Positions 1 to 64,000 of a stretch of DNA of 64,000 nucleotides are shown here, piece after piece. A program made the position numbers and the translations under genes. The number at the start of each line of letters is the position of its first letter. Positions within the stretch are counted from its first letter, which is position 1. Below the pieces are notes generated by a model that was not told the DNA's origin, ran no database searches, and worked only from the letters and a program-made list of their open reading frames with translations. Source of the stretch: Thermomicrobiales bacterium (lineage in GTDB: Bacteria; Chloroflexota; Chloroflexia; Thermomicrobiales; UBA6265); assembly GCA_049646645.1 (NCBI GenBank), contig JBARWF010000051.1, forward strand, positions 18,227 through 82,226. The letters run 5' to 3'.

Positions 1-16
1 GAAAGGCGCAATCGCA

Positions 17-1048
17 ATGGTTCGGGTAGCGTTTATCGGAGCGGGTGCACGGGCGGTATCTCACATCGCCGCGGTCGGGAGCATCGAGGGGGCAGAGGTC
101 GTGGCGATCTGCGATCTCTCGGAGGAGATCGGGCGGGCCGCCCAGGACAAAGCGAACGCTCGACTGCGAGATGGGGCAGCGCCGATTGATGCCAAGTTCT
201 TCACCGACTCCGATGTGATGGCAGGCAGCATTGACTTCGACGCGGTCTATCTCTGCCTTCCTCCCTTTGTCCACGGCGAGATCGATCACAAGATCATCGA
301 CATGGGCAAGGCAATCTTCATCGAGAAGCCGCTGGCCGTCGAGATGGGGCCGGCGCTCGAGATCGCGGCCCACATCAAGCAGAAGGGCACCATCAACGCG
401 GTTGGACATCAGATGCGGAACAGCCCGGTGGTCGAGCGGGCGGCCGACCTGTTGCAGGGCCAGCAGATCGGCATGGCGATGGCGATCCGCCTGAGCGGGC
501 TGCCCGGCACCCCCTGGTGGCGCGTTCAGGAGCGCTCGGGCGGCATGCTGATCGAGCAGCACGTACACGCCGTGGACCTGATGCGGGTGCTGGCTGGGGA
601 GATCGAAACGGTCTATGCCGTGGGTAACACACTCCTCTCCTCCGACGTGCCCAATCTGAACATCTTCGATGTCAACGCCGTCACGGTCCGGCTTGCCAAC
701 GGCGCGCCCGGTATCATTGGGAACTCCTGTGCGGCGCCGGCGGGATCAGCAATCTTCCCGTCTCATCACGTGCAGGTGGTGACCGCGGACTTTGTGGCCG
801 ATGTGAACCCGCGCCAGACGGTGATTCATCGCGTCGATGCCGAGCCGGAAGTGTGGACCTCGGAACACGACGGCACGTTCGTGATGAACGAGCACTTCAT
901 TTCCGCAGTCCGGACCGGGGATCAGAGCCTCATCAGCTGCAACTACGAAGATGCGCTTGGCAGCTTCGCGGTGACGGTTGCCGCCCAGAAGTCGGCGGAA
1001 AGCGGCGAGGTCATTACCGTGAGCGACCTGCTGGCGCCTTCTGCCTAG
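17..1048 (+). CDS. Gfo/Idh/MocA-family NAD(P)-dependent oxidoreductase
   Basis: 343-aa ORF. N-terminal Rossmann motif VAFIGAGARA and the family EKP motif (FIEKPLA). Confidence 0.85.
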   Translation: MVRVAFIGAGARAVSHIAAVGSIEGAEVVAICDLSEEIGRAAQDKANARLRDGAAPIDAKFFTDSDVMAGSIDFDAVYLCLPPFVHGEIDHKIIDMGKAIFIEKPLAVEMGPALEIAAHIKQKGTINAVGHQMRNSPVVERAADLLQGQQIGMAMAIRLSGLPGTPWWRVQERSGGMLIEQHVHAVDLMRVLAGEIETVYAVGNTLLSSDVPNLNIFDVNAVTVRLANGAPGIIGNSCAAPAGSAIFPSHHVQVVTADFVADVNPRQTVIHRVDAEPEVWTSEHDGTFVMNEHFISAVRTGDQSLISCNYEDALGSFAVTVAAQKSAESGEVITVSDLLAPSA

Positions 1049-1239
1049 AGCAGGGTGCAGGACGTGCGCTGGCTTCCGTACCGGCACCCCTTGTGGGTGT
1101 ATCGCAGCCGCGCGGCACAACGTTCGAGAAGCTCCCACGCGGACGGCTTCGCGTTTGGCCCCTGACAGAGCATTGATCGGCACCCACTGCCCTGACGGGT
1201 GGACTCCCGTCGGGGCAGTGGGGTGAGAGGTGAACCCCG

Positions 1240-2160
1240 GTGACGCGATATCTCGTCGGACTCGACTTTGGAGGAACAAAGGGAGCGATCGGGGTCGCGG
1301 CCGTCGGGAGCGACGAGCTGGCTCACTCCGAGCGGTTCGACGTTCCGCCGGGCGCGGATCGGGATCTGGTCTACACCACCGCCATTCAGCACGCCCGATC
1401 GCTTCCCGTTGCGGCGACCGGGGAGATCGCCGGCATTGGGGTCAGCTTTGGCGGTCATGTCGATGTGACACGCGGGGTCATCCTGCGCTCCTTGCATGTG
1501 CCGGGGTGGGACGATTTTCCGATTCGTGACCGGTTGAGCGCGCAGTTTCACGCGCCGGTCGCGATCGAGAACGATGCGAATGCCGGTGCGCTGGGGGAGT
1601 GGCGCTTTGGGGCCGGGCGCGGACGGCGGGACATGCTCTACGTCACGGTCAGCACCGGGGTCGGCGGTGGCTGGATCCTCGACGATCGCCTCATGCGTGG
1701 CTGCGATGGGATGGCCGGTGAGATAGGGCACATGCTGGTGCGGCCCGATGGACCCGTCTGTTCTTGCGGGCGGAGAGGATGCCTGGAGGCGGTGGCATCC
1801 GGCCGGGCGATTGCCCGCAGGGCCGCCGAGGAGGCGCCGGGGACGTGGACCGCGAAACAGGTCGCAGCCGAAGCTGTCCGGGGCGTGGCGTGGGCCCAGC
1901 GGATCCTGAGCGAGGCCGCCGGGTATCTCGGCGCGGGGTTGGGTAACGCGATCTGCCTGATGAACCCACAGGTCATCGTGCTTGGCGGCGGCGTGACCGG
2001 CGCAGGAGAGGCGTACTGGGAGACGGTGCGACGTGCGGCGGCGGCGCGCGCATTGCCCGGCGTCACCGTCGATATCCTGCCGGCACGCCATGCCGATGAT
2101 GCGCCGCTCTACGGCGCGCTGGCGCTGGCCGAGCAGGCGATGACGCAACCCCCCTCCTGA
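1240..2160 (+). CDS. ROK-family sugar kinase (glucokinase-like)
   Basis: 306-aa ORF with a GTG start. LVGLDFGGTK phosphate-binding N-terminus and the CSCGRRGCLE ROK cysteine signature. Confidence 0.85.
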   Translation: MTRYLVGLDFGGTKGAIGVAAVGSDELAHSERFDVPPGADRDLVYTTAIQHARSLPVAATGEIAGIGVSFGGHVDVTRGVILRSLHVPGWDDFPIRDRLSAQFHAPVAIENDANAGALGEWRFGAGRGRRDMLYVTVSTGVGGGWILDDRLMRGCDGMAGEIGHMLVRPDGPVCSCGRRGCLEAVASGRAIARRAAEEAPGTWTAKQVAAEAVRGVAWAQRILSEAAGYLGAGLGNAICLMNPQVIVLGGGVTGAGEAYWETVRRAAAARALPGVTVDILPARHADDAPLYGALALAEQAMTQPPS

Positions 2161-2190
2161 GTGGCGATGGGAAGGACGGCTAGCGTGAGC

Positions 2191-2219
2191 GCACCGGCGA
2201 CGCGTTATATCGCCGGTGC
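2191..2219. terminator. Hairpin between convergent genes (possible bidirectional terminator)
   Basis: Perfect 10-bp inverted repeat GCACCGGCGA / TCGCCGGTGC with a 9-nt loop, between the ROK stop (2160) and the beta-propeller stop (2230). No clear U-tract. Confidence 0.5.
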
Positions 2220-2229
2220 GGGACGGCGG

Positions 2230-3960
2230 TCAGGGGGTGGCCGCTGCCGTCAGGGCGCCGAGATGGCACGACCGGAGCTCATTCCCGGTCAGGAGAATCA
2301 CGAGCGCGTCCCCATCCAGGCTCACATCAACGATCTCCCCGTTGCCTTCGGGCGCGGGGAGTTCCCACCAGGCGGGTTCGTCGGGGCGCTTGAACCAGAG
2401 GCCGTCGTGCGTGAGCGCAACCAGTCCCGATGCCGATGCCGCCAGGCGCCGGATCGTGCCGTTCCCGGGCTGGGTCCGTATCCAGCGACCATCGCCGTCC
2501 CTGAGCATGATGGCGTTGCCGAGTGAGATGGCGAGGGGGTCCGCCAGCGTCGAGATCTCAGGGGAACTGGAGGACGCTTCGCTGCCCCGTTCCCACGTTT
2601 CTCCATCATCGAAGGATCGCCAGAGGATCGCCGAGTGCCGCGTCACATCGAACGTCACCGCGAGCAGCGGCGAGCCCCCGGCCTCGGATGGAGCTTGCAG
2701 CGCGATAATCGGGAAGACGCCAAACGGTGGCCGCAGCGGTGACCAGGTATGCCCGCGGTCGCGCGTGATAACCACACTCGTTCCATCGACCGTCGCCATC
2801 CATCCAGCCCCGTCGGCCCGGATGGTCAGCCAGTCGCCGCCGGGCACGCGAGACAATTGGTGCCAAGTTTCCCCGCGATCGGTGGAGGCGAAGACGCCAT
2901 CCGGCGTTCCGGCAATCAGCTCGCCATCCCACCCCTCGGCAAAGATGCGGGTCGGCACGGGGCAGTTTTCGAGCGTGATCCATCCCTCGGTCGGGGTCCA
3001 GCGTTGGGGGCGGGAGAGCACACCGCTCACGAAGATCGCGTCCCCGAGCGTGTGGATCCGGCAGTAATCGGCCAGTGGGGGGGAACCGAGTGATTGCCAT
3101 TGCTCCAGCGCCGGTGCTCCGGTGCATTCGAGCACACCGTCGGTTGTCCCCGCAAAGAGAGTATCTCCGTGGATGGCAACGGTCAGGACGCTGTGATCCC
3201 CGCACGGAGTCCATGTCGTCCCATCGAGAGAGCACAGGGTGCCGTGTTCGACGGTCCCGATCAGGAGGGAGCCGTTGGCGAGCATGGCGAACGCCTGGAC
3301 CTCCGCGCCCGCGGGCAACGGCCCCAGCGCATCCCAGTGGTCGCCCGCATCGGGGGAGCGCCACACGATGCCGTCCATCCCGAGCGCCATCATCACATCA
3401 TCACGCTGGTCCAGGAATGCGAACGAACGGTCGATGAGCAACTGCCACGATCGGCCTTCGTTGGTTGAACGATAGAGGCCGGCCGGGGTGGTTGCGTAGA
3501 CCGTCTTGTCCTGTGGCCACAGGAGACCGGAAACCTCGGTCGCCTGCATCCCGAATTGAGCCGAGGTCCACGTGATGCCGCCGTCGGTGCTGCGCAACAC
3601 GCCGTCGCCGGCCGTGCCCGCCAGGATGGTCTGATCACGGTCATACGCGGGGGAGCAGGCAAGGCTCAGGATCGTGAGATGCTCGATACCCTGTGCCGGA
3701 TGCCACGTCGTGCCGCCATCGGCCGATCGGGCGATCCCGCCAGTGCCGGCCGCCAGGATGGTTGTTCCCGCCTTCTCGAGCGCCAGGACCGTGCGGAGGC
3801 CGGGCTCGATCCGATACTGGTTCCAGATACCGCTTGGTTCCCGGCGCGCGAGTGTGCCGATGCCGCCCGCCCACAGACCCTCGGGGGTCGGAAGGAGGGA
3901 GAGGATCGGCGATTCCGGCGATGCCTGGGGGAGTAGTGACCATTCGAGGGATGAAGACAT
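2230..3960 (-). CDS. BNR/Asp-box repeat beta-propeller protein (Ycf48 / sortilin-VPS10-like)
   Basis: Seven SxDxGxTW-type Asp-boxes: SADGGTTWH, STDGGITWT, STNEGRSWQ, SPDAGDHWD, STDRGETWH, TRDRGHTWS, SFDDGETWE. The ORF runs to 4080; start placed at ATG 3960 (MSSSLEW), which avoids an 80-nt overlap with the upstream gene. Confidence 0.75.
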   Translation of the reverse strand: MSSSLEWSLLPQASPESPILSLLPTPEGLWAGGIGTLARREPSGIWNQYRIEPGLRTVLALEKAGTTILAAGTGGIARSADGGTTWHPAQGIEHLTILSLACSPAYDRDQTILAGTAGDGVLRSTDGGITWTSAQFGMQATEVSGLLWPQDKTVYATTPAGLYRSTNEGRSWQLLIDRSFAFLDQRDDVMMALGMDGIVWRSPDAGDHWDALGPLPAGAEVQAFAMLANGSLLIGTVEHGTLCSLDGTTWTPCGDHSVLTVAIHGDTLFAGTTDGVLECTGAPALEQWQSLGSPPLADYCRIHTLGDAIFVSGVLSRPQRWTPTEGWITLENCPVPTRIFAEGWDGELIAGTPDGVFASTDRGETWHQLSRVPGGDWLTIRADGAGWMATVDGTSVVITRDRGHTWSPLRPPFGVFPIIALQAPSEAGGSPLLAVTFDVTRHSAILWRSFDDGETWERGSEASSSSPEISTLADPLAISLGNAIMLRDGDGRWIRTQPGNGTIRRLAASASGLVALTHDGLWFKRPDEPAWWELPAPEGNGEIVDVSLDGDALVILLTGNELRSCHLGALTAAATP

Positions 3961-4000
3961 GATGGTGATAGCGCTCCAGATGAGATGAGAGGAAGCACGG

Positions 4001-5620
4001 TCAGGGGGCGGTGCTGACTGGCCGCCGTCGTTCATGCGGCAGGATGGCAACCCCGGTGGTGATGAGCTCCGCGACCGCACTGGTTGCCGTGCGCAGGGCG
4101 CCCCGCAGGACGGACAGACTGTCGGACATGGCGAGTTCGGCGGCGGGAATCAGGGTGCCGGCCGCGGCATCAAAAGCGAGCCCTCCCTCGCTGTCCATCA
4201 CCCGGTGCAAGGCGACCTCTGGGCTGGATGTCCCGCCGTTCGTCACGAGTTGCCGGAATGGAGCCTCCAGCCCGCACGCCATGATCTCCGCGCCGAAGCG
4301 CTGATCGCTCAGATCCAGTGATGTCTGGTGCTGGTCGACAGCGGGACGGCACGCGAGAAGGGCCAGCCCGCCGCCCGGAACGGTTCCCGCCCCGATGATC
4401 TCAGGCAGGATCCGCAATGCCCGCTCGACGTGGCGACGTTTCTCGTCACGTTCGGCATCGGTCAACCCCCCAAGCTGGAGAATGCCGCTTCCGTTGACAA
4501 GGCTCGCGAGCCGCTCTCGCAACCTGAGCGTCTGGTCCCGATCCGTGGTGCGCATGAGTTTGGTGCGGATGTCGGCCATGCGCTCCTGAATCGCGGCCTG
4601 ATCTCCACCGCCGTCGAGGATGACCATGCCATCGCGTTTGAGGACGATCTGGCGAGCCGTTCCCAGCCACGATGCCTGGAGTGCAACCGGTGGGTAGCCG
4701 CGAGTCGTCGAGATTAGGTCAGCCCCGGTCGCAAGGGCGATATCGGTGAGTACCTGATGTCGCTCGGCTCCGGTCGTTGCAGGAGATACCACGTAGGCGG
4801 CGATCGTTCCCCGCGCGACGTTAAGGTTCAGGAGGTCCTGGGCCTTGCTGCCGAGCTTCGCCCCGACGATGACAAGTGGGCGCCGGTTCCGGCCCTCCGC
4901 GATGGTTTCGAACGTCCGTAACATGTCATTGGCCTCAATCACCTCGTCATCGGCAACGAGCACGCTCGGGGAATCCAGGACCAGGGAGATGTTTCCTGCG
5001 GGATGTGACGGAGAGGGGGCACTTTTCCAGTACCTGCCATCGACATAAAGTCTGTCGAGGTGGGGCTGCGCCATCATCTCGAGCCGAATCCCGGCCTCCT
5101 GGCCGAGGACATCAAGCATTTCGGCGAGAACCTCGCTGATATCGGGATAGGACAGGATCGAGGCGATGAGCTGCGCGGTCGAGGCGGAATCGATCGGCTG
5201 GCGCTGGGCCTCAAGGGCGTCGATGACCACCGGCAATGTCGATTCCATGCCGAGCCTGAGCATCAGGGGATCGATTCCGGCGGCGATCAGGGTATTGGCT
5301 CGTTCAACCATCGCGCGTCCGATCACCGCGGCAGTGGCCCCGCCATCCCCGAATTCCTCATGGACCCGCCACACCATATGACGGAGTTGCATCGCGCCGG
5401 TGTTGCGGAGTCGGTCCGTGATTTCCACGACGCGGCGAACGACGATCCCTGACGTTGACAGCATTTCGACGGAATTGCCGTTGGCATGCCAGATCGGACC
5501 GCTGCTGGGTCCCAGCGTCACGGCGAGGACTGCCGCGAGATCACAAAACCCCTGTGACATTTCCTGCAAGGCCCTTGGCGCAAAGGCAATACCGCCGTGA
5601 TGGTCAAGATGATTGCGCAT
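4001..5620 (-). CDS. Divergent GroEL/Cpn60-family chaperonin paralog
   Basis: 539-aa ORF collinear by eye with GroEL (TLGPSSG, GDGGATAAV, VPGGGLAL, DSLSVLRGALRTA). No C-terminal GGM tail and no adjacent groES. Confidence 0.8.
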   Translation of the reverse strand: MRNHLDHHGGIAFAPRALQEMSQGFCDLAAVLAVTLGPSSGPIWHANGNSVEMLSTSGIVVRRVVEITDRLRNTGAMQLRHMVWRVHEEFGDGGATAAVIGRAMVERANTLIAAGIDPLMLRLGMESTLPVVIDALEAQRQPIDSASTAQLIASILSYPDISEVLAEMLDVLGQEAGIRLEMMAQPHLDRLYVDGRYWKSAPSPSHPAGNISLVLDSPSVLVADDEVIEANDMLRTFETIAEGRNRRPLVIVGAKLGSKAQDLLNLNVARGTIAAYVVSPATTGAERHQVLTDIALATGADLISTTRGYPPVALQASWLGTARQIVLKRDGMVILDGGGDQAAIQERMADIRTKLMRTTDRDQTLRLRERLASLVNGSGILQLGGLTDAERDEKRRHVERALRILPEIIGAGTVPGGGLALLACRPAVDQHQTSLDLSDQRFGAEIMACGLEAPFRQLVTNGGTSSPEVALHRVMDSEGGLAFDAAAGTLIPAAELAMSDSLSVLRGALRTATSAVAELITTGVAILPHERRRPVSTAP

Positions 5621-6064
5621 CGTTCATCCCGTTACCGATCGTACGTCTGAAGCGAGGACAGAGGATATCGTAGCCGATGGCCGAGAAGATGAACATAGCG
5701 CGCCAACCTGTAGCAAGGGCAACTCATGATGGGCTTGAGCCCTCGTAATCGGCCTTCAATTTGAGGCAGAAGGCAACGAAAGCTCTCTGCTTTTCGCGTT
5801 CGATGAGCAAAGAGCGGATTCGAACGTCCTTCTTCGAAGCTGACCAGGTCAGCAGGCCCCGGCTTCCGACGAGGATGACGGCATAGTTCTGAGAGGATAC
5901 CTAGGCATTGGACGAGCGCGGCCTGTATCGGTCTCGACTGGTATGCTGCGAAGCGAATGTACGGGATTTTCTTCTTCCATGATGCGGCGGAGCTTACTAC
6001 CGCAGATTCCCCGGTCCCGGCCCCGAGGACACCGCGGACCGTGGCAAGGAGCGGGTAACTGGAC

Positions 6065-6904
6065 ATGGTGAGCAGCAGGAACGACGGCGCGGTATTGATC
6101 GGCGCCTCATCCAGAAGTGACTAGGATCTCTTCCACCCACCAGGCACCAAATCGGCCGACGAGCTCCCTTTCTACGCCCGGCACTTCCGATCGTCGAGGT
6201 CAACACCACCTACTGCCGCATTCCCGCCACCAAATTGGTCCAGGGCTGGGTCGAGCGCATGCTGGACTGCCTCGTCTTCGACGTGATGCCACCATGTGAG
6301 CTGACGAGCACGCCCGAGACGCCGCGGGGGGAGGCGACGGAACCGGACGCCGATGTGGCAAGCGCCTTCGCCGAGGCGATCTCCCCCCCTGGTGGACGCC
6401 GGCAAGCTCGGCGCCATCACCTTCCAGTTCCCGCCCTCGTAACGCAACACCGCGGAGCATCAGGCGTACCTGCGGCTGCTGCCCGAGCTCCTCCCGGACC
6501 TGCCGCTGGCCGTGGAGTTCCGGCGGCGCGACTGGCTGAACCCCGAGCATGCGGACGACACCCTGGCGCTGCTGGCGGAGGCGGGCCTGAGCTACACGAT
6601 GGCCGACGAGCCGCAGCGGGGAACGGGCAGTGTGCCCCCGATGTATGGGGTGACCAATCCCAAGCTGGCGATCGTCCGCTTTCACGGGCGCAATGCCGTC
6701 CGCTGGTACCGTTTCTCAGGATCGAGCAAGGACCGTTTCGACTGGGACTACACGCCCCAGGAGTTGGGGGAGTGGCTGCCGAAGCTGCGGCAGGCCCAAT
6801 CCGAGGCCGAGCGGGTCCATGTCTTCTTCAACACCAACAAGGACGACCAGGGACCAAGCAACACGACTTTGCTGATGGAGCAGCTCGGCCTGTCACGTCC
6901 ATAG
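6065..6904 (+). pseudogene. DUF72 (UPF0759) family gene, disrupted
   Basis: A full-length ~280-codon DUF72 reading can be rebuilt (VLIGASS.., LPFYARHF/PIVEVNTTY.., GKLGAITFQFPPS, LAVEFRRRDW, VRFHGRN.., VFFNTN). This requires reading through TAG 6122-6124 and TAA 6440-6442, and correcting a -1 shift near 6187 and a +1 shift in the C7 run 6383-6389. Confidence 0.8.
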
Positions 6905-6963
6905 CGACTATTCCCACGCCCAACTTTTGATGGCCCGCGCCGTCATTCATAGCGCTCTACGCT

Positions 6964-8115
6964 TCACGACCGGGTCATGATCGCCCCGTCCCGTCGCTCC
7001 CAACCGGGCTGGAACAGGCGCAGAAAATGGCGGTCGGCATAGGGGTATTTGCTCGCCTCTTCATGGTGGAGCGTGACTCCAAATCCCGGACCATCGGGGA
7101 CCTCGATGTAGCCATCGACGATTGCGACCGACCCGCTCAACACCTCGCGACTCCACGGCACAAGGAAGTCATCGAAGCATTCCTGAATCAGCATGTTGGG
7201 CAGGGTGGCACAGACATGCGTGTTGATCACCGTCGTGAGCGGACTCTGGGCGTTATGGGGAGCAACGAAGGCCTCGTAGGCGTCCGCCAGCGCGGCCGCC
7301 TTGACGAGCCCAGTGACGCCACCACAGTTGAGGATCTCGGGCTGGATGACGTCGATCACCCGGGTTTCCAGGAGCTGGGCAAACTCAGACGGGCGCTTCA
7401 GACGCTCGCCGGCCACGACGCGCACCGGGATCGCTCTCGCCACTTCGGCGGTGGACGCCGCTTCGGTCGACATCACCGGCGTTTCAAACCACATCGGCCG
7501 ATAGTCGGCGATGGCGCGCCCCACCTCGATCGCCGTCGCTACCGAGAAGCGGTCATGTCCCTCGATTAGGAGATCGACCCCATCGCCGACAGCATCCCGG
7601 ACCGCACCGATGATCGCGAGCGAAAGATCGAGATCCTGACGCTCGATAAAACGATAGGCGTTGCCAAAGGGGTCGAACTTGAGCGCCGTGTAGCCCATTC
7701 CCGCGACCTCGGCCGCCCGCTCGGCGAAGAAGTGAGGATCCCGCGGCCCCTGATACCAGCCGTTGGCGTAGGCGCGGATTCTTGGGCGCAGCGTGCCTCC
7801 CAGCAGCTGCCAGACCGGCACGTTGAGAGACTTGCCGAGAATATCCCAGCATGCCATCTCGATGCCGGACATGGCGGAGTTGGTGTGCAGGAAGATCCCC
7901 TTGTAGAGGCTGTCCCAGATCGCGCCGATGTTGCGCGGATCCTGTCCGAGGATGAGCGGCTTCATCTCGTGAACGGCGGCCTCGGACGGGCGTGTGCTCA
8001 GGCCGCTTGTGGCTTCCCCCAGCCCGGTGATCCCCTCGTCGGTCTCAACCTCGACGAAGAGCCAGTTCTTCCAAGGGTTACCGACGACCGTGGTCTTGAT
8101 ATCAGTAATCTTCAT
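6964..8115 (-). CDS. Enolase-superfamily sugar-acid dehydratase (mandelate racemase/muconate lactonizing family, galactonate/mannonate dehydratase-like)
   Basis: 383-aa ORF. MKITDIKTTVVGNPWKNWLFVEVETDEGITGLGEA N-terminus typical of the D-galactonate dehydratase family. Its ATG overlaps the upstream stop (ATGA). Confidence 0.9.
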   Translation of the reverse strand: MKITDIKTTVVGNPWKNWLFVEVETDEGITGLGEATSGLSTRPSEAAVHEMKPLILGQDPRNIGAIWDSLYKGIFLHTNSAMSGIEMACWDILGKSLNVPVWQLLGGTLRPRIRAYANGWYQGPRDPHFFAERAAEVAGMGYTALKFDPFGNAYRFIERQDLDLSLAIIGAVRDAVGDGVDLLIEGHDRFSVATAIEVGRAIADYRPMWFETPVMSTEAASTAEVARAIPVRVVAGERLKRPSEFAQLLETRVIDVIQPEILNCGGVTGLVKAAALADAYEAFVAPHNAQSPLTTVINTHVCATLPNMLIQECFDDFLVPWSREVLSGSVAIVDGYIEVPDGPGFGVTLHHEEASKYPYADRHFLRLFQPGWERRDGAIMTRS

Positions 8116-9659
8116 GTTCGCTGCCCTTGTGTTGTCTCTGCGCCCTCTCCGGTCGGAGAGCGGTCACTGTCGTCCGTTGCCGCTGCGGTGAGCCGAACCC
8201 GCATCACCCCCGGCTCCAGGAGAAAGAGCGGCGACCCTGCCGCTTCCGGTCGCTCTCGCCGTACCGGGTGGTGCAGACGCCAGGAGTCACCGTCGAACTC
8301 GCCGAACTCGGCCGCCTCGACTGGGCGGGGGCGCCCGTCGGGCCGCGAGCTTCGGAAGCGGGCACTGAAGCCGCTGCCAATCAGCAAGAACTCGTTGTCT
8401 CCCTCCTGCACAATCATGCCTCGCGCCGCGCCGTGACGATCGTGATACGTCACGACCACGTCACATCCTTCCGCCGCCCAGGCTGTGCCCGTCTCAGTGG
8501 CCTCCTGCACGAAGGTGAAGAGCCTGGGCGTTCCCTGTGCCTTGGCAATCGGCGCCAGCGCCCGGCCGATAGCGACATATGAGTCCCGTAATCAGAACGC
8601 CTGCGGACCCCACTCCCCGCCGACGACATCCACGAGGGGTGGTGCAAATCGGTCTGGATGAGGTGAGTCAATCGACCAGGGGTCGAAGCCGATCGCCCCG
8701 AACTGGCCTAGGGCGTAGTAGACGTTGCGTTCGGCTCGCCCGGCAGGATCGCTGCTGTGCTCAGCAATGTAGAGTGCGCGGTTGGGGCCGCCGTAAATCG
8801 CGCAGAGGCGCTGAAAATCGCGGTACCCGGCACGGTAGATATCCGGAGCGACAAAATCCACATACTGGAGCTGCTCCTGGACAAGCGCAAGGACCTCCGG
8901 CACCGCGCCACCCGCCGGATAGTCCTCGCCCGGGCGCCCGCCGACCTCCGGAGAGAGCCAGACGTTGATGTAGAGGGGAAGCGGATAGACGGACCTCGCC
9001 TCGGCCGCCAGCCGGTCGATATATCCGGCGATCATCGCGGCGCTGAAGGCTTCAGCCGCGTGCGGGCCGTGGCGCGTCTCCCAGCCCTCGGCCACGTAGC
9101 GCGCAGAGCACGCGTCGCAGTAGCAGCGGTCGCTACCGAGCAGCCCCGGCTCGTTCTCCACCTGCACCATGATCACCGTGTGGTCCGTGTCGGTGTTGCG
9201 CAGGTGGGTCATCAGCGCCTTCAGGGCGTCGCGGTCACGTTCCCACGTGGTGGTGGCTTCGGGACAGAGACTGACGAGCGGCTGGCCGTCACGGTCACGA
9301 GCGGGCGGATACGTCTCCGGATGCTCGCGGATGTATGCCGGAGCATAAAAGGCGCAGGCGTTCTTCCAGGTGGCAAACCAGAGCAGCACCAGTCGCAGGT
9401 CATGGGTGCGCGCCTGATGAATCCTCTCGTCGACCATAGTGAAATCGAACGTGCCCGGTTCTGGCTCCACCTCTCGCCAGTAGACCGGCAGGGCGGCGGT
9501 GTTCGCGCCCATCCGCTTTGCCTCCGGGAACAGGGGATTCATCGCCTGGGGGGTGAAGCAGCTATCGCAGTCCCACTGCAGTCCGAGGATCAGGAACGGT
9601 CGGTCGTCGACGAGGAGGCGAGCTTGGCCATCGTCATAGATCAGGGTCGGGAGGCTCAC
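8112..9659 (-). pseudogene. Clan GH-A glycosidase (GH35/DUF5597-type beta-galactosidase-like) with one in-frame TGA
   Basis: ORFs 8592..9860 and 8112..8510 share a frame (offset 480 nt). The only interruption is TGA at 8592-8594 (..GGEWGPQAF*LRDSYVAIGRALAPIAK..). Catalytic VENEPG motif present. GTG start at 9659 overlaps the upstream stop (GTGA). Confidence 0.75.
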
Positions 9660-11023
9660 GCGATCATACTCCTGCCGGCCCGAGCAGACCCGAGGGCATG
9701 ATCGGCGTAGCCTGGAGAGCTCAGTATAGCGTCCATCGTTTCGATGGTCTGCTCCAGGCTCTGGGTGCGGTGGTCGGAAAGCCCGATCTGCGACAGGTAG
9801 CGCGCATCGCCCGTCCGGTACGCGGCCAGCAGGCGTTCCATCCGCAGCCAGGCCGGCCACATCGCCCCCAGCATGATCGATTCGGGCAGGGGATCGACGG
9901 TGATCGGCCGGATACCGCTGCCGTCAACGACGGCCGGTACTTCGACGACAACATTCTCCGGGATCCCGGGCAACGCTCCCCGGTTCGGCACATTAACTAG
10001 GAACTGGCCCCGCTGATCCGTGGCCAGGGCCGTCATCAGGGGGACCATCTGCTCCCCGCTCATCTGCGGCGGGAAGACATCGCTCACCCGCTGGTGAGGA
10101 TCACGCGCGACGTCGTGCATCGCGCTGAGCTTCTGGTTGAGCCTGTCGAGGTAGACCGCCCATCCCTCGGCGGAATCGAAGCCACCCAGCGGCCCCCACC
10201 AGCGCTGCTTGGTCTCCCGGTCACGGTGATACCACCACGTCTCCGCCCAGAGCGCGCGTGACGCGTCGCCGATCGGCAGCAGGCCGTATCGGTGATACAT
10301 GTCGATCGCGGCCGGTGACATCTGGGTCTCGCTAAAATGGGGATTTCAACGCTGCCAGTAGCGCTCGGCGTCCTGTGCGATCCAGGCATCGAGGAGCGGG
10401 TATCCATTCTGGCCATTTACCCGGAACGTGGTCAGCCAGACGATGTGGTTGAAGCCGACCGATTCCAGCGTGGCGCTGCCAAGGTCGAACCCCAGCACTT
10501 CTGCCATCTCCCGGTAGCCGCCGAATGGGCCGTGGCACAGCCCGACAATCTTGATGTCGCTTTCGCGTGTCATGAGCGTACACCCCTCGAAGACGGGGTT
10601 GGACGATTGAATGAGCCAGGCATCGGGGCACAGCTCTTCCATATCCCGGACCACACTCAGCATCAGGTCGAACTGATTCGGCGCCGTCAGGTGCAACCCG
10701 CGGTAGTACCCGGCCCGTTCGCCGAGATCGCGTTCCGCTTCCTCCTGCGGATGTCCACCTGCCAGCGCGGTATTGATCACGAAGTCCGCATCTCGCAGTG
10801 CTGCCCGCCGGTCCGTCGTCTGCTCGATCTTGAGGTCTGCGCCGAGCTCATCGGCGTAACGACGGGCGAGGGTATGCACGATGTCGAGCCGCTCCGCGTC
10901 GATGTCCATCAGCGCGATCGTGCTGCCGTGCAGGGCGCTGGTCAGACAGAGGTCACGGACCAGACCCAACGAGAACTGGGCGCTGCCGGCGCCGATGACT
11001 GCCAGCCGAATTGATGTCGTCAT
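9656..11023 (-). pseudogene. GH4-family glycosidase paralog with one in-frame TGA
   Basis: ORFs 10346..11218 and 9656..10321 share a frame. The junction reads YWQR*NPHFSETQMSPAAIDMY, against YWATPVTRFSDTQLSRAAVDMY in the intact paralog 12812..14296. TGA at 10346-10348. IGAGSAQFS NAD motif, SNPV and GLCHG motifs present. ATG 11023 overlaps the GH2 stop (ATGA). Confidence 0.8.
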
Positions 11024-12822
11024 GCGAATTGCTCCTCCGTGTGGGCACCAATGGTCGCTGGCTGCGCGGTGAAGAGCTTGGTTACGGCGTCCAGGCATGC
11101 GTGCTTCGGCACCCTCGTCGCGCTGACCACGCCGTAATGACCGATCGGATAGGAGCGAACCCGGTTCGGATGCATCGGGTAGTCCTGCCAGCACCAGAGG
11201 AGCGCGCCCACTATCCACGGGCGCTCGGCGAATGTCTCGGCATGCGAGCGGATGGTTGCGGCGTAGCTTTCCTCACTCCAGGGCAATGCGCCGTGATGCC
11301 CGGGAAGTCCGATCCCTCCGAACTCGGTGATCACAATCGGCTTGTCGGGATAACGCCGATGCAGCGCGTCCAGGTGGCCTCCAAGCGCTGACTGGGCATG
11401 AGGGAGATCTTCCAATGTACGCACCGGAGGGTTGGTGTTGAGGCTGCCCTCGTATTCGTTGAGACAGAGCAGATCGTCGTCCTCAATCGCTGCATCGTTG
11501 CCGGTCTGCCAGACGTGATAGAGCATGACGTGTGTGACCAGCCGCGTCGTATCCAGCTCGCGGACGCGATGGATCAGCTCGCGGTTCGTCTGGTCAACTA
11601 ATGGGATCCCGCCCCCGGTCTCGTTACTGACACTCCAGATCACGACACAGGTTCGCGTGCGGTTTCGACGCACCATCTCCCCCACCTGTTGCAAGGCGGC
11701 GTCTACAGGCAGCGGCTCATCCTGTGCTGGCGTTGCCCGCCCCCAGCCCCAGAGAGGAATCTCATCCATCACCATGAGGCCGAGTCGATCGCAGGTCTCA
11801 TAAAATCGATCGTGCTGCGGGTAGTGGGAGGCGCGGACGAAATTGGCGCCGGTCTGCTTGATGGCTCGGAGATCGGCCTGCAACAACTCTTCGTCGTGGG
11901 CCCGGCCCGTCGTGGGGTAGTCCTCGTGCCGGTTGAAGCCGCGGAGCCGGATCGCTTCCCCGTTGAGCAGTAGGCGCGTGCCTGCGGTGACCAGGCGCCG
12001 GATCCCGATGTCGAACTGGCGCGTGTCGATGGTCTCGTCGTCGGACAGGGCAAGGTCGAGCGAATAGAGGCGGGGTTGATCGGGTGACCAGTAATCCACA
12101 GTGGCGAAGTCAAGCGTCGTCGTCCACGCCGTCTCCGCATGCGGCGGGATCTCCACCTCGAACGCGGCGTCCGTATCGTGCATTACCGCCCGCAACTGAC
12201 CGGTCCACTTCGTGTGACTCTCGTTGCGCAAAACCGCGTGCAGGGCGAGGCTGGCCGGGCCGGTACGGCCAGCGACCTTGGGTTGAGGATCGAGCGTCAC
12301 CTCGGCGATGTGCACGTGGGGCTGCCATTCGACAAAGACATCCCGATAGATTCCCCCATAGTTGACCCAACTCAGGCGGGTACCGGGGAGACGGTCCGGG
12401 AGCGAGCGGTTGTCCACGCGAACGACGAGGTGGTTGGGTGCTTCGGGCGCAAGCGCGTGATCGATCCGAAACTGAAAGGGCGTGAACCCGCCCTCGTGCG
12501 CGCCCAGATAGTGACCGTTCAGCCAGACGTCAGCGCGGTAGTTCACCCCATCGAAGTGGAGGTAAGGGATGCCTACGTCTCCGGTGAGCTCGAATGAGCG
12601 ACGGAACCAGACGTAGCCCTCAAAGCCGGCCAGCGCCGGGTCGGCCATATCCCAGCAGGCCGGGATCGTCATTTCCGGCCAGGTCGCATCGGGCGTATCC
12701 GGTGCCATCCAGCCCAGATGCTCACCGAACGCATGGGCGGGGGTGTCCGCAGCATAGCGCCACGAACCGTTCAGGCTCATTCGTGGTCTTGTCTCTCCAT
12801 GGGTGATCGGTTCAGTCTGCAA
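11020..12822 (-). CDS. GH2-family glycosidase (beta-galactosidase/beta-glucuronidase-like)
   Basis: 600-aa ORF. NFVRASHYPQ and WSVSNETG (acid/base NE) motifs and a GH2-like N-terminal sugar-binding region. Alternative start MSLNGSW at 12780. Confidence 0.9.
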   Translation of the reverse strand: MQTEPITHGETRPRMSLNGSWRYAADTPAHAFGEHLGWMAPDTPDATWPEMTIPACWDMADPALAGFEGYVWFRRSFELTGDVGIPYLHFDGVNYRADVWLNGHYLGAHEGGFTPFQFRIDHALAPEAPNHLVVRVDNRSLPDRLPGTRLSWVNYGGIYRDVFVEWQPHVHIAEVTLDPQPKVAGRTGPASLALHAVLRNESHTKWTGQLRAVMHDTDAAFEVEIPPHAETAWTTTLDFATVDYWSPDQPRLYSLDLALSDDETIDTRQFDIGIRRLVTAGTRLLLNGEAIRLRGFNRHEDYPTTGRAHDEELLQADLRAIKQTGANFVRASHYPQHDRFYETCDRLGLMVMDEIPLWGWGRATPAQDEPLPVDAALQQVGEMVRRNRTRTCVVIWSVSNETGGGIPLVDQTNRELIHRVRELDTTRLVTHVMLYHVWQTGNDAAIEDDDLLCLNEYEGSLNTNPPVRTLEDLPHAQSALGGHLDALHRRYPDKPIVITEFGGIGLPGHHGALPWSEESYAATIRSHAETFAERPWIVGALLWCWQDYPMHPNRVRSYPIGHYGVVSATRVPKHACLDAVTKLFTAQPATIGAHTEEQFA

Positions 12823-14296
12823 CGAGTGCCCCTTCCTCCGTACCGGCCAACGCCATGAGCCGGTCGAGGTCGCCGAAACGCTCGCGCAAGCGCGCGTTGA
12901 AGGGGAGGTCGAGCACCGCCTGCATGGCTGCGATCGCCTGCTCGGGGGTACGCGTCCGGTGATCCAGCAGAACCTGATGGAACCAGACTCTGGGGTCGCC
13001 CGTCAGGAAGGTGTCGAGATTCATCTCCATCTCGATGATTTTCGGCGTGATGACCTGGGTCATGAGCCGGCGAGGGAGTGGCGTGGTCCGGATAGGCTTG
13101 ATCCCGTCGCGACCCGCGAGCGCTGGCACCTCGACCACGACATCGTCGGGGATTCCGGCCAGGGCGCCGTGATTCGGGACGTTGACCTGGAAGATCGCTT
13201 GATGATCGTTGGCCAGTGCATCCATCAGCGGCACGATCTGCTCGCCGCTGTGTGCGGGAGGGAACGCGTCGGTAAGCTTCCCCTCGATGTCGGCAGCGGC
13301 CTCCTGAATGCGGGCGAGGTTCTCGTTCATCCTGCTCAGGTAGGTGCTCCAGCCGATCTCCGAATCGAATCCACCCAGTTCGCCGTACCAGCGCCGCTTT
13401 GTCGCGAGATCGCGGTGATACCACCAGCTCGATAGATACTGTGAGCCGCCAAAGCGGGGAGTATCTCCGATCGGGAAGAGCCCGAACATCCGGTACATGT
13501 CAACCGCCGCCCGCGAGAGCTGGGTGTCCGAGAACCGTGTGACGGGCGTCGCCCAGTAGTCGGCGGCGCGCTCGGCGATCCACTCATCGAGCAGGGAATA
13601 GGCATCTTCGCCCCGATAGCGGAACTGGGTCATCCAGATGCAGTGATTGACGCCGGGCGCCTCAAATGCAATGTCACGCTCGTCCAGTCCCAGTGTCTGG
13701 GCGATCTTGCGGTAGCCGTAATGACCGTGGCAGAGCCCGACCACCTTGACGCCGGTCTTCCTGGTCATCAGGGTGCAGCCCTCGAACACCGGGTTGCCCG
13801 ATTGCACGAGCCAGGCATCGGGACAGATCCGTTCCATGTCACGCGCGACGCTCAGCATCAACTCCAGGTTGAGATAGGGCAGCCGCACGCCACGATAGTA
13901 GCCATGCTCCTCCCAGGTGGCGCGTTGCCTCTCCTCGTCGCCGTGGGGCTGCGCGGCCGTATTCACCACGAAGTCGGCGTCCTGGAGCATGACCTCCCGC
14001 TCGAGGGTGGAGGTGAATTGCAGGTCGGCGCCGACCTCGTCGGCGTACCGTCGCGCCAGCCGCTCGATCGCCGCCAGGCGGTCGGCATCGATATCCATGA
14101 AGCAGATGTGACTTCCGGCCAGCCCCCGTGTGAGGCAGAGATCGCGCACGACATTGAGTGAGAACTGTGCGCTCCCCGCCCCGATGATGCCGATCTTGAC
14201 CGCGGTGCGGCCCGTCTTCGGCGTGAATGCGGGCGCGGCGAGGGCAAAGGGCAGTGCTACCTCCGTGTTGGTTGTCATCGTCTTTCGTTGTTCCAT
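12812..14296 (-). CDS. GH4-family NAD/Mn-dependent glycosidase (intact paralog)
   Basis: IGIIGAGSAQFS, SGNPVFEG and GLCHGH motifs. The ORF extends to 14356, but ATG 14296 (MEQRK) has a GAGAGGA Shine-Dalgarno about 9 nt upstream. Confidence 0.9.
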   Translation of the reverse strand: MEQRKTMTTNTEVALPFALAAPAFTPKTGRTAVKIGIIGAGSAQFSLNVVRDLCLTRGLAGSHICFMDIDADRLAAIERLARRYADEVGADLQFTSTLEREVMLQDADFVVNTAAQPHGDEERQRATWEEHGYYRGVRLPYLNLELMLSVARDMERICPDAWLVQSGNPVFEGCTLMTRKTGVKVVGLCHGHYGYRKIAQTLGLDERDIAFEAPGVNHCIWMTQFRYRGEDAYSLLDEWIAERAADYWATPVTRFSDTQLSRAAVDMYRMFGLFPIGDTPRFGGSQYLSSWWYHRDLATKRRWYGELGGFDSEIGWSTYLSRMNENLARIQEAAADIEGKLTDAFPPAHSGEQIVPLMDALANDHQAIFQVNVPNHGALAGIPDDVVVEVPALAGRDGIKPIRTTPLPRRLMTQVITPKIIEMEMNLDTFLTGDPRVWFHQVLLDHRTRTPEQAIAAMQAVLDLPFNARLRERFGDLDRLMALAGTEEGALVAD

Positions 14297-14359
14297 CGTC
14301 TCATTCCTCTCGTTCACCGGATTTGTCCCGTCTTGCCGGGCGCGACGACCGTGCATCCA

Positions 14360-15253
14360 TCATCCCTTCGTGGCCCCGATCACGACGCCGGAGAGGAACT
14401 TGTCCTGGAAGAGGAGGAAAACCACGATCAGGGGAATGGTGACGATCACGCAGCCCGCCATGAGCATGCCCCACGGGGTGAAGAATCCGACCAGTGGATC
14501 CTTGATCGTCGGCAGCATCGCCATGATCGGCCGGTACTTCGGATCGGTGACCACGACCAGCGGCCAGAGATAGTCGTTCCAGCGGCCGATGAAATGCAGG
14601 ATCGCGAAGGCCCCCAGCACCGGCGTCGAGAGCGGCATCACGATCTGCCAGAGCTGTTGCCAGATGTTGGCCCCGTCGAGGCGAGCCGCTTCCAGCAGTT
14701 CGCTGGGCAGGCTCAGCATGTATTGGCGAATCATGAAGAGCCCGAAAACGCTCGCCACGCTCGGGATGATCTGGACCTGATAGCTGTTCAGCCAGCCGAT
14801 GCGGGCGAACATGATGTAGAGCGGAGGCAAGGTCACCTCACCGGGGACCATCAGCGTTGCCAGCAGCATGCCGAAGATCACGTCGCGACCGCGAAAGGAG
14901 AGCTTGGCGAAGGCGAAAGCCGCCATGCCGGCGAGCACCACGGCCAGGATCGTGGAGACCGTGGCGATGAAAACGGAATTGAAGAAGCTGCGAAAAACCT
15001 CGTTGCCCTGATAATTCACCAGTTGACGGTAGCTCTCGAGGGTGATCTGACGCGGCCACCCCGCCGGGTTCTGCAAGACCTCCGTGTTGGACTTGAAGGA
15101 GTTCATCAACATCAGGGCGAACGGGTAGAGCGAGAGCACGACCGTCGCCAGCAGGATGAGATGCGTCACGATGCCGCTGATGCGGGGCCGTCGGCGGGCC
15201 CGCTCCGCGTTTCCGGCGGTTGGAGCGCTGGCCTTGGGCAGAGACGTCACCAT
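14360..15253 (-). CDS. Carbohydrate ABC transporter permease (MalG-like)
   Basis: 297-aa multi-TM ORF with EAA loop LLEAARLDGANIWQQLWQIVMP. Its start overlaps the upstream stop (TAATG). Confidence 0.9.
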   Translation of the reverse strand: MVTSLPKASAPTAGNAERARRRPRISGIVTHLILLATVVLSLYPFALMLMNSFKSNTEVLQNPAGWPRQITLESYRQLVNYQGNEVFRSFFNSVFIATVSTILAVVLAGMAAFAFAKLSFRGRDVIFGMLLATLMVPGEVTLPPLYIMFARIGWLNSYQVQIIPSVASVFGLFMIRQYMLSLPSELLEAARLDGANIWQQLWQIVMPLSTPVLGAFAILHFIGRWNDYLWPLVVVTDPKYRPIMAMLPTIKDPLVGFFTPWGMLMAGCVIVTIPLIVVFLLFQDKFLSGVVIGATKG

Positions 15254-16191
15254 TACAGGTCACCTTCCCGCTCCCGCAGCAGCCGAAACTGAACCAGGGA
15301 GACGACGACGATCGGGATGAAAATCAGCCAGGCCACGGCGGCCGCGGCCCCGAAGTCCGCGCCGCGAAGGTTCTGGTAGAGCTGGTTCATGATCGGTTGG
15401 AACTGCGGCGGTGCCAGGTTATTGCTGAAGAGCAGGTTGGGCTCCGCGAAAAGGCGCATCGAATTGATGCTGATGATGACGAGGGCGAAGAGAAAAGTCC
15501 GGCGCATGAGGGGAATCGTGATCGATCCCATGGTCTGCCAGGCATTGGCGCCATCCACCTTTGCCGCGTCATAGAGTTCCGGGTTGATCGTGGTTAGGCC
15601 GGCGAGAAAGATGACGAAGAACCAGCCGATACTGTGCCAGGAGCGGAGCAGGATGACCGCCAGCCGTCCCCACCAGACGTTCTGATCCCAGGCGATGTGC
15701 GTTCCCAGGACGGCGTTCAGCACGCCAGATTCTGGACTGAAGATGATCTGGAAGATCAGGGCCGCCGCGACCGCGGCCATGACGTTGGGGATGAAGATGG
15801 CTGGCTTGTAAAAGCGCTTGCCGAAGATCGAGCTCGAGTAGACCAGTACCGCGAGCAGGAATGAGAGCACGATAGTGAGCGCGGCGCTGCCGAGCCAGTA
15901 GACGATGGTGTTGGTCCACGACGACCAGAACTGGTGGTAATTAAGCATCCGGTCGTAGTTTGCCGTGCCGATGTACGTGGCTTTCCCGTATCCCCGGTAG
16001 CGGTAAAGACTGAGGACCAGGGAGTAGAGGGCGGGGATCACAAAGAGGATCAGAAAGGAGAATACGAACGGCGCGATCAGCAGGTAAGGGGCGAGGCGTT
16101 CCCAGAATCCACGCCGGATCTGGGGCGCCGTGCGCGCCCCAGTCGTTGTTCGAAATCGCAGCCCCGCCGTCTTTCGCGCGGTCGTGCTCAT
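15253..16191 (-). CDS. Carbohydrate ABC transporter permease (MalF-like)
   Basis: Multi-TM ORF with EAA loop ELYDAAKVDGANAWQTMGSITIP. Start set at ATG 16191 (MSTTARK), downstream of the binding-protein stop; the ORF extends to 16371. Confidence 0.9.
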   Translation of the reverse strand: MSTTARKTAGLRFRTTTGARTAPQIRRGFWERLAPYLLIAPFVFSFLILFVIPALYSLVLSLYRYRGYGKATYIGTANYDRMLNYHQFWSSWTNTIVYWLGSAALTIVLSFLLAVLVYSSSIFGKRFYKPAIFIPNVMAAVAAALIFQIIFSPESGVLNAVLGTHIAWDQNVWWGRLAVILLRSWHSIGWFFVIFLAGLTTINPELYDAAKVDGANAWQTMGSITIPLMRRTFLFALVIISINSMRLFAEPNLLFSNNLAPPQFQPIMNQLYQNLRGADFGAAAAVAWLIFIPIVVVSLVQFRLLREREGDL

Positions 16192-16228
16192 AGCGTTCTT
16201 CCCTGTCTGCGCGGGGTATGCGCGGAAC

Positions 16229-17617
16229 CTAGACCTGCCAGGGATCGCCGATCTGACTCTCCAGATCGTTCTGCAACCCATCGAGCACCCCGTCGACATC
16301 CACTTGACCGGCCGTAAACCGCTGAGACCAGTCGCCGATGAGTGCGATCTCCTGAGCCGAGCGTGGATCAAAGTCGATCCACTTCAGCCGTTCCTGCGCG
16401 GCGTAGACCACCGGGAAGTAGGTCTCCCCGAAGAAATCGGGCGGCCACGGGATCTGGGTGGCCTGGCTGCCGGGCGTGGGCGTCGCCACCGGCTTCGGCA
16501 TCGTCGGCACGATGTCGCGCGCACTCTTGACCACGGTGTTCTGGCCGCTGACCTCGAGCAGGGCCAAGGCTCCTTCCTTGGTCAGGTGGACGGTCGACAG
16601 GAACTCGAAGGCCGCTTCCGGATTCTTCGCCTGCTTGGGAATCACGTAGACCGACCCCCCCGAGTCACTGCCCTGGTTCGAGTCACCGACGGCCGGCCAG
16701 GCGTGCGCTTGCCAGAGCCCCGCCTGCTCGGGGACGTACTGCGGCAGGAACGACGTCATCCACTCGTTGATTAGAGTCGACGCTAGGGTGCCCGAGTCGA
16801 AGGCGGGAGCCCAGTCGGGATCGAAGTCGTCGACGGGGGCGACGAGGTCCGGATTGCGCAATTTGTCAGCGGCCTCGAAAAGCCCACGGAATCCGGGATG
16901 CGAGGTGACCTGGAACTTGCCCGCGTCGCGATCGTAGAAGCTCACCGGGGCGTAGGAGGTAAGGATGTTTTGCAGCCGGTAGCCGGTGAGGCCCTGGCGC
17001 ATGTTGTAGATGAAGGAGTTGGGCAGCTTCTCGTGGAGGGTGAGACCGGCATTGATGAAGTCGTCCCAGGTTTTCACCGCATCGGGGTCGATACCGGCCT
17101 GCTCGAAGAGGTCGGTCCGGTAGAACCACACCTTGGACTTGAGCTGGTTGGGGACGGCGATCACCTGCCCGTCAAATGAGGCGAGCTCGTAGGCGCTCTC
17201 GATGATGTCATCTTTGAAGGGAGCAGTCTTTTCGGTTAGATCGGTCAGCACACCCGCCGCCGCAAACTCGGGGATCTGGATCCGGTTGAAGTGGATGATG
17301 TCGGGGACGTCGTTCCCACCGGCGGAGAGCATCAGGCGGAATTGTTCAGCGACCTCGCCATCTCCCTGTCCGCCGACGATCGGCTCCATGGTGAGATTCT
17401 TGGCGGCGTCTGGCTTGACACGCTGGTAGGCAGCATAGTCCCAATTCACGCCATCAGGGCGGCCCCACACCATCATGCGGAGTTTGGTTGCGCTTTGGAT
17501 TGCTGCCGATCGCGCATTGATGACCGCCGGCGAGACGGTGGCACCAAGGGCGGTCGCTGCGGTGACAGTGGCGGCGGAGGTTAGCAGATGGCGACGGCTA
17601 TAGCGGTTTGCGGTCAT
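16229..17617 (-). CDS. Family-1 extracellular sugar-binding protein of the ABC transporter (Tat signal)
   Basis: 462-aa ORF. Twin-arginine N-terminus SRRHLLTSAATVTAATALGA. Sits upstream of the two permeases. Confidence 0.9.
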   Translation of the reverse strand: MTANRYSRRHLLTSAATVTAATALGATVSPAVINARSAAIQSATKLRMMVWGRPDGVNWDYAAYQRVKPDAAKNLTMEPIVGGQGDGEVAEQFRLMLSAGGNDVPDIIHFNRIQIPEFAAAGVLTDLTEKTAPFKDDIIESAYELASFDGQVIAVPNQLKSKVWFYRTDLFEQAGIDPDAVKTWDDFINAGLTLHEKLPNSFIYNMRQGLTGYRLQNILTSYAPVSFYDRDAGKFQVTSHPGFRGLFEAADKLRNPDLVAPVDDFDPDWAPAFDSGTLASTLINEWMTSFLPQYVPEQAGLWQAHAWPAVGDSNQGSDSGGSVYVIPKQAKNPEAAFEFLSTVHLTKEGALALLEVSGQNTVVKSARDIVPTMPKPVATPTPGSQATQIPWPPDFFGETYFPVVYAAQERLKWIDFDPRSAQEIALIGDWSQRFTAGQVDVDGVLDGLQNDLESQIGDPWQV

Positions 17618-17704
17618 GAGCGAAGACCTTTCTGTCAGACGTAGGCGACGATGTAGTGGTAGGACCCGACAAACGTGGCGCGGATGACAGAGATCGAGTT
17701 GGGG

Positions 17705-18643
17705 TTAGGTCGCCACCTCCTCCCGCGATGCGTAAGCGAGGGGGGCGGTCGTGAAGAAGGTGCTGACATCGGCAAGAATCCGATCCAGCTCGTGATGATC
17801 CAGCGCGTCCAGGGTGCTCATGCCCGGACCCCGCAGGGTGGCGGTGGCGATCACCCCGCGGCGGCGGAGCACCTCCTTGTAGACGGTCGCGCCGTAGAGC
17901 CATTCCATATTGAGCAGGGGAAGAAGCCGGTTGAAGATCTCGCGGGCGCCCTCCTCATCGCCGGCTTCGAGTGCGTTCCAGATGGCGACGTGGACATCCG
18001 TGACCTCGCAGGCCGGCATGGTGCCGCAGGAGCCACGCCGGTACTCGTCGAGCAGGAAACGTCCCGCCATCCCTCCCATGACGCCTTTCAATCGAGGTCC
18101 TGCTGCCTCCAGGATCGCCGTGATGACGTGACCGGGTGGTGAGGTCTCCTCCTTGATGTACTCCAGTCCATCGATCGTCTGGACGAGTTCGGCGAGGAAG
18201 CTGGCACTGAGCGGCGTGCCGATCGGCGCGGGGTAGTTCTGGATGAAGACCGGCAACCCGGCACTTGCCGCGACAACCTGGAAGTAGGTCGTGATTTCCG
18301 CCGGGGAGGCCTTCTTGACGTAGGGTGGCATCGCGATCACCGCGTCCGCCCCGACCTCCCCGGCGTGTCGTGCAAAGAGGGCGGCATGGTGACTCGTGGC
18401 CCCCGTTACCCCGATCACGACGGGGATGCGATGGGCCGCAGTCTCCGTCACGATCTCGGCCACGCGCAGTCGCTCCTGATCGGTCAGGCTGGAAAACTCA
18501 CTGGCGTTGACGGGGCAGACGAGCCCATGGGCTCCCGCCTGGATACAGAACTCAACACAGCGTTGCAGGCTCTCCTCGTCGAGGTTACCCGCGGTATCGA
18601 ACGGCGTGACCGGAATCGTGAACACTCCTCGGAACTGCGCCAT
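17705..18643 (-). CDS. DapA/DHDPS-family class I aldolase (likely 2-keto-3-deoxy-sugar-acid aldolase)
   Basis: 312-aa ORF. GVFTIPVTPFD..GNLDEESL N-terminus typical of the dihydrodipicolinate synthase family. Context with a sugar-acid dehydratase. Confidence 0.8.
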   Translation of the reverse strand: MAQFRGVFTIPVTPFDTAGNLDEESLQRCVEFCIQAGAHGLVCPVNASEFSSLTDQERLRVAEIVTETAAHRIPVVIGVTGATSHHAALFARHAGEVGADAVIAMPPYVKKASPAEITTYFQVVAASAGLPVFIQNYPAPIGTPLSASFLAELVQTIDGLEYIKEETSPPGHVITAILEAAGPRLKGVMGGMAGRFLLDEYRRGSCGTMPACEVTDVHVAIWNALEAGDEEGAREIFNRLLPLLNMEWLYGATVYKEVLRRRGVIATATLRGPGMSTLDALDHHELDRILADVSTFFTTAPLAYASREEVAT

Positions 18644-18813
18644 ACGGCCTCCTGATGGTGATCGATCGACGTTTTATTGTCCCGTGTATCTAATGCGCCC
18701 TAAAGTACGGATGGTGACATTGCATGTCAATATATGATGTGTACTTTCAAATAATGAAACTATGAAGTAGATTGGTGGTGGATATGGATCGCATATGGAA
18801 CAGGAGACACGTC

Positions 18814-19617
18814 ATGGGTGGAATGAGGGCCGCGAGGCAGCCGGCGGCAAGGAGTCAGACGGTAGAGCGGGCGGCGTCGATCCTGACCTGTTTCAGTGCC
18901 GAGACCCCTCACCTGTCACTGGCGGCAATTGCCGAACGGCTGGGGTTCAATCAAAGCACGGCCTACCGCTATGTCTCGACGTTGGAGGCGGCCGGGCTGG
19001 TCGAGCGCGACAATCGGATGGGTGGATACAAGTTGGGGCCGAGGGTGATCGAGCTCTCGAATGTGGCGCTCAATCAGAATGAGGTGCGCAAGCATGGCCT
19101 GGAAGAAGCGGACCGGCTGCGCGACGAGTTACGGGCGCTGGTTAGTCTAGGCGTGCTCTTCGAGGGAGACGTCCTGCATATCGCGCACGCCGTTCCTGAT
19201 CACTGGCCGCGTTGGCATACGACTGTGGGCCGCCGGGCCGTCGCCCATTGCACATCTCTGGGCAAGGTGCTCCTCGCCGCGCGACCCTGGCCCGAGGTTG
19301 TAGCCCTCATTGAGACGTATGGCTGGCGCCCGTACACTCCGAACTCGATTCAGGATTTTCACCGCCTAGAGCAGGAGTTGGCCGAGGTTCGGGAGCAAGG
19401 CTACGCGATAGATCACGAGGAGCGAAATCGGGGCACGATCTGTCTTGGCGCTCCTATCCGGGACTTCTCAGGTGAGGTGGTGGCCGCGCTCAGCGTCAGT
19501 GCCAAGGTGGACAAGATGCCTCTCGACTCGTGGGTGGAAGTGGCACCCCGGGTCTGCGAGGCAGCTAACCGGATCTCATTCCGCCTGGGCTATCAGCAGA
19601 GTTCGGCATATTTGTAG
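18814..19617 (+). CDS. IclR-family transcriptional regulator
   Basis: wHTH LSLAAIAERLGFNQSTAYRYVSTLEAAGLV plus an IclR effector domain. ATG 18814 is preceded by AGGAG; the ORF opens at 18772. Divergent from the sugar operon across an AT-rich spacer. Confidence 0.85.
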   Translation: MGGMRAARQPAARSQTVERAASILTCFSAETPHLSLAAIAERLGFNQSTAYRYVSTLEAAGLVERDNRMGGYKLGPRVIELSNVALNQNEVRKHGLEEADRLRDELRALVSLGVLFEGDVLHIAHAVPDHWPRWHTTVGRRAVAHCTSLGKVLLAARPWPEVVALIETYGWRPYTPNSIQDFHRLEQELAEVREQGYAIDHEERNRGTICLGAPIRDFSGEVVAALSVSAKVDKMPLDSWVEVAPRVCEAANRISFRLGYQQSSAYL

Positions 19618-20222
19618 TGGGATCTGGCTGACTGAACCACACCGTTGGCAACGTTAGGGCGGACCCGGGGCTGGACATAGCTAGTCGAACGAGCCTCTCA
19701 GCGCTCCTATCACATCCTCGACGTCAACGGGAATCAAACCGGCTCGATTGGACCTGGGACAATCGCGCTCCCAGGCAGGAGAGGCGACGAACGACGGGCC
19801 CAACAGCAGCAGGCTGACGAATTCCCGTAGGGATGTGCCATCCGGTGAAAACGATCGCCTGGACTGGATACGTATGATGGGTCCTTGGTGGTACCAGGTG
19901 CGAACGCGCCCACCGCTCTAGTCAATCAGTGACTAGGGATGCGTATCCCAGAGGAGAACCGGCAATCAGTCGAGAGGCATGTGGCGTCGACGCAGCGACA
20001 ACCCACCATCGGATACGCTTCATCAGGTGAGCAGCCGTGTGGCGTCGCGTCTGCGTGCGGCTCTCATTGCTCGACTTGCACGCAACACCGAGGAAAGGAA
20101 ACGTCCTTGTGACATCCTCTGCTCCTCACGTCCAAGACACCGTGGGGAACAGGGAGGTCACGAGCGACTCAGGGAGAATGGGAGTACCGATGGGCTCGCA
20201 TTTTCGGAGAGACCCTTGCCTC

Positions 20223-20711
20223 GTGGAATGGCTTCTATGGCTCGGTGGCGGCGGTTGCCGCGACGCTGATCGTGTCGCGCTGGCGCTCAATCCCAAGATC
20301 ATGAATACGCGGAGTCGGTCCGGTCTCATCGCCCTGGCGGGGCAGACCTTCCACAGCTTTTTGGTTGTCATGGTCCTCGCGCTGATCGCTCAGATCCCGG
20401 ATGACTCACGCTGAACGCTGGTGATTGCCCTGGTCTTCGTCGGAGTGTAGGGCATCGGCCGCTTACTCCTGGATATCCGACGCATCAGGACATCCGAGCC
20501 GGATCCGCATTGGAGTGGCCTGGCGGGACTGCGGCGCTTCGCGTCGCCGCTGGCCGCATATGGGATCACGCTCTGGGTTGCCTAGGCCTTTTGGCACCAG
20601 GACGACGATGGCGCCTTCGGCTGGATGGTGGCCGTCACTTTCCTGCTCATGATCGATGCCATCGGCAACTGTTGGGATCTGCTCAAGGAAATCGGCGCGG
20701 ACCCATCGTAA
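20223..20711 (+). pseudogene. Small membrane-protein gene with three in-frame stops
   Basis: One frame reads ..LALNPKIMNTRSRSGLIALAGQTFHSFLVVMVLALIAQIPDDSR*TLVIALVFVGV*GIGRLLLDIRRIRTSEPDPHWSGLAGLRRFASPLAAYGITLWVA*AFWHQDDDGAFGWMVAVTFLLMIDAIGNCWDLLKEIGADPS*. Stops at 20412 (TGA), 20448 (TAG) and 20583 (TAG); terminal TAA at 20709. 5' boundary uncertain. Confidence 0.45.
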
Positions 20712-20829
20712 CCCGGACCCAATCGACGCGGGCAGGCGGGATGTGAATGCGGGCAGCACGCGGGCCCTCCTTTCCTTCCGCTCCTCACCTCATTCGCGTC
20801 GTGCGCCGTCAGAGGTCATCGTCGTGCAC

Positions 20830-21204
20830 CTAGAGGGGGAAGTCGTAGCTTCTGTCCGCGGCATCCTCAAGATACCGGGCCAGCAAGGTCACGGTGGCCT
20901 CGACATCACGCTGGCTCGCCATTTCGTTGACGGTGTGGATGTAGCGGGCCGGGACCGAGAGCGTACAGACGGTGACGCCTGATCGCGTCCGCGGGATGAG
21001 CGATGCGTCGGTGCCACCCCGGTTCAGCACCTCCAATTGATAGGACAACCGGTGCTGAGCCGCGATGTCGCGCAGATGGCGGACCAGTCTCGGGTTGCCG
21101 AGCTGCGTGGTGTCCATTACCTTGATCGCCGGGCCCGCACCCAGCCGCGTCACTTCCTGTTGGGAAGCAAGAACCGGAATGTCATTGGCAATCGTCAAAC
21201 TGAT
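20830..21204 (-). pseudogene. C-terminal fragment of an M42-family (FrvX/glutamyl aminopeptidase-like) peptidase
   Basis: Only about 124 codons are recognisable (..LGAGPAIKVMD..YQLEVLNRGGTDAS..LSVPARYIHTVNEMASQRDVEATVTLL..). The N-terminal two-thirds are absent. It abuts the truncated binding-protein pseudogene. Confidence 0.6.
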
Positions 21205-22880
21205 CCTCATTCGTCGGCCATCCCGCCCAATAGGTGGTGTAGTAGATAAACGGGGCGATCGTCTGGAGGGTGGGGATGATCGGCAGGTTCTTGAGAGAGA
21301 TATCCAGCGCCTGATTAAAGACCGCCTTGCTGCTGGGGTCATCGGGATTGACCGTGCCCAGCTGATCGATGACTGCGTCAAGCTCGGGGATCCGGGTTCG
21401 CGTCTGGTTCCCCTGGTTCGCGGCCGTTCCGACCGGCTGGTAGTTGCGGGAATGGAAGTCATCGTAGAGCTGCCCGGGGTCGAACTGCATGCCGCAGATC
21501 CACTGGCTGCTGAGGTCGGACTCGCCGAGCGCCATGGCGTCGCTCCAGCCGGATTCGGCCAGGCCCTTGACCTGGACATCGATGCCGACCTACTTCGCCT
21601 CCGCGGCAAAGCTCTCGCCGATCTTGTACTCGGGGAGGGTCGTGGAGGCGGGGGTGATGCAAGTCAACTGGAGGGGCTTGCCGTTTAGAATGCGAACGTC
21701 CCCCTTCTTGGTCGCACCGATCTGATCGAGCAACGCTTCCGCCTTTGCCGGGTCAAAGGAAAAATCGCATTTTGTCCATGATCTTGGCCGGCGCGCAGGT
21801 CTTCCAGCCTTCATCGTCGGCCCAAGGGAACGTCGCCGGACGGGATTGCGGTTGCCAGATCACGTCGGCCATCGTCAGCCGGTCCATCAGGTAGGACATG
21901 GCCCAGCGGCCCTCGGGTGTTGCAAGGAGACCGGACGGAGAATCCGCGTTGAGATAGAAGCCCGCGGACAGGGATCGGCAAACGACTGACGCACGTTGTC
22001 ACTGGTCTGGGACGCAACGACTTCCTGATTGAGAAAGTCGAAGGCGCCGGCATCGAGATTACCGGAGAGGAACTCCTGAACCGCGGAGTCGACCGGGGCC
22101 TTCCGGACATACATCACGTACCTGCGGCGGAGGGGCAAGCACCGCCTTGTTCCAGTAGTTGGGGCTCTTTCCCACAGGTAATAGAGCTTGGAAGACGAGG
22201 ATTCCTTCAGCGTGTAAGCCCCGGTGTAGACGGGCGGATTGAAGGTGAAGGTGCCCGGATCCTCGTTCTCCCAGATGTGTTCCGCCCGTCTACAGTGGGA
22301 AAAGAACCCCAACTGAGTGAAAACGGGGTATGGCGTTCGTCAGGGTGAAGAGGACGGTCTGGGAATCGAGCGCCGTCACGGAGGCGATATCTCGCTGCAC
22401 GGCCGCCGCTCCGTTCAACGCCGGATTCTGCAACAGCAGGTTCTGTGAGAAGACGATGTCATCGGCGGTATAGGGCTGCCCGTCATTCCAGGTCACCCCT
22501 GATTTTATCTTGACGGTGCATTCCGTGAAGCCGTCATTGTACGTGTAGGAGTCGCCGATCCAGGGGGTGACCTCGCCGTTCAGTAAGTTGGCGTAGAAGA
22601 GGCATTCCCGACAGACCTCCGGGAGCCCGTAAAATTAGAGTTCGCCATTGGGAATAAACGGATTGAAGCTATCCCAGATATTGGTGGGGTCGGCCTCGAT
22701 GATCACGGTTTGTTCGCGCGGCGTCGGGATATTGGCCCCGTTCTGGTCCAGCATCGGTGGCGGGACGGAGGTCTCCGGGCTGGCGGCGGCCATCCGTTGC
22801 ATGCGCGCCAGCAATCCTGTCATGCCGATGGTTGCGCCCGCGACAAGTGAGCGGCGGGAGGTTCCGAGGTCTGTGGCCAT
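21182..22880 (-). pseudogene. Family-5 (peptide/nickel type) ABC substrate-binding protein, heavily disrupted
   Basis: Tat-signal N-terminus (MATDLGTSRRSLVAGATIG; AGGAG upstream of ATG 22880). Homologous pieces are spread over ORFs 22635..22964, 22290..22496, 21887..22312, 21590..21814 and 21182..21535. In-frame TAA at 22635 and TAG at 21590; frameshifts near 22300, about 21900 and about 21765. The C-terminus is deleted. Confidence 0.8.
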
Positions 22881-23706
22881 GGGAGGGTGCTCCTGGCTGC
22901 GCAAAGGAAGATGGCATTGGTGTGTGTACACCGCCACCGCATGTCTTTCGATAGCGTGTGGCAAGCGGTAAGGTGTCCCATGGTGTGCAAGCGAAGCCAG
23001 AGAGCACGGCGCTCGCCCTCAGCATCACGCACAAGCGACGGTCCCCATGGATCGTCGCTTGTGCTCTATCTCTTTGTTTGGCGTGGTGACTATCAGCCGA
23101 TCTGCTTGGATTGCTTGTCCTCGATCGCCGATCGCAGCTTGGCATTAGAATGAATTTCGGCCTTGACCTCCAAGCAGCCGGTCGCCGCAACTGCCTCTCG
23201 TTGACCGCGATTGGCCTTGTACAAGTCTGACGGGGAGGTTGGCCTTCGGGGATTCCGGCTGGGCCAACGCTGTCTCGCCGTCGCAGTCGCTTCAGTCACG
23301 GGAGAGAACAAGTGTGGGAAGTTGGCCAGGAGGTGAGTGGCCTTGTCATCAGTCACTTCGTAGTCGCCCTATCGCGCAAGCGGACATCCTCGCGCGAAAG
23401 AGGCTCCAAAGTTGCACGCGCGTGATGGAACCATACTGAGAAGATGAACCAGTTTGTTCCATTGCAAATTACGCGCAGGGAGCCGCACACGGTGAAGGCG
23501 GCCTTGGTCCCCCTATCGGTCGTTTGCGCGGAGTTCGCGTCAACTGTGACGATTATTGGTATTGGCGGCACCGGGTTCGTCCTTGGCATAGCCTGACGTC
23601 GCCCAATGACGGTTGCCTGCATAGCGCCGACGCAGGTGACCCCCCAGATTCGGGCCCGCATGTGCTGAGCATGAGTTCGAGTAAGGCGATGCTGGTCCGC
23701 TGCTAG

Positions 23707-23779
23707 TACCCCAGGCAGGACTCGAACCTGCGACCTACCGCTTAGAAGGCGGGCGCTCTCTCCGCTGAGCTACTGGGGC
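23707..23779 (-). tRNA. tRNA-Arg (anticodon TCT)
   Basis: Reverse complement GCCCCAGTAGCTCAGCGGAGAGAGCGCCCGCCTTCTAAGCGGTAGGTCGCAGGTTCGAGTCCTGCCTGGGGTA folds as a cloverleaf. Anticodon loop CTTCTAA, T-loop GGTTCGAGTCC. CCA not encoded. Confidence 0.9.
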
Positions 23780-23826
23780 GTATGCCGAGATCGATGGCTG
23801 TGCCGGCGTCGATTATACCGTAGTTG

Positions 23827-24222
23827 TCAGGATACCCCGGAGGACGAGGCGTCGGGCTCCGGAGCCCGGCGTGTCGCTTGGGCCGCCTGTTGCCGGCGCT
23901 TGCGCAACTCCTGATAGAACTCACCCATCGCCTTACCCAGATTCTCGCCCGCCGCATCCATCGTCACCATCGTGACACCCGGCTTGCCGACATCGGCACG
24001 AGCGGCAATCTCGCCGGTGACGCGAGGGAGGATGCCCTCGCGGCCACCCATGACGAAGACCTGGTTCGGGCGTCCGGTGCGCGCGGCGCGATAGCCCCGC
24101 TCCTTGAAGAACTCGATTGCGAGATCGAGCACCTGCGCGGCTGGCAACCGTGAGACGGCCTTTCGCTGGAAGGCCGTCCGCTTCATCTCCTCGTCGAATA
24201 GCTGCCGGTTCATCTCCGTCAC
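23827..24222 (-). CDS. Hypothetical protein
   Basis: 131-aa ORF with plausible composition, 11 nt upstream of the next minus-strand gene. No recognisable motif. Confidence 0.55.
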   Translation of the reverse strand: MTEMNRQLFDEEMKRTAFQRKAVSRLPAAQVLDLAIEFFKERGYRAARTGRPNQVFVMGGREGILPRVTGEIAARADVGKPGVTMVTMDAAGENLGKAMGEFYQELRKRRQQAAQATRRAPEPDASSSGVS

Positions 24223-24233
24223 GTCGCTTTTCC

Positions 24234-24920
24234 TCAGAACTCCCGGGAGTCGCCGGGCTTCATCACGACAACCTTCGAATCGGTTCGGCTCTCAACATCC
24301 TGTTTGAACGCGCCCGCGTCCTGCTGGATGGGCGGGAAGGTGTTGTAGTGGCAGGGGATGACCGTCCTGGCCTTCAGCAGCGTTGCGGCGCGGGCGGCGT
24401 CCTTGGGACCCATCGTGAAGTGATCGCCGATCGGAATCACGGCGATGTCAAGCCCTTCCTCGCCGATGAGCTGCATATCAAGGAAGAGATTGGTATCGCC
24501 CGCGAAATACGTCGTGAGGCCGCCGAAGCGGACGACATACCCGGCCGGCACACCGGGCGCGACGACACCGCTCTCGGTTGAGTAGGAGGAGGTGTGCCAG
24601 GCGGGGACGAACTTGGCGCTGCCGCCCGGGAACTGGATGGTCCCGCCGAAGTTGCCGCCGATCGTCTTCTCCACGCCCTGGGAACCGATCCAGTTGGCGA
24701 GCTCGAAGGTCGCGATCACGGTCGCGTTGCAACGCTTGGCGATGGCAACGGTGTCCCCGACATGGTCGTTGTGGGCGTGGGTCAGGAGGATGGTATCGGC
24801 GTTGACCGTGTCTGCCGAGACGTGCGCCGCCGGATCTCCAGTAATGAACGGGTCGATCAGGACGGCCTGTCCATCTGCCTCAAGCCCGAACGCTGAATGC
24901 CCGTAGTACGTAACCTTCAC
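24234..24920 (-). CDS. UPF0173-type metal-dependent hydrolase (metallo-beta-lactamase fold)
   Basis: VKVTYYGHSAF N-terminus and HAHNDHVGD (HxHxDH) motif. GTG start at 24920 preceded by GAAGGAG; the ORF extends spuriously to 25247. Confidence 0.85.
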   Translation of the reverse strand: MKVTYYGHSAFGLEADGQAVLIDPFITGDPAAHVSADTVNADTILLTHAHNDHVGDTVAIAKRCNATVIATFELANWIGSQGVEKTIGGNFGGTIQFPGGSAKFVPAWHTSSYSTESGVVAPGVPAGYVVRFGGLTTYFAGDTNLFLDMQLIGEEGLDIAVIPIGDHFTMGPKDAARAATLLKARTVIPCHYNTFPPIQQDAGAFKQDVESRTDSKVVVMKPGDSREF

Positions 24921-25024
24921 TTCTCGCTCCTTCTCGAAGATCGAGGCTGATCCCTTTGCTGAGCGTCGCCTGCAAGATTCGTGCACGCTCTCGCCGTCGT
25001 GGGTGAGCATGCGGTGCACGTGGA

Positions 25025-26620
25025 TCAGCGCGCGTGCACGACCTTGCCACCGGCGACGGTGTAGTCGACCTGCACGCCGTGCAATGCGGTTGGCTCGACC
25101 GTGCGCAGATCCGTCTCGAAGATCGTGAGATCGCCAAGCATGCCCGGTTTGAGTGATCCCTTGATGGTCTCCTCGTGCGAGGCGTAGGCGGCGTTCCAGG
25201 TGTAGGCTCTGATCGCTTCCTCGACTGTGATCCGCTCTTCGGCCCACGCCTCCACGCCAAGCCGGTCGAGGCGAGTGACCATCGTCTCGATCCCCAGCAG
25301 AGGATTGACGGGTACGACCGGCGCATCGGTGCTGGCCGCCGCGATGATGCCGCGGTCGGCGAAGGTCCGCATCGCGTAGGCGTAACGGTAGCGGTCGCGC
25401 CCGAGATTCTGCTCGTAGACCGGCCGGGTGTAATGGAGGAACGTGGTGCCGGGAATCGGGATCACGCCCTCCGAGGCGATGCGGTCGATCAGGGCCTCGT
25501 CCACGATGGAGCAGTGCTCGATCCGGTGACGAGCGTCGGGGCGGGGAAGGGCGGCCTGTGCCTCGGCGTAGGCATCGAGGATCAGCTCGATCGCGGCATC
25601 GCCGATGGCGTGGATGCCGATCTGGAATCCCGCCTTGTGCGCTCGCAGCACCTTCGCCTTGGCCTCGGCGGGCGGGATCATCCAGATGCCCACGTTGTCG
25701 GGCTCTCCCTCATACGGCTGCCGCATGCGGGCGGTCCGACCGCCGATCGAGCCGTCAGAGAAGAGCTTTGCGTTGCCGATACGCAGCCACTCGTCCCCGA
25801 ATCCGCTCTGGATCCCCAGGGAGATCATCTCGTCGAGCGTCTCATCGATGATCATCATGAGGTAGGTGCGTAGGGGCAACTCGCCGTTCCGGGCGAGCCG
25901 CTGGTAGGCGCGGAGTTGCTCCGGGGCTCGGATGCCAGCCTCGGCGACACTGGTGACGCCATTGCGGCGGAACTCGTTGCCGCCGGCAACGATCGCCTGC
26001 GCGATCTCCTCCTCCGTCGGCTCGGCCTTGGCCCGCGTGACGAGATCAGTGGCCGCCTCGCGGAGTACTCCCGTTGGCTCGCCGTGCTTGTCGCGGTCGA
26101 TCCGGCCGTCGCCGGGATCGGGTGTCGTGGCATCGACACCGCCCGCCCGCAACGCGGCCGAGTTGGCCACCATGATGTGATGGCAGGATCGCCACAGGAC
26201 CACCGGATTGTCGGGTGCGACCGCGTCCAGATCCTGCCGCGTCGGGTGGCGCTGCTCCGCGAGCGACGCCTGGTCGTAGCCCTGCCCCACAATCCAGGTG
26301 CCGGGAGCCGCCGAGGCGACAGCGGCGCTCACCTTGTCCTGGATGGTGCGGATCGATGGGGTCGATTCGGCGAAGAGGTCGATCTCGCTCAGGGCGAACC
26401 CGGTCATCATGACGTGGCAATGCGCGTCGTAGAGCCCTGGAGTCGCCATCCGGCCGCGCAGGTTGATCTCTTCGGAGACCGAACCCAGTGCCAGGGCGAC
26501 ATCCGCGGTCGAGCCCACGGCCACGACCTTACCGAGCTCAAATCCCACCGCCTCGACTTCCGGGTGCTCCGGGTCCATCGTCAGAATCGGTCCGCCGTGG
26601 ACCAGCAGACGGTCAATCAT
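25025..26620 (-). CDS. Amidohydrolase-family metallo-hydrolase (YtcJ/amidohydrolase-3-like)
   Basis: 531-aa ORF. PGLYDAHCHV metal-binding HxH motif and IGIHAIGD. Confidence 0.9.
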   Translation of the reverse strand: MIDRLLVHGGPILTMDPEHPEVEAVGFELGKVVAVGSTADVALALGSVSEEINLRGRMATPGLYDAHCHVMMTGFALSEIDLFAESTPSIRTIQDKVSAAVASAAPGTWIVGQGYDQASLAEQRHPTRQDLDAVAPDNPVVLWRSCHHIMVANSAALRAGGVDATTPDPGDGRIDRDKHGEPTGVLREAATDLVTRAKAEPTEEEIAQAIVAGGNEFRRNGVTSVAEAGIRAPEQLRAYQRLARNGELPLRTYLMMIIDETLDEMISLGIQSGFGDEWLRIGNAKLFSDGSIGGRTARMRQPYEGEPDNVGIWMIPPAEAKAKVLRAHKAGFQIGIHAIGDAAIELILDAYAEAQAALPRPDARHRIEHCSIVDEALIDRIASEGVIPIPGTTFLHYTRPVYEQNLGRDRYRYAYAMRTFADRGIIAAASTDAPVVPVNPLLGIETMVTRLDRLGVEAWAEERITVEEAIRAYTWNAAYASHEETIKGSLKPGMLGDLTIFETDLRTVEPTALHGVQVDYTVAGGKVVHAR

Positions 26621-26625
26621 CGCGC

Positions 26626-27435
26626 TTACTTCGCCTCCGAAGGGTCAGTCTGTCGTCGGACCCACCATTCCGCTAGCTCAGTTGCACGGGGCATCCAGAC
26701 ATCCCCGCTGCCGATCGCCTCATCCAGGAACCGGACGATCGTTTCCGCGAATCCGGGCCGACCGGAGATGTGCGGGTGAATGACGAGGGTCATGAGCCCG
26801 TTAAGCGTGCGGATCGACTGCAACCCGGTCGAGATCGTCTCGAGGAACGACGACGGCGGCTGCGGTGACAGCGGATTGAGCCAGACCGCATCGTTCCAAT
26901 ACGGTGAGGTCGGGATCGTGACGAGGGCGGAGTCCGCTGCCGGTCCGCTCAGCACTGGCACGTCGCCGCCATGACGGGAGAGGTTCCAGCGGAAATCCCC
27001 GTATCGATCGGTCACTTCCGCGGCAGGCTCCGCCGGAGTGCCCGATGGCTCCACCAGCTCGACGAGGCCAGTGATATCGGCGCCGGAGAGCCGACTCGCC
27101 GTGGCGGCGAGTTCTGCGATGCCCGCCGGGTGCTGTCCGGTCGTGCTGATCGCGATCTCATGGCCGTGGTCGGCGGTCGCGCGGACCAGTTGCGGCGAGG
27201 TCTCGAGCCCGGCGCTGGTCCAGGCGGTGGTGGCCGAGATATCCAGGTCGGCGAACGCGGTGAGGAGCCGCTGCAATCCGGTCGCCAGATAGTCGGAACC
27301 GGTCAGGAACGACCGGTCGATCCCACTGGCGGCATCGGCGGCGGCGGGAATGTGCAGTACGGTGAGCAGCGCGGCCCGGTGACCGCCGGGCCAGAGATCC
27401 TGGGTAGTCATCGAGGGAGGTGGTGGGGCAGACAT
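26626..27435 (-). CDS. Polysaccharide deacetylase-like (NodB-homology/PuuE-like) protein
   Basis: 269-aa ORF. GHEIA.. and ..LVIHPHISGRPG.. resemble the divergent NodB-fold family. Assigned by eye only. Confidence 0.65.
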   Translation of the reverse strand: MSAPPPPSMTTQDLWPGGHRAALLTVLHIPAAADAASGIDRSFLTGSDYLATGLQRLLTAFADLDISATTAWTSAGLETSPQLVRATADHGHEIAISTTGQHPAGIAELAATASRLSGADITGLVELVEPSGTPAEPAAEVTDRYGDFRWNLSRHGGDVPVLSGPAADSALVTIPTSPYWNDAVWLNPLSPQPPSSFLETISTGLQSIRTLNGLMTLVIHPHISGRPGFAETIVRFLDEAIGSGDVWMPRATELAEWWVRRQTDPSEAK

Positions 27436-27706
27436 CTCGCTTGTTCCTTTTTGTGCGATTCGTCATCTTGATCGCGAGGGTACGGGCGCTTGTGATCGAA
27501 AGCGCCCCTGGTTCATGCCATGACCGTACCACGCGATCCAGATTGCGCGCGACACGCGGGGCAGGTGGCAGGGGCCCTCTGCGGAGTGACGATATCCACT
27601 TCGGGAGCTTGTCCACGCCATATTGTCATTCTGACTGAGGGAATGAGGCGCTCCGTTCAGGATGACGTGTTGTAGGCCGATTCGGTCTACTGAAGTCGGC
27701 GCCCCG

Positions 27707-28915
27707 TCAATGTGCCGTGGCGGCGGTCAGGGCGCGGTCCAGGTCCGCGATGATGTCCTCCACCGCCTCGATCCCGACCGAGATCCGGACGAGGTTGTCG
27801 GCGATGCCGATCGCGGCGCGTTCTTCCGGGCTCAGGCCGCGATGGGACGACATCGCAGGATAGAGCGCGAGCGAATAGACGTCGCCGAGCGTTGTGGCCG
27901 ACTGAATGAGCTCCAGGCTGTCGAGAAAGCGAGAGACATCAGCCTTTCCGGCACCGTTGATCTCGAACGAGAGCATCGCCCCGCGCCAGGCGTTGGTGAA
28001 CTGGCTTTCGGGGATCGTTGCGTTCAATCCGGGATAGTAGATCCGGTCGACCCGGGGATCGTTGGTGAGCCAGGAGACGACCGCCGCGGCGTTCTCGCTG
28101 TGCTGCCGCATGCGCACGGCAAGGGTCTTGATCCCGCGCAGCGTGAGCCAGGAATCGAACGGCCCGGCCATTGCGCCCGAGATCCGTGCCTGCTCGCGTA
28201 TGATCGGCGCGATCTCGGCGTTGGTCGCGATCACACCGCCGGTGGTGTCGCCATGCCCGGCGAGGAACTTCGTGGTCGAGTGGACCACCATGTCGGCGCC
28301 AAGGGTCGCGGGCCGCATCAGGACCGGCGAGGCGAAGGTGTTGTCGACGATCAGCAGGGCGTTGACTTCACGGGCGATCCCCGCCAGCGAGGCGATATCG
28401 GCAACGCGGATCAGCGGATTCGAGATGCTCTCCAGGATGATCGCGGCGGGTCGCGTCTCATGCGCGGCCCTTGCGACGGCATCGAGATCGAGGATGTCAA
28501 CGAAGGTATGTGTGACGCCGTAGCGCTGGAAGTGCGTGCGCAGGGTGCCAACTGTTGCCCCGTAGATATCGCGCGAGGCGAGGATGTGGGAGCCTGGCTC
28601 CGCGGCGTAGGTCAGCGCCGCGTTGATCGCCGCCATGCCCGAGGGGTAGGCGATGGCCGCGTCCGTCTCTTCCAGCGCCGCGATGGCCGCCTCGAACGCG
28701 CGCGTGTTGGGGCTGCCGTGGCGGGAATAGACGTACGACGTTGCGCTGTTGTCGAAGGCGTCGTCGAGTTCATCCGTTGTCTCATAGCTGTATGAGGTGC
28801 TGAGATGCAGCGGATTTGCCGTGGGGCGGGCGGAGCCGGTGTCGAGCCGCTCGCCGGCGTGAACCGCGCGGGTTGCAGGGTGGAGAACGCCGAGATCCAG
28901 TGGCTGATCACTCAT
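27707..28915 (-). CDS. Cys/Met-metabolism PLP-dependent enzyme (methionine gamma-lyase / cystathionine gamma-synthase family)
   Basis: 402-aa ORF. PLP-lysine motif STTKFLAGHGD and SISNPL motif. Confidence 0.9.
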   Translation of the reverse strand: MSDQPLDLGVLHPATRAVHAGERLDTGSARPTANPLHLSTSYSYETTDELDDAFDNSATSYVYSRHGSPNTRAFEAAIAALEETDAAIAYPSGMAAINAALTYAAEPGSHILASRDIYGATVGTLRTHFQRYGVTHTFVDILDLDAVARAAHETRPAAIILESISNPLIRVADIASLAGIAREVNALLIVDNTFASPVLMRPATLGADMVVHSTTKFLAGHGDTTGGVIATNAEIAPIIREQARISGAMAGPFDSWLTLRGIKTLAVRMRQHSENAAAVVSWLTNDPRVDRIYYPGLNATIPESQFTNAWRGAMLSFEINGAGKADVSRFLDSLELIQSATTLGDVYSLALYPAMSSHRGLSPEERAAIGIADNLVRISVGIEAVEDIIADLDRALTAATAH

Positions 28916-29122
28916 TCTGTCGTGGTCCGTTCAATTGGTGCATGCATCAGGTGCAAGCGGTTCCGCGCCGCCGTGCTGGGTGGAGTCTAGATTGCCATCT
29001 AGGGAGCGTCAACGAAGGGCGAATGCCGCATTGACACGGTGCCGGGGCGAGTCCTACGGTTCTCCGGAGTGGTGATGAGGCTTGGTCCGGACATGTTCCG
29101 GGCTGCACGAAACGGGAGAATC

Positions 29123-30865
29123 ATGTCCATGGCACAGGCGATCTCGCCTTGGGTTGCGACGTCCGCGGAATACCGGCCGGATCGCTACTATCGGTACCAC
29201 GAACTGACGGATCTTCTGCATGCCTGGGCGAGGCAATATCCCGATCTGGCGAAGATCGAGAGCATTGGCCAGACGCTTGAGGGGCGCGAAATCTGGGCGC
29301 TGACGGTCACGAATACGAAGACCGGCGCCGCCGATGACAAGCCCGCCTTCTTCGTTGATGCCAACATCCACGCGGGTGAAGTGACGGGGTGCGCGACGGT
29401 TCTGTGGCTGCTGAACCATCTGCTGACCGGATACGGCAGCGACGAGCGCGTGACGCGGCTTCTGGATGAGGGCGCGCTCTACGCGGTGCCGTGCATTATG
29501 CTCGATGGCGCCGAGCGGTACCTGACCAGCCCGGAGCGCATGCGTTCCTCGGTGCGTTCGTACCCCGAATCGGAGCAGCAGGAAGGGCTGATCCGGCAGG
29601 ATCTCAACGGTGATGGCATCGCCTCGGCCATGCGGATCAAGGATCCCAACGGCCCCTGGAAGGTCTCGCCGGACGATGCCCGTGTCATGATCCGGCGGGA
29701 GCCGGACGAGGTCGGCGGTGACTACTACTTCGTGCTGCCGGAGGGGACGATCAAGGATTGGGATGGCGGGTCGATCAAGCTGGCGCCCGATCTGATGGGG
29801 CTCGACCTCAACCGCAACTTCCCACACGAGTGGGCGCCGGAGTGGAAGCAGCGGGGATCGGGCGAGTTCCCGCTCTCCGAGCCGGAGACCCGGGCACTCG
29901 CGGCGTTCCTGCACGCGCATCCGAACATCTACGCCAGCCAGCACTTCCACACCTGGTCGGCGGTGATCCTGCGGCCTTCGTCGAACCTGCCGGACGATGA
30001 TCTCCCGAAGTTCGATCTCACCGTCTTCAAGGCAATTGGCAAGATGGGCGAGGAGGAGACGGGCTACCCCTGCATCTCCATCTTCCACGACTACGCCTAC
30101 GACAAGAAGCAGCCGATCCACGGCACCGTGCTCGACTGGGTCTACTCCACGTTCGGCGCCTTCGCCTACTCGACCGAGTTCTGGAGCCTGCCGATGAAGG
30201 CCGGCATCGAGATCAAGGATCACATTGCCTGGATGAAGGACCACCCGGCGGCGGACGATGTCGCGATGGCTCGCGCGCTCGACAACTACGTCGACGGCGC
30301 CGGGATCCTCGAGTGGACGCCATTCGAGCACCCGCAACTTGGCGCGGTCGAGATCGGCGGCTGGGACTACAAGTTCGCCTGGCAGAACCCGCCGGGTCCG
30401 TTGCTGGAGGAGGTCACCGCCGGCAATGCGACCTTTGTCGTCCGCGCGATGGGCACTGGCCCGCGGATCGTGATCGACTCGACGGCGGTCGAGCCGCTTG
30501 GCGGTGACCTCTATCGGGTGTCGGCGATCGTCCAGAACACCGGGTTCCTGCCGACCTACGTCAGCGAGGCGGGCAAGGCCACCGGCCGTATCAAGCCGGT
30601 GCTTGCCACGCTGGAGGGCGGTGACGGCGTAAAACTCGTCTCCGGCAAGCCCGAGCAGGATCTCGGGCACCTCAACGGGCGCGCCAACCAGTACGGGTCG
30701 ATGGGATCGGTGCCGCAGTATGACAATCTCTCCCGGGCGCGGGTTGAGTGGATCGTCTCCGGTCCTGCCGGTGCAACGTGCGAGCTGACGGTGCGGACAA
30801 GCAAGGCTGGCACCGCGCGGGCGACCATCGCGCTGGCCGGCGCTGACAAGGATGGGACGGCATGA
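29123..30865 (+). CDS. M14-family zinc carboxypeptidase
   Basis: YYRYHELTDLLHAWARQYPDLAKIESIGQTLEGREIW and the zinc-ligand motif NIHAGEVTG. ATG 29123 is preceded by GGGAG; the ORF opens at 29039. Confidence 0.85.
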   Translation: MSMAQAISPWVATSAEYRPDRYYRYHELTDLLHAWARQYPDLAKIESIGQTLEGREIWALTVTNTKTGAADDKPAFFVDANIHAGEVTGCATVLWLLNHLLTGYGSDERVTRLLDEGALYAVPCIMLDGAERYLTSPERMRSSVRSYPESEQQEGLIRQDLNGDGIASAMRIKDPNGPWKVSPDDARVMIRREPDEVGGDYYFVLPEGTIKDWDGGSIKLAPDLMGLDLNRNFPHEWAPEWKQRGSGEFPLSEPETRALAAFLHAHPNIYASQHFHTWSAVILRPSSNLPDDDLPKFDLTVFKAIGKMGEEETGYPCISIFHDYAYDKKQPIHGTVLDWVYSTFGAFAYSTEFWSLPMKAGIEIKDHIAWMKDHPAADDVAMARALDNYVDGAGILEWTPFEHPQLGAVEIGGWDYKFAWQNPPGPLLEEVTAGNATFVVRAMGTGPRIVIDSTAVEPLGGDLYRVSAIVQNTGFLPTYVSEAGKATGRIKPVLATLEGGDGVKLVSGKPEQDLGHLNGRANQYGSMGSVPQYDNLSRARVEWIVSGPAGATCELTVRTSKAGTARATIALAGADKDGTA

Positions 30866-31755
30866 CGCGAGCAACGGAAGATCAGTTTCTGGGGGCGCTG
30901 CTTGGGCTGGCGGTAGGCGACGCGCTCGGGCGTCCGGTGATCGGCATGACCGCCGATGAGATCGCCGAACGCTACGGCCGCATCACGCACTATGTCGCGG
31001 ATGCGGATGCGGATGCGGATGCCGAGGAGGGGGCCGCGACCGGCGTCATCACCGACGAGACCGAGGTCACGCTCTGCATCGTCGAGTCGCTCACGACCAA
31101 CGATGGGCTGATCGATCCCGAGAATATCCACGCCCGGCTCGGGTTTCTCGTGCGTGGCGACACCCGGAACTGGATCCCGGAGAGCGTGCTCGCCGGGATC
31201 GAGGCGGCCGAGGAGTACGACGGGCTGGTGCCGGTCGCGAACGGTGACGAGGTCGATCTGTCGGTGGCAGTGCGCGGCGTTCCGATCGGCCTGTTGCACG
31301 CCATCGGCGCCCAGGATGACGCGGTCATGCGCGAGGAGGCGGGGACCATCTCGCGCCTGAGTCACGGGAGCGCGGCGCAGCAGACATTGACTTTCGCCGT
31401 GGCGAAGGCGACCTGTGCCGCAGCGACCGGAGGAGAGGACCCGTTGCTGTCGTTGCGCGCGGAACTCGATGCCACCGCCACCGGGAAGGCACTGGCGCAC
31501 ATCATCGAGGTCGCGCTTGCGGCACCGGTCTTCGAGGACGCGGTGTTTGCGATCGTGAACGAGGGTGGTGCGGCCGACACGACGGGTGCACTGGCGGGGG
31601 CGATTGCGGGAGCCCGGTTCGGGGCGAGCGGCATCCCGCAACGGCTGATCGACGAGCTTGATGCGCGCATCTACCTCTCGCTCGCAGCGCCCTGGTTCTT
31701 CCGCACGGCCCTGCGCCGGGCGGGGACGGTGATCGACCTGCGCATCGCGGAGTAA
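30862..31755 (+). CDS. ADP-ribosylglycohydrolase-family protein
   Basis: N-terminal FLGALLGLAVGDALGRPV and C-terminal GGAADTTGALAGAIAGARFG motifs. Its ATG overlaps the carboxypeptidase stop (ATGA). Confidence 0.85.
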   Translation: MTRATEDQFLGALLGLAVGDALGRPVIGMTADEIAERYGRITHYVADADADADAEEGAATGVITDETEVTLCIVESLTTNDGLIDPENIHARLGFLVRGDTRNWIPESVLAGIEAAEEYDGLVPVANGDEVDLSVAVRGVPIGLLHAIGAQDDAVMREEAGTISRLSHGSAAQQTLTFAVAKATCAAATGGEDPLLSLRAELDATATGKALAHIIEVALAAPVFEDAVFAIVNEGGAADTTGALAGAIAGARFGASGIPQRLIDELDARIYLSLAAPWFFRTALRRAGTVIDLRIAE

Positions 31756-31834
31756 GGATCTCGTCGCGAGCCGGCATTGCACGGGGACAAAGGGGTCAAC
31801 CGGCGCGAAACTGCCCGGCGGCCCCAGGTGGCGA

Positions 31835-31861
31835 CTGGCACTCGCATGGTTCGAGTGCCAG
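31835..31861 (+). promoter_or_regulatory. CIRCE (HrcA operator) inverted repeat
   Basis: CTGGCACTC-N9-GAGTGCCAG is a perfect 9-bp inverted repeat with a 9-nt spacer. The consensus is TTAGCACTC-N9-GAGTGCTAA. It lies 133 nt upstream of dnaJ. Confidence 0.75.
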
Positions 31862-31866
31862 AATCC

Positions 31867-33133
<1,267 letters not shown>

Positions 33134-33165
33134 CCTGCACCACAATCGACTCAAGAAAACGCCGG

Positions 33166-33199
33166 CAAGCCCCGCGTCTCGATCGAGACGTGGGGCTTG
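33166..33199 (+). terminator. Long hairpin after dnaJ (possible terminator)
   Basis: CAAGCCCCGCGTCTCGA / TCGAGACGTGGGGCTTG, a 17-bp near-perfect palindrome with one G:U. Followed by TGTGTCGTT, a weak U-tract. Confidence 0.45.
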
Positions 33200-33380
33200 T
33201 GTCGTTCGCATCCGCCCCCACACCCCTACGCACGCTGGCGTTCACGTGGCCGGGAGAGCGCATTCGACTCTCCCTGGCGTTGCCAGATAGCAGATCCGCA
33301 ATTGACGCATGCGAGATGCGCCCGTATGATTGGTCTAGACCGGACTGGACAGGATACAAGCGGGTGGGAAGAGGAGTGCG

Positions 33381-34124
33381 ATGACCCGACTCAGACGCGA
33401 TGGGTCGATCCCACTCTACCTGCAGGTGAAGTCGTGGCTGGAAGACCAGATCGCGAGCGGCAGGCTGAAGCCACACAAGCGCGTTCCGTCCGAGCGCGAG
33501 CTCAGCGAGCGATTCGGGATCAGCCGTATGACGGTGCGGCAGGCGCTGACCGAGCTGGTCCACGACGGGCGGCTCTACTCGCGTGTCGGCCTCGGCACGT
33601 TCGTCGCCGATCCCCTCATCCGCCAGCCCCTCCGGTCCCTGACTGGTTTTACCGAAGACATGCTGGCGCGTGGTGTCCAACCGTCGAGCCGCGTCCTTCG
33701 GTGCGAGGTGACCGATCCGCCAGCCTCCGTCCGGCAGGTCTTCGATCGGGCCCCGAGATTGCCGGTCGTGATCCTGGAGCGGCTCCGTCTCGCCGACGGA
33801 CAGCCCATGATGGTCGAGCGCCGGTACCTCTGCTTCGCGGGCGCGGAACGACTCCCGTCCTGCGATCTCACCGGGTCGCTCTCATCGCTCTTGCGTGACA
33901 CCTTCGGCATCCGACCGGCGGTCGCCGAGCAGGAGGTGATCGCGCGGCGCGCACGGCCTCAGGAGATCGCCCTGCTGGCAATGGATGAGGAGACCGCAGT
34001 GCTTGAGTTCACGCGAACCGCTTCTGATGACCAGCAGCGGGTGTTCGAGCAGAGTGTCTCTGTCTACCGGGGCGACCGGTACCGGTTCGTCACCCGTCTG
34101 GAGCAAGGAGGTGGAGCGAGATAG
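33381..34124 (+). CDS. GntR/HutC-family transcriptional regulator (UTRA effector domain)
   Basis: PSERELSERFGISRMTVRQALTELV wHTH and a C-terminal UTRA-like region. Confidence 0.9.
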   Translation: MTRLRRDGSIPLYLQVKSWLEDQIASGRLKPHKRVPSERELSERFGISRMTVRQALTELVHDGRLYSRVGLGTFVADPLIRQPLRSLTGFTEDMLARGVQPSSRVLRCEVTDPPASVRQVFDRAPRLPVVILERLRLADGQPMMVERRYLCFAGAERLPSCDLTGSLSSLLRDTFGIRPAVAEQEVIARRARPQEIALLAMDEETAVLEFTRTASDDQQRVFEQSVSVYRGDRYRFVTRLEQGGGAR

Positions 34125-34194
34125 GCGCGACCAGGTGGCGGTCGCCCCAGGGCGCCGCTGCGACCGTTTGCGAATGACATGTGAGGGAATGCTG

Positions 34195-35883
34195 ATGACC
34201 TCGAAACGCAATGACCAAACGAATGCAGAACGCCCGTTTGAGCGACGGCCATTCTCCCGCCGCGCCGCCGTGCGCGGTGGGCTGGCCGCTGGTGCGGCGG
34301 CCGCGAGTGGATTGCTACTGCCCCGTCAGATGTTCGCCCAGGGAGCGACACCGGCGTCCACGCCTGGCGCCAGCGGCGTGATCAAGTCGACGGTAGAGGG
34401 CGTCCCGGATGCCTTCACGTCGACGCCGAAGCCATTCAAGTCAGTCGCGACGGTACCCGGCAGCGGCGACAAGGTCAGCATGCTGACGATCAGCTACACG
34501 CCCCCTCCCACCGAGAAGAGCAAGAACAGCTATTGGCAGGAACTTGAGAAACGCCTTGGCGTCGAGTGGGATCCGATGCTCGTGCCGGTCTCCAGCTATG
34601 GTGAAAAAACGGCGGCGGTAATCGCGAGTGGCGACATGCCGGATCTCTTCTACCTGCTCGTCACGAGCAGCGCGCCGGTCATCGCCCAGTCCATTTCCCA
34701 GGGCGCATTTACCGATCTCACGCCGTACCTCAGCGGAGACGCTATCAAGGACTATCCGAACCTCGCGCTCTACCCCTCCTATCTCTGGGACAACGTCAGG
34801 ATCCAGGGCAAGATCTACGGTGTGCCGAAACCTGTTCTCCGCAGCAATGACACCTCGTTCTACCGGAGCGACTGGCTGCCGAAGCTCGGCTTGAGTGAAC
34901 CGAAGACCACCGACGATGTGCACGACATGCTCGTCGCCATGTCGAAGAAGGACCCGGACGGTAACGGCAGCCCTGACACCTGGGGCACGACAGCCTATTC
35001 CGGATCGTGGAACATGTTTGTCTGGAACCAGATGTTCGGCGTTCCCTACGGATGGCGCCTTAACGACGATGGAACCCTGACCAACCAGATCGAGACGGAC
35101 GAGTTCCGCCAGGCCCTCGAATTCACGGCTCGCCTGCAGGCGGACGGCGCGTTCCACCCGGACGCCGCCTCGATGGAGTATTCGGTCGCGAAGGATTCGT
35201 TTGTCAGTGGCAAGGTCGGATTCTACGATGACGGTTTCGCGGCCTTCTTCGGGAAGGGATCGATTCTGGAGCAGGGGCAAGAGTTCAACAGCGCGGCGAC
35301 CTACGCGCCGTTGGTGACTGCCTCGGCGAATGGCAAACCCGGTGTCACGTATGCTGGTCAGGGGTTCTTCGGGTCGGTCGGCATCCCGTCGAGCGTGACG
35401 GACGAGGGCCGGATCAAGGAATTGCTCCGGATCATGGACTACCTCTGCTCGCCCTTTGGCAGCGAGGAAAGCACCTTCCTCCGCTATGGGTTGGATGAGG
35501 ACCACGATGTGCAGCCCGACGGCTCCCTGTCGCTGAACGACAAGGGGGCGGCGGATATCAGCGCGCTGGTCTACCCGTTCCTCTCCGAGAACTACTTCTA
35601 CTATCCCGGCGCCGCCGCGGGAGAGGCGGAGCGGGCGCAGAAGCTCAATGAGCAGATGGCGAAGGTGGCGATCACGGACCCGACTGCCGGTCTCGTCTCC
35701 GAGACCGCGATCACCAGTTCCGGTGAGCTGAGCCAGCTTGGAACGGACAGCATTACCTCGATCGTGACCGGGCGCGACTCGATCGACGCCCTCGACTCGT
35801 ACATCGAGCAGTGGAAGAGCCGGGGCGGAGATCAGATCCGGAAGGAATACGAGGAGGCGATCAAGGCCAAGAACGGCGGATAG
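34195..35883 (+). CDS. Large family-1 extracellular solute-binding protein (Tat signal)
   Basis: About 560 aa. Twin-arginine signal FSRRAAVRGGLAAGAAAASG. GAGGGA Shine-Dalgarno before ATG 34195; the ORF opens at 33985. Confidence 0.8.
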   Translation: MTSKRNDQTNAERPFERRPFSRRAAVRGGLAAGAAAASGLLLPRQMFAQGATPASTPGASGVIKSTVEGVPDAFTSTPKPFKSVATVPGSGDKVSMLTISYTPPPTEKSKNSYWQELEKRLGVEWDPMLVPVSSYGEKTAAVIASGDMPDLFYLLVTSSAPVIAQSISQGAFTDLTPYLSGDAIKDYPNLALYPSYLWDNVRIQGKIYGVPKPVLRSNDTSFYRSDWLPKLGLSEPKTTDDVHDMLVAMSKKDPDGNGSPDTWGTTAYSGSWNMFVWNQMFGVPYGWRLNDDGTLTNQIETDEFRQALEFTARLQADGAFHPDAASMEYSVAKDSFVSGKVGFYDDGFAAFFGKGSILEQGQEFNSAATYAPLVTASANGKPGVTYAGQGFFGSVGIPSSVTDEGRIKELLRIMDYLCSPFGSEESTFLRYGLDEDHDVQPDGSLSLNDKGAADISALVYPFLSENYFYYPGAAAGEAERAQKLNEQMAKVAITDPTAGLVSETAITSSGELSQLGTDSITSIVTGRDSIDALDSYIEQWKSRGGDQIRKEYEEAIKAKNGG

Positions 35884-35970
35884 GAAATGGGCATCGACTT
35901 GCGCGAGCGGCCAGTCTGCGCGCGCCGGTCGAACAGATGGTGGATGGACTGAAAGGGAGCGAGATACCCG

Positions 35971-36927
35971 ATGCCATCTTTGGCAATGACGATCAGGCCG
36001 TATGAGCGACACGACGAGGCAGCGCTGGTGCGGGTCTGGAACCGCGCACTCTGGTACGATCCGATCACGGTCGAGACTTGGCGTGCGAAAGTCCTGCTCG
36101 ATCCCAATTTCGACCCCGCGACCTGCATCGTCGCGGAGATCGATGGCGAGGTCCGCGGTTTCGTGCTCGCGCTGACACGCCAGGTGCCATTCTTCAATGA
36201 GGGACTGGAACCGACGACGGCCTGGATCACCGCGTGCGGTGTCGATCCCGACTATCAGCGCCAGGGATGTGGCACGGCGCTGCTCAACGGCGTGCTCGAC
36301 CAGTTGCGGGAGCTTGGACGGTCGCGAATTATGCTCGGTCCCTACGTGCCGAACTACTTCACGCCCGGCGTCGATGTGAAGGCGTACGAGCCGGCAATTG
36401 CGTTTTTCGAGCGGCAGGGATTCGCCGTCACCATGCGGCCGTTGAGCATGCGCGCGATCCTGACCGGCTTCCGGGTTCCAGCATCGCTCGCGCCCGCCTA
36501 CAAGAAGGTCGAGCAATACGGGATCACGGTGCGGCCAGCGCGGCCGGAGGACATCACTCCGGTGCTGCAGTTCGTGCGCGACCATTTCTCCTGGGATTGG
36601 CACCGGGAGGCGAGCGGGGTTTTCCAGGATCTCTTCGCTGGTCTGGGCGATCCGCGCCAGGTCGGCTTGACCGTTGCCGACCGCGATGGCGAGATCGTCG
36701 GCTATTCGCAGCATCGTGTTGAGCGGTTCGGTCCATTCGGCGTGCGCGAGGACCGGCGGAGCCAGGGGATCGGGCGCGTGCTGCTGGCCGAGACACTGCT
36801 CTCGATGCGGGCGAAGAACTTCCACACGGCCTGGTTCCTGTGGACCAGCGATCAGGCGGCCCGTTTGTACGCGCAGTGCGGATTCGAGGAGGCTCGCCGG
36901 TTCGCCGTGATGGTGAAGGATATCTAG
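35971..36927 (+). CDS. Tandem-GNAT N-acetyltransferase
   Basis: Two acetyl-CoA motifs: DYQRQGCGTALL and RRSQGIGRVLL. Confidence 0.8.
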   Translation: MPSLAMTIRPYERHDEAALVRVWNRALWYDPITVETWRAKVLLDPNFDPATCIVAEIDGEVRGFVLALTRQVPFFNEGLEPTTAWITACGVDPDYQRQGCGTALLNGVLDQLRELGRSRIMLGPYVPNYFTPGVDVKAYEPAIAFFERQGFAVTMRPLSMRAILTGFRVPASLAPAYKKVEQYGITVRPARPEDITPVLQFVRDHFSWDWHREASGVFQDLFAGLGDPRQVGLTVADRDGEIVGYSQHRVERFGPFGVREDRRSQGIGRVLLAETLLSMRAKNFHTAWFLWTSDQAARLYAQCGFEEARRFAVMVKDI

Positions 36928-37139
36928 CGCCAAATGGAGTGCATCCGTAGCGGTCGACTAGGAAGCTTCTCCTGAGCCTGTCGAAGGATGTCGACCATCG
37001 GCCGCAGGCCGATATCCACCGCGCTTCTGTCGTCTCAAAACTTCGTCAACTCTAGCATCGCTGAAAGTATGGCCCTGTGAGCCATGGGTGCGACACAAGG
37101 TCGCGCCCTACCAATGGCCTGTGTTTCCAGGGGAGTTTC

Positions 37140-37850
37140 ATGAGCGAACAACCGTGCATTATGGTCGTTGGTGCCCACGCCGCGGACGCGGAGATCATGG
37201 CCGGTGCCACCATTCTCAAGCATGTCGATGAGGGCTGGCGTGCCGTGATCGTGCACGCCACGCTCGGGGAGAAGGGGCACAAATCCCTCTCGCCCGAGGA
37301 CTATGCCGTTCTCAAGCGCGAAGAGGCGGAGGAGGCCGCACGTCGGCTCGGGGCGGAGTGCGTGGTGCTGCCGTACCTCGATGGCGAGCTGCCGATCAGT
37401 GAAGAGGTCCAGTGGCAGATCGCGGATGCGATCCGGAAGTACAAGCCGACCGTGCTGATCACGCACTGGAAGGGCAGTCTCCACACCGACCACACGAACA
37501 CGTATGAGAACGTGCTGGCGTCGCTCTTCTTCGCCGGGCTGAAGACGTTCAAGCGCGAGTACCCCAATCACTATCCACGCCAGATCCTCTTTGCCGAGAA
37601 CTGGGAGGATGTGGACGGCTTCGTCGCCGATTACTACCTCGACGTCACGGATGTCTGGGATCGCTATCTCGGTGCGATTCACGCCTACGCGCTCTTCCGG
37701 GGAGAGGCCGCTTCGTTCCCATACGAGCAGTGGTATCGCGGAGCAAGCGAGATGCGCGGCGCGGAGGTCGGGGTGCCGAGGGCGGTGGCGCTGATGAAGA
37801 CCGAGACGGTCTACACGCGTCGTCGCAAGCTGCCACTGCTGGGCGGTTGA
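37140..37850 (+). CDS. PIG-L/LmbE-family deacetylase
   Basis: IMVVGAHAADAEIMAGATI motif. ATG 37140 preceded by GGGGAG; the ORF opens at 37077. Confidence 0.85.
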   Translation: MSEQPCIMVVGAHAADAEIMAGATILKHVDEGWRAVIVHATLGEKGHKSLSPEDYAVLKREEAEEAARRLGAECVVLPYLDGELPISEEVQWQIADAIRKYKPTVLITHWKGSLHTDHTNTYENVLASLFFAGLKTFKREYPNHYPRQILFAENWEDVDGFVADYYLDVTDVWDRYLGAIHAYALFRGEAASFPYEQWYRGASEMRGAEVGVPRAVALMKTETVYTRRRKLPLLGG

Positions 37851-37858
37851 GCGTGACC

Positions 37859-39034
37859 ATGCATCGAACAGTCAAGAGCGGGCTCGAGGTTTTTCTTGCC
37901 GGTGGTGGCCGCGAGCTCGATGGCAAGACGGTCGGGCTCGTCACGAATCCGAATGGCGTCGATCGGGCCTTCCAGAGTGGCATTGAGCTTTTACATGAGA
38001 GTCCGCGCGTTCACCTGGCAGCCCTGTTCGGGCCGGAGCATGGCGTGCGCGGCGATGCCCAGGCCGGTGCGCATGTCGCGGCCGGGATCGATGCAAGGAG
38101 TGGTCTTCCCGTCCACAGCCTCTATGGCGAGACGCGGCGGCCGACCCCGGAGATGCTGGCGGGTCTGGATGCCATCGTGATCGACATGCAGGATCTCGGC
38201 ATCCGCTACGCAACGTACCTGTCGACGCAGATCGAAGTGCAGGCGGTGGCCCATGAAGCGGGCATCGATGTCGTCATCCTCGACCGGCCCAATCCGCTTG
38301 CCGACCTTGTGCGTGAAGGCAACGTGCTCGATCCGGCGTTCACGTCGTTTGTGGGGTCGTACCCGGTCCCGATTCGCCACGGGATGAGTCTCGGTGAGCT
38401 CGGACTTCTCGTTGCGCACGAACGCGGATGGAATGCTCCGATCGTGATCCGTGCCGAAGGTCTGATGCGGGACATGTGGTACGACGAGACCGGCCTGCCG
38501 TGGATCCTGCCTTCGCCCAACATGCCGACGCTCGATGCCCTGACGCTCTACGGCGGCACCTGCCTGGTCGAGGGGACCTCGCTTTCCGAAGGACGTGGCA
38601 CCACCAGGCCCTTCGAGTTCGTTGGGGCTCCGGGTGTCGATGCCGTGGCGCTGGCGGACGATCTGACCGGTCGGAAATTGCCGGGTCTGGCCTATCGCCC
38701 CGTCTTCTTCACGCCGATGTTCTCGAAGCATGCGGGAGAGGTCTGCGGCGGGGTACAGGTTTACTGCACCGACCGGGCAGCGATGCAGCCGGTCGCGATG
38801 GGTATCCACTTGCTGCACGCCTTGAGGCGTCACGATCCCGGCTTCGCGTGGGTCGCGCCGCAGGGAGATCGCGGCCAGTTCTTCATCGACCTGCTGCTGG
38901 GGAGCGACAGGCCCCGGCTGGCGCTGGATTCCGGCGCTGCGCCCGACGAGGTCATGGCGGAGTGGCCGGATCAATGCGCCGCGTTCGATGAGCGGCGCCG
39001 ACCGTTCCTGCTCTATCCCGAGGCGCGGTCCTGA
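37859..39034 (+). CDS. DUF1343-family protein (NamZ-like exo-beta-N-acetylmuramidase family)
   Basis: GKTVGLVTNPNGVD, ALFGPEHGVRGD and IDMQDLGIRYATY blocks typical of DUF1343. Start at ATG 37859; the ORF opens at 37730. Confidence 0.8.
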   Translation: MHRTVKSGLEVFLAGGGRELDGKTVGLVTNPNGVDRAFQSGIELLHESPRVHLAALFGPEHGVRGDAQAGAHVAAGIDARSGLPVHSLYGETRRPTPEMLAGLDAIVIDMQDLGIRYATYLSTQIEVQAVAHEAGIDVVILDRPNPLADLVREGNVLDPAFTSFVGSYPVPIRHGMSLGELGLLVAHERGWNAPIVIRAEGLMRDMWYDETGLPWILPSPNMPTLDALTLYGGTCLVEGTSLSEGRGTTRPFEFVGAPGVDAVALADDLTGRKLPGLAYRPVFFTPMFSKHAGEVCGGVQVYCTDRAAMQPVAMGIHLLHALRRHDPGFAWVAPQGDRGQFFIDLLLGSDRPRLALDSGAAPDEVMAEWPDQCAAFDERRRPFLLYPEARS

Positions 39035-39171
39035 TGCACAGGGCAGAAGTGGACGGTTGAGGGCGGTACCCGGGCTGAATATCGGGCTGCGCCTGTCATC
39101 ATGGACCCACCCTTACCACCGCGAACCTTCTCCTACAGGAAAGTGGTGATGGCCGGCGAACGCGTGCCCAC

Positions 39172-39200
39172 GTTGACGTTTCCGGGCACTGATGTATGAT
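39172..39200 (+). promoter_or_regulatory. Sigma-70-type promoter of the riboswitch-led operon
   Basis: TTGACG-N17-TATGAT. The predicted transcription start is a few nt before the riboswitch P1 stem. Confidence 0.6.
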
Positions 39201-39204
39201 TAGT

Positions 39205-39360
39205 AGCAACATAGCCTTCGGGGATTGGTGAGCATGCCGAGTTATGGCATGCAAGTCCTGACCGGCGGTACAGCCCGCAAGCGCGAGTGGGAGCACGAGC
39301 GCACGATCCGGTGAGACTCCGGAGCCGACGGTAAAGTCCGGATGGGAGAAGGTGTTCATT
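39205..39360 (+). promoter_or_regulatory. FMN riboswitch (RFN element) aptamer
   Basis: CCTTCGGGG..GGTG..AAGTCCTGACCGGCGGTACAGCCCGCAAGCG...GATCCGGTGAGACTCCGGAGCCGACGGTAAAGTCCGGATGGGAGAAGG matches the conserved RFN core block for block (compare B. subtilis ribD leader ..CCGACCGGCGGTA..AGCCCG..GCCGACAGTGAAAGTCTGGATGGGAGAAGG). P1 pairs CCTTC with GAAGG. Confidence 0.9.
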
Positions 39361-39409
39361 CAGTGCCAGCACATCGCTGGTGCTGCATGCCGCTCCGCAA
39401 CATGTCGAA

Positions 39410-39438
39410 CCCGAGGGCCTCCGGCCCCGGGTTTTTTT
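39410..39438 (+). terminator. Intrinsic terminator (riboswitch expression platform)
   Basis: CCCGAGGGCC-TCC-GGCCCCGGG hairpin of 9 bp with one bulge, followed by T7. Confidence 0.8.
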
Positions 39439-39572
39439 GTGCCCGGGAACGTTCGTTCGGAGGCGCTTGGTGGGCATGAGGGAACGGCGGCGTTGGCCGG
39501 GGAGCAGTCATGCTCCGCGGTGCCGAGCCGCAGGTTTTTCCTCAGCTTCAACAGGTGCCCGGCAGGGCATCC

Positions 39573-40520
39573 ATGCTCAATCGTATCCTGCAACGCATCG
39601 TGCTGCTGATCGTGACGGTGATCTCGACGTCGTCCGCAATCTTCGTGCTGCTTCACGCCGCCGGCGACCCGACCCAGGGCTTTCTGCCGCCCGGCGCGTC
39701 TCCTGAGCTCCGGGCCCAGGTTCGCGCCCGGCTCGGGCTCGATGACCCGATCCTCGTGCAGTACATCCGCTTCATCTGCAATGGTCTTCGCGGGGACTTT
39801 GGCGACTCGTGGCGGGATCGCCAGCCGGCGCTGCAATCGGTGCTCGACCGGTTGCCGGCGACCATGCTGCTCGCGCTCGTGGCGGTGGCGCTGGCGACGG
39901 TCATTGGCGGCGCTCTCGCCGTGCTCGGCGTCTCCGTTCGTGTGCGCTCCCTGCGCCGCGTGCTCAATCTGATCGGGCTGCTCGGTCAGGCGATTCCAAG
40001 CTTCTGGCTGGGAACGCTCTTCATCCTGATCTTCGCCGTTCGGCTCAACTGGCTGCCGTCGTCAGGCAACGCGAGCTGGCGGTCGCTGATCCTGCCCGCG
40101 CTGACGCTGGCCGCGTACCCGGCCTCGATGATCGCTCGGCTCCTGCAGAGCAGTCTGCTGGAGGCTTCCGCCCAATCCTACGTGCGGACGGCTCGCTCCA
40201 AGGGGGTGCATGAGCGCGTCGTCTGGCTGCGGCACGCCCTGCCAAACGCCTTGCTCCCAACGCTCGGGTATGTTGGCATTCAGCTCGGGTTCCTCGTGGG
40301 CGGGACCGTGGTCGTGGAATCGGTCTTCGCCTATCCGGGTGTGGGACGGCTCGCGCTGCAGGCAGCCTCGGAGCGCGATATACCGGTCGTGCATGCCTTC
40401 GCGGTCGTGGTCGCGATTGCCGTTGTGCTGATTGGCTTCGCGATCGATCTCACCGCGGCGGCGCTCGATCCTCGACTGCGCGACAGCGAGCGGATGGCGG
40501 GGATGGCCAATCATGGCTGA
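39573..40520 (+). CDS. Opp/Dpp/Nik-family ABC transporter permease (DppB-like)
   Basis: MLNRILQRIVLLIVTV.. N-terminus and the multi-TM topology typical of DppB/OppB. The ORF opens at 39510. Confidence 0.9.
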   Translation: MLNRILQRIVLLIVTVISTSSAIFVLLHAAGDPTQGFLPPGASPELRAQVRARLGLDDPILVQYIRFICNGLRGDFGDSWRDRQPALQSVLDRLPATMLLALVAVALATVIGGALAVLGVSVRVRSLRRVLNLIGLLGQAIPSFWLGTLFILIFAVRLNWLPSSGNASWRSLILPALTLAAYPASMIARLLQSSLLEASAQSYVRTARSKGVHERVVWLRHALPNALLPTLGYVGIQLGFLVGGTVVVESVFAYPGVGRLALQAASERDIPVVHAFAVVVAIAVVLIGFAIDLTAAALDPRLRDSERMAGMANHG

Positions 40521-41448
40521 CCTCTCGATCCTGCCGCTGAAAGGCCGCCGGGTGGGTGCGCATCAGGAGATGCGAGGTGCCGAATCCGAGCGGGCAGAGC
40601 GACGGCGAGTGCCCGTTGCTTCGTGGCGCACGGCTTCCCTCGTGATGCTTGTGCCGGTCGTTGCCTTCCTTGCGATGGCGCTCGTCCTCCCGCTCTTCTT
40701 GCACGCGAGCCCGACGTCGCAGGATCTGCTGGGGCGCCTGGCACCGCCGGCCTTCATGGACGGTGGTTCCTGGGCGCATCCGCTCGGGACGGACGGTCTC
40801 GGGCGCGATATCCTCGCCCGCGTTGTCCACGGCGCGCGACTCTCCCTCCTGATCGGCCTCGTTGCCGCGACCGGCACAGCCGTGATCGGGGTCCTGGCAG
40901 GCATGCTCGCTGGTTCGGGCGGGCGCATGCTCGACGGCGCCGTGATGCTGGTCGTGGATGTGGTGATGGCGGTGCCGTTCGTCGTGATCGGCATCGTCCT
41001 CACGTCGATTCTCGGCCAGAGCCTGACGAACGTGCTCGTCATCCTGATCGTGGCCGGCTGGGTGACCTACGCGCGGATCATCCGCCTGCAGACTCGCGCG
41101 CTGATCCGATCCGAGTTCATCCAGGCGTCGTTCGCTCTCGGTGCATCAAGATGGCATGTCTTTCGAAGTCATCTCCTGCCGAACCTGATGCCGGTGCTGG
41201 CGCTGCTCTTCTTCCAACAGATCGCCGCAATGATGCTCTTCGAGGCCTCATTGACGTATCTCGGACTCGGTCTGCCGGTCGAGCGCATCACCCTCGGCGG
41301 GATGGTGCACGACGGCCAGGAGCAGATCTTCAATGGCTGGTGGGTGAGCGTCTTTCCCGGTATCGCCATCGCACTCGCGGTCATTGGTTTCAACCTGCTT
41401 GCGGATTGGCTGCAAGAACGAAGTGATCCATTTCGGCGCTGGACATAA
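40513..41448 (+). CDS. Opp/Dpp/Nik-family ABC transporter permease (DppC-like)
   Basis: HPLGTDGLGRDILARVVHGARLSL motif typical of DppC/OppC. Its ATG overlaps the upstream stop (ATGGCTGA). Confidence 0.9.
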   Translation: MADLSILPLKGRRVGAHQEMRGAESERAERRRVPVASWRTASLVMLVPVVAFLAMALVLPLFLHASPTSQDLLGRLAPPAFMDGGSWAHPLGTDGLGRDILARVVHGARLSLLIGLVAATGTAVIGVLAGMLAGSGGRMLDGAVMLVVDVVMAVPFVVIGIVLTSILGQSLTNVLVILIVAGWVTYARIIRLQTRALIRSEFIQASFALGASRWHVFRSHLLPNLMPVLALLFFQQIAAMMLFEASLTYLGLGLPVERITLGGMVHDGQEQIFNGWWVSVFPGIAIALAVIGFNLLADWLQERSDPFRRWT

Positions 41449-41459
41449 AGGAATGGTGC

Positions 41460-43034
41460 ATGCGTCGAACGCAGACGAAACGAGGAGGTATGGAGGCATT
41501 GATGCGGGTAACAGGGGATTCCTTGAATCGCCGAAGGTTTGTGCAAACGGCGGGCGCAGCATCGCTCGCGCTGGCGGGGCTATGGAACAGAGGAGCGCTC
41601 GGGGAGGCATCGGTTCAGACGCCGGACCTGTTGCCCGAGTTGGTGATTGATCTCGATGGCGGGCCGGACAACCTCGATCCGGCGCTGACCTATTCGGTTC
41701 GTGACTGGTCGATTGCGCATTCGATCTACGACGCGCTGCTTCACTTCGACGCGAAGGGGGAGATCGTGCCCCTTGCGGCGGAATCGTTCACCACGAGTGA
41801 CGCCAGGACGTTCGAGGTGAAGCTGCGGCAGGGGTTGACGTTTCATGATGGGTCGCCGGTGACGTCAAAGGCGATCACGCGGGCCGTCGACCATCTCAAG
41901 GCGTCGGATTCGCAGATCGCGGATCTCTTCCGGGGCATCACGAGGGTCGAGGAGGTCGATGAGCTCAGCGCCCGGATCATCTCGGCGGAGCCCGCCGCCT
42001 GGTTGCCCTCGCAGATCGCCGTGTGGCTGATGCTCTTCCCCGAGGGGATGTCGGATGAAACGTGGACGACAGCGCCGGTGGGGTCGGGGCCATACAAGTT
42101 CGAGAGCTACGATCCGGGCAATCAGATCGTGCTCGTCCGGAACGAACACTACACCTGGGGCAGCCCGAAGGGGGTGCCGATGGCGGAGCGTGTGACCTAC
42201 CGGTTCGTGCCGGAGGCCGCCACGCGAGTCGCCGATCTCTCGACGAAGTCGGCCCAGATCATCATCTCCGTGCCGACGGATCAGCGGGAAGCTGTGAAGA
42301 ATGCGGGCGCGGAACCGGTAGTCGAGCCGATTCTCGGGACCGCGTTCCTGCGGATCGCGACCGATACAAAACCGTTTGACGATCCGCGGGTGCGGCAGGC
42401 GTTGAACTACGCCATCGACGCCGAGACGATCGCCACCCAACTGGTGGCGCCGGAGTCGCGGCGGCTGGCGTCGCTCTTTCCAGACCCGCGCGGGCTCGGC
42501 TTCGATCCCGGACTGAAGCCGTTCGCCTACGATCCCGGCCGTGCGCGGCAATTGCTGAACGAGGCGGAAGTGGGGGACGGATTCGCGACGACATTGGAAC
42601 TGGTGACGACGGAGCAGACGACGGTCGTGGAGGCGATCGCGGCGCAGCTCGGCGAGGTCGGGATCGATGTCACGATCCAGCAGACGGAGCTGGCGGCCTT
42701 CAACCAGGCATGGCCGGACGCGTCAGCGCCGCCGTTGCGATACGCGACGTGGCGTCCGATGTACGATCCGCACTCCCTGCTCAGTCTCATGTTCCTCAGC
42801 ACCGGGTTCCTTTCCCGGTACAAGGATCCAGAGGCGGACGCGCTGATCCTCGAGGCGGCGACGGAGCCGGACCCGTCGAAGCGGGAGTCGATCTATCAGG
42901 AACTTGGACGCCGCTTCCAGCAGGAGCCGGCGGCGGTCTATCTCTGGAATGTCACGTCGACGTATGGAGTCGCGCCGGACGCCGCATCCTGGCAGCCGCG
43001 TGGCGACGACTACGTCATCGCGACGCACTCGTAA
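41460..43034 (+). CDS. Family-5 ABC substrate-binding protein, copy 1 (Tat signal)
   Basis: Twin-arginine signal NRRRFVQTAGAASLALAG and an SBP_bac_5-like body (GSGPYKF.., DPRVRQALNYAID). Confidence 0.9.
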   Translation: MRRTQTKRGGMEALMRVTGDSLNRRRFVQTAGAASLALAGLWNRGALGEASVQTPDLLPELVIDLDGGPDNLDPALTYSVRDWSIAHSIYDALLHFDAKGEIVPLAAESFTTSDARTFEVKLRQGLTFHDGSPVTSKAITRAVDHLKASDSQIADLFRGITRVEEVDELSARIISAEPAAWLPSQIAVWLMLFPEGMSDETWTTAPVGSGPYKFESYDPGNQIVLVRNEHYTWGSPKGVPMAERVTYRFVPEAATRVADLSTKSAQIIISVPTDQREAVKNAGAEPVVEPILGTAFLRIATDTKPFDDPRVRQALNYAIDAETIATQLVAPESRRLASLFPDPRGLGFDPGLKPFAYDPGRARQLLNEAEVGDGFATTLELVTTEQTTVVEAIAAQLGEVGIDVTIQQTELAAFNQAWPDASAPPLRYATWRPMYDPHSLLSLMFLSTGFLSRYKDPEADALILEAATEPDPSKRESIYQELGRRFQQEPAAVYLWNVTSTYGVAPDAASWQPRGDDYVIATHS

Positions 43035-43053
43035 GAAAGATTGAGGAAAGCCC

Positions 43054-44640
43054 ATGAGTTTCCGGTCCACTGATTGTTCTAGCTGGACGGCTCAGATTGG
43101 GAGGACGCGCGTTTCCCGGCGCGGGCTGGTCCGCGGTAGCGGGGCGCTCGCGCTCTCCATGGCGGCGATGGGGGGAATCTCCCTTCCCGGTATGGCGGCC
43201 GCACAGGACGCGACTGATGACCACCTGTTCGATGTCGTGACGATCGATCTCTCGGGTGAGCCGGAGAGTATCGATCCCGCCAATGCTTACGCTCCACGCG
43301 ACTGGTCGATCGTCCATTCGATCTACGATGCGCCGGTCCAGATCGGGCCGAACGGCGAGATCGAGCCGCTGGCGGCGGAATCGCTGACTTTCCTCGATTC
43401 GAAGACGATCGAGATCAAGCTTCGGTCGGGCATCCACTTTCACGACGGCGCGCCGCTGACATCCGCGGCGATCACCCGGTCGGTTGCACACCTGAAATCG
43501 TCCGATTCCAAGGTTGTTGATCTCTTCAACGTCATCACCGAGGTCAAGGAGATCGACGAGTTGACGGCCCACATCATCACGTCGGAGCCCTCGCCGTCAT
43601 TGCCCTCGCAGATGGTGGCCTATTTGCTCTTGCTGCCCGAGGGGGCGACCGCCGAATCGATGGCGACCACGCCGATCGGGACCGGTCCCTACAAGTTTGT
43701 CGAATACGTCTCCGGAAGCGAGATCACGCTCGCACGCAACGAGAAGTACACCTGGGGGAGCCCGAAGGGGACGCCGATCGCGGAGAAGGCGGTTTACCGC
43801 TTCGTGCCGGAGATGGCGACTCGCGTCGCCGATCTCTCGTCGGCCGTCGCCGATATCATCATCGAGATCCCGACCGATCAGAAGGCGGCGATCGAGGCCG
43901 CGGGCGCCATCGCGGTCGATGTGGCGCTGGTCGGATCCGCTTTCGTGCGTCTCATCACCGATCAAAAGCCGTTCGATGACCCCCGGGTGCGGCAGGCCAT
44001 GAACCATGCCGTAGATGTGCAATCGATCGCGACCGCCCTCGTCTCGCCGGAGGCGAAGCGCCTGGCCGGGATCTATCCGGACAAGCGCAGCATGGGGTTC
44101 GATCCCGACCTGGCGCCGTATCCATACGATCCGGACAAGGCGCGGGCATTGCTTGCCGAGGCGGGGCTGGCGAATGGATTTGATGTCGATTTTGATATCA
44201 CCACCGCCGCGCGCAAGGAGATCGCCGAGGCGATCGCGGCCCAGCTCGCCGAGGTCGGCATTCGCACGACGATCAAGGCGCATCCGTATACGGAGTTCAA
44301 CGCCACATTCAAGGAGGGCACCGCTCCGCTGCGGATGCTGACCTGGAGCGGGCTCTATGACCCGCAGACGCTCCTCAGCCTCGTCTTCGCGAAGGACGGA
44401 TACCTCTCGCGGTATACGAATGCGGAGGCCGACAAGCTGATCGCCGAGGCGGCTGTCGAGACGGATGCCTCCAAGCGGACCCAACTTTACCGGCAGCTCG
44501 GCAAGGTGATGTATGACGATCCGGCGGCGATCTATCTCTGGAATCTGACGGCGATGTATGGGGTCAGCCAGCGCGCGAAGGCATGGCAGCCGCGCGGCGA
44601 CGAATATGTGCTGCCGGTCGTGACGAGTGACGCGGGATGA
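43054..44640 (+). CDS. Family-5 ABC substrate-binding protein, copy 2 (Tat signal)
   Basis: Collinear paralog of 41460..43034, roughly half identical by eye. Signal SRRGLVRGSGALALS. Confidence 0.9.
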   Translation: MSFRSTDCSSWTAQIGRTRVSRRGLVRGSGALALSMAAMGGISLPGMAAAQDATDDHLFDVVTIDLSGEPESIDPANAYAPRDWSIVHSIYDAPVQIGPNGEIEPLAAESLTFLDSKTIEIKLRSGIHFHDGAPLTSAAITRSVAHLKSSDSKVVDLFNVITEVKEIDELTAHIITSEPSPSLPSQMVAYLLLLPEGATAESMATTPIGTGPYKFVEYVSGSEITLARNEKYTWGSPKGTPIAEKAVYRFVPEMATRVADLSSAVADIIIEIPTDQKAAIEAAGAIAVDVALVGSAFVRLITDQKPFDDPRVRQAMNHAVDVQSIATALVSPEAKRLAGIYPDKRSMGFDPDLAPYPYDPDKARALLAEAGLANGFDVDFDITTAARKEIAEAIAAQLAEVGIRTTIKAHPYTEFNATFKEGTAPLRMLTWSGLYDPQTLLSLVFAKDGYLSRYTNAEADKLIAEAAVETDASKRTQLYRQLGKVMYDDPAAIYLWNLTAMYGVSQRAKAWQPRGDEYVLPVVTSDAG

Positions 44641-45299
44641 TCGGGTCCTCTTACGAAGAACAGCTCCCCGAGCGTTCCCACGATCTCTTCGCAGTGATTC
44701 CGGGCCGGTCCTCGGTGCGGGCCTTTCGGCCGGACCCGGTCCCCGGGGAGCTGATCCGGAATGCGATCGAGGCGGCCGGCTGGGCTCCTTCACCGCATGG
44801 CACGCAGCCGTGGCGCTTCGTCGTGATCGAATCACCGGAGATGCGGCACCGCCTCGCGAACGCGATGGCGGCCACCTGGCGCGACCAGCTGCGGCAGGAT
44901 GGGGAACATCCGGAGAAGATCGAGCACCGCGTGCGCCGGAGCCAGGAGCGCCTGACGACGGCGCCGGTCGTGGTGATGCTCTGCCTTTATCTGGAGCACG
45001 CGGCGGAGTATCCAGATGCGGAACGGCAGGAGGCCGAGGAGTTGATGGCGGTACAGAGCTTGGGCGCGGCGGCGCAGAACTTTCTGCTGGCGTTGCACGC
45101 GCAGGGGCTCGACGCGGGCTGGATGTGTGCGCCGCTCTTTTGTCCGGCTCTCGTGCGTGATGAAATTGGGCTGGCGGCGGAATTGATTCCGCACGCGATG
45201 TTCCCGTTGGGGCGGATGGCCGCGCCTCCGAAGCGTCGGCCGCGCCTGGCGGTGGATGAGCTCATCGCCGAATGGATTGGCGATGTCGTAAATCCGTAG
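44637..45299 (+). CDS. Nitroreductase-fold flavoprotein resembling the C-terminal domain of FbiB
   Basis: 220 aa. RSSVRAFRPDPVP, APSPHGTQPWRFVVI, W..QLRQDG..IEHRVRRSQ and YPDAERQEAEELMAVQSLGAAAQN blocks are collinear with my recollection of the mycobacterial FbiB C-terminal domain. Its ATG overlaps the SBP stop (ATGA). Confidence 0.8.
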   Translation: MIGSSYEEQLPERSHDLFAVIPGRSSVRAFRPDPVPGELIRNAIEAAGWAPSPHGTQPWRFVVIESPEMRHRLANAMAATWRDQLRQDGEHPEKIEHRVRRSQERLTTAPVVVMLCLYLEHAAEYPDAERQEAEELMAVQSLGAAAQNFLLALHAQGLDAGWMCAPLFCPALVRDEIGLAAELIPHAMFPLGRMAAPPKRRPRLAVDELIAEWIGDVVNP

Positions 45300-45301
45300 G
45301 A

Positions 45302-45434
45302 TGCGATTGCATGTCAGCAGCCGCCTCGGAACCGATCGGGAGGGCCACAAGCCCGATATCCTGACACGCGATCGTTGGGATGGCGATATGGCTCTGCGCG
45401 TCGACGGTGGGACACAGGGCCGCTACCCACGAAT
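45302..45434 (+). repeat. Intergenic repeat, copy A
   Basis: The first 60 nt are 55/60 identical to the reverse complement of 49625..49684. Further shared blocks GCGATATGGCyCTGCG, GACACAGGG and ACGAA. Confidence 0.7.
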
Positions 45435-45453
45435 CGTGCAGGCCCGTTCATTG

Positions 45454-45723
45454 TCAGAAGACCAGCCAGGCGCCGATCAGGCCGAGCGCGAGCACGAAGA
45501 GGACGATGCTCGCGATGCCGAGCCCTGTCAGCCAGGCAAGCAGTCCGCCCGCGATCAGGAGCACGACGAGCGCGATCAGGTAATTGCGCTGGAGGGCAGT
45601 CAGTTGGAGGGAGCGATCATTAACGACCCACGGATCGGGAGAGGGACGCACGGCGTCGCCCGCGAGAACCTGGCGCGCGCTTTGAAGGCGGTGTCTTTTC
45701 TGCTGGCGGTTATTCTGGCTCAC
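45454..45723 (-). CDS. Small hypothetical membrane protein
   Basis: 89-aa ORF with two C-terminal hydrophobic helices (YLIALVVLLIAGGLLAWL, IASIVLFVLALGLIGAWLVF). Confidence 0.5.
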   Translation of the reverse strand: MSQNNRQQKRHRLQSARQVLAGDAVRPSPDPWVVNDRSLQLTALQRNYLIALVVLLIAGGLLAWLTGLGIASIVLFVLALGLIGAWLVF

Positions 45724-45754
45724 GGAACGCTCCCTTCGAGGCGCGACGCGGAAA

Positions 45755-45964
45755 CTACGGCGCAGGAGTCGGCCGGTGCTCGCTGGTGCCGAGCCTGGCG
45801 ACGCGCTCCCAGATCAGCACGACCGCGATCTTCACGACTCCGGCCCATGTCAGCATGATCCCTGCCAGTAGCCAGACCACGCTGAGGCCAGCGAGCATCG
45901 CGGCGGCGATGGTGAGAAGACCGGCAAGGGTGATCGCCCAGGATGTGATACGAAGGTAGCGCAT
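45755..45964 (-). CDS. Small hypothetical membrane protein
   Basis: 69-aa ORF with two predicted TM helices, upstream of and co-oriented with 45454..45723. Confidence 0.5.
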   Translation of the reverse strand: MRYLRITSWAITLAGLLTIAAAMLAGLSVVWLLAGIMLTWAGVVKIAVVLIWERVARLGTSEHRPTPAP

Positions 45965-45988
45965 GATGAACAGCTTTCCGAATCGCGG

Positions 45989-46786
45989 TTACGATGGGTT
46001 CTCGGCGATGACGATGATGCGGTCGGATTCGTCGGTCAGCGGGCCGAGCTCGTAGCTTCCGAAGACATTCCAGTGCGCGTAGCCGGCCAGTTCCAGCATC
46101 AGTTCCAGCTCGTGCGGGTGAACGTAGCGCAAGGGGAACTGGGTCCGCGTCCGCCGGAGCATGCCGTCAGGACTGACGCTATCGTACCAGAGGGCGGTGT
46201 CCAGAATCTGGTCGGCGGAGAAGAGCACGCGGTGCGACCACTTGTCGATCACCGTGCCGTCCTCCTGCGTCCACGTCCCCTCCAGATGCGAGCGCGACGT
46301 GAGGTGCTGTAGCTGCTCGTGACTGGGATTCATCGTGTCGATCACAAGGTGGCCCCCGGGCTGGAGCGCTTTCCTGGCGGCCGCCAGGGCCGCGCGCTGG
46401 GTCGCGGGGTCGTCGAGGTGCATCAGGGCGTTGAGGGAGAAGAGGACGAGGCCGAACGGGCCGCCCGGCGCGTTGGGAGCATCGTACATCTCCCCCTCGA
46501 AGAGCGTGATCTTGCGGCCGGCCTTGCTTCCCGCGATGCGCCGCCGGGCGCGGTCGAGCATCACCGGCGACGCATCGAGTCCGGTCACCGGGCGCCCGGT
46601 CTCGGCGATGGGTATCAGCAGGCGGCCGGTGCCGGCGCCCAATTCGAGGACGGGGCCCTCGATCGATTCCAGCAATCCGAGGTAGAGCTCGGTATCCTCG
46701 TCGTAGTCGTCGTGCTCCAGATCGTAGAGCTTAGCGATTCGGGCGTATGGGTCATGTGGGGTGTGGTCGTCATCACGCTCATTCAT
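45989..46786 (-). CDS. Class I SAM-dependent methyltransferase
   Basis: Motif I VLELGAGTGR and downstream motifs. Confidence 0.85.
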   Translation of the reverse strand: MNERDDDHTPHDPYARIAKLYDLEHDDYDEDTELYLGLLESIEGPVLELGAGTGRLLIPIAETGRPVTGLDASPVMLDRARRRIAGSKAGRKITLFEGEMYDAPNAPGGPFGLVLFSLNALMHLDDPATQRAALAAARKALQPGGHLVIDTMNPSHEQLQHLTSRSHLEGTWTQEDGTVIDKWSHRVLFSADQILDTALWYDSVSPDGMLRRTRTQFPLRYVHPHELELMLELAGYAHWNVFGSYELGPLTDESDRIIVIAENPS

Positions 46787-47023
46787 GCGCTCATTTTACC
46801 CCCGTCTTCGCGATGATGTGTCGGGCAGGAGTGCCCGGATTGAGCGACGGTTGCTTTTTCCAGGGATCGTGTTCGCCTAGGTATCGGCATCGACTCGGGC
46901 CTCCTCAAGGAGTCCCCGAGTCGAGCACATACCCGCGATTTGGACAGAGCGGAACATGCCCTTCGACCGATAATCGGGCAAGATGTTTGACGCTGCTTGT
47001 CGCTGCCCTCTATAGTGCTGCCT

Positions 47024-47515
47024 ATGGCGAAGAAGAGCGCAGGCGCGAAGCAGGCAACGCCACGCGGAGACCGGGTGGTGGCGCAGAACCGACGCGCCTT
47101 TCATGACTATTTCATAGACGAGACGATCGAGGCGGGGATCTCGTTGACGGGGTCGGAGATCAAGTCGATTCGCGATGGCAAGGTCACCATCAGCGAGGCT
47201 TACGTGCGCGTCGACAACGGCGAGCTGTGGCTGATCGGCTCCCACATCAACCCGTACACGCATGGTGCCTACGCGAACCATGAGCCCGACCGCCCGCGCA
47301 AGCTGCTAGTGCACAAGCGGGAGATCGTCGAGCTGCGGGAGGCGACCGAGCGCAAAGGCCTGACGATCGTGCCGCTGCGGGTGCGGATCCGGAACGGCCG
47401 GGCGAAGGTCGATATCGGTGTGGCGCGCGGCAAGCACCTCTACGACAAGCGCCAATCCGAGATTGCGCGGGATGCCAAGCGGGACATGGCACGCGCGATC
47501 CGGAACCGTGAGTAG
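47024..47515 (+). CDS. smpB: SsrA-binding protein SmpB
   Basis: NRRAFHDYFI..TGSEIKSIR..LLVHKREI.. canonical SmpB. ATG 47024 (MAKKS); the ORF opens at 46997. Confidence 0.95.
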   Translation: MAKKSAGAKQATPRGDRVVAQNRRAFHDYFIDETIEAGISLTGSEIKSIRDGKVTISEAYVRVDNGELWLIGSHINPYTHGAYANHEPDRPRKLLVHKREIVELREATERKGLTIVPLRVRIRNGRAKVDIGVARGKHLYDKRQSEIARDAKRDMARAIRNRE

Positions 47516-47606
47516 CCGGATTCCTGGCCAGCACGGCCCGCCACCACGTCATAACGAAACATCTGTGCTATACTGATCGTCTGGCAGACAGACTGCCTGT
47601 GAACCT

Positions 47607-47968
47607 GGGGATGCCTGGATTCGACAGGGTCAATCGTCAGGCCATTGCACGTCGAGAGCGCCCGAGGCCTCGTAAAAAACGGGCAATACAGTAGCTGCGA
47701 AACCACAGCTCGCTTACGCTGCCTAAGTCTTAGACCTCTAGTCAGCGCGTCCAGCCGGACCTTCCTTCACCGGGACCGGGTCTGGGCGTCACCAAGGTGA
47801 AGTGCGACGACCTAGTCCGCTGGAGCGCGGTCGTCCAAGGCAGTCCAGCTCACCGGCCAGGAACCCTGTCGATGGGGGTCTTGCCCGGCACATAAATCAT
47901 CGACTAAACGTGTAGTAGATGTCCGACCGTTGGTTCTGGACGGGGGTTCGATTCCCCCCATCTCCACA
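47607..47968 (+). ncRNA. ssrA: tmRNA (SsrA)
   Basis: 5' GGGGATGCCTGGATTCGACAGGG and 3' GGACGGGGGTTCGATTCCCCCCATCTCCA form the tRNA-like domain. Internal tag ORF 47682-47726: GNTVAAKPQLAYAA*. Terminal CCA not encoded. Confidence 0.9.
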
Positions 47969-47977
47969 AATGCATGC

Positions 47978-48018
47978 AGAAGGGGTCCCGAGCAATCGGG
48001 GCCCCTTCTGTATTTGTT
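47978..48018 (+). terminator. Intrinsic terminator after ssrA
   Basis: AGAAGGGGTCCCGA-GCAA-TCGGGGCCCCTTCT hairpin followed by GTATTTGTT. Confidence 0.6.
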
Positions 48019-48136
48019 CACGTCGTTCCCATTCTGCTCACGGTGGTATCGACCTGCGAACATTAGGGCCACGTGTCCGGTGCCGCCCGACCATAACCAT
48101 GCGCATCGGATCTGCGTACCGGGCGATTGATGGTGG

Positions 48137-49522
48137 CTAGTCGGCCGCCACGCCGGCATCTGCCGCGGCGGTATCGACATCCACCGCCCAGGTCTGGCGT
48201 TCCGCCGCCTTCTTCCCGCCGTACGCCTCATCGAGCACTTCGACGATGTGGCGAACCGGCATGTCCGACCCGTTGCGTCGGAGCGACGTTCGGAGTTGCA
48301 TCGCGCAGCCGGGATTCGCGGTCACGACGGCCGAGGCTCCGGTCGCCAGGATGTTCCCCGCCTTGCGGTCGCCGAGTTCATCCGCCATCTCGCGACGGAT
48401 GATGTTGTAGATGCCCGCGCTGCCACAGCAGAGCGACGATTCGCGCATCTCCTCCAGCTTCAGGCCCGGAACGCGCTTCAATAGCGAGCGCGGCTGCTCC
48501 GTGATGCGTTGCGCATGCGCGAGGTGGCATGGCTCCTGGTACGTCACCACCACCGGCGTCTCCTGTTGCGGTGCGTGGAGCTCCTGCGCCGCGAGGAACT
48601 CCGAGACGTCCTTCACGCGCGCGCTGAACGCCTCGGCCCGCTTCGCGTATTTGGGATCATCCTTGAGCAGGAAGCCGTATTCCTTGAGCGCAGCGCCGCA
48701 GCCGGCTGCAGTGACGATGATCGGCTCATCGCCATACCGTTCGAAGGCGTCGATGTTCTGCCGCGCCAGCTTGCGCGCTCCGCCCATCATGCCGGAGTGC
48801 ACGTGCAGCGCGCCGCAGCACTGCTGCCCGGCCGGGACATCGCAGGCGATGCCGTTGTGCGCCATCACGCGACCCGCCGCCCGGTTGGTTCCCGCGAAGA
48901 CGGTGCTCATCACGCAGCCGTTGAACAGGTGCGCTTCCTTGGCAACCGTCCTCGGCCGCCACTGCTCGGTGCCCGAGACGAGCGGCGCCTCCTTCAACGG
49001 CGGCACCATCGCCTCCAGCGTTTCGAGCCGCAGGAGCCGGAGGATGCCGAGCTTGCGCGCGAGCATCGCGAGCCCGCTCCGTTGGTAGAGGCGCAAACCG
49101 TTCACCATCAAGCGGATGCGGCGAATATCGGAGAAGGGGATATCCATGCCGACCTTGCGCGCGGCCCGCTGCCAGAGCGGGCGAGGCCGATGTTGCTCCA
49201 GTTGTGCGCGCGATGCCTCTACCAGTGGCCCGTAGTGCACGCCGGAGGGGCATACCGCCTCGCAGGCGCGGCAGTTCAGGCACTGATACATCTGCTCGTC
49301 GAATTCTGGATCGAGCAGATCGAGCCGGCCATCCATCACCGATTTCATCAGCCAGAGGCGCCCGCGCGGCGAGGAGGCCTCCTGCCCCGTCAGGCGGTAG
49401 GTCGGGCAGGTGGGCAAGCACATGCCACAGTGTACGCACTCGCGCAGCAGATGATCGTCCGGCACATCCTCGCCGGAGAACCCTGTTGGCTTACTCAGCA
49501 TATCCTTGAGCGAAATCGCCAT
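48137..49522 (-). CDS. glcF: Glycolate oxidase iron-sulfur subunit
   Basis: Two ferredoxin-type clusters, CVHCGMCLPTCP and CLNCRACEAVCP, plus CCG domains. Start set at ATG 49522 (MAISLKD); the ORF extends to 49675. Confidence 0.85.
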   Translation of the reverse strand: MAISLKDMLSKPTGFSGEDVPDDHLLRECVHCGMCLPTCPTYRLTGQEASSPRGRLWLMKSVMDGRLDLLDPEFDEQMYQCLNCRACEAVCPSGVHYGPLVEASRAQLEQHRPRPLWQRAARKVGMDIPFSDIRRIRLMVNGLRLYQRSGLAMLARKLGILRLLRLETLEAMVPPLKEAPLVSGTEQWRPRTVAKEAHLFNGCVMSTVFAGTNRAAGRVMAHNGIACDVPAGQQCCGALHVHSGMMGGARKLARQNIDAFERYGDEPIIVTAAGCGAALKEYGFLLKDDPKYAKRAEAFSARVKDVSEFLAAQELHAPQQETPVVVTYQEPCHLAHAQRITEQPRSLLKRVPGLKLEEMRESSLCCGSAGIYNIIRREMADELGDRKAGNILATGASAVVTANPGCAMQLRTSLRRNGSDMPVRHIVEVLDEAYGGKKAAERQTWAVDVDTAAADAGVAAD

Positions 49523-49562
49523 CTCAGATCTTTCTCTCGTCGCTCGACTGCGAACATCGTTC

Positions 49563-49684
49563 ATTTTCGTCGGGTGCGACCCTGTGTCGCACGATGGCCC
49601 GCAGGGCCATATCGCACGGTGCCGGGATATCGGGCTTGTGGCCCGCCCGATCGGGGCCGACGCGGCTGCTGACATGCAGTCGCA
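49563..49684 (-). repeat. Intergenic repeat, copy B (inside the glcE-glcF spacer)
   Basis: Its reverse complement aligns with 45302..45434 (see copy A). Same orientation as glc transcription. Confidence 0.7.
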
Positions 49685-49732
49685 CCCTGCGAATCTGCCA
49701 TGCCGCGTTCAGCATGAACGGTGCGCATCTCT

Positions 49733-50947
49733 TCAGACCATCATCCGCCCCCGGTTGAGGACGCCTTCCGGATCGAACTGCCGCTTGATCGCCTGCATGA
49801 CCCCCAAACTGGCGGGCGGCGTCCCCCACACATCGACTGCGCGCTTCCAGGACGCTGGCGCGAACTCGATCATCATGCTGATCCCGGGAAGCTCTGGAGC
49901 AGGTGTCACCGTCGACCAGAACGCATCAGGCGTGATCGCCTCCGGACTGAACCGCACCCGCACCGCGCCCGTGCCCGGAGACGCTACCCATTCCCGCACC
50001 AAGCCGGTGGGCAACCCATCCAACGTGGCCAGCACCGTCCCGATATCGCGCGGGCGGGCGCCAATTGCAAGCTGGCCATGATCGCCGGCGCTAGCCCAGT
50101 CATTCACATGCTGCTGCCAAAAGGCGCGACTCTCCTGCCCGTGCTCCACGTGCACGTCGGCATTGCCCAGCGCACGCCGCAGATCATCCAGTTGCTCGCG
50201 GACGCCGTCCTCCCGCCCTTGAATCCGGACCAGGAGCTCGGTCTCGCCAACTTGCCCTGCGCGCTGTTGGATCTCGCAGCTCACGGCCGAGGCTCCCGAG
50301 AGCAGAACGCCCTGGGCGGCTTCGGTCGCCGCCTGCACTGTCGGATAGGCGACGGTGCAGGTCATGTCGCCCTTGGGGATCGGCGTGACCTTGAAGTTGG
50401 CGGAGGTCAGCACCGCCAACGTGCCCCAGGAGCCATGCAGCAGGCGCGGGATCTCGAAGCCGCTCACGTTCTTGACGACCATGCCGCCGGCCTTCGCGAT
50501 CAGCCCGTCGCCCCGCACGTAGGAACAGCCTACGAGGAGGTCCTTGAGCGTTCCCGAGCCGAAGCGGCGCGGACCGGCGAACGCGGTTGCGACCAGCCCG
50601 CCGACCGTTGCCTGTTCCGGGAAGGGGATATCCAGCGGCAGTTCCTGGCCATGGGCCGCCAGCTCGCGCGAGAGCTCGGCAATGGTCGTGCCGGCCCGGA
50701 CGGAGACCATCAGGTCTGTCGGTTGGTAGTCGAGAATGCCGGAGACCGCGCCTGTCTCCAGGAGCACATCGACCCGGGCCGGCACGTTGCCAATGCCAAG
50801 CGCCGTCCCGCCGCCGGCCGGAACGACATTCTGGCTGCCGATCGCGGCGGTCTTCAGGACGTCGGCGATCTCTTCCGGCGAACTCGCCTCAACACTCCGC
50901 AGCGGGACAACGTCATCGATCTTCATCACGTTCTCAATGACTCCCAC
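49733..50947 (-). CDS. glcE: Glycolate oxidase FAD-binding subunit
   Basis: 404-aa FAD_binding_4-type ORF between glcD and glcF. Confidence 0.8.
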   Translation of the reverse strand: MGVIENVMKIDDVVPLRSVEASSPEEIADVLKTAAIGSQNVVPAGGGTALGIGNVPARVDVLLETGAVSGILDYQPTDLMVSVRAGTTIAELSRELAAHGQELPLDIPFPEQATVGGLVATAFAGPRRFGSGTLKDLLVGCSYVRGDGLIAKAGGMVVKNVSGFEIPRLLHGSWGTLAVLTSANFKVTPIPKGDMTCTVAYPTVQAATEAAQGVLLSGASAVSCEIQQRAGQVGETELLVRIQGREDGVREQLDDLRRALGNADVHVEHGQESRAFWQQHVNDWASAGDHGQLAIGARPRDIGTVLATLDGLPTGLVREWVASPGTGAVRVRFSPEAITPDAFWSTVTPAPELPGISMMIEFAPASWKRAVDVWGTPPASLGVMQAIKRQFDPEGVLNRGRMMV

Positions 50948-50950
50948 GGG

Positions 50951-52417
50951 CTACACCGGCACGATGCCATGCACCTTGGCATGGTGATCGAAGTTCTGCG
51001 CCAGAGCGCGTACATCGCCGCACATGTACCCCTTTGGAAAGACCTTCTCCGGATTGAGCCGTTGCCCGGGGTCGAAGGCGTTCTTCAAGCCAGCCATTGC
51101 CCGCAGGTCGTCATCCGAGTAGACAAGCGGCATGAACTCGCGCTTCTCGGTGCCGATTCCATGCTCGCCGGAGAGCGTGCCACCAAGGCGCACGCACTCG
51201 TGCAGCAGGTCGTGGCTCGCCTCCAGCACGCGCTCGATATCGCCCTTCTGGCGCCGGTCGAAAAGCATCAGCGGGTGAAGATTGCCATCGCCTGCGTGAA
51301 AGACGTTTGCGATCGGCAGCTTGTAGTCCTTCGAGAGCGCGTTGACCGCCGTCAGCGTCGTGGTCAGTTGCGAGCGGGGCACAACGGTGTCGTGCAGGTA
51401 GTAGTTCGGAGCCAGGCGGCCCATCGCCGCGAGCGCCATCTTGCGGCCCTTCCAGAGCAGGTTGCGCTCGGCAATATCGGTCGCCTGGCGGAAGAGAGAG
51501 GCACCCGCCGTCCGGCAGAGCGCCTGGACCTCGCGTGAACTCTCCTGCACATCGGCCTCGTGGCCATCCATCTCGATCAGGAGCACGGCACCCGCATCCA
51601 TGGGGTAACCGGCATGGTAGGCGGGCTCGACGGCCTGGATCGTAAGGTTGTCCATCATCTCCAGAGCCGCGGGGAGGTTGCCAGCGGCGATGATCTCGGT
51701 GACGGCATCCGATGCGGCGTCCATGCTGCCGAAGGCGGCAAGCATCACGCTCGTGGACGAGGGGATGACGGTGAGCCGCACGAGGACCTTGGTCACGATC
51801 CCAAGCATGCCCTCCGAGCCGACGAGGGCGGCGGTCAGATCGAGCCCGCCGTAGCCGTCGCGCGCGCAATCGGTCCAGACCACGCTGCCATCGACCAGCA
51901 CCACTTCCAGTCCGAGGATGTGGTTGGTCGTGACGCCGTATTTGAGACAGTGCGGACCGCCCGAATTCTCGGCGACATTGCCGCCGATCGTGCACGCTTT
52001 CTGGCTGGAGGGGTCGGGAGCGAAGAAGAGCCCCTGATCCTTAACGTCCTCGCTGAGCTCGAGGTTGATCACGCCCGGTTCGACCAGCGCGGTGCGATCC
52101 TGCCGGCTCACCTCGATGATGCGGTCCATCCGGGTGAGGGCGATGATGATGCCGCCCTGCTGGGCAACGGCCCCGCCGGAGAGCCCCGTCCCGGCGCCCC
52201 GTGCCACGACGGGCAGCCCGGCCTTATAGGCAGTCCGCACGACCGCGGCAACCTGCTCGGTGGTCTTGGGCAGCACGACCGCAAAGGGCCGCGCGGTATC
52301 GACGGCGCCATCGACCGAGCCGTCGTACTCGTAGACCATCAGGTCGATCGGCCGGTGGCGCACATATTCAGCGCCGACGATGCGCTGCAATTCTTCAAGT
52401 AGCTGGGCGTCGCCCAT
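50951..52417 (-). CDS. glcD: Glycolate oxidase subunit GlcD (FAD-linked oxidase)
   Basis: ARGAGTGLSGGA FAD motif and C-terminal GTLSGEHGIG. Start at ATG 52417 (MGDAQLL); the ORF extends to 52510. Confidence 0.9.
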   Translation of the reverse strand: MGDAQLLEELQRIVGAEYVRHRPIDLMVYEYDGSVDGAVDTARPFAVVLPKTTEQVAAVVRTAYKAGLPVVARGAGTGLSGGAVAQQGGIIIALTRMDRIIEVSRQDRTALVEPGVINLELSEDVKDQGLFFAPDPSSQKACTIGGNVAENSGGPHCLKYGVTTNHILGLEVVLVDGSVVWTDCARDGYGGLDLTAALVGSEGMLGIVTKVLVRLTVIPSSTSVMLAAFGSMDAASDAVTEIIAAGNLPAALEMMDNLTIQAVEPAYHAGYPMDAGAVLLIEMDGHEADVQESSREVQALCRTAGASLFRQATDIAERNLLWKGRKMALAAMGRLAPNYYLHDTVVPRSQLTTTLTAVNALSKDYKLPIANVFHAGDGNLHPLMLFDRRQKGDIERVLEASHDLLHECVRLGGTLSGEHGIGTEKREFMPLVYSDDDLRAMAGLKNAFDPGQRLNPEKVFPKGYMCGDVRALAQNFDHHAKVHGIVPV

Positions 52418-52569
52418 GGGAGCACCTTTCGATCCAAGCGCCTGCAATCGCGCCTCTTGTCCCGTGAGTATCACCCCATTCCCCGGCGGGATCAACAGCG
52501 ATTCGCCCATTGCGTTATCCCCTGGAGATGCGTGGGGACGGCCCAGGTCGCTTTCCGGCGGAAGGGGGA

Positions 52570-54594
52570 TTACTCCTCCCAGGGGTCGTTGGCGATCGGG
52601 AAGCGCATCAGCGCGGTCGTGCCCTCAGCGTTCGAGCTGATCGTGAACGTGCCCTTCAGGTCTGATGTCACGAGCCGCTGCGTGATCCTCATCCCCAGGC
52701 CTTCTGACCGCGCCGGGTCGAATCCTCCCGGCACTCCATGGCCGTCGTTGAAGACCTCCACGTTCGCCATCCCGTTGTCCTCCCAGGCGCGGATTCGGAC
52801 GTAGCCGTGGTCGCGGTCCCGGAACCCGTGACTGATCGCGTTCGCCGTCAGCTCGTTGATGAGCAGGGAGAGAATCGTCGCCTGCCGCGAAGCGACGGTC
52901 AGGTCGCTCGGCTGGATATCGAATCGGACACGGATGCCCGGCGGAATCAGCGTGCTGTGCGCATCCTCCGCCACCATCCGCGCGATCACGTCCACCGTGG
53001 TGCCTGCCAGGTGCCGCTCGTCGCTGAGGAGATCGTGCACCGCCGCGATCGACTGGATGCGGCTGATCGCCTCGCGGATCTCGGTGGCCCAGGGGGCGTC
53101 CTCCGCCGACCGCAGCTGCAGCGAGAGCAGGGCCGCGACGGTCTGCAGGTTGTTTCGCACCCGGTGATGCATCTCCTGCACGAGAGTCGATTGCGTCTCG
53201 ATGCTGTGCATCGCGTCCTGGTAGAGCTGTGCGTTTTCGATCGCCATCGCGGCGGAGTCCGAGAACGCCTGGAGGATTCCGAGTGTGTCCTCGTCGACCT
53301 CGACCGATGGGCGGAGCCGGAAGCAGATCGCGCCGACGGTCTCCCGCGCCGAGCGGAGCGGCAGGCAGAAGAAGGTCCCCACGCCGTCCATGAACGCGAT
53401 CTCGTCCCGCTTGGCGGTCCCTGTCTGCAGCACCTGATTGACGACGCGATCGCGTTCGGTGACGTCCACGAGCTCGCGCAACGGTCCGACGCGGTACTCG
53501 ATCACGGGTGTCGTGGGGGCGCTGTGACCGCGATGTGTTGGCCGCATGCGGAAGATGGCCGCCGCCTCGGCGTGGACGAGCTCGACCGCCTGCTCCGTGA
53601 TCAGACGGAGCACATCGGCCAGATCGAGGGTAGAGGCGAGCATCCGGGAGACACGTTGCAAGGTGCCAAGCTCCGCCACCTTCTGCCGCAGCCGCTCGTC
53701 GGTCTGGCTGTACTGGCGGGCGTTCTCGATGCTGATCGCGAGCTCGCCCGCGACAGTCTTCAGAAACTCGAGCTCATCCGGGCTGAACTCACGGCGGCGG
53801 ATCGAGTTGATGTTGAGGATGCCGACCAGCTTGTTCTGGCCCTTGCTGGTGATCGGTACCGATACCTGTGAGGTATAGATCTCGTCACCGATGCCCGGAT
53901 GCGCGAGGAAGCTCTCGTGCTCGTGGGCATCGGGCGCGGCGATCAGCGTGCCCTTCAGCGCCGCCCGCCCGGTGATGCCGGATCCGAGGCGCAGGGTCGC
54001 CGTGCCGATCGAGACCGGGCTGAGTCCGACCGCGGCCCGCAACGTCAAGAGCCCGGTGCCATCGTCGTAGAGGAAGATAGAGCAGGCATCACCCTCCACC
54101 GCCTCCGCGACCACCATCGCGATCCGCTGCAGCATGTCCGAGAGCTTCAGGTTGGCCGTCGCCGCCCGGTTGATCTGGTGGAGGGCGGCCAGTCGCGACA
54201 TCTGCACCGGCAGGGGATCGGTCAAGGTGCTCGTCCCCGCCGCCGGGGCGTCGTGGTGCGCCCGCGCCACGGTCGCCAGGGCGACGCCGACGGCGCGGAT
54301 CGTGGCGGGGTCCGATGCCGTGCCCGCCCTGCTTCCAAAATGCTCGAAGAGCTGCTGGAGGGAATCGATGCTCGCGGCCATTACGTCTTCGAGCGAGATC
54401 CCTGCCTTGCGCGTCTCCACTCCGAACCGGGCGAAAGCATCGACCAGCGGTTCGCCGCCCACGGCGGGTTGCCCGTGCACGGGGCCGTACGCCCGTTCGA
54501 GGTCATCCTTGAGGGTCGTGGCAAGCTGTTGCAGGGAGACGTTGGCGGTCATGGGTGTTCCTGGAATATGAGAACGATAGCCGGATATCAACAT
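52570..54594 (-). CDS. GAF-domain sensor histidine kinase (HisKA_2 / PdtaS-like)
   Basis: Two GAF-like regions, H-box EMHHRVRNNLQTVAALLSLQ and a HATPase_c domain (LINELTANAISHGF). Confidence 0.85.
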   Translation of the reverse strand: MLISGYRSHIPGTPMTANVSLQQLATTLKDDLERAYGPVHGQPAVGGEPLVDAFARFGVETRKAGISLEDVMAASIDSLQQLFEHFGSRAGTASDPATIRAVGVALATVARAHHDAPAAGTSTLTDPLPVQMSRLAALHQINRAATANLKLSDMLQRIAMVVAEAVEGDACSIFLYDDGTGLLTLRAAVGLSPVSIGTATLRLGSGITGRAALKGTLIAAPDAHEHESFLAHPGIGDEIYTSQVSVPITSKGQNKLVGILNINSIRRREFSPDELEFLKTVAGELAISIENARQYSQTDERLRQKVAELGTLQRVSRMLASTLDLADVLRLITEQAVELVHAEAAAIFRMRPTHRGHSAPTTPVIEYRVGPLRELVDVTERDRVVNQVLQTGTAKRDEIAFMDGVGTFFCLPLRSARETVGAICFRLRPSVEVDEDTLGILQAFSDSAAMAIENAQLYQDAMHSIETQSTLVQEMHHRVRNNLQTVAALLSLQLRSAEDAPWATEIREAISRIQSIAAVHDLLSDERHLAGTTVDVIARMVAEDAHSTLIPPGIRVRFDIQPSDLTVASRQATILSLLINELTANAISHGFRDRDHGYVRIRAWEDNGMANVEVFNDGHGVPGGFDPARSEGLGMRITQRLVTSDLKGTFTISSNAEGTTALMRFPIANDPWEE

Positions 54595-54622
54595 TCGTAC
54601 GGTGCGACGTTGGCACGACGGC

Positions 54623-56737
54623 CTAGATATACCGGTCGAACCAGCCGATCAGGTGATGGAGGCGTGCCAGGCGGCGGCTCGGTGTGCCGTTCCGCGAGAG
54701 GCCGTGGCTCTCACCGGGAATACGCACGAATCCGACCTCCCGCTCAAGGTACTTCAGCGATGCGTACATCTGCTCGGCCTGTTCGATCGGGCAGCGCAGA
54801 TCCTGCTCGCTGTGAATGATCAGCAGCGGCGTCGTGATCTTGTCCACATACGAGATCGGTGAGTACTTGAGCAGCTTCTCCGCGTCGCTCCAAGGCAGGC
54901 CATCCGCCTCGAAGACTCCGAAATCGAAGCCAATATCGCTCGTGCCGAAGAACGAGTAGAAGTTCGACACGCAGCGCTGCGTGACAGCTGCCTTGAACCG
55001 GTCGTCGTGGCTGACGATCCAGTTGGTCAGGTAGCCGCCATACGAACCGCCCGTCACGCCCAGGCGCTCGGGATCGATCCACGGTCGTTCGAGAGCCTTC
55101 TCCAGCACTGCGATCACGTCCGGCATGTCGCTCTCGCCCCAACGCCCGCGGGTCGTGCCGGTGAACTCCTCGCCGTAACCGGACGACCCACGCGGGTTGC
55201 AGAAGAGCACCGCATATCCCTTGGACGCCATCAATTGCATCTCGTGGAACATCGCGTAGGCGTACATCGCATGCGGACCGCCGTGGATCTGCACGATGAG
55301 CGGATGCTTCGCCTGGCTCTTTTCATCGAAGCCGACCGGCGGTATCAGCCACCCCTGGATCTCAGTGCCATCCGGAGCGGTGGCCCTAAGGTCGATGGCG
55401 GCAGGAAGCTCAATCTCGTCGACGACCTTGGCGTTGAACGATGTGATCGCCGCTTCGTTTGCGCCGTCGAGATCGGCCGCGTGCAGCTCGAAGGGCACGT
55501 GGATCTGGCCGGAGGTGAAGACGAGCCGATCGTGGGTCTTGGTGAATCCCGAGATGCGCCGCTTGCCGCTCGTTACCGCCGTCACCGCGTTGGAAGATAG
55601 GTCCACCGCCTGGATCTGCGTCTCGCCGTGGCTCGCCGCCAGCGCGAGGACATGCGATCCATCGAGCCAGAGCAGGCTGGTGCCGCCATCGCCCACGACA
55701 TCGCTCATCCCGACGTCCTGGAAGGTGATGTCCGTCGCCTCGGTGTGATTGGTGACATCCGAGCCATCGGCGCGAACGGTCCACACCGTGTCATTCCGGG
55801 CCCCGCCGGTCTTGGCGTCGAGGTGCCCCAGGAAGGCGATGCGATCGCCGTCTGGCGACCAGACCGGTGTGTCGAAGCTGGCGTCATCCGGGGCCAGGGG
55901 CGTGACATCGCCGCCGGCAGCGGGCATGCTCAGGATCGTGCTGGCGCCGAGTCGCTTCCGATCCGGCCGCCGGTTGCCGACGAAGGCGATCTTCGCGCCG
56001 TCGGGCGACCACGTGGGTGAGCTGTCGTTGACATCCCCGAACGTTATCTGCGACTGCTCGCCGCTCGCCACCTCAACCGTCCAGATGTGCGCGTACTTCT
56101 CCAGCCACCCGCGCGCATCGAACCGGTAGCGCAGGTCGTGGACGATGCGCTCGTCCGCGACCAGACCGTTGGTTGTGGGAGGCAGGAAATCGTCGTCCTT
56201 CGTCACGTCGTCGGAGGCGACGAAGGCGATGCGCTCGCCATCAGGCGACCACGCGGGGGAGGATGCGCCGTTGGGATGGTTGGTAATCTGCGTGGCCTCG
56301 CCACCATCGATCCGGATCGCCCAGATCTGATTCAGCGGCTTTGGCTCCGCGGGCGCATCGCCCTTTTTGCCGGTGGCCTTCTCGTCTTTGCCAGTGTCGT
56401 CCTTCGGCTCATCGCATTTCTCGACCGGACGCGCGGCCTGCCGGTTGGAGACGAACGCGATCGTGGTGCTATCCTGCGACCAGCGTGGCGATGTGTCTCG
56501 CGCCGATCCACTCGTCAGTTTTCGCTGCTCGCTGCCATCCGCATTTGCGATCCAGATCGCGGAGCGATAGGCATCCTTCTCCTTGTCGAGGGTAGTGACG
56601 ACCCACGCGAGGTGCTTGCCATCCGGCGATGCCTGGGGATCGGCCACCAGCTCGATCGCGAACAGATCTTCTGCCGTCAATGGACGCTTCTGCGTCGTGG
56701 CCGTGGTCGTAGTCGAAGCCGAGGTCTCGGTTGTCAT
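54623..56737 (-). CDS. S9-family serine peptidase (prolyl oligopeptidase/acylaminoacyl peptidase with beta-propeller)
   Basis: Repeated SP(R/A/T)WSPDG propeller motifs and nucleophile elbow VTGGSYGGYL. Start set at ATG 56737 (MTTETS); the ORF extends to 56953. Confidence 0.85.
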   Translation of the reverse strand: MTTETSASTTTTATTQKRPLTAEDLFAIELVADPQASPDGKHLAWVVTTLDKEKDAYRSAIWIANADGSEQRKLTSGSARDTSPRWSQDSTTIAFVSNRQAARPVEKCDEPKDDTGKDEKATGKKGDAPAEPKPLNQIWAIRIDGGEATQITNHPNGASSPAWSPDGERIAFVASDDVTKDDDFLPPTTNGLVADERIVHDLRYRFDARGWLEKYAHIWTVEVASGEQSQITFGDVNDSSPTWSPDGAKIAFVGNRRPDRKRLGASTILSMPAAGGDVTPLAPDDASFDTPVWSPDGDRIAFLGHLDAKTGGARNDTVWTVRADGSDVTNHTEATDITFQDVGMSDVVGDGGTSLLWLDGSHVLALAASHGETQIQAVDLSSNAVTAVTSGKRRISGFTKTHDRLVFTSGQIHVPFELHAADLDGANEAAITSFNAKVVDEIELPAAIDLRATAPDGTEIQGWLIPPVGFDEKSQAKHPLIVQIHGGPHAMYAYAMFHEMQLMASKGYAVLFCNPRGSSGYGEEFTGTTRGRWGESDMPDVIAVLEKALERPWIDPERLGVTGGSYGGYLTNWIVSHDDRFKAAVTQRCVSNFYSFFGTSDIGFDFGVFEADGLPWSDAEKLLKYSPISYVDKITTPLLIIHSEQDLRCPIEQAEQMYASLKYLEREVGFVRIPGESHGLSRNGTPSRRLARLHHLIGWFDRYI

Positions 56738-56974
56738 TCGTTCGGTTGCTCCTGTGCGGTAACGCTGCATGTCTCTGCGGGCAGGATACCGCCGGACGCC
56801 CATTGCCTCAACGATAGGCCGCGGGGTCGGGTTTGCCGGTCGCCTATACTTGCGGCGCTTGACCCCGGGCGTGGCGAGCGAATCCCCACGCCGTTCACGA
56901 GCCGTCGCGCGCAGAGTGTGGCTATCGGGGATGCGCGCTTCCTTTGTCACCACTCATCGGAGCTGCCTGAGTTC

Positions 56975-58795
56975 GTGTCGCGCCAGTACCCGTTCGAACC
57001 ACCCGAACTCGAACAGTTCCCCGGAAAGCGATCCGGCCGGTCGGCGAACCCGCGACCGGGGTTCGCCCTGCGATCGGCCCAGACGGTTGCCGGCTGGTTG
57101 CTGACCCTGATCGAATGGCGGCAGCGACGGCAGGATCTGAGCCGCTTCCTGATCGCCATCCTCTTCCTGCTCGGCGGGTTGGGGCTGGGGACGACCGCGG
57201 CGCTGATGGACAACTATCTGCACCGAGGCGTGGAGAGCGGCGACGAGCAACCCTACGTCGTGCAGCCGACCGGCAAGGAGCTGGCGACCAATATCGACCT
57301 CCGCCTCTTCCCGGAAGCCGAGATCGACAGCGTGGCGCAGGAGCTCAGCCAGAGCGGCTTTCGCTATGTGCGCCAGGAATTCTCCTGGCAGCAGCTGGAG
57401 CCTACGCAGGGTGACTTCCAATGGGGAACCTACGACCCCCTCGTACAGACGCTGACCCGGCACAACGTGCAGATCATCGCGGTGGTGAAGAACGCGCCAT
57501 CATGGGCGACGGCGGGGAACCTGATCCAGGCGATGGACCGGCCGCCCACCGACCCGGCGACCCTGGAGGCCTTCACCAAGGCCCTGACCCAGCACTATGG
57601 AGCGAATATCCCGTTCATCCAGGTCTGGGATCGACCGAATCTCGCATCGCAATGGGGCGGAACGCCGGCGATGGGCGATTCCTTCCTGCCGTACCTGGGG
57701 GCCGCCTACAACGGTGCGCGGGCCGGCAACGCGGAGGTGCGGATCATCACGCCAGAGCTGGCGATGATTCCGGATCAGCCCTCCGGGCAAACCGATCTCG
57801 ACTTCCTGCGAGCCCTGCTGAATGCGAATGGATCACCCTTCATCGATATCGTCGGAATCCCGCTCGATGGCGGAACGCTTTCTCCGGACGACCGGCGTGT
57901 GGACGCGGGGCGTCGCAACATATCCCGTGCAATCCTGTTCCGGGACTTACTGGTGCGCTCGGGCGACGCCAGCACACCGATCTGGGCGACCTCCTACGGC
58001 TGGTCGGCAACGGGTGATGTGACGCGGGAGCGGCAGGCCGATTACGTCGTGCGCGGGCTGGAGCGAAGCTGGTCCGAGTGGCCGTGGATGGGGCTGATGG
58101 TGCAGTGGGCATTCATCGATCCGGATCCGCAGTCGCCGAATGCGACGTACGCCATCGTGTTGCCGGACGGCTATGGCACACCTTTGTACGCGCGGCTGAC
58201 TTCTCCTTCCGTGCAGGAGCGCGCCGGGATTGCCAATACGGGATTCGCGCCGATGGACTCGACGGCGGTTTCCTACGAGGGTAATTGGAATGACCAACAC
58301 CTGGAGGGGCGAACCTTTCGCACGACCAGCGAGTCGAAATCGTCGGCCACGCTCAGGTTCCGGGGCACCGGGCTTATCGCGTATATCAGAACGGGGCCGC
58401 AAGCCGGCAACATCCGGCTGGAGCTCAATGGGGAAGTGATCCCCGGCGGTGCGGGCAAGGACGGGGACGAATGGAGCTTCGAGGACTATCTCGGAACGAA
58501 CGATTTTCCGCACACCCTGCTCTCGGGGCTGGATGATACCCAGCACACGGTGGTGATCTCGCTCGTCGGCGATGGCGAGTTGACCATCGGCGGCCTGGAG
58601 GTCGTCCGCAGCGCCCCGTTCCTCTGGCCGGTGATGCTGATCACGGTCGGATCGCTGTTGCTCCTCTTCTTTGCGGTGCGATCGCTCATCTACCTGGTCG
58701 CGATCCGGGCCGGTCATCTCCATCGGCGCACGGGGATGGACCTCTGGCCCCAGCTTCCCCAGATGCCGGACTGGCGGCCCGGCCGGCGAACCTGA
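56975..58795 (+). CDS. Membrane-anchored GH-A (TIM-barrel glycosidase)-like protein, probably non-catalytic
   Basis: N-terminal TM (FLIAILFLLGGLGLG) and C-terminal TM. Central region resembles GH5/GH42-type barrels (FRYVRQEFSWQQLEPTQGDFQW). GTG 56975 is a tentative start; the 902-aa ORF from 56087 is antisense to the S9 peptidase. Confidence 0.6.
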   Translation: MSRQYPFEPPELEQFPGKRSGRSANPRPGFALRSAQTVAGWLLTLIEWRQRRQDLSRFLIAILFLLGGLGLGTTAALMDNYLHRGVESGDEQPYVVQPTGKELATNIDLRLFPEAEIDSVAQELSQSGFRYVRQEFSWQQLEPTQGDFQWGTYDPLVQTLTRHNVQIIAVVKNAPSWATAGNLIQAMDRPPTDPATLEAFTKALTQHYGANIPFIQVWDRPNLASQWGGTPAMGDSFLPYLGAAYNGARAGNAEVRIITPELAMIPDQPSGQTDLDFLRALLNANGSPFIDIVGIPLDGGTLSPDDRRVDAGRRNISRAILFRDLLVRSGDASTPIWATSYGWSATGDVTRERQADYVVRGLERSWSEWPWMGLMVQWAFIDPDPQSPNATYAIVLPDGYGTPLYARLTSPSVQERAGIANTGFAPMDSTAVSYEGNWNDQHLEGRTFRTTSESKSSATLRFRGTGLIAYIRTGPQAGNIRLELNGEVIPGGAGKDGDEWSFEDYLGTNDFPHTLLSGLDDTQHTVVISLVGDGELTIGGLEVVRSAPFLWPVMLITVGSLLLLFFAVRSLIYLVAIRAGHLHRRTGMDLWPQLPQMPDWRPGRRT

Positions 58796-59068
58796 GATGG
58801 CATCGGCCGTCCGGATTGTCGGATTTGCTCACAGGGATGAAGGATGCCGGGAAGCGGTGATGCTTCCGGAGCACGCGTGCCGGCACAGAGTACACTCCCG
58901 CAGGGCGGCATCGCATGGATTGTGCGATGTGGTCATGCACGGGTATGCCGTCTCGCGGTCGTTTGCGCGCGGCATCTCGATCCGATGCCTTTTCCGTGAT
59001 CGGACCGATGCACCGCGGATCCTGGGTTCTTGAACCGTCAAACTCGACACGATACGATCAGAGGCGCC

Positions 59069-60292
59069 ATGAGCAGTGATACAACCTCGCGTTCCCTCCC
59101 CGGCGGTGGGCATGCACCGATCGACCAACCGGTCGGTGCTGACGGCACACCGGGCGCGCCATCCCGGGGAACAGAGCTGGCCCTTGTCACCGTGGACCCG
59201 CAGATTTCCGAGAGTAACGAGCAAGTACCGGAATCGCTTGGGCGCCGCCTGCGCGAACCGCGAACCCTGATCTCGTTCGGCTTCGCGCTCGTCATCATCG
59301 TCTTCCTCTTCACTCAGCTCGATATCAGTCCAGGCCGGGTATGGGACAACCTCAAACGGGCCAATCTCGGCCTGTTGCTCGCGGCTGCGTTCTTCTACTA
59401 CCTCTCGCTCTTCGTGCGAGGCATGCGCTGGAAGTCGATGCTGGGGCGCGTCGATATCGATGACGCACATGGCTACCCGATGCCCGGCCCGTTCGGCATG
59501 TTCCACATCATCTTCCTCTCCTGGTTCGCGAATTGTGTCGTGCCCGCCCGGCTGGGCGATGCATACCGCTCCTACCTGCTCAAGCAGAAGACGAAGGCCT
59601 CGTTCAGCACCTCGCTGGGGACGATCCTCGCCGAGCGGCTGCTGGACCTCGTCGTGCTCGTGCTGGTGGTGCTCGCCTCGGGCATCGTCGTCTTCGGCAC
59701 CAAGGTCCCGCATCGCGCGGAGCAGGCCTTCCTGTTCGGCGCTGCGATCGTCGTGATCGGCGTGGTGGGGGCCGTTGTGCTCTGGTTGGGACGGGACCGG
59801 TTCGAACGGTGGCTGCCCGACCGCTTCGCGCAGCACTACCAGCGATTGCACGCCGGCATCTTCCAGGTTCTGCGGCGGCCGTTTCCCTACGGGCTGATCG
59901 CCGTTGGGCTCTGGATGTGCGATGGCATCCGCGTGATGCTGATCGCCCTTGCCCTCGGGACGCATCTCACCATCGCCGAGGCGACGCTCGTCGCGCTGTT
60001 GAGCGCGCTGGCGACGGCGATTCCGGTGACGCCGGCCGGGCTGGGTGTGGTCGAGCTGTTCATGATCTGGATTCTCTCCCAGGTAGGCGTGCTGGTGCCC
60101 GATACGCAGGCGGCTATCGCGCTGCTGGACCGCTTCGTGACCTACTACAGCCTGATCCTGATCGGCATCCCCGTCTATATCCTCTCGTTGCGTTCTTTCG
60201 TAGCGCCCACCGGCGAAGCGCAGCTTGCAAATGTGGAGGCGGAGGCAGTGCCGGTCTCACGCCCGCCCTCGGTCTCATCCCGCGCCGACTGA
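59069..60292 (+). CDS. UPF0104 / lysylphosphatidylglycerol-synthase-TM-region-like (flippase-like) membrane protein
   Basis: Multi-TM ORF with the RGMRWKSML and CVVPARLGDAYRSYLLK motifs typical of UPF0104. Confidence 0.8.
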   Translation: MSSDTTSRSLPGGGHAPIDQPVGADGTPGAPSRGTELALVTVDPQISESNEQVPESLGRRLREPRTLISFGFALVIIVFLFTQLDISPGRVWDNLKRANLGLLLAAAFFYYLSLFVRGMRWKSMLGRVDIDDAHGYPMPGPFGMFHIIFLSWFANCVVPARLGDAYRSYLLKQKTKASFSTSLGTILAERLLDLVVLVLVVLASGIVVFGTKVPHRAEQAFLFGAAIVVIGVVGAVVLWLGRDRFERWLPDRFAQHYQRLHAGIFQVLRRPFPYGLIAVGLWMCDGIRVMLIALALGTHLTIAEATLVALLSALATAIPVTPAGLGVVELFMIWILSQVGVLVPDTQAAIALLDRFVTYYSLILIGIPVYILSLRSFVAPTGEAQLANVEAEAVPVSRPPSVSSRAD

Positions 60293-60582
60293 GTGCGACT
60301 TTTTCGCAGGACCATGTCCGCACCGGTTCGTCGATGGAGACTTCGCGTGGCCGCCACGATCTTGATACCGGGCGTGTGATCCGCCGGTCGGAGCGACCCT
60401 TTCGGCTACGCTGCGTCGTACGGCGAGGGCAGGCTCCGGGGCGCACCGAACGCAAGAGTGACGACGCATCCAGGCAAGGCACTCCCGCTCGCAATCGAAC
60501 GAGCCGCATTCCCAGAAGCGAGGCTGTATGCTTTGCCGATGAGGTCGTGAATGGTTCGAGGGCGCAAAACAGGGCGAGGTTC

Positions 60583-60792
60583 GTGGGATTATTCAGCAAG
60601 TTCCAACCACCGGCTGAGGCCGGATCAGAAGCTGCGGAGAGGGAGCAGGAGCGTCCGATCGTCGATGATGAGCTGGGGCCGCTCTGGCCCCCTTCGCCGA
60701 AGGTTCAGGTGCTGCTGATCACGATCGGGTTCATCCTGGTGAACGTTATCCTGATCGCGATCCTTGTGATCCTCCTCTGGCAGCGGACTTGA
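60583..60792 (+). CDS. Possible small membrane protein
   Basis: GTG-initiated 69 codons ending in a strong TM helix (VQVLLITIGFILVNVILIAILVILLW). Embedded in a longer, otherwise implausible ORF. Confidence 0.3.
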   Translation: MGLFSKFQPPAEAGSEAAEREQERPIVDDELGPLWPPSPKVQVLLITIGFILVNVILIAILVILLWQRT

Positions 60793-60834
60793 GCGTGGAG
60801 TGATTGGGCAGGCCAGGCAGATCGGAGGCCACTC

Positions 60835-61833
60835 GTGAGTGTCGCAGAGCGTGAGATCACGCCGTCCCGGTTTCGAGAGATCACGGCCGGGATCGAGGCG
60901 GAGATCGGCAAGGTCATCGTGGGGCAGGCGGAGGTCGTCCGCCACGTGACGATCGCCCTGATCGCTGGCGGGCATGTGCTGCTGGAGGGGGTGCCGGGGC
61001 TCGGCAAGACGTTGCTCGTGCGCACGCTGGCGAACACGCTCGATCTCACCTTCAGCCGCATCCAGTTCACGCCGGACCTGATGCCCGCGGATATCACTGG
61101 CACGAACATCGTGCAGGACCAGGCGGGGGGCGGTCGGGTCTTCGCCTTTCGCGAGGGACCCATCTTCGCCAATCTCGTGCTCGCGGATGAGATCAACCGC
61201 GCCACGCCGAAGACGCAATCCGCCCTGCTGGAGGCGATGCAGGAGGGCACCTGCACGGTCGCCAACCAGATCTACGAGTTGCCCAAACCCTTCTTCGTGC
61301 TGGCGACCCAGAACCCGCTGGAGATGGAGGGGACCTACCCGCTTCCCGAGGCGCAGCTCGATCGCTTCTTCTTCAAGCTCATCGTTCCCTTCCCCACATC
61401 CGAGGAGCTGCATGAGATCATCGCCCGATCCGCACTCGATGTCTCATCGACCGTGGAGCATGCTGCCGACGGCGAGACGATTGCGCGTATGGGGCAGCTC
61501 GCGCGGCAGATGCCGGTCACGAACGCGGTGACGGATTACGCCGTGCGCCTCGTCCTGTGCACACACCCCGACCACGAGCTGGCGCCGCGCTTCTCCCGCG
61601 ACTACGTGCGTTATGGATCGAGCCCGCGTGGCGGCCAGGCGCTGATCGCCGCCGCCCGGATCCGGGCAATGCTCGCCGGGCGGATGAACGCCTCCTACAG
61701 CGATGTGCGGGATGTTGCATTGCCGGTGCTTCGTCATCGCATCATCCTCAATTTCGATGCAGAAGCGAGCGGGGTCTCGGCGGACGATATTGTGGGTCGC
61801 TTGCTCCACGAGGTTCCCGAAGCCGGATTCTGA
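60835..61833 (+). CDS. MoxR-family AAA+ ATPase
   Basis: Walker A GVPGLGKT, Walker B LVLADEINRA and QNPLEMEGTYPLPEAQLDRF. Confidence 0.9.
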   Translation: MSVAEREITPSRFREITAGIEAEIGKVIVGQAEVVRHVTIALIAGGHVLLEGVPGLGKTLLVRTLANTLDLTFSRIQFTPDLMPADITGTNIVQDQAGGGRVFAFREGPIFANLVLADEINRATPKTQSALLEAMQEGTCTVANQIYELPKPFFVLATQNPLEMEGTYPLPEAQLDRFFFKLIVPFPTSEELHEIIARSALDVSSTVEHAADGETIARMGQLARQMPVTNAVTDYAVRLVLCTHPDHELAPRFSRDYVRYGSSPRGGQALIAAARIRAMLAGRMNASYSDVRDVALPVLRHRIILNFDAEASGVSADDIVGRLLHEVPEAGF

Positions 61834-62092
61834 ATCCAGTGCCCGTAAGGCGCGACGTTCGTACGGGTCGACCCGTGTGTCGACCCTCGCCTCGCGATAC
61901 GCGACGCCTCCCCAAGTCTGCGCCTGTCCTACGGCGCATCCGCGTTGGAAGCCCTATTCGGAACCCGTGGAGGATCTCTACGGCGGAGTTAATGCTGCGT
62001 GAAGCCGAAGAAGTCAGGATACACTCGGCCGGCAATGGCGGTTCGTCGTCATCCGTTAACGTGGTACATCAACAATGTAGAAAGTGGCTGCC

Positions 62093-63064
62093 TCAGGCTG
62101 TCAGCCTGCGCATCGTCGCGAGCCACTCACGGACGAATCGCTCGCCGTCCGCTTCGAGTACCACGCTCGCGTTGGCGAGGTTTGGGCTTGCCCAGGAGCG
62201 GAGGTCGGCGATCGTTGAGCCGCGCGTCAGGGTTCCCGTGAGTTCGACATCAACCTTCGCAGAGGGTGCATGCCGGACAAGGGAGGGGTCGGCGGCGATC
62301 CCGAGGGCGAGCGCATCGTGCATCGGGCACTGCCGTTCCGACGTGCCATATCGCCCGGCGTAGATGTTGAGGTAGCCATCACTGATGCGCTGGAGATGGG
62401 CGCCGGAGGGGCTGCCGAGATCGCGCAGCTCGTTGAGCATCGTCTCCGTGACTCGTGCCTGCTCGGTGACATCGAGCCCAACGATGGTCAGCGGCCAGCC
62501 GGCCTCGAACACGATCTGTGCGGCTTCGGGATCGTGCCAGATGTTGGCCTCACCGGTGGCCGTCACATTCCCTGGCACCTGAAACGCCCCACCCATGACG
62601 ACGACCTGCTTGTACGCGCTGGCGATCGACGGATCCGCCATCAGCGCGACCGCGAGGTTGGTGAGTGGCCCGACCGCGACCAGGCTCAGCTCGCCGGGGC
62701 GCTCATGCGCGAGGCGAATGATCTGCTCGGCGGCCGACTCCTCGCTTGGCCGCTGGACCGCCGGAGGCAGGAACGTGCCGCCCTGTCCATCCTCGCCGTG
62801 AATATCCGCACTGAAGGCGGGCTCCGGCCCGAGGAGAGGTTTGCGGGCTCCGGCCGCCACCGGGACACCCGGTGCATTCCCGATCTCGAGCAGGCGAAGC
62901 GCGTTCTCGGTCGTGAGGTCGACGCTCACGTTGCCCCAGACGGTGCCGATGGCGACGATCTCGATGTGGTTGGCGGCGAGCCCCCAGAGCAACGCCATGG
63001 CGTCGTCGACGCCGGGGTCGCAGTCGAAGAGAATGGGGACGGGAGGCGTGCTGAGGCTGTTCAA
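62093..63064 (-). CDS. Nucleoside hydrolase (IUNH family)
   Basis: ILFDCDPGVDDAMAL aspartate-cluster fingerprint. Confidence 0.9.
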   Translation of the reverse strand: MNSLSTPPVPILFDCDPGVDDAMALLWGLAANHIEIVAIGTVWGNVSVDLTTENALRLLEIGNAPGVPVAAGARKPLLGPEPAFSADIHGEDGQGGTFLPPAVQRPSEESAAEQIIRLAHERPGELSLVAVGPLTNLAVALMADPSIASAYKQVVVMGGAFQVPGNVTATGEANIWHDPEAAQIVFEAGWPLTIVGLDVTEQARVTETMLNELRDLGSPSGAHLQRISDGYLNIYAGRYGTSERQCPMHDALALGIAADPSLVRHAPSAKVDVELTGTLTRGSTIADLRSWASPNLANASVVLEADGERFVREWLATMRRLTA

Positions 63065-63211
63065 AATAACGGGGAACTCCTGACTGGAAATCCGTACATG
63101 ACTGCTACTATAATAGCGGCTCGCGGCTGCGATGAGCGGCCGCGACGAGCGTCAGGAACAAGGAGTCGGCTTGACGCTCAAAGCGAAGTGATGGTAAGCT
63201 TCGCGAGCGTT

Positions 63212-63288
63212 GGAGGCGTGGTGTAGTGGCCTAACATGCAGCCCTGTCAAGGCTGAGACCGCGGGTTCGAATCCCGTCGCTTCCGCCA
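63212..63288 (+). tRNA. tRNA-Asp (anticodon GTC)
   Basis: GGAGGCGTGGTGTAGTGG...CAGCCCTGTCAAGGCTG...GGGTTCGAATCCCGTCGCTTCCGCCA forms a cloverleaf with anticodon loop CTGTCAA. CCA is encoded. Confidence 0.9.
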
Positions 63289-63334
63289 GTTATGAGAAAG
63301 CGTTCTTATGAAATTTGATAAGAACGAACGTTGA

Positions 63335-63370
63335 ACGACCGTGGCGCTATGCCACGGTCGTCTTTGTTTG
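63335..63370 (+). terminator. Intrinsic terminator after tRNA-Asp
   Basis: ACGACCGTGGC-GCTAT-GCCACGGTCGT hairpin followed by CTTTGTTTG. Confidence 0.55.
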
Positions 63371-63926
63371 TCTGGCTGTGTTTGCGAGCATCTCTTTCCG
63401 CAGGGAGCGCGCACTCCTCCATCCGTATCGATGCATCGGGTAGCGGCGGTGTCTCCGCAGGTCCGCAGGATCGCAACCGGCCCTATCGGTCACAGCTCCA
63501 TCTCCCAAGGCTGCCCCAGCGCGTCATCCGTTTGCGTCTTCACCCCCTCTCTATCCGAACGTACTCCCCGCTGCGCACCCTGAAAGCCCGGGAAAGGTGG
63601 CAGCCATATGTTGACGGCTTCGCGACGGGTCGATTATGCTTCTGCCCCAACAGACGTCAGACAACAATCTTCCGATCAGTTCGGCATGCGTGACCGCAAG
63701 GGATGCCGATTGATGTAGTTCACGCTATCCCGGGTCGGGAATAGGGCGATTGCATCGACATACGACGTCTAAGGTCAGTTTTCGGCGATCACCGTGAGGC
63801 ATAGAGAGCTGGCGGAGGTGCTCTCAGGCAGCGATGAGTGTGGTTCGGGCGCATGGCAGGCGCCCACAAAGACGTTTCCGGTTCGAATCGGCGTAACCGA
63901 AGCAACGCGTGGAGGAACCAGTACAC

Positions 63927-64000
63927 ATGACTGAGTCGCGAATCGAGTCCCTTGTCCATCAGTTTCGGAGCGGTGCGATCGACCGTCGTACCTTTCTGAC
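63927..64000 (+). CDS. 5' end of a Tat-signal protein (partial)
   Basis: ATG preceded by GGAGGA. Reads MTESRIESLVHQFRSGAIDRRTFL.., a twin-arginine motif. Runs off the window. Confidence 0.4.
   Translation, partial: MTESRIESLVHQFRSGAIDRRTFL

Follow-up and report, generated by a model that had tools for sequence, protein, structure and literature searches.

The question raised by this locus is whether a GroEL-like gene without groES, followed by the gene of a BNR/Asp-box beta-propeller, encodes an ordinary accessory chaperonin with an accidental neighbour or one half of a dedicated two-gene unit. The locus lies in a window of 64 kb, by which we mean the whole stretch of Thermomicrobiales DNA that was analysed. 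The original prediction was that of a specialised, or ATPase-impaired, chaperonin-like protein dedicated to the propeller. We consider this interpretation supported, although impairment and dedication are inferred from sequence and gene order and nothing was measured. As had been described, a Cpn60-fold protein of 539 aa is followed on the same strand by a BNR protein of about 576 aa, both open reading frames being on the minus strand, but the spacer between them is 40 nt long and not 41 nt (Table 1).

Table 1. Features of the GroEL-like/propeller locus, numbered from the first position of the window.
Feature	Positions	Strand	Remarks
BNR/Asp-box gene	2230..3960	-	576 aa counted from ATG
Spacer between GroEL-like and BNR genes	3961..4000	-	40 nt, GGAG Shine-Dalgarno-like motif
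GroEL-like gene	4001..5620	-	539 aa, ATG start
Non-coding region upstream of GroEL-like gene	5621..6100	-	Roughly 480 nt, promoter not identified

Regarding the gene calls, the GGAG motif of the spacer is placed 13 nt ahead of the ATG of the BNR gene, and this start is supported by two homologues of 576 aa (P0024 and P0025). An alternative GTG start exists at position 4080; it would give a protein of 616 aa and an overlap with the GroEL-like gene. A scan of positions 1900-6600 detected neither terminator-like sites nor a sigma-70 promoter, and the lack of a terminator-like site in the spacer fits co-transcription of both genes. No Rfam RNA elements were found near the pair. When the locus was compared with a 93%-identical one (L002), the GroEL-like gene had a dN/dS of 0.21 and the propeller gene one of 0.19, therefore both genes are real and under purifying selection. 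These values bear on the idea of a GroEL-like paralogue in decay, a pseudogene in progress, which its high divergence and several apparently split genes in the window (DUF72, GH4 and a solute-binding protein) might suggest. However, its reading frame is intact, its homologues are of equal length, its dN/dS is low and dozens of invariant positions are common to at least 140 clusters of related proteins, so that decay is already effectively refuted and keeps almost no credit with us.

The original prediction had proposed a profile check of the Cpn60 fold, and the protein does match Pfam Cpn60_TCP1 (PF00118), at 92 bits. phmmer aligned residues 13-525 with GroEL chains, and the identity to E. coli GroEL is around 28% from end to end. 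The NCBIfam GroEL models match it over its full length with 255-269 bits, yet all of their cut-offs (352-582) are missed: among TIGR02348, NF009487 and related models, the scores include 255 against 582.1 bits and, for the best model, 269 against 352 bits. The AlphaFold model (pLDDT 84) has the three-domain Cpn60 fold, with TM-scores of up to 0.81 to GroEL subunits. The model resembles the GroES-bound, open subunits (0.76-0.81) better than the apo ones (0.54-0.57), which is a weak hint, resting on a predicted structure, that the resting state may be altered. An identity as a group II/III chaperonin was rejected, as the thermosome and CCT models gave only local matches (15-23 bits, about 60 residues around the GDG loop). 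Likewise, it is not a chlamydial GroEL2 or GroEL3, whose models scored 74.4 (NF038370) and 92.9 bits (NF038369) against a cut-off of 600. NCBI annotates a 519-aa version of the protein as a 'TCP-1/cpn60 chaperonin family protein'.

The nucleotide site was compared with that of E. coli GroEL from NC_000913. D87, T91, the TLGP motif (T30-P33), GGG414-416 and D495 are kept, whereas both catalytic aspartates are replaced (D398R and D52T), the phosphate loop carries T89G, T90A and T93A, K34 and K51 are missing and N479 is D. The Y199/Y203/F204 segment is gone, with L259Q and V263N in addition, and the C-terminal tail reads LPHERRRPVSTAP, without GGM. What the original prediction had read by eye was borne out by this alignment, namely the change of GDGTTTATV to GDGGATAAV, that of VEDAL to VERAL, the retention of GGG414-416, the missing GGM tail and the unrecognisable segment, where GroEL AVKAPGFGDRRK corresponds to YVVSPATTGAERH. 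The replacement of D52, the loss of K34/K51, N479D, the loss of Y199/Y203/F204, L259Q and V263N are differences beyond those it had listed. A canonical ATP site, which would have refuted it, is absent on proper alignment, given D398R, D52T and the altered phosphate loop. As far as sequence can tell, nucleotide binding remains plausible and its chemistry uncertain.

These replacements are not peculiar to the window copy. The protein belongs to an unnamed GroEL subfamily, nearly confined to Chloroflexota, that comprises at least about 140 clusters (50% identity) and whose members carry in the databases only the labels 'chaperonin GroEL' or 'TCP-1/cpn60 family protein'. Membership was defined by signature residues together with a neighbour-joining tree (bootstrap 76/100), and the genome scan for family loci used a 10-sequence alignment. 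The score of the family HMM was discarded as a criterion, because E. coli GroEL reaches 415 bits, close to the lowest of the members (437-800 bits). Of 162 representatives, 101 have R at position 398, 21 have Q and 17 have K (139 with one of the three), and only 5 have D; among the 84 members encoded at the loci, Arg is found in 58 and Asp in none. T90A is present in 146 and T93A in 142 of the representatives, and D52 is kept in 90. The rest of the pocket is retained (D87 in 159, G414-416 in 155-162, D495 in 160), and this strong conservation argues that nucleotide binding remains under selection. Judged from these alignments, the ATP-site changes at D398 and in the phosphate loop define a family. 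R197 is gone from most members and no member has a GGM tail, whereas A109 (132/162), R452 (102/162) and K105 as R or K (135/162) remain in many representatives, and partial hydrophobicity persists at 204, 237 and 259 across the family as a whole.

GroES and heat-shock control were looked for next to the pair and across the family. The upstream region contains no GroES-like ORF, CIRCE element or sigma-70 consensus match, and neither tblastn with E. coli GroES nor phmmer gave a credible match in the whole window, so the absence of groES described earlier holds for both; the best tblastn match (E=0.11, 22506-22586) falls inside the split solute-binding-protein gene. A groES immediately upstream would have counted against the prediction, and it is lacking not only here but also, at any position, in 88 of 89 related loci. 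In the sole exception, L076, it lies downstream of the pair within a canonical CIRCE-groES-groEL operon. No CIRCE was found upstream of any of the family members, and CIRCE/HrcA control of the pair was therefore rejected; the perfect CIRCE ahead of the true groES in L076 acted as an internal positive control of the search. Nevertheless, orphan status of a groEL is common in itself, since groEL has no neighbouring groES in 770 of 4,861 genomes (PMC5406781).

This last point favours the reading in which the protein is an ordinary accessory GroEL that uses the canonical GroES of the genome in trans, the adjacency of the propeller being meaningless. The plain database label, the canonical groESL beside the pair in L076 and the nearness of E. 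coli GroEL to the lowest members on the family HMM also agree with it. However, the catalytic Asp, the GroES-contact residues, the GGM tail and CIRCE are all absent and every curated GroEL cut-off is missed. Furthermore, the adjacency is not accidental-looking: a propeller gene lies directly downstream on the same strand in 66 of the 76 informative loci (around 87%), the two stay adjacent down to about 25-30% identity of the GroEL-like protein, and the flanks turn over completely. We thus regard the ordinary accessory GroEL as highly unlikely.

The same survey answers a neighbourhood check that had been suggested for Cpn60 paralogs with BNR propellers; loss of the pairing in related genomes would have refuted the original prediction, and instead the pair is conserved although its flanks are not. 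Most gaps from stop to start fall between -4 and +25 nt, and in 10 of 48 loci the genes overlap by 4 nt, which also weighs against a meaningless adjacency. The strands of the neighbours are mixed, and no third gene is conserved, as any one Pfam family is present in at most 4 loci among 59 upstream and 59 downstream neighbours. The pairing has its gaps: around 10% of the family lack a propeller within some 5 kb, and in a subclade (L079, L081, L086 and L090) another, uncharacterised gene occupies the downstream position. The pairwise distances of GroEL-like proteins and of their propellers are correlated (r=0.95, Mantel p=0.001) with an equal mean divergence of 0.57, but such a mirror-tree correlation can arise from co-inheritance alone. 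No fusion of a GroEL-like protein with a propeller was found among the 150 best representatives, and the six long representatives considered as Rosetta-stone fusions are GroEL-GroEL tandems or partial duplications without a propeller domain. A known anti-phage defence system was discarded, as the GroEL-like protein, both types of propeller and the alternative partner are all without a match among the PADLOC models. We found no publication that describes the pairing, in agreement with the original remark that it was not recognised as a described system.

Most often the partner has one seven-bladed propeller, measures about 300 aa and resembles Ycf48. In the PDB, Ycf48 is the only full-length relative of such single-propeller partners, which align with it from end to end (E around 1e-9), and 36 of 45 match Pfam PSII_BNR. 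Partner size varies nonetheless, with single propellers, double propellers or two tandem genes (L035). The window protein had been predicted to be a seven-Asp-box beta-propeller; the seven Asp-boxes are there (aa 79, 124, 165, 202, 359, 399 and 449), but a single seven-bladed propeller is not, for AlphaFold (pLDDT 88.6) predicts two propellers in tandem, with about 14 blades in total. The protein is identical to WBA63_05305 of NCBI, a 'hypothetical protein' of a Thermomicrobiales MAG. By eye it has no signal peptide or lipobox, and the missing signal peptide makes it probably cytosolic. Identity as Ycf48/HCF136 was rejected for this copy, which is a double propeller and stays below the cut-offs of PSII_BNR (23.2 against 27) and PRK13684 (25.4 against 326). 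Its best Foldseek matches are GH74 enzymes (E 3e-20, TM around 0.56, 14% identity), and the F510_1955 family glycosylhydrolase model NF045728 gave 114.4 bits in three local stretches, so it does not qualify as a member of that family either, the cut-off being 175 bits.

The GH74-like fold and the sub-threshold NF045728 score would suit a shared pathway without chaperone activity, in which a non-folding GroEL-like protein and a cytosolic propeller, glycan-binding or glycoside-hydrolase-like, take part in carbohydrate metabolism. Sugar genes indeed surround many loci, including that of the window (ROK, GFO/IDH/MocA, GH2, GH4 and GH42-like), and rhamnosidase-like genes adjoin the pair in L009 and L010. 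Nevertheless, sugar genes are abundant across Chloroflexota generally and each flanking family is limited to at most 4 of 59 loci. The two-propeller cleft of GH74 is impossible for single-propeller partners, the identity to GH74 is very low, and the Cpn60 fold has no known non-folding catalytic role, while the nucleotide pocket of this family is conserved. We consider this reading improbable.

The explanation that we prefer, and to which we give an even chance of being right, is that of a GroEL derivative, independent of GroES and changed in its hydrolysis, which would bind or assemble a dedicated propeller encoded in its own operon. The analysis shows the fold, the residue changes, the operon structure, the conserved pairing and the purifying selection on both genes, whereas the physical contact, a reduced hydrolysis and the roles of chaperone and client are inferred. 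The two genes form a self-contained operon, and the BNR propeller would be the dedicated physical partner of the GroEL-like protein. The latter would retain the chaperonin fold and the nucleotide-binding pocket but would have abandoned the canonical, GroES-driven cycle of fast ATP hydrolysis. This presumed abandonment rests on the change of Asp398 to a basic residue, the poor conservation of Asp52 and the loss of R197, a residue of the allosteric salt bridge, as well as on the loss or weakening of the GGM tail and of the hydrophobic groove for GroES and substrate. Outside the HrcA/CIRCE heat-shock regulon, the protein may act as a holdase or assembly chaperone that cycles slowly or is latched by nucleotide, capturing the co-translated propeller and keeping it folded, assembled or stable. 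Against this reading, Arg398 could contact the gamma-phosphate, which would support a modified hydrolysis rather than none, and D52 persists in 90 of the 162 representatives. The tight translational coupling suggests near-equimolar synthesis, and this favours a stable complex over a catalytic chaperone with its client. Binding, oligomeric state and ATPase rate all lack direct evidence.

A stoichiometric complex is also what would be expected if the propeller were a cofactor, that is, a seven-bladed plug, lid or substrate-recruiting adaptor that replaces GroES on a seven-fold ring, the complex acting on other proteins or ligands. GroES is missing and the GroES-binding residues are degenerate, the commonest partner is seven-bladed and resembles Ycf48, which is itself an assembly factor, the inter-ring and ring residues A109, R452 and K105 are partly kept, and the two proteins evolve at equal rates. 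However, ring formation has not been demonstrated and no other conserved client gene is linked to the pair. A propeller is about 45-50 A in diameter, smaller than the GroES dome, and could touch all seven subunits only in a closed ring; moreover, the variable size of the partners is awkward for a precise lid. A cofactor role is thus unlikely, though it keeps some weight. More speculative, and rather doubtful, is a two-component machine in which a GroEL-derived ring has exchanged GroES for the pseudo-seven-fold propeller, docked onto the ring or within it, and Arg398 would turn ATP from the fuel of rapid cycling into a latch or switch. If this were true, Chloroflexota would possess, besides groESL, another group I chaperonin system with a mechanism of its own.

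Whichever role the propeller has, the protein resembles canonical GroEL in its end-to-end homology, three-domain fold, main pocket residues and several ring-contact residues. It differs from it in the residue changes given above (D398R, D52T, GDGGATAAV, no R197, Y199/Y203/F204 or GGM tail), in the absence of groES and CIRCE, in a much faster evolution and in having a propeller instead of Cpn10 as operon partner. The chlamydial GroEL2 and GroEL3 are a close parallel in several respects, being accessory copies away from groES, not regulated by heat shock and altered in the regions for ATP binding and hydrolysis and for GroES binding (PMC1892554). Nevertheless, they belong to a different family and phylum, and no conserved operonic partner has been reported for them. 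By functional analogy only, the preferred reading would make the GroEL-like protein a bacterial group I counterpart of BBS6, BBS10 and BBS12, which reportedly (Seo et al. in 2010) act with CCT in the assembly of the propeller-containing BBSome. These are likewise fast-evolving derivatives with narrow clients that include beta-propeller proteins, and BBS6/MKKS, BBS10 and BBS12 have unusual substitutions at phosphate-binding and catalytic positions (PMC2846930); they are, however, of the eukaryotic group II lineage, not derived from GroEL and not encoded in an operon.

On the side of the propeller, the single-propeller partners share the seven-bladed Asp-box architecture of Ycf48/HCF136, the photosystem II assembly factor (PDB 2xbg, 5ojp), but they occur in many non-phototrophic Chloroflexota, and the copy in the window has two propellers. 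This copy shares the tandem double seven-bladed Asp-box architecture of GH74 xyloglucanases (PDB 6p2m, 2cn2), although it has 576 aa against 700-780 aa and most orthologous partners are single propellers. The GH74 enzymes are secreted.

GroEL is among the best-studied molecular machines, and accessory copies of it are generally regarded as minor, GroES-dependent variants. Genomes with several chaperonins retain at least one copy with GGM (PMC11978752), and Chloroflexi are not among the phyla known for multiple chaperonins in a review (PMC5904260). Here we find a large and old GroEL subfamily in which the catalytic Asp is systematically replaced and both the GroES interface and heat-shock control are lost, in a fixed two-gene unit with a beta-propeller spread across the whole phylum. 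If the complex is real, a general folding cage would be convertible into a dedicated, possibly GroES-free device, giving a bacterial parallel to CCT and the BBS chaperonins in the handling of propellers and a natural experiment on what D398 does, and about a hundred genes, if not more, would have their annotation corrected. Thus, the recurring pair suggests a chaperonin-derived machine, not yet described, that serves a single partner protein.

The GroEL-like gene and the propeller gene of the window follow one another on the minus strand as intact ORFs, unlike the split genes found elsewhere in the window. The original prediction had placed 41 nt between them; the spacer is actually 40 nt, with a GGAG 13 nt 5' of the propeller ATG. 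A GTG at position 4080 would extend the propeller to 616 aa, overlapping the GroEL-like gene, and we favoured the ATG start because homologues of exactly 576 aa exist. The propeller was 100% identical to NCBI WBA63_05305, a 'hypothetical protein' of a Thermomicrobiales MAG, and NCBI labels a 519-aa version of the GroEL-like protein 'TCP-1/cpn60 chaperonin family protein'. Compared with the 93%-identical locus L002, the GroEL-like gene had a dN/dS of 0.21 and the propeller gene one of 0.19, and purifying selection acts on both. In the same comparison dS differed around three-fold between the two genes (0.17 and 0.49 respectively) with similar dN/dS; recombination inside the operon or differing codon constraints are both possible causes. 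No sigma-70 or terminator consensus was found around the pair.

Regarding the rest of the window, a DUF72 gene appeared disrupted: a clean ORF (Pfam DUF72) was left only for the C-terminal 130 aa, and the N-terminal half was scattered across other frames with an in-frame stop. A pseudogene or else an indel in the assembly would account for this. The two domains of a family 4 glycoside hydrolase lay on separate, adjacent ORFs and a solute-binding-protein gene also appeared fragmented, and such multiple split genes suggest either indel errors in the MAG or true gene decay.

Coordinates of the features in the window and in related loci (L handles)
Locus	Feature	Coordinates	Strand	Details
window	GroEL-like ORF	5620..4001	-	539 aa, ATG start
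window	propeller ORF	3960..2230	-	576 aa
window	region of the pair compared with L002	2230-5620
window	DUF72 gene, apparently disrupted	6100-6904	+	clean ORF 6512-6904
window	family 4 glycoside hydrolase, split	9656-11218	-	N-terminal domain 10346-11218; C-terminal domain 9656-10321
window	solute-binding-protein gene	~21887-22964	-
window	tRNA-Arg(TCT)	23706-23779	-
window	FMN riboswitch	39210-39357	+
window	tmRNA	47607-47969	+	tag peptide AKPQLAYAA
window	tRNA-Asp(GTC)	63212-63288	+
L002	region of the pair compared with the window	611-4001
L035	GroEL-like gene and propeller ORFs	7322-9242, 11097-12188
L076	GroEL-like, propeller, CIRCE, groES, canonical groEL	5821-10024
L076	CIRCE, perfect	8587-8613
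L076	groES	8654-8968
L076	canonical groEL	from 9107
L079	non-propeller downstream gene	7647-8582
L081	non-propeller downstream gene	3878-4954
L086	non-propeller downstream gene	7585-8616
L090	non-propeller downstream gene	4065-5084

The predicted Cpn60 fold of the GroEL-like protein was recognised by Pfam (Cpn60_TCP1, 92 bits). The NCBIfam GroEL models matched it end to end with 255-269 bits, all under their cut-offs of 352 to 582, and the chlamydial models, whose cut-off is 600, gave only 74 (GroEL2) and 93 bits (GroEL3). With phmmer against the PDB, residues 13-525 aligned with GroEL chains at ~200-216 bits, and the AlphaFold model (pLDDT 84.3) had the three-domain fold.

In a MAFFT alignment with the reference E. 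coli GroEL (from NC_000913, whose numbering we use), all the differences listed in the original prediction held. The phosphate loop GDGTTTATV reads GDGGATAAV (T89G, T90A and T93A, with D87 and T91 kept), D398 in the catalytic helix is Arg (VEDAL to VERAL), the apical segment AVKAPGFGDRRK is unrecognisable, reading YVVSPATTGAERH, and the C-terminus is LPHERRRPVSTAP instead of GGM repeats, while GGG414-416 is retained. Further changes had been overlooked: the other catalytic aspartate, D52, is replaced by Thr, N479 is Asp, K34 and K51 are missing, the DRGYLSPYFIN segment (Y199, Y203, F204) is absent and helix I carries L259Q and V263N. T30-L31-G32-P33 and D495 are retained.

Only 22 relatives came up in a word-indexed search; with a profile run against 1.84 billion representatives, the best 150 matches scored 437-773 bits. 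The HMM score was rejected as sole discriminator of the family because E. coli GroEL itself reaches 415 bits on the family profile. In the NJ tree all the canonical sequences formed one clade apart from the 162 family members (bootstrap 76/100). Among these 162 aligned members, position 398 was R in 101, Q in 21, K in 17 and D in only 5, and D52 was retained in only 90. T90A occurred in 146, T93A in 142 and N479D in 148; D87 was retained in 159, G414-416 in 155-162 and D495 in 160. R197, an allosteric inter-subunit salt-bridge residue, is missing from most members; A109, R452 and K105 (the last as R or K), which take part in ring contacts, are mostly preserved. The family has a GroEL-derived fold, and its conserved pocket carries another residue in place of the catalytic Asp. 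As the pocket is strongly conserved and the replacement systematic, we infer that nucleotide binding is kept with an altered chemistry. The E. coli D398A mutant, attributed to Koike-Takeshita et al. in 2008, reportedly retains ATP and GroES binding, its hydrolysis being reduced to a few percent of the wild-type rate.

Six representative proteins (P0143, 1078 aa; P0145, 1081 aa; P0172, P0174, P0200 and P0262) contained two tandem Cpn60 units each. The N-terminal unit was canonical (GDGTTTATV) in P0143 and P0145, and the C-terminal unit of P0145 grouped with the divergent family in the NJ tree. They may be true fusions or merged gene calls.

The absence of groES, also predicted, extended to the whole 64-kb window: tblastn with E. 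coli GroES found none, the top match (E=0.11) lying inside the split solute-binding-protein gene. There was no CIRCE element in the window at up to 3 mismatches, nor upstream of the family gene in any of ~88 loci at up to 4. Only one of 89 loci, L076 from a Caldilineaceae MAG, carried groES, preceded by the sole CIRCE in the set. Its layout indicates that the family coexists with housekeeping groESL, and the CIRCE detected there is an internal positive control for the CIRCE-less family genes. The AlphaFold model superposed better on GroES-bound subunits (4v4o, 1aon_A, 8wuc, 3wvl; TM 0.76-0.81) than on apo subunits (0.54-0.57), which we take as no more than a hint. GroES-contact residues, GGM tail and CIRCE have all been lost, and we consider an ordinary GroES-dependent GroEL paralogue less likely.

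The propeller of the window matched Sortilin-Vps10 and BNR in Pfam, and both PSII_BNR (the Ycf48 model) and the NCBIfam F510_1955 glycosylhydrolase model stayed under cut-off. The seven predicted Asp-boxes are present; nevertheless, the protein is not seven-bladed, since its AlphaFold model (pLDDT 88.6, pTM 0.82, 53 strands) is a tandem double propeller of ~14 blades. The best PDB matches of the model were GH74 xyloglucanases (E 3e-20, TM ~0.56, 14% identity). A single-propeller profile matched the window protein twice, at aa 53-173 (N-terminal) and aa 347-495 (C-terminal). In locus L035, two tandem single-propeller ORFs come after the GroEL-like gene and a third lies farther downstream, which suggests that the double-propeller partners are the product of tandem duplication and fusion.

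The pairing was conserved. Relatives with 28-93% identity in the GroEL-like protein were present on metagenome contigs; all the informative ones had a BNR/Sortilin-Vps10 gene and none had a Cpn10 gene; in five the BNR/Sortilin-Vps10 gene was directly 3' of the GroEL-like gene. Starting in reverse from propeller orthologues gave the same picture: two loci (L008, L009) carried Cpn60 directly 5' of the propeller gene and a third (L010) 4.9 kb upstream of it. GTDB species genomes were scanned with the peptide patterns GDG[GTA]ATAAV and AM[QLF][LVM]RH[ML][VL]W, both specific to the family; this confirmed at least 197 matching stretches, a count in which a gene matched by both patterns may appear twice. 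Among the matches listed were 80 loci, 76 of them labelled Chloroflexota (Anaerolineae, Caldilineaceae, Roseiflexaceae, Chloroflexia, Ardenticatenaceae and Thermomicrobiales); the remaining four were two Deinococcota MAGs, one Acidimicrobiales MAG and one 'uncultured bacterium'. The pair itself was seen in both Deinococcota MAGs (L064, L071) and in the Acidimicrobiales MAG (L082, chromosome OZ244195.1), which could reflect horizontal transfer or mis-binning.

When all loci were scanned with purpose-built HMMs, the propeller ORF was directly downstream on the same strand in 66 of the 76 informative loci, 1.4-4.9 kb distant in 2 and absent from 8. The partners were ~52 single propellers (240-335 aa) and ~13 double propellers (460-640 aa). 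In 48 loci with a single propeller, the distance from stop to start was mostly -4 to +25 nt, with a 4-nt overlap in 10. Pfam PSII_BNR matched 36/45 single-propeller members, and the only full-length PDB relative of their profile was Ycf48 (E ~1e-9), the rest being local Asp-box matches. The immediate neighbours of the pair lay on mixed strands (upstream 31+/29-, downstream 36+/23-) and no Pfam family occurred in more than 4/59 neighbours on either side, so the pair is the entire conserved unit, a tightly coupled operon maintained phylum-wide despite the turnover of its flanks.

The exceptions followed several patterns. A GroEL-like subclade with D52K and D398E (L079, L081, L086, L090) has instead a conserved downstream protein of 310-345 aa (N-terminus ...LSLRLWRTIAEADIHDPIFRRVSQIQKP...), without match in Pfam or PADLOC, which is possibly an alternative partner. 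Elsewhere, what comes after the GroEL-like gene is a Zn-dependent dehydrogenase (L026 and L058) or a GH4-like gene (L050); in L085, a locus without a propeller, permease-like ORFs on the opposite strand come next.

Pairwise distances of the GroEL-like and propeller proteins were strongly correlated over 44 pairs (r=0.95, Mantel p=0.001) with equal mean divergence (0.57), indicating that the genes have been passed on and have diverged together, as one unit; contact is not proven thereby. We regard a shared carbohydrate pathway without contact between the two proteins as less likely. The near-equimolar translational coupling and the likeness to Ycf48 favour a stable complex. We infer, without binding data, that the two proteins would bind each other, and that the GroEL-like protein would need no GroES and would hydrolyse ATP slowly or in an altered way, its role being the holding, folding or assembly of the propeller. 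In the main rival reading, the propeller would be a cofactor that sits on a seven-fold ring as plug, lid or adaptor; the varying size of the partner speaks against a precise lid.

Full-text literature searches gave no description of a GroEL/BNR pairing. The nearest functional analogy is that of eukaryotic BBS6, BBS10 and BBS12, which together with CCT assemble a propeller-containing complex. These chaperonin-like proteins evolve fast and have unusual catalytic-site substitutions (PMC2846930). Orphan groEL genes are common (PMC5406781), chaperonin paralogues without GGM are thought to hold new functions (PMC5904260, PMC11978752) and chlamydial GroEL2 and GroEL3 have altered ATP and GroES regions (PMC1892554); no fixed partner in an operon has been reported for any of them. 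The five phyla named for multiple chaperonins in one review (PMC5904260) do not include Chloroflexi. The original observation is confirmed, and its cautious reading of a specialised chaperonin linked to the propeller is supported to the extent that sequence data allow. We regard the family as an unnamed subfamily of GroEL found across the phylum, with a propeller as its inferred dedicated partner.

Follow-up and report, generated by a model that had tools for sequence, protein, structure and literature searches.

Probable nascent pseudogenes formed by single TGG-to-TGA substitutions in two adjacent glycosidase genes of a Thermomicrobiales bacterium

The operon and its two interrupted genes

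The window considered here is a stretch of 64 kb from an NCBI MAG of a "Thermomicrobiales bacterium," and it carries, on the minus strand, a sugar-utilisation operon for which an intact syntenic relative (L001, 92.5% nucleotide identity) is available. The upstream part of the operon consists of intact genes, each at an omega of about 0.04, for a DHDPS-family aldolase-like protein (17705-18643), a solute-binding protein (16229-17617) and two ABC permeases (15253-16191 and 14360-15253), while an IclR-family regulator, syntenic in L001, is transcribed divergently from the plus strand (18823-19617). These are followed by an intact GH4 paralog (12812-14356), 52% identical to the broken GH4 gene described below, and by an intact GH2 glycosidase gene (11020-12822, omega 0.198; an alternative start is possibly at 12780), and the last gene of the operon, encoding an MR/MLE-family (enolase superfamily) dehydratase (6964-8115), is also intact, with a pairwise omega of 0.043 versus L001. 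Between GH2 and the dehydratase lie two genes with one nonsense codon each, a GH4 gene of the NAD+/Mn2+-dependent alpha-glucosidase/alpha-galactosidase type (9656-11023, minus strand, 455 codons) and a gene for a GH35-type beta-galactosidase with a C-terminal DUF5597 (8112-9659, minus strand, 515 codons, GTG start).

The preliminary description of this locus had each of the two genes broken by exactly one in-frame TGA, with no frameshifts and with the start/stop overlaps preserved, and translation of both genes bears this out. The single stop of the GH4 gene is at codon 226 (10346-10348, followed by A, thus UGA-A; '...AERYWQR*NPHFSETQMSPAAIDMY...'), and that of the GH35-type gene is at codon 356 (8592-8594, followed by T, thus UGA-U; '...GGEWGPQAF*LRDSYVAIGR...'), the two halves of each gene sharing one frame. 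The ATGA linking the GH2 stop to the GH4 start (11020-11023), the GTGA linking the GH4 stop to the GH35-type start (9656-9659) and the ATGA linking the GH35-type stop to the dehydratase start (8112-8115) are all present, and identical in L001, with the GTG start found also in a sister strain (L086, 98.2% nucleotide identity). A Shine-Dalgarno sequence, GGAGGAG, stands ahead of the GH4 start (11032-11038), and AGGAG ahead of the GH35-type start (9669-9673).

The sequence downstream of the stops had been called protein-like, and the domain matches, along with full-length homologs of equal length and 94-95% identity to each conceptual protein (P0001, 455 aa, for GH4 and P0121, 515 aa, for the GH35-type protein), are in full agreement. 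In the GH4 protein, PF02056 covers residues 7-178 (156.7 bits, cut-off 23.2), and the PF11975 match (residues 189-418, 123.8 bits, cut-off 24.1) runs across the stop; the best match among solved structures is AglA, PDB 1obb (E = 2.4e-114). Two motifs, 'VIGAGSAQF' and 'GLCHGP', coincide with invariant columns (G11, A12, G13, S14, C163, H164), and, judging from known GH4 structures, we take the GxGS to be the Rossmann nucleotide-binding motif and the Cys-His pair to be the metal-site motif. Other invariant residues, Y243 and D253 among them, are still encoded, but past the TGA. The intact paralog reads 'YWATPVTRFSDTQLSRAAVDMY' at the place matching the stop, an uninterrupted sequence, as originally noted.

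The N-terminal part of the GH35-type protein matches PF02449 (36.6 bits, cut-off 21) and, weakly, PF01301 (23.9 bits, under the cut-off of 27), and PF18120 (DUF5597) covers residues 359-462 (51 bits, cut-off 23), placing the stop beyond the catalytic barrel and 3 codons ahead of the DUF5597 match. Its matches in the PDB are GH35 beta-galactosidases (8faa, 7kmn, 4d1i and 5jaw; E from 1e-68 to 1e-64), residues 3-333 aligning to the catalytic barrels of 4d1i and 3u7v, and the invariant E170 and E300 are both upstream of the stop. Here the two domains, being separated by the TGA, would no longer be made as one polypeptide. The MAG annotation names the first 355 codons of this gene 'beta-galactosidase' and splits the GH4 gene into a pair of 'hypothetical proteins' (225 and 221 aa); the three entries concerned, MGB3305587.1, MGB3305588.1 and MGB3305589.1, ought to be treated as fragments from two disrupted genes and not as separate proteins.

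Ancestral codons and the age of the lesions

An alignment with orthologs, proposed earlier as the way to the ancestral codon, returns Trp TGG in each case. In L001 both sites are TGG, the codons flanking the GH35 site being the same as in the window, and the sister strain has TGG at the GH4 site. With the 19 closest homologs of GH4 aligned, the eight nearest relatives all have W in the stop column, and 16 of the 18 closest GH35 homologs have W in the corresponding column; none of these orthologs has a stop in either column, and the sole truncated members of both protein clusters are the MAG's own fragments. The ancestral codon is thus TGG in both genes, and the stops are derived in the window lineage.

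As to the age of these lesions, since the split from the sister strain the GH4 gene has accumulated 6 synonymous, 4 nonsynonymous and 1 nonsense change in the window lineage, and 5 synonymous and 3 nonsynonymous changes in the other. The window-branch dN/dS is about 0.2, and past the stop there are 3 synonymous and 3 nonsynonymous changes, too few to discriminate, with substitutions so few that the likelihood of the GH4 counts is about 0.12 under neutrality and the same under an omega of about 0.1. Derived amino-acid changes in the window versus L001 number 8 versus 10 for GH4 and 12 versus 12 for GH35, and past the two stops no family-invariant residue has been lost. Given these few substitutions, no lineage-specific excess of amino-acid changes, and no relaxed selection, is visible in the window lineage versus L001 and the sister strain, suggesting that the lesions are young. 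As there is no measurable relaxation, and as the ratio is equally compatible with neutrality and with constraint, the two genes may still be functional.

The window also contains three clearly decayed pseudogenes, a DUF72 gene with an in-frame TAA (6440-6442) and frameshifts, and SBP_bac_5 and M42 peptidase remnants (20830-22964) with frameshifts and with TAA and TAG stops. The GH4 and GH35 lesions would be part of this wider gene decay in the lineage, which, with three older pseudogenes within 64 kb, may be losing uptake and catabolic functions.

The most probable explanation by far, in our judgement, is that two nonsense substitutions, real, very recent and independent of each other, have produced nascent pseudogenes in one sugar-utilisation operon. 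Each lesion is a change of TGG (Trp) to TGA, G to A on the coding strand, in adjacent genes. The GH4 product would end at residue 225, and it should be inactive, as it would be missing Y243, D253 and the other invariant residues encoded past the stop, and the GH35-type product would end at residue 355, keeping the catalytic barrel and losing DUF5597. With translation ending early in both genes, these would therefore be nascent pseudogenes, and, judging from the sequence, enzyme function has probably been lost in both. A small residue of wild-type protein would presumably still arise from misreading of UGA by tRNA-Trp, the GH4 stop, as UGA-A, being the likelier source and the GH35-type stop, as UGA-U, the less likely one, and the genes downstream of the stops are probably still translated from their own Shine-Dalgarno sites. 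Recent nonsense inactivation, ranked ahead of base-call error and programmed read-through in the preliminary description, agrees with the TGG still present in the sister strain's GH4 gene and with the invariant residues kept downstream, and the evidence supports the entire ranking. The description of the inactivated glycosidases as redundant, on the other hand, is not supported, since the GH4 paralog, at only 52% identity, persists alongside the GH4 ortholog in L001, where both are intact (pairwise omega 0.07 and 0.10), and the GH35-type gene has no paralog within the 64-kb window.

Errors, recoding and split genes

Both lesions are real rather than assembly errors. The window comes from a MAG, known here from assembled consensus, and the GH35 TGA is seen in one separate assembly only, which may share reads with the MAG; an artefact of sequencing, assembly or consensus, with TGG actually present in the organism at one or both sites, would be the explanation to consider. 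However, two different runs have each yielded a Logan contig with the GH4 TGA (SRR28062786, L084; SRR28062217, L085), and both contigs match the window at 100% identity for 2.6-2.9 kb. A 3.3-kb contig from a different assembler (L082, SRR28062217), likewise 100% identical, has the GH35 TGA; on these contigs the gene caller cut the genes at the stops, giving products of 225, 221 and 355 aa. Single-base substitutions at the consensus level are an untypical error of short-read assembly, and no full-length GH4 or GH35 protein with the window's sequence and the W restored is found in a collection of 15 billion proteins. The chance of an artefact is thus very slight, and the base-call error suggested earlier is contradicted by these identical alleles. 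Even more remote, to the point of being negligible, is a reassignment of UGA to Trp in the lineage (a code 4-like situation). While both in-frame TGAs are in Trp columns, TGA is the commonest terminator in the window, closing 27 of the 53 predicted genes at points where the orthologs also end (the two broken genes and their orthologs included, the two internal TGAs counted apart). Of 100 Trp codons shared with L001 in 10 genes, 98 stay TGG and 2 differ, versus about 12.7 differences expected had the two codons, TGG and TGA, been synonymous, and no other coding-flanked in-frame TGA is present in the 64 kb. The GC content is 60-67%, and most of the known lineages with UGA as Trp are not this GC-rich. 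A UGA=Trp code is therefore effectively rejected within the window. Rejected along with it is programmed read-through or selenocysteine recoding, the former being the last of the three possibilities originally listed: the stops are unconserved, with no TGA in either column of the orthologs, and no stimulatory element or SECIS is present, as the region 8000-11200 has no Rfam match at E <= 1 and no SECIS match, and RNA folding downstream of the stops is not unusual (z = -0.91 and +0.30).

Leaky or regulated read-through by tRNA-Trp, giving reduced and possibly condition-dependent enzymes, would make the two alleles hypomorphs under selection rather than pseudogenes. Both TGAs are at ancestral Trp codons, so that near-cognate decoding would give the wild-type protein, there are no additional lesions, and the low window-branch dN/dS points the same way. 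For a random nonsense change, TGG to TGA has a probability of about 0.10-0.19 in GH4 and of 0.08-0.16 in GH35, and the joint probability is roughly 0.01-0.03, a coincidence noticed post hoc, which would also fit the survival of 'leaky' alleles readable by tRNA-Trp. The UGA-A context of the GH4 stop is reported to be especially prone to misreading by tRNA-Trp in E. coli (PMC5289835), and tRNA-Trp variants with a 4-bp anticodon stem increase UGA read-through in bacteria (PMC13092985). Against this, both columns are free of stops in the orthologs, so nothing is conserved, the UGA-U context of the GH35 stop is linked to low read-through, the +4 bases and flanks are those that the intact ancestor already had, neither a downstream structure nor a known RNA element was found, TGA is the commonest terminator here, and the low substitution counts are equally explained by youth alone; selected read-through is thus unlikely. 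A more far-reaching version, and a very unlikely one, is an ambiguous intermediate in UGA reassignment, with this free-living, GC-rich lineage decoding UGA as Trp at an appreciable rate and no gene dying. The cause could be a weak RF2 or a tRNA-Trp whose anticodon stem is loosened, TGG-to-TGA changes would be close to neutral in accessory genes of weak expression, and these two sites would be the earliest traces of the process; the RNA genes of the window are tRNA-Arg(TCT), tRNA-Asp(GTC) and tmRNA, the tRNA-Trp gene being outside of it. Finally, the genes could be split or truncated yet functional, the 355-aa GH35 domain being active alone and GH4 being assembled from residues 1-225 and a re-initiated 221-aa piece. 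The GH35 stop, past the barrel-aligned region and the two invariant glutamates and just ahead of DUF5597, would suit such a product, a putative re-initiation site is offered by the first in-frame ATG past the GH4 stop (10319-10321, minus strand, 8 codons downstream), which begins the 221-aa C-terminal ORF, and the gene callers and NCBI list the pieces as separate proteins. However, among the 120 listed GH35-type homologs without a contig-end cut, every one has DUF5597 fused, the GH4 break is about 37 residues into PF11975, away from a domain border, no Shine-Dalgarno sequence is evident ahead of the ATG, and the split arrangement is absent from all the relatives compared, making this, too, an improbable solution.

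Operon erosion and known systems

Overall, the two lesions are most probably gene decay of the ordinary kind at an early stage, and neither a special genetic code nor sequencing error accounts for them. The locus is an earliest-stage snapshot of operon erosion, for which the comparison partners are the intact 92.5%-identical relative and the sister strain, also intact, whose run accession belongs to the same series. In metabolic reconstructions of the MAG, neither glycosidase should be counted as functional without evidence. The finding would be of wider interest only if the unlikely read-through scenario were true.

Among known systems, the closest solved relative of the ancestral GH4 enzyme is AglA of Thermotoga maritima (PDB 1obb), and the closest solved GH35 relatives are Bgl35A of Cellvibrio japonicus (PDB 4d1i) and 8faa; in both cases the window copy is interrupted. 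UGA=Trp codes are found in Mycoplasmatales, in some insect endosymbionts and in bacteria having tRNA-Trp with a 4-bp anticodon stem (PMC13092985). These have TGA in Trp columns, as here, but the window, from a GC-rich genome, uses TGA as its main terminator, and only 2 of its 100 Trp codons are affected. Near-cognate read-through of UGA by tRNA-Trp occurs in E. coli and Bacillus subtilis (reviewed in PMC5289835), and the likeness consists in a UGA at a former Trp codon, where read-through would restore the native protein, and in one site, that of GH4, being in the leaky UGA-A context, while the GH35 site is in the tight UGA-U context, and the stops are unconserved with no stimulatory element. 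The resemblance to bacterial nascent nonsense pseudogenes, which arise by single nonsense substitutions in lineages with ongoing gene decay, includes one premature stop versus intact orthologs of the same length, restriction to one lineage, no more lesions as yet, accessory catabolic genes being affected, and older, frameshifted pseudogenes nearby. Unlike the typical cases, two adjacent genes of one operon have undergone the same change, and the remaining operon, including the downstream dehydratase, looks intact.

The interrupted genes and their operon

The two interrupted genes belong to an operon on the reverse strand, composed of a DHDPS-family gene (17705-18643), a sugar ABC binding protein (16229-17617), two permeases (15253-16191 and 14360-15253), a GH4 paralog (12812-14356), an intact GH2 gene (11020-12822), a second GH4 gene (9656-11023), a GH35-type beta-galactosidase gene with a GTG start and a C-terminal DUF5597 domain (8112-9659) and an MR/MLE-family dehydratase (6964-8115), with an IclR regulator (18823-19617, forward strand) divergent from the operon. 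The second GH4 gene contains a single in-frame TGA at codon 226 (10346-10348) and the GH35-type gene one at codon 356 (8592-8594), neither gene contains a frameshift, and Pfam domains run across, or resume directly after, both stops. The start/stop overlaps (ATGA at 11020-11023, GTGA at 9656-9659 and ATGA at 8112-8115) and the Shine-Dalgarno sequences preceding the two starts (GGAGGAG for GH4, AGGAG for the GH35-type gene) are the same in L001, a syntenic contig with both genes intact. Re-translation, the Pfam search and the overlaps thus fully confirm the preliminary description of one in-frame TGA per gene, with frames and overlaps preserved. In the MAG annotation, the pieces appear (locus tags WBA63_05335 and WBA63_05340) as MGB3305589.1 (225 aa), MGB3305588.1 (221 aa) and MGB3305587.1 (355 aa), the last annotated as 'beta-galactosidase'. 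The GH2 gene, for its part, has a higher pairwise omega (0.198 against L001) than any other gene of the operon, and it differs from its L001 counterpart by one codon in length and also in the start region.

Origin and age of the stops

Base-call error was the second possibility in the preliminary description. The GH4 TGA recurs on L084 (SRR28062786, window 9153-12099) and L085 (SRR28062217, window 10065-12715), and the GH35 TGA on L082 (SRR28062217, window 6826-10094), all Logan assemblies of individual SRA runs and all 100% identical to the window, with the gene caller cutting their genes into the same 225, 221, and 355 aa products, and no tryptophan-restored forms of the two window proteins are present in the protein collection searched. 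On these sequences, such error appears effectively excluded for both TGAs.

Intact homologs of equal length are available for both genes, P0001 (455 aa, 95% identical to the broken GH4) and P0121 (515 aa, 94% identical to the GH35-type protein), both encoded on L001 (25.8 kb, run SRR28483314), which is syntenic with the window across 12.7 kb at 92.5% nucleotide identity. Aligned at the protein level, the eight nearest relatives have tryptophan in the GH4 stop column and 16 of 18 sequences have it in the GH35 column, and the L001 DNA reads TGG at both sites, the 16 codons flanking the GH35 site being identical to those of the window. L086 (run SRR28062783), a contig of a closer sister strain with 98.2% nucleotide identity over window 9313-11089, possesses an intact GH4 gene, also with TGG. 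The question of the ancestral codon, raised in the preliminary description, thus has one answer, tryptophan TGG, from L001 for both sites and from L086 for GH4, and this distribution identifies both lesions as TGG-to-TGA transitions on the window's own lineage, that in GH4 postdating the split from L086, at a dS of only about 0.037. The accession of the L086 run belongs to one series with those of the runs carrying the broken allele, and intact and broken GH4 versions may coexist within one study system. A scan of genomes from 185,579 species with the GH35 alignment shed no light on the ancestral codon, the best among the matches listed being 70% identical (an Anaerolineae MAG), with the source genome and its close relatives absent among these matches.

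As to selection, pairwise omega against L001 is 0.04-0.07 for neighbouring genes, 0.20 for the intact GH2, 0.10 for the broken GH4, and 0.175 for the broken GH35-type gene. Derived amino-acid changes, polarised with outgroups, are balanced (8 in the window versus 10 in L001 for GH4; 12 versus 12 for GH35). With L001 as the outgroup, the GH4 window branch carries 6 synonymous, 4 nonsynonymous and 1 nonsense change, and the L086 branch 5 synonymous and 3 nonsynonymous; the window-branch changes 3' of the stop (3 nonsynonymous, 3 synonymous) fit neutrality and constraint equally. Beyond both stops, the sequence still encodes every family-invariant residue. The balanced counts and the retention of these residues argue that both lesions are young. 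A window-specific elevation of omega 3' of the GH35 stop (0.52) was rejected, with 4 derived changes in each lineage and 4 further, unpolarised changes in a non-conserved tail. Hypermutation in GH4 was likewise rejected, GC-to-AT transitions amounting to 6 of 11 changes in the window lineage versus 4 of 8 in the sister lineage.

Termination versus recoding at TGA

A slightly uncommon feature is that both lesions are of one type: the chance of a random nonsense mutation in these genes being TGG-to-TGA is about 0.10-0.19 for GH4 and 0.08-0.16 for GH35 (jointly about 0.01-0.03), with the range depending on the assumed transition bias and the coincidence spotted post hoc. It could be due to chance, to the universal GC-to-AT transition bias, or to leaky nonsense alleles, the least harmful ones, surviving preferentially. 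A raised decoding of UGA as tryptophan in this lineage, for example via a tRNA-Trp with a 4-bp anticodon stem (PMC13092985), the tRNA-Trp gene lying outside the window, is in our estimate very improbable. TGA is the commonest terminator in the window, ending 27 of 53 predicted genes (the two internal cases not counted), and both broken genes end with it at the position at which their orthologs terminate. Among the 100 tryptophan codons in the 10 genes common to the window and L001, only the two stop sites differ, while A<->G third-position differences at Gln/Glu/Lys codons (12.7%) predict about 12.7 TGG/TGA differences if the codons were synonymous. A six-frame scan revealed no further in-frame TGA with coding flanks in the 64 kb, candidates at 14360 and 60790 being either normal borders between genes or ORFs in alternative frames, as is common in GC-rich DNA.

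Programmed read-through at these two sites, ranked as the less likely option in the preliminary description, remains unlikely: TGA is a normal terminator here, no RNA element was detected, and TGA in the same alignment column of orthologs, which the preliminary description had named as pointing to recoding, occurs in none of them. Specifically, a search of 8000-11200 against Rfam, SECIS elements included, produced no match at E <= 1, and the predicted folding of the 69 nt beginning at each stop is no stronger than that of shuffled versions (z = -0.91 and +0.30). Scans of the whole window for tRNAs and Rfam families recognized neither a tRNA-Trp nor a suppressor tRNA, and no RNA related to selenocysteine. 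Degenerate DNA scans of JGI metagenome contigs for the GH35-motif TGA allele and the GH4-motif TGR returned zero matches, an uninformative result for want of a denominator, as TGG alleles were equally unmatched though JGI-derived homologs such as the protein P0004 exist.

Consequences and the context of gene decay

Barring stop misreading, translation must end after residue 225 in GH4 and 355 in the GH35-type protein. The GH4 fragment, with Rossmann and Cys-His motifs kept, should be inactive, as invariant Y243 and D253 are absent together with the remainder of the C-domain. The GH35 fragment retains all of the catalytic barrel alignment region (query residues 3-333) and invariant E170 and E300 while lacking DUF5597, a domain fused in every complete homolog listed, and residual activity appears possible. 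Downstream genes are probably still translated from their own Shine-Dalgarno sites despite the interrupted translational coupling. UGA is the leakiest stop, with tRNA-Trp its near-cognate reader, UGA-A being especially liable to misreading and UGA-U tight (PMC5289835). Given this leakiness and context, trace wild-type GH4 may persist, with less of the GH35-type enzyme.

Other disrupted genes, older and plainly pseudogenes, are found in the window. One is a DUF72-family pseudogene (about 6125-6904, forward strand) with frame changes and an in-frame TAA (6440-6442), its N-terminal half spread across two frames and only profile positions 115-216 of 217 within one ORF (6512-6904); it lies directly downstream of the operon. 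Another, traced from six-frame scan candidates, is an SBP_bac_5 (peptide/nickel binding protein) pseudogene with a Tat-like signal (about 21590-22964, reverse strand), containing TAA (22635-22637), TAG (21590-21592) and several frameshifts. It is adjoined by an M42 peptidase remnant (20830-21609, reverse strand), of which only profile positions 190-292, the C-terminal third, are in frame. The stretch 20830-22964 lies where GC content dips to 0.60-0.62 (18-24 kb). In all, about five of about 55 genes are disrupted, and decay is, on this count, clearly under way in this lineage. The two glycosidase genes are adjacent and functionally linked, and contain 25 of the 100 tryptophan codons in the shared genes; such clustering would follow from one pathway step losing its value, but not from a general tolerance of TGA. 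Synteny with L001 stops exactly at the dehydratase stop (6963/6964), and two Logan contigs of different runs, L082 and L083, share an end at window 6826, pointing to a junction immediately past the operon (6826-6963) that is repeated or varies between strains. Elsewhere in the window, a 539-aa ORF (4001-5620, reverse strand), with a weak, partial Cpn60_TCP1 match (E = 4e-26, residues 231-521) far below that of normal GroEL, may encode a divergent chaperonin-like protein; an FMN riboswitch (85 bits; 39210-39357, forward strand) precedes a gene starting at 39510; and a tmRNA (47607-47969, forward strand) specifies the tag peptide AKPQLAYAA.

In conclusion, very recent nonsense inactivation, the leading reading of the preliminary description, is supported by the ancestral TGG codons, the identical contigs and the normal use of TGA as a terminator. 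The redundancy attributed there to these glycosidases is undemonstrated, the GH4 paralog being only 52% identical and retained beside the GH4 ortholog in L001. The two adjacent genes carry TGG-to-TGA alleles that are real, lineage-specific and very recent, and they are quite likely nascent pseudogenes, a further example of a familiar type of event.

What the first reader, a model, noticed from the sequence alone, without database searches (positions are those of the whole stretch)
39172..45299. FMN riboswitch controlling an Opp/Dpp-type ABC importer with twin binding proteins and an FbiB-C-like flavoprotein, but no ATPase genes
Seen in sequence: a complete regulatory unit precedes five tightly packed genes.
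- Regulatory unit: TTGACG-N17-TATGAT promoter, a full RFN aptamer at 39205-39360, then a 9-bp hairpin plus T7 terminator at 39410-39438.
- Genes: DppB-like permease, DppC-like permease, two paralogous Tat-exported family-5 binding proteins, and a 220-aa nitroreductase-fold protein.
- Spacing: ATGGCTGA overlap, 11-nt gap, 19-nt gap, ATGA overlap. No ABC ATPase (DppD/F) lies in or next to the locus.

Established knowledge: FMN riboswitches regulate riboflavin biosynthesis and flavin uptake. The flavin transporters I can recall as riboswitch-linked are RibU/ECF, RibM/PnuX, ImpX, RfnT, RibN and RibXY; I recall the CUT2-type RfuABCD as another flavin transporter, but not as riboswitch-linked. None of these belongs to the Opp/Dpp/Nik family. 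The FbiB C-terminal domain is an FMN-binding enzyme of deazaflavin (F420) biosynthesis.

Inference: this may be an undescribed flavin or deazaflavin salvage system (riboflavin, FMN, lumichrome or Fo), with two binding proteins of different specificity and a cytoplasmic flavin-processing reductase. It would borrow ATPases encoded elsewhere.
Basis: partly seen in the sequence, partly recalled or inferred. Interest (0 to 1): 0.85.

Follow-up and report, generated by a model that had tools for sequence, protein, structure and literature searches.

The report
FMN-switched importer operon carrying F420 reductase
A vitamin-B2-sensing RNA switch in uncultured Thermomicrobiales turns off an ATPase-less, peptide/nickel-type ABC importer operon that ends with an F420-cofactor maturation enzyme, which points to an undescribed flavin or deazaflavin uptake system whose cargo is still unknown.

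Summary
A canonical FMN riboswitch (RF00050, 85 bits against a gathering score of 66.2) with an intrinsic terminator precedes two Opp/Dpp-type permeases, two paralogous family-5 binding proteins and a nitroreductase-fold gene. No ABC ATPase lies anywhere in the 64 kb window.

The arrangement recurs. All 23 unique related loci with enough upstream sequence carry the aptamer, and none of 95 related loci has an ATPase gene. ATPases appear in 45 of 70 loci of distant homologues of the binding protein.

The organism is an uncultured Thermomicrobiales bacterium (Chloroflexota).

The nitroreductase is not an unknown flavin-processing enzyme. It belongs to the stand-alone FbiB-C-terminal family ("FbiE", dehydro-F420-0 reductase of Thermomicrobia). 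Relatives sit next to cofE, or the whole riboswitch cassette is embedded in cofD-cofC-cofE clusters. Many relatives are fused to an F420-dependent PPOX domain.

The transporter family is absent from the published riboflavin-transporter catalogues I could read, and I found no paper linking FMN riboswitches to F420 genes.

The cargo is unresolved. Riboflavin or FMN is most likely, and the deazaflavin Fo or F420 is a serious rival.

Verdict: a new variant of a known kind, of moderately high interest.

The parts
39173..39200 (+). sigma-70-like promoter TTGACG-N16-TATGAT
   Evidence: One search finds 10 of 12 matches. The chance expectation is about one site per region, so this is weak alone. The TTGAC and -10 positions are conserved in aligned leaders.
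39210..39357 (+). FMN riboswitch aptamer (RF00050)
   Evidence: One search gives 85 bits against a gathering score of 66.2. Orthologous aptamers score 86-93 bits in L001-L004, L006, L079 and L081-L084. There are compensatory changes in P2, P4 and P5.
39407..39438 (+). intrinsic terminator (expression platform): GC-rich hairpin plus U7
   Evidence: A hairpin with a U-run lies 70-100 nt after the aptamer in most of 25 unique leaders, and the stem sequences differ but stay complementary.
39459..39465 (+). invariant GGAGGC, complementary to the terminator-loop GCCUCC (39418-39423); role unknown
   Evidence: No conserved uORF follows it.
39510..40520 (+). permease 1 (DppB/NikB-like); the conserved start is probably 39573
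   Evidence: PF00528 scores 113.6 bits and PF19300 37.1 bits. It falls below every NCBIfam equivalog cut-off.
40513..41448 (+). permease 2 (DppC/NikC-like), overlapping permease 1 by 8 nt
   Evidence: PF00528 scores 116.5 bits. The gene call is 311 aa. The junction is shown.
41460..43034 (+). binding protein a (family 5, Tat-type signal NRRRFVQ); alternative start at 41502
   Evidence: PF00496 scores 230 bits. The AF2 model has pLDDT 87.8. The best PDB match is 5U4O at 26% identity.
43054..44640 (+). binding protein b (family 5, Tat-type signal SRRGLVR), an old paralogue of a
   Evidence: PF00496 scores 222 bits. The a and b copies form separate orthologous clades across loci. It lacks the DppA Asp408 equivalent.
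44637..45299 (+). FbiE-like stand-alone nitroreductase (FbiB C-terminal domain homologue), translationally coupled by an ATGA overlap
   Evidence: PF00881 scores 121 bits. TIGR03553 scores 164 bits, below its 249.55 cut-off. The best PDB match is 4XOM (FbiB C-terminal domain), E 5e-34. It is 54% identical to the T. roseum nitroreductase in the cofD-cofC cluster.

Best explanation
This is an FMN-repressed operon.

Regulation (inferred from anatomy):
- When FMN is plentiful it binds the canonical aptamer, the downstream terminator forms, and transcription stops before the genes.
- When FMN is scarce, read-through expresses the operon.

What the operon encodes:
- A binding-protein-dependent ABC importer of the peptide/nickel (Opp/Dpp/Nik) family that has been recruited to take up a flavin. 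Riboflavin, FMN or FAD is the most likely cargo. This is inferred from the rule that FMN riboswitches control riboflavin supply genes.
- Two anciently duplicated Tat-exported binding proteins that deliver cargo to the two permeases.
- The FMN-dependent dehydro-F420-0 reductase FbiE, which is co-transcribed. Scarce FMN is thereby answered both by import and by more of an FMN-requiring enzyme of the neighbouring deazaflavin pathway (inferred).

The two ATPase subunits must be supplied from elsewhere in the genome (inferred, as was proposed for RibXY).
For: - The aptamer scores above the gathering score, and the Rfam-conserved core positions are intact. These include the G-rich J1-2, ACCGGCGG, GCCGAC and GGAUGGGAG segments, which hold the FMN contacts listed in PMC6298564.
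- The terminator is conserved, with compensatory stem changes.
- All 23 unique loci with enough upstream sequence have the aptamer. These loci lie in at least four different genomic neighbourhoods.
- Distant homologues of the binding protein (31% identity or less) have no aptamer.
- Published surveys say FMN riboswitches are found only with riboflavin biosynthesis or transport genes (PMC4418817; PMC6298564).
- ATPase-less riboswitch-controlled ABC importers have a precedent in RibXY (PMC3766115).
- The transporter occurs without the nitroreductase in L003, L004, L005 and L007, so it functions independently of FbiE.
- The binding proteins lack the Asp that clamps the peptide amino group in DppA.
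- FbiE needs FMN (PMC8498797).
Against: - No family-5 binding protein is known to bind a flavin. The nearest solved relatives bind glutathione, peptides, nickel chelates or opines, at 26% identity or less.
- The tight and repeated association with F420 genes is not needed for a plain riboflavin importer. That association includes fbiE in the operon, the PPOX F420-dependent fusion, and embedding in cofD-cofC-cofE-LLM clusters.
- Putting fbiE behind an FMN OFF switch is hard to explain if FbiE is needed whenever F420 is made.
- A cultured relative, Sphaerobacter, already has an FMN-controlled RibXY, so a second riboflavin importer might be redundant.
- The antiterminator could not be identified with confidence.
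Confidence: 0.45

Rival explanations
1. This is a deazaflavin salvage system. The importer takes up Fo (or F420 or a fragment of it), possibly alongside riboflavin, with one binding protein for each. FbiE is co-expressed because imported Fo must pass through dehydro-F420-0. FMN control makes sense because de novo Fo synthesis consumes the riboflavin precursor 5-amino-6-ribitylaminouracil. When FMN is low the cell would import Fo instead of making it.
For: - fbiE is the last gene of the operon in the window and in most nitroreductase-seeded loci.
- In L099, L132 and L133 the cassette lies inside cofD-cofC-cofE-LLM...NTR clusters.
- Many operons carry a TIGR03668 F420-dependent PPOX domain fused to the nitroreductase, scoring above the cut-off.
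- T. roseum has a different transporter (DMT family) in the same position, cofD-cofC-DMT-NTR.
- The twin binding proteins have been kept as separate orthologous lineages.
- The best NCBIfam hit of SBP-a is the gamma-glutamyl-peptide binder GsiB, and F420 has a gamma-glutamyl tail.
Against: - The aptamer is a canonical FMN sensor, not a visibly altered one.
- All tested FMN-riboswitch transporters import riboflavin.
- The transporter also occurs without fbiE.
- The host lineage has the F420 tail genes, and T. roseum makes F420 itself, so salvage is not obviously needed.
- No deazaflavin importer is known to serve as a precedent.
Confidence: 0.27
2. Gene-order accident. The riboswitch-transporter cassette inserted upstream of fbiE inside an ancestral F420 cluster, and the two have simply travelled together since. 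FMN control of fbiE has no adaptive meaning, and fbiE also has its own promoter.
For: - In L099, L132 and L133 the cassette sits exactly between LLM and the nitroreductase of a cof cluster, whereas other lineages have cofE-NTR adjacent.
- The nitroreductase is missing from the operon in 4 of 7 genome loci found through the binding protein.
Against: - The linkage survives relocation to at least three other neighbourhoods (NamZ...methyltransferase, DnaJ..., DinB...).
- The stop and start codons overlap (ATGA), with no room for a promoter.
- Transporter-linked nitroreductases form their own clades.
Confidence: 0.13
3. This is an ordinary peptide, glutathione or nickel importer whose control by FMN reflects an indirect flavin-sparing response rather than uptake of a flavin-like cargo.
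For: The best family matches are the nickel (Opp2/NikA) and glutathione (GsiB) systems. The structural neighbours bind peptides, glutathione and nickel chelates.
Against: - All these matches fall far below the equivalog cut-offs, at 26% identity or less.
- The DppA Asp408 is replaced by Leu or Met.
- There is no precedent for FMN riboswitches on such genes among 842 and 11,603 surveyed riboswitches.
- Typical loci of this family carry ATPase genes, and these do not.
Confidence: 0.1

Closest known systems
RibXY(Z), the FMN-riboswitch-controlled riboflavin ABC importer of Chloroflexi
   Same: It occurs in the same phylum. It has an FMN riboswitch upstream, is binding-protein dependent, and the operon usually lacks the ATPase gene (PMC3766115; PMC4418817).
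   Different: RibY and RibX belong to the ThiY/NMT1-TauC (NitT/TauT) family, with one permease. Here there are two PepT-family permeases and family-5 binding proteins, with no sequence relationship to RibXY. This operon also carries fbiE.
Opp/Dpp/Nik/Gsi (PepT-family) ABC importers such as DppABCDF, GsiABCD and NikABCDE
   Same: It has two BPD_transp_1 permeases with the N-terminal extension, and a cluster-C family-5 binding protein fold.
   Different: - There are no DppD/DppF ATPase genes in 95 loci, against 45 of 70 loci of ordinary relatives.
- It falls below every equivalog cut-off.
- The peptide-clamping Asp is missing.
- Control is by riboswitch, and the last gene is an F420 enzyme.
FbiB C-terminal domain / stand-alone FbiE (dehydro-F420-0 reductase) of Mycobacterium and Thermomicrobium roseum
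   Same: - The best PDB hit is 4XOM, and the best family is TIGR03553.
- It is 54% identical to the T. roseum nitroreductase encoded in cofD-cofC-DMT-NTR, with the same TIGR03553 score (164 against 163).
- Relatives are adjacent to cofE.
   Different: Here it is the last gene of an FMN-riboswitch-controlled importer operon, far from any cof gene in the 64 kb window. Transporter-linked copies form their own clades.
RfuABCD (CUT2-type riboflavin ABC importer of spirochaetes)
   Same: It is a binding-protein-dependent ABC importer for riboflavin, and one homologue has an FMN riboswitch.
   Different: It belongs to a different ABC family (sugar-type CUT2, a BMP-family binding protein) and encodes its own ATPase.
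Variant FMN riboswitches of Clostridioides difficile (Atilho et al. 2019)
   Same: They share the FMN-class aptamer architecture upstream of transporter genes.
   Different: The variants carry G-to-A changes in the ribityl-phosphate pocket, are ON switches, and control efflux pumps. The aptamer here keeps the consensus pocket and precedes an importer with a terminator.

Membership tests
FMN riboswitch (Rfam RF00050) | Covariance-model score at or above the curated gathering score | tested here: met
   The window scores 85.0 bits against 66.2. Ten orthologous leaders score 86-93 bits.
FMN riboswitch (Rfam RF00050) | Conserved ligand-pocket nucleotides (G10, G11, G32, G62, G84, A48, A85, A99 of 3F2Q) | tested here: met
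   All upper-case consensus positions in these junctions match and are invariant in 11 leaders. The only departures are C to A after GGGG and G to A/U at the first J3-4 position. The J3-4 change is lineage-specific and absent in L081-L083. Mapping to the 3F2Q numbering was done through the Rfam consensus and from memory.
FMN riboswitch (Rfam RF00050) | Expression platform that couples ligand binding to gene control | tested here: met
   A terminator hairpin with a U-tract is conserved with compensatory changes. The antiterminator was not resolved.
FMN riboswitch (Rfam RF00050) | Binds FMN and represses expression | not testable with these tools
   This needs in-line probing and termination assays.
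PepT (Opp/Dpp/Nik) ABC importer | Two integral-membrane permeases of the BPD_transp_1 type | tested here: met
   PF00528 scores 113.6 and 116.5 bits, and PF19300 matches on permease 1.
PepT (Opp/Dpp/Nik) ABC importer | Family-5 (cluster C) extracytoplasmic binding protein | tested here: met
   PF00496 scores 230 and 222 bits. AF2 plus Foldseek gives TM 0.8 to 5U4O, GsiB and DppA.
PepT (Opp/Dpp/Nik) ABC importer | Two cognate ATPase genes (DppD/DppF type) in the operon | tested here: not met
   There is no ORF with Walker A plus the ABC signature in the window or in 95 related loci covering 863 kb. The positive control finds them in 45 of 70 loci of distant relatives.
PepT (Opp/Dpp/Nik) ABC importer | Peptide-type ligand clamp (DppA Asp408 / Arg355) | tested here: not met
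   Asp408 aligns with Leu in SBP-b (TWSGLYDP) and, read by eye without an alignment, appears to be Met in SBP-a (TWRPMYDP). The Arg355 alignment is ambiguous.
FbiE / FbiB C-terminal domain (dehydro-F420-0 reductase) | Nitroreductase fold most similar to the FbiB C-terminal domain | tested here: met
   PF00881 matches, the best PDB hit is 4XOM at E 5e-34, and the best NCBIfam family is TIGR03553.
FbiE / FbiB C-terminal domain (dehydro-F420-0 reductase) | Score above the TIGR03553 equivalog-domain cut-off | tested here: not met
   It scores 164 bits against 249.55. The T. roseum nitroreductase in the cof cluster scores the same, 163.4, so the model, which was built on fused FbiB, does not capture stand-alone members.
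FbiE / FbiB C-terminal domain (dehydro-F420-0 reductase) | Genomic linkage to cofC/cofD/cofE | tested here: inconclusive
   The linkage is met in relatives: cofE-NTR adjacency in L125, L128, L144, L150, L153 and L156; cofD-cofC-cofE-LLM-cassette-NTR in L099, L132 and L133; and T. roseum cofD-cofC-DMT-NTR. It is not met in this window, which has no cof gene in 64 kb.
FbiE / FbiB C-terminal domain (dehydro-F420-0 reductase) | FMNH2-dependent reduction of dehydro-F420-0 | not testable with these tools
   This needs an enzyme assay. The primary paper (Braga et al. 2020) could not be read here and is cited through PMC8498797.
Catalogued riboflavin importers (RibU, RibM/PnuX, RibN, ImpX, RfnT, RibXY, RibZ, RibV, RfuABCD) | Homology to one of the nine families | tested here: not met
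   The Pfam and NCBIfam hits are only PF00528, PF19300 and PF00496 of the Opp/Dpp/Nik type. The catalogues list no such system.

The most novel reading that the evidence does not exclude
The operon is the first importer for a deazaflavin (Fo or F420), or a dual riboflavin/Fo importer with one binding protein for each. It would be wired to an FMN riboswitch so that the cell balances its flavin and deazaflavin budgets, which share the precursor 5-amino-6-ribitylaminouracil. A more extreme version is that these aptamers also respond to a deazaflavin.
Probability: 0.27. Interest if true: 0.85.

Novelty: new variant of a known kind. Interest (0 to 1): 0.66.

Why it matters
If the cargo is a flavin, this adds a tenth riboflavin importer family. 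It would be the first from the large peptide/nickel ABC family, and it would show that thousands of generically annotated "peptide/nickel" transporters in soil Chloroflexota are vitamin transporters.

If the cargo is Fo or F420, it would be the first known deazaflavin importer. It would support the idea that F420 or its chromophore is traded as a public good in soils.

Either way, this is the first regulatory link I could find between FMN sensing and the F420 pathway (fbiE). It is also a clear, testable case of an ABC importer that systematically relies on ATPases encoded elsewhere.

Tried and rejected
- **Actinobacterial origin.** My first guess from the high GC content was wrong. The relatives are Thermomicrobiales.
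- **ORF 45301-45858 as a sixth gene or PNPOx-like protein.** It has no family hit, low-complexity sequence, and is not called by the gene caller. It lies antisense to two conserved small membrane-protein genes.
- **Altered-specificity 'variant' FMN riboswitch.** The pocket positions match the consensus, and the J3-4 G-to-A change is lineage-specific.
- **BluB-like flavin destructase.** TIGR02476 scores only 65.7 bits against a cut-off of 150.
- **Leader peptide after the conserved GGAGGC.** There is no conserved ORF.
- **Antiterminator.** RNAfold gave no convincing structure that competes with the terminator.
- **Reading Rodionova et al. 2015 and Braga et al. 2020.** Neither paper is held.
- **Cargo from structure.** AF2 plus Foldseek returned only the generic family-5 fold with mixed ligands.
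- **Context of stand-alone PPOX::NTR genes (L116, L154).** The neighbours are unrelated: aquaporin, AI-2E transporter and an FAD oxidase.
- **Flanks of L122 and L129.** They contain nothing flavin-related and no ATPase.
- **Whole-genome checks.** Presence of rib, ribXY, fbiC or orphan ATPase genes could not be checked, because only up to 20 kb per locus is available.

Full report

Yes. Rfam finds a full-length FMN aptamer at 39210-39357 on the + strand, scoring 85.0 bits against a gathering score of 66.2 (E 6.6e-18).

Regulatory elements around it:
- A TTGACG-N16-TATGAT promoter-like site lies at 39173-39200. The spacer is 16, not 17. One such site is also what shuffles give, so it counts only because its position is conserved in related leaders.
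- A GC-rich hairpin with a U7 tract lies about 50 nt after the aptamer, at 39407-39438, with a folding energy of -20.9 kcal/mol.

Genes that follow:
- permB at 39510-40520. Its conserved start is likely 39573.
- permC at 40513-41448, overlapping permB in ATGGCTGA.
- Two family-5 binding proteins at 41460 (or 41502)-43034 and 43054-44640. They are 52-55% identical to each other and carry RR-type signal sequences.
- A 220-aa nitroreductase-fold protein at 44637-45299, with an ATGA overlap.

A six-frame scan finds no ORF with a Walker A motif plus the ABC signature anywhere in the 64 kb window. The ORF at 45301-45858 is not a gene.

**2. Does it recur?**

The closest relatives of the first binding protein are all in uncultured Thermomicrobiales, Sphaerobacteraceae or other Chloroflexota genomes.

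- All five orthologous genome loci with upstream sequence have RF00050 in the same place. Ten loci of distant homologues (31% identity or less) have none.
- Five homologues of the nitroreductase were looked up individually. All sit at the end of the same permease-permease-binding protein module, each with the aptamer.
- A metagenome scan seeded with the nitroreductase gave 80 more loci.
- Over all material, 23 of 23 unique loci that contain permB and at least 450 nt upstream carry the aptamer.
- A hairpin with a U-run follows the aptamer in most of the 25 unique leaders, with different but complementary stems.
- The aptamer shows compensatory changes in P2, P4 and P5.

None of the 95 module or nitroreductase loci (863 kb) encodes an ABC ATPase. 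The same detector finds one in 45 of 70 loci (976 kb) of ordinary relatives of the binding protein. The missing ATPase is therefore a conserved property and not an assembly gap.

**3. What is the nitroreductase?**

- Its best solved relative is the C-terminal domain of M. tuberculosis FbiB (4XOM, E 5e-34).
- Its best curated family is TIGR03553, scoring 164 bits, below the cut-off of 249.55.

In about 18 metagenome loci the same protein family (54-61% identity) occurs without the transporter. In these loci it either lies immediately downstream of cofE, a split FbiB in clusters ordered cofE-NTR-cofD-cofC, or it is a stand-alone fusion.

On the Thermomicrobium roseum megaplasmid the homologue is 54% identical to the window protein and has the same TIGR03553 score of 163 bits. 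It lies in the cluster cofD-cofC-DMT transporter-NTR.

[quoted passage not shown] This enzyme reduces dehydro-F420-0, depends on FMN, and was described by Braga et al. 2020. I could not read that primary paper.

I therefore read the window gene as an FbiE-family enzyme. Activity is inferred, not shown.

**4. Further links to F420**

- In L099, L132 and L133 the whole cassette lies inside an F420 cluster, in the order cofD-cofC-cofE-LLM-[aptamer-permB-permC-binding protein]-NTR. The same arrangement appears partly in L083, L142 and L163.
- The LLM gene belongs to the F420-dependent glucose-6-phosphate dehydrogenase family, TIGR03557.
- In a large set of single-binding-protein modules, the nitroreductase is fused to an N-terminal TIGR03668 PPOX-class F420-dependent oxidoreductase domain. 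It scores above the cut-off in four of five tested proteins (Pfam). NCBI names these fusions as coming from Thermomicrobiales.
- A neighbour-joining tree places the transporter-linked nitroreductases in two clades and the cofE-linked or stand-alone ones in a third.
- The linkage is frequent but not obligatory. Among the seven genome loci found through the binding protein, L001, L002 and L006 have the nitroreductase, and L003, L004, L005 and L007 do not.

**5. The binding proteins**

- The a and b copies are old paralogues, each orthologous across loci. A separate duplication occurred in L100, L129 and L130.
- An AlphaFold model of copy a is confident (pLDDT 87.8).
- The model matches the generic family-5 fold. 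The best match is the unliganded B. anthracis protein 5U4O at 26% identity, followed by GsiB, GbpA, DppA, NikA and AccA.
- No flavin binder is known in this fold family.
- The Asp that clamps the peptide amino group in DppA (Asp408) aligns with Leu in copy b, and by eye is Met in copy a.
- All NCBIfam matches are far below their equivalog cut-offs.

**6. Is it known?**

- The RegPrecise-based survey (PMC3766115) did not include Thermomicrobia. It lists ribU, impX, pnuX, ribX and ribY as the FMN-regulated transporters.
- The survey of 842 FMN riboswitches (PMC4418817) lists no Opp/Dpp-type system. For Sphaerobacter thermophilus it records only ribYX and the rib operon.
- Atilho et al. name only COG3601, COG0697, COG3201 and TauC proteins among the associations of 11,603 aptamers.
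- A 2026 review still counts nine importer families.
- A full-text search for papers containing both 'FMN riboswitch' and 'F420' found none that links the two.

Within what I could read, the association is undescribed. The individual parts (the riboswitch class, the ABC family and FbiE) are known.

**7. Mechanism**

What is shown:
- A canonical FMN aptamer followed by a conserved terminator.
- Tight operon structure.
- Tat-type binding proteins.
- No ATPase genes.

What is inferred:
- FMN binding causes termination.
- FMN shortage allows expression of a binding-protein-dependent importer that borrows ATPases.
- The cargo is a flavin-type molecule.

I rank the possible cargoes as follows:
- **Riboflavin, FMN or FAD (0.45).** Every tested FMN-controlled transporter imports riboflavin, and the transporter can occur without fbiE.
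- **Deazaflavin (Fo or F420) or dual-cargo importer (0.27).** The F420 association is repeated in three independent ways, and T. roseum has another transporter in the same position.
- **Pure gene-order hitch-hiking of fbiE (0.13).**
- **An ordinary peptide, nickel or glutathione importer (0.10).**

Three things remain unexplained:
- Why an enzyme needed for F420 synthesis sits behind an FMN OFF switch.
- What the antiterminator is.
- What the invariant GGAGGC at 39459-39465 does. It is complementary to the terminator-loop GCCUCC.

**8. Verdict**

The 'FbiB-C-like flavoprotein' is most probably the known enzyme FbiE, which moves the reading towards deazaflavin metabolism.
- The system is a new variant of a known kind: a riboswitch-controlled cofactor ABC importer built from a transporter family not previously tied to flavins, and the first link between FMN sensing and the F420 pathway.
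- Interest is 0.66.

Noticed in passing
window 39459-39465 and 39418-39423: An invariant GGAGGC lies about 20 nt after the terminator U-tract. It is exactly complementary to the invariant GCCUCC in the terminator loop and 5' arm, and RNAfold pairs them in read-through RNA. No conserved uORF follows. The role is unknown.
   Followed up: partly
L165 (T. roseum megaplasmid NC_011961.1, 786360-789573): The F420 cluster cofD-cofC-DMT family transporter-nitroreductase puts a different kind of transporter in the same position before the FbiE homologue. nhmmer finds no FMN aptamer there.
   Followed up: partly
L081 8001-9068; L122 9464-10597; L132 9533-10651; L100 4655-5797: Fusion proteins of about 360-380 aa are widespread in Thermomicrobiales. 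They join a TIGR03668 PPOX-class F420-dependent oxidoreductase domain to an FbiB-C-like nitroreductase. This suggests that F420H2 may supply the electrons for the FMN-dependent reduction of dehydro-F420-0.
   Followed up: partly
window 45454-45723 (-), 45755-45964 (-), 45989-46786 (-): A class-I SAM methyltransferase is followed by two small predicted membrane proteins (69 and 89 aa), converging on the operon. The same trio follows the operon in L079, L082 (small ORFs only) and L084. Their function is unknown.
   Followed up: no
window 45301-45858 (+): This 185-aa ORF directly after the nitroreductase is low-complexity, has no family hit, and lies antisense to the conserved small membrane-protein genes. 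It is probably not a gene.
   Followed up: yes
window 46997-47515 (+) and 47607-47969 (+): The smpB gene (NF003843, 204 bits) lies immediately upstream of the tmRNA gene (RF00023, 165.6 bits). This synteny is conserved in L001, L003, L007, L079 and L084.
   Followed up: partly
window 37077-37850 (+) and 37730-39034 (+): A PIG-L/BshB1-like deacetylase and the exo-beta-N-acetylmuramidase NamZ lie directly upstream of the riboswitch. This pair looks like a cell-wall sugar recycling unit and is conserved in L001, L002 and L085.
   Followed up: no
window 39281 (aptamer J3-4, first nucleotide): The Rfam-conserved G is A in the window-type leaders and U in L006, but G in L081-L083. This is a lineage-specific departure outside the listed FMN contacts.
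   Followed up: partly
L083 1111-2100; L099 3956-4936; L132 4733-5713: The LLM gene between cofE and the riboswitch cassette passes the F420-dependent G6PDH-family model TIGR03557. It scores even higher, though below the cut-off, on TIGR03885 'flavin_revert' (FMN-dependent LLM).
   Followed up: no
window 23707-23779 (-) and 63212-63285 (+): Two tRNA genes are found by Rfam. They have no evident relation to the operon.
   Followed up: no
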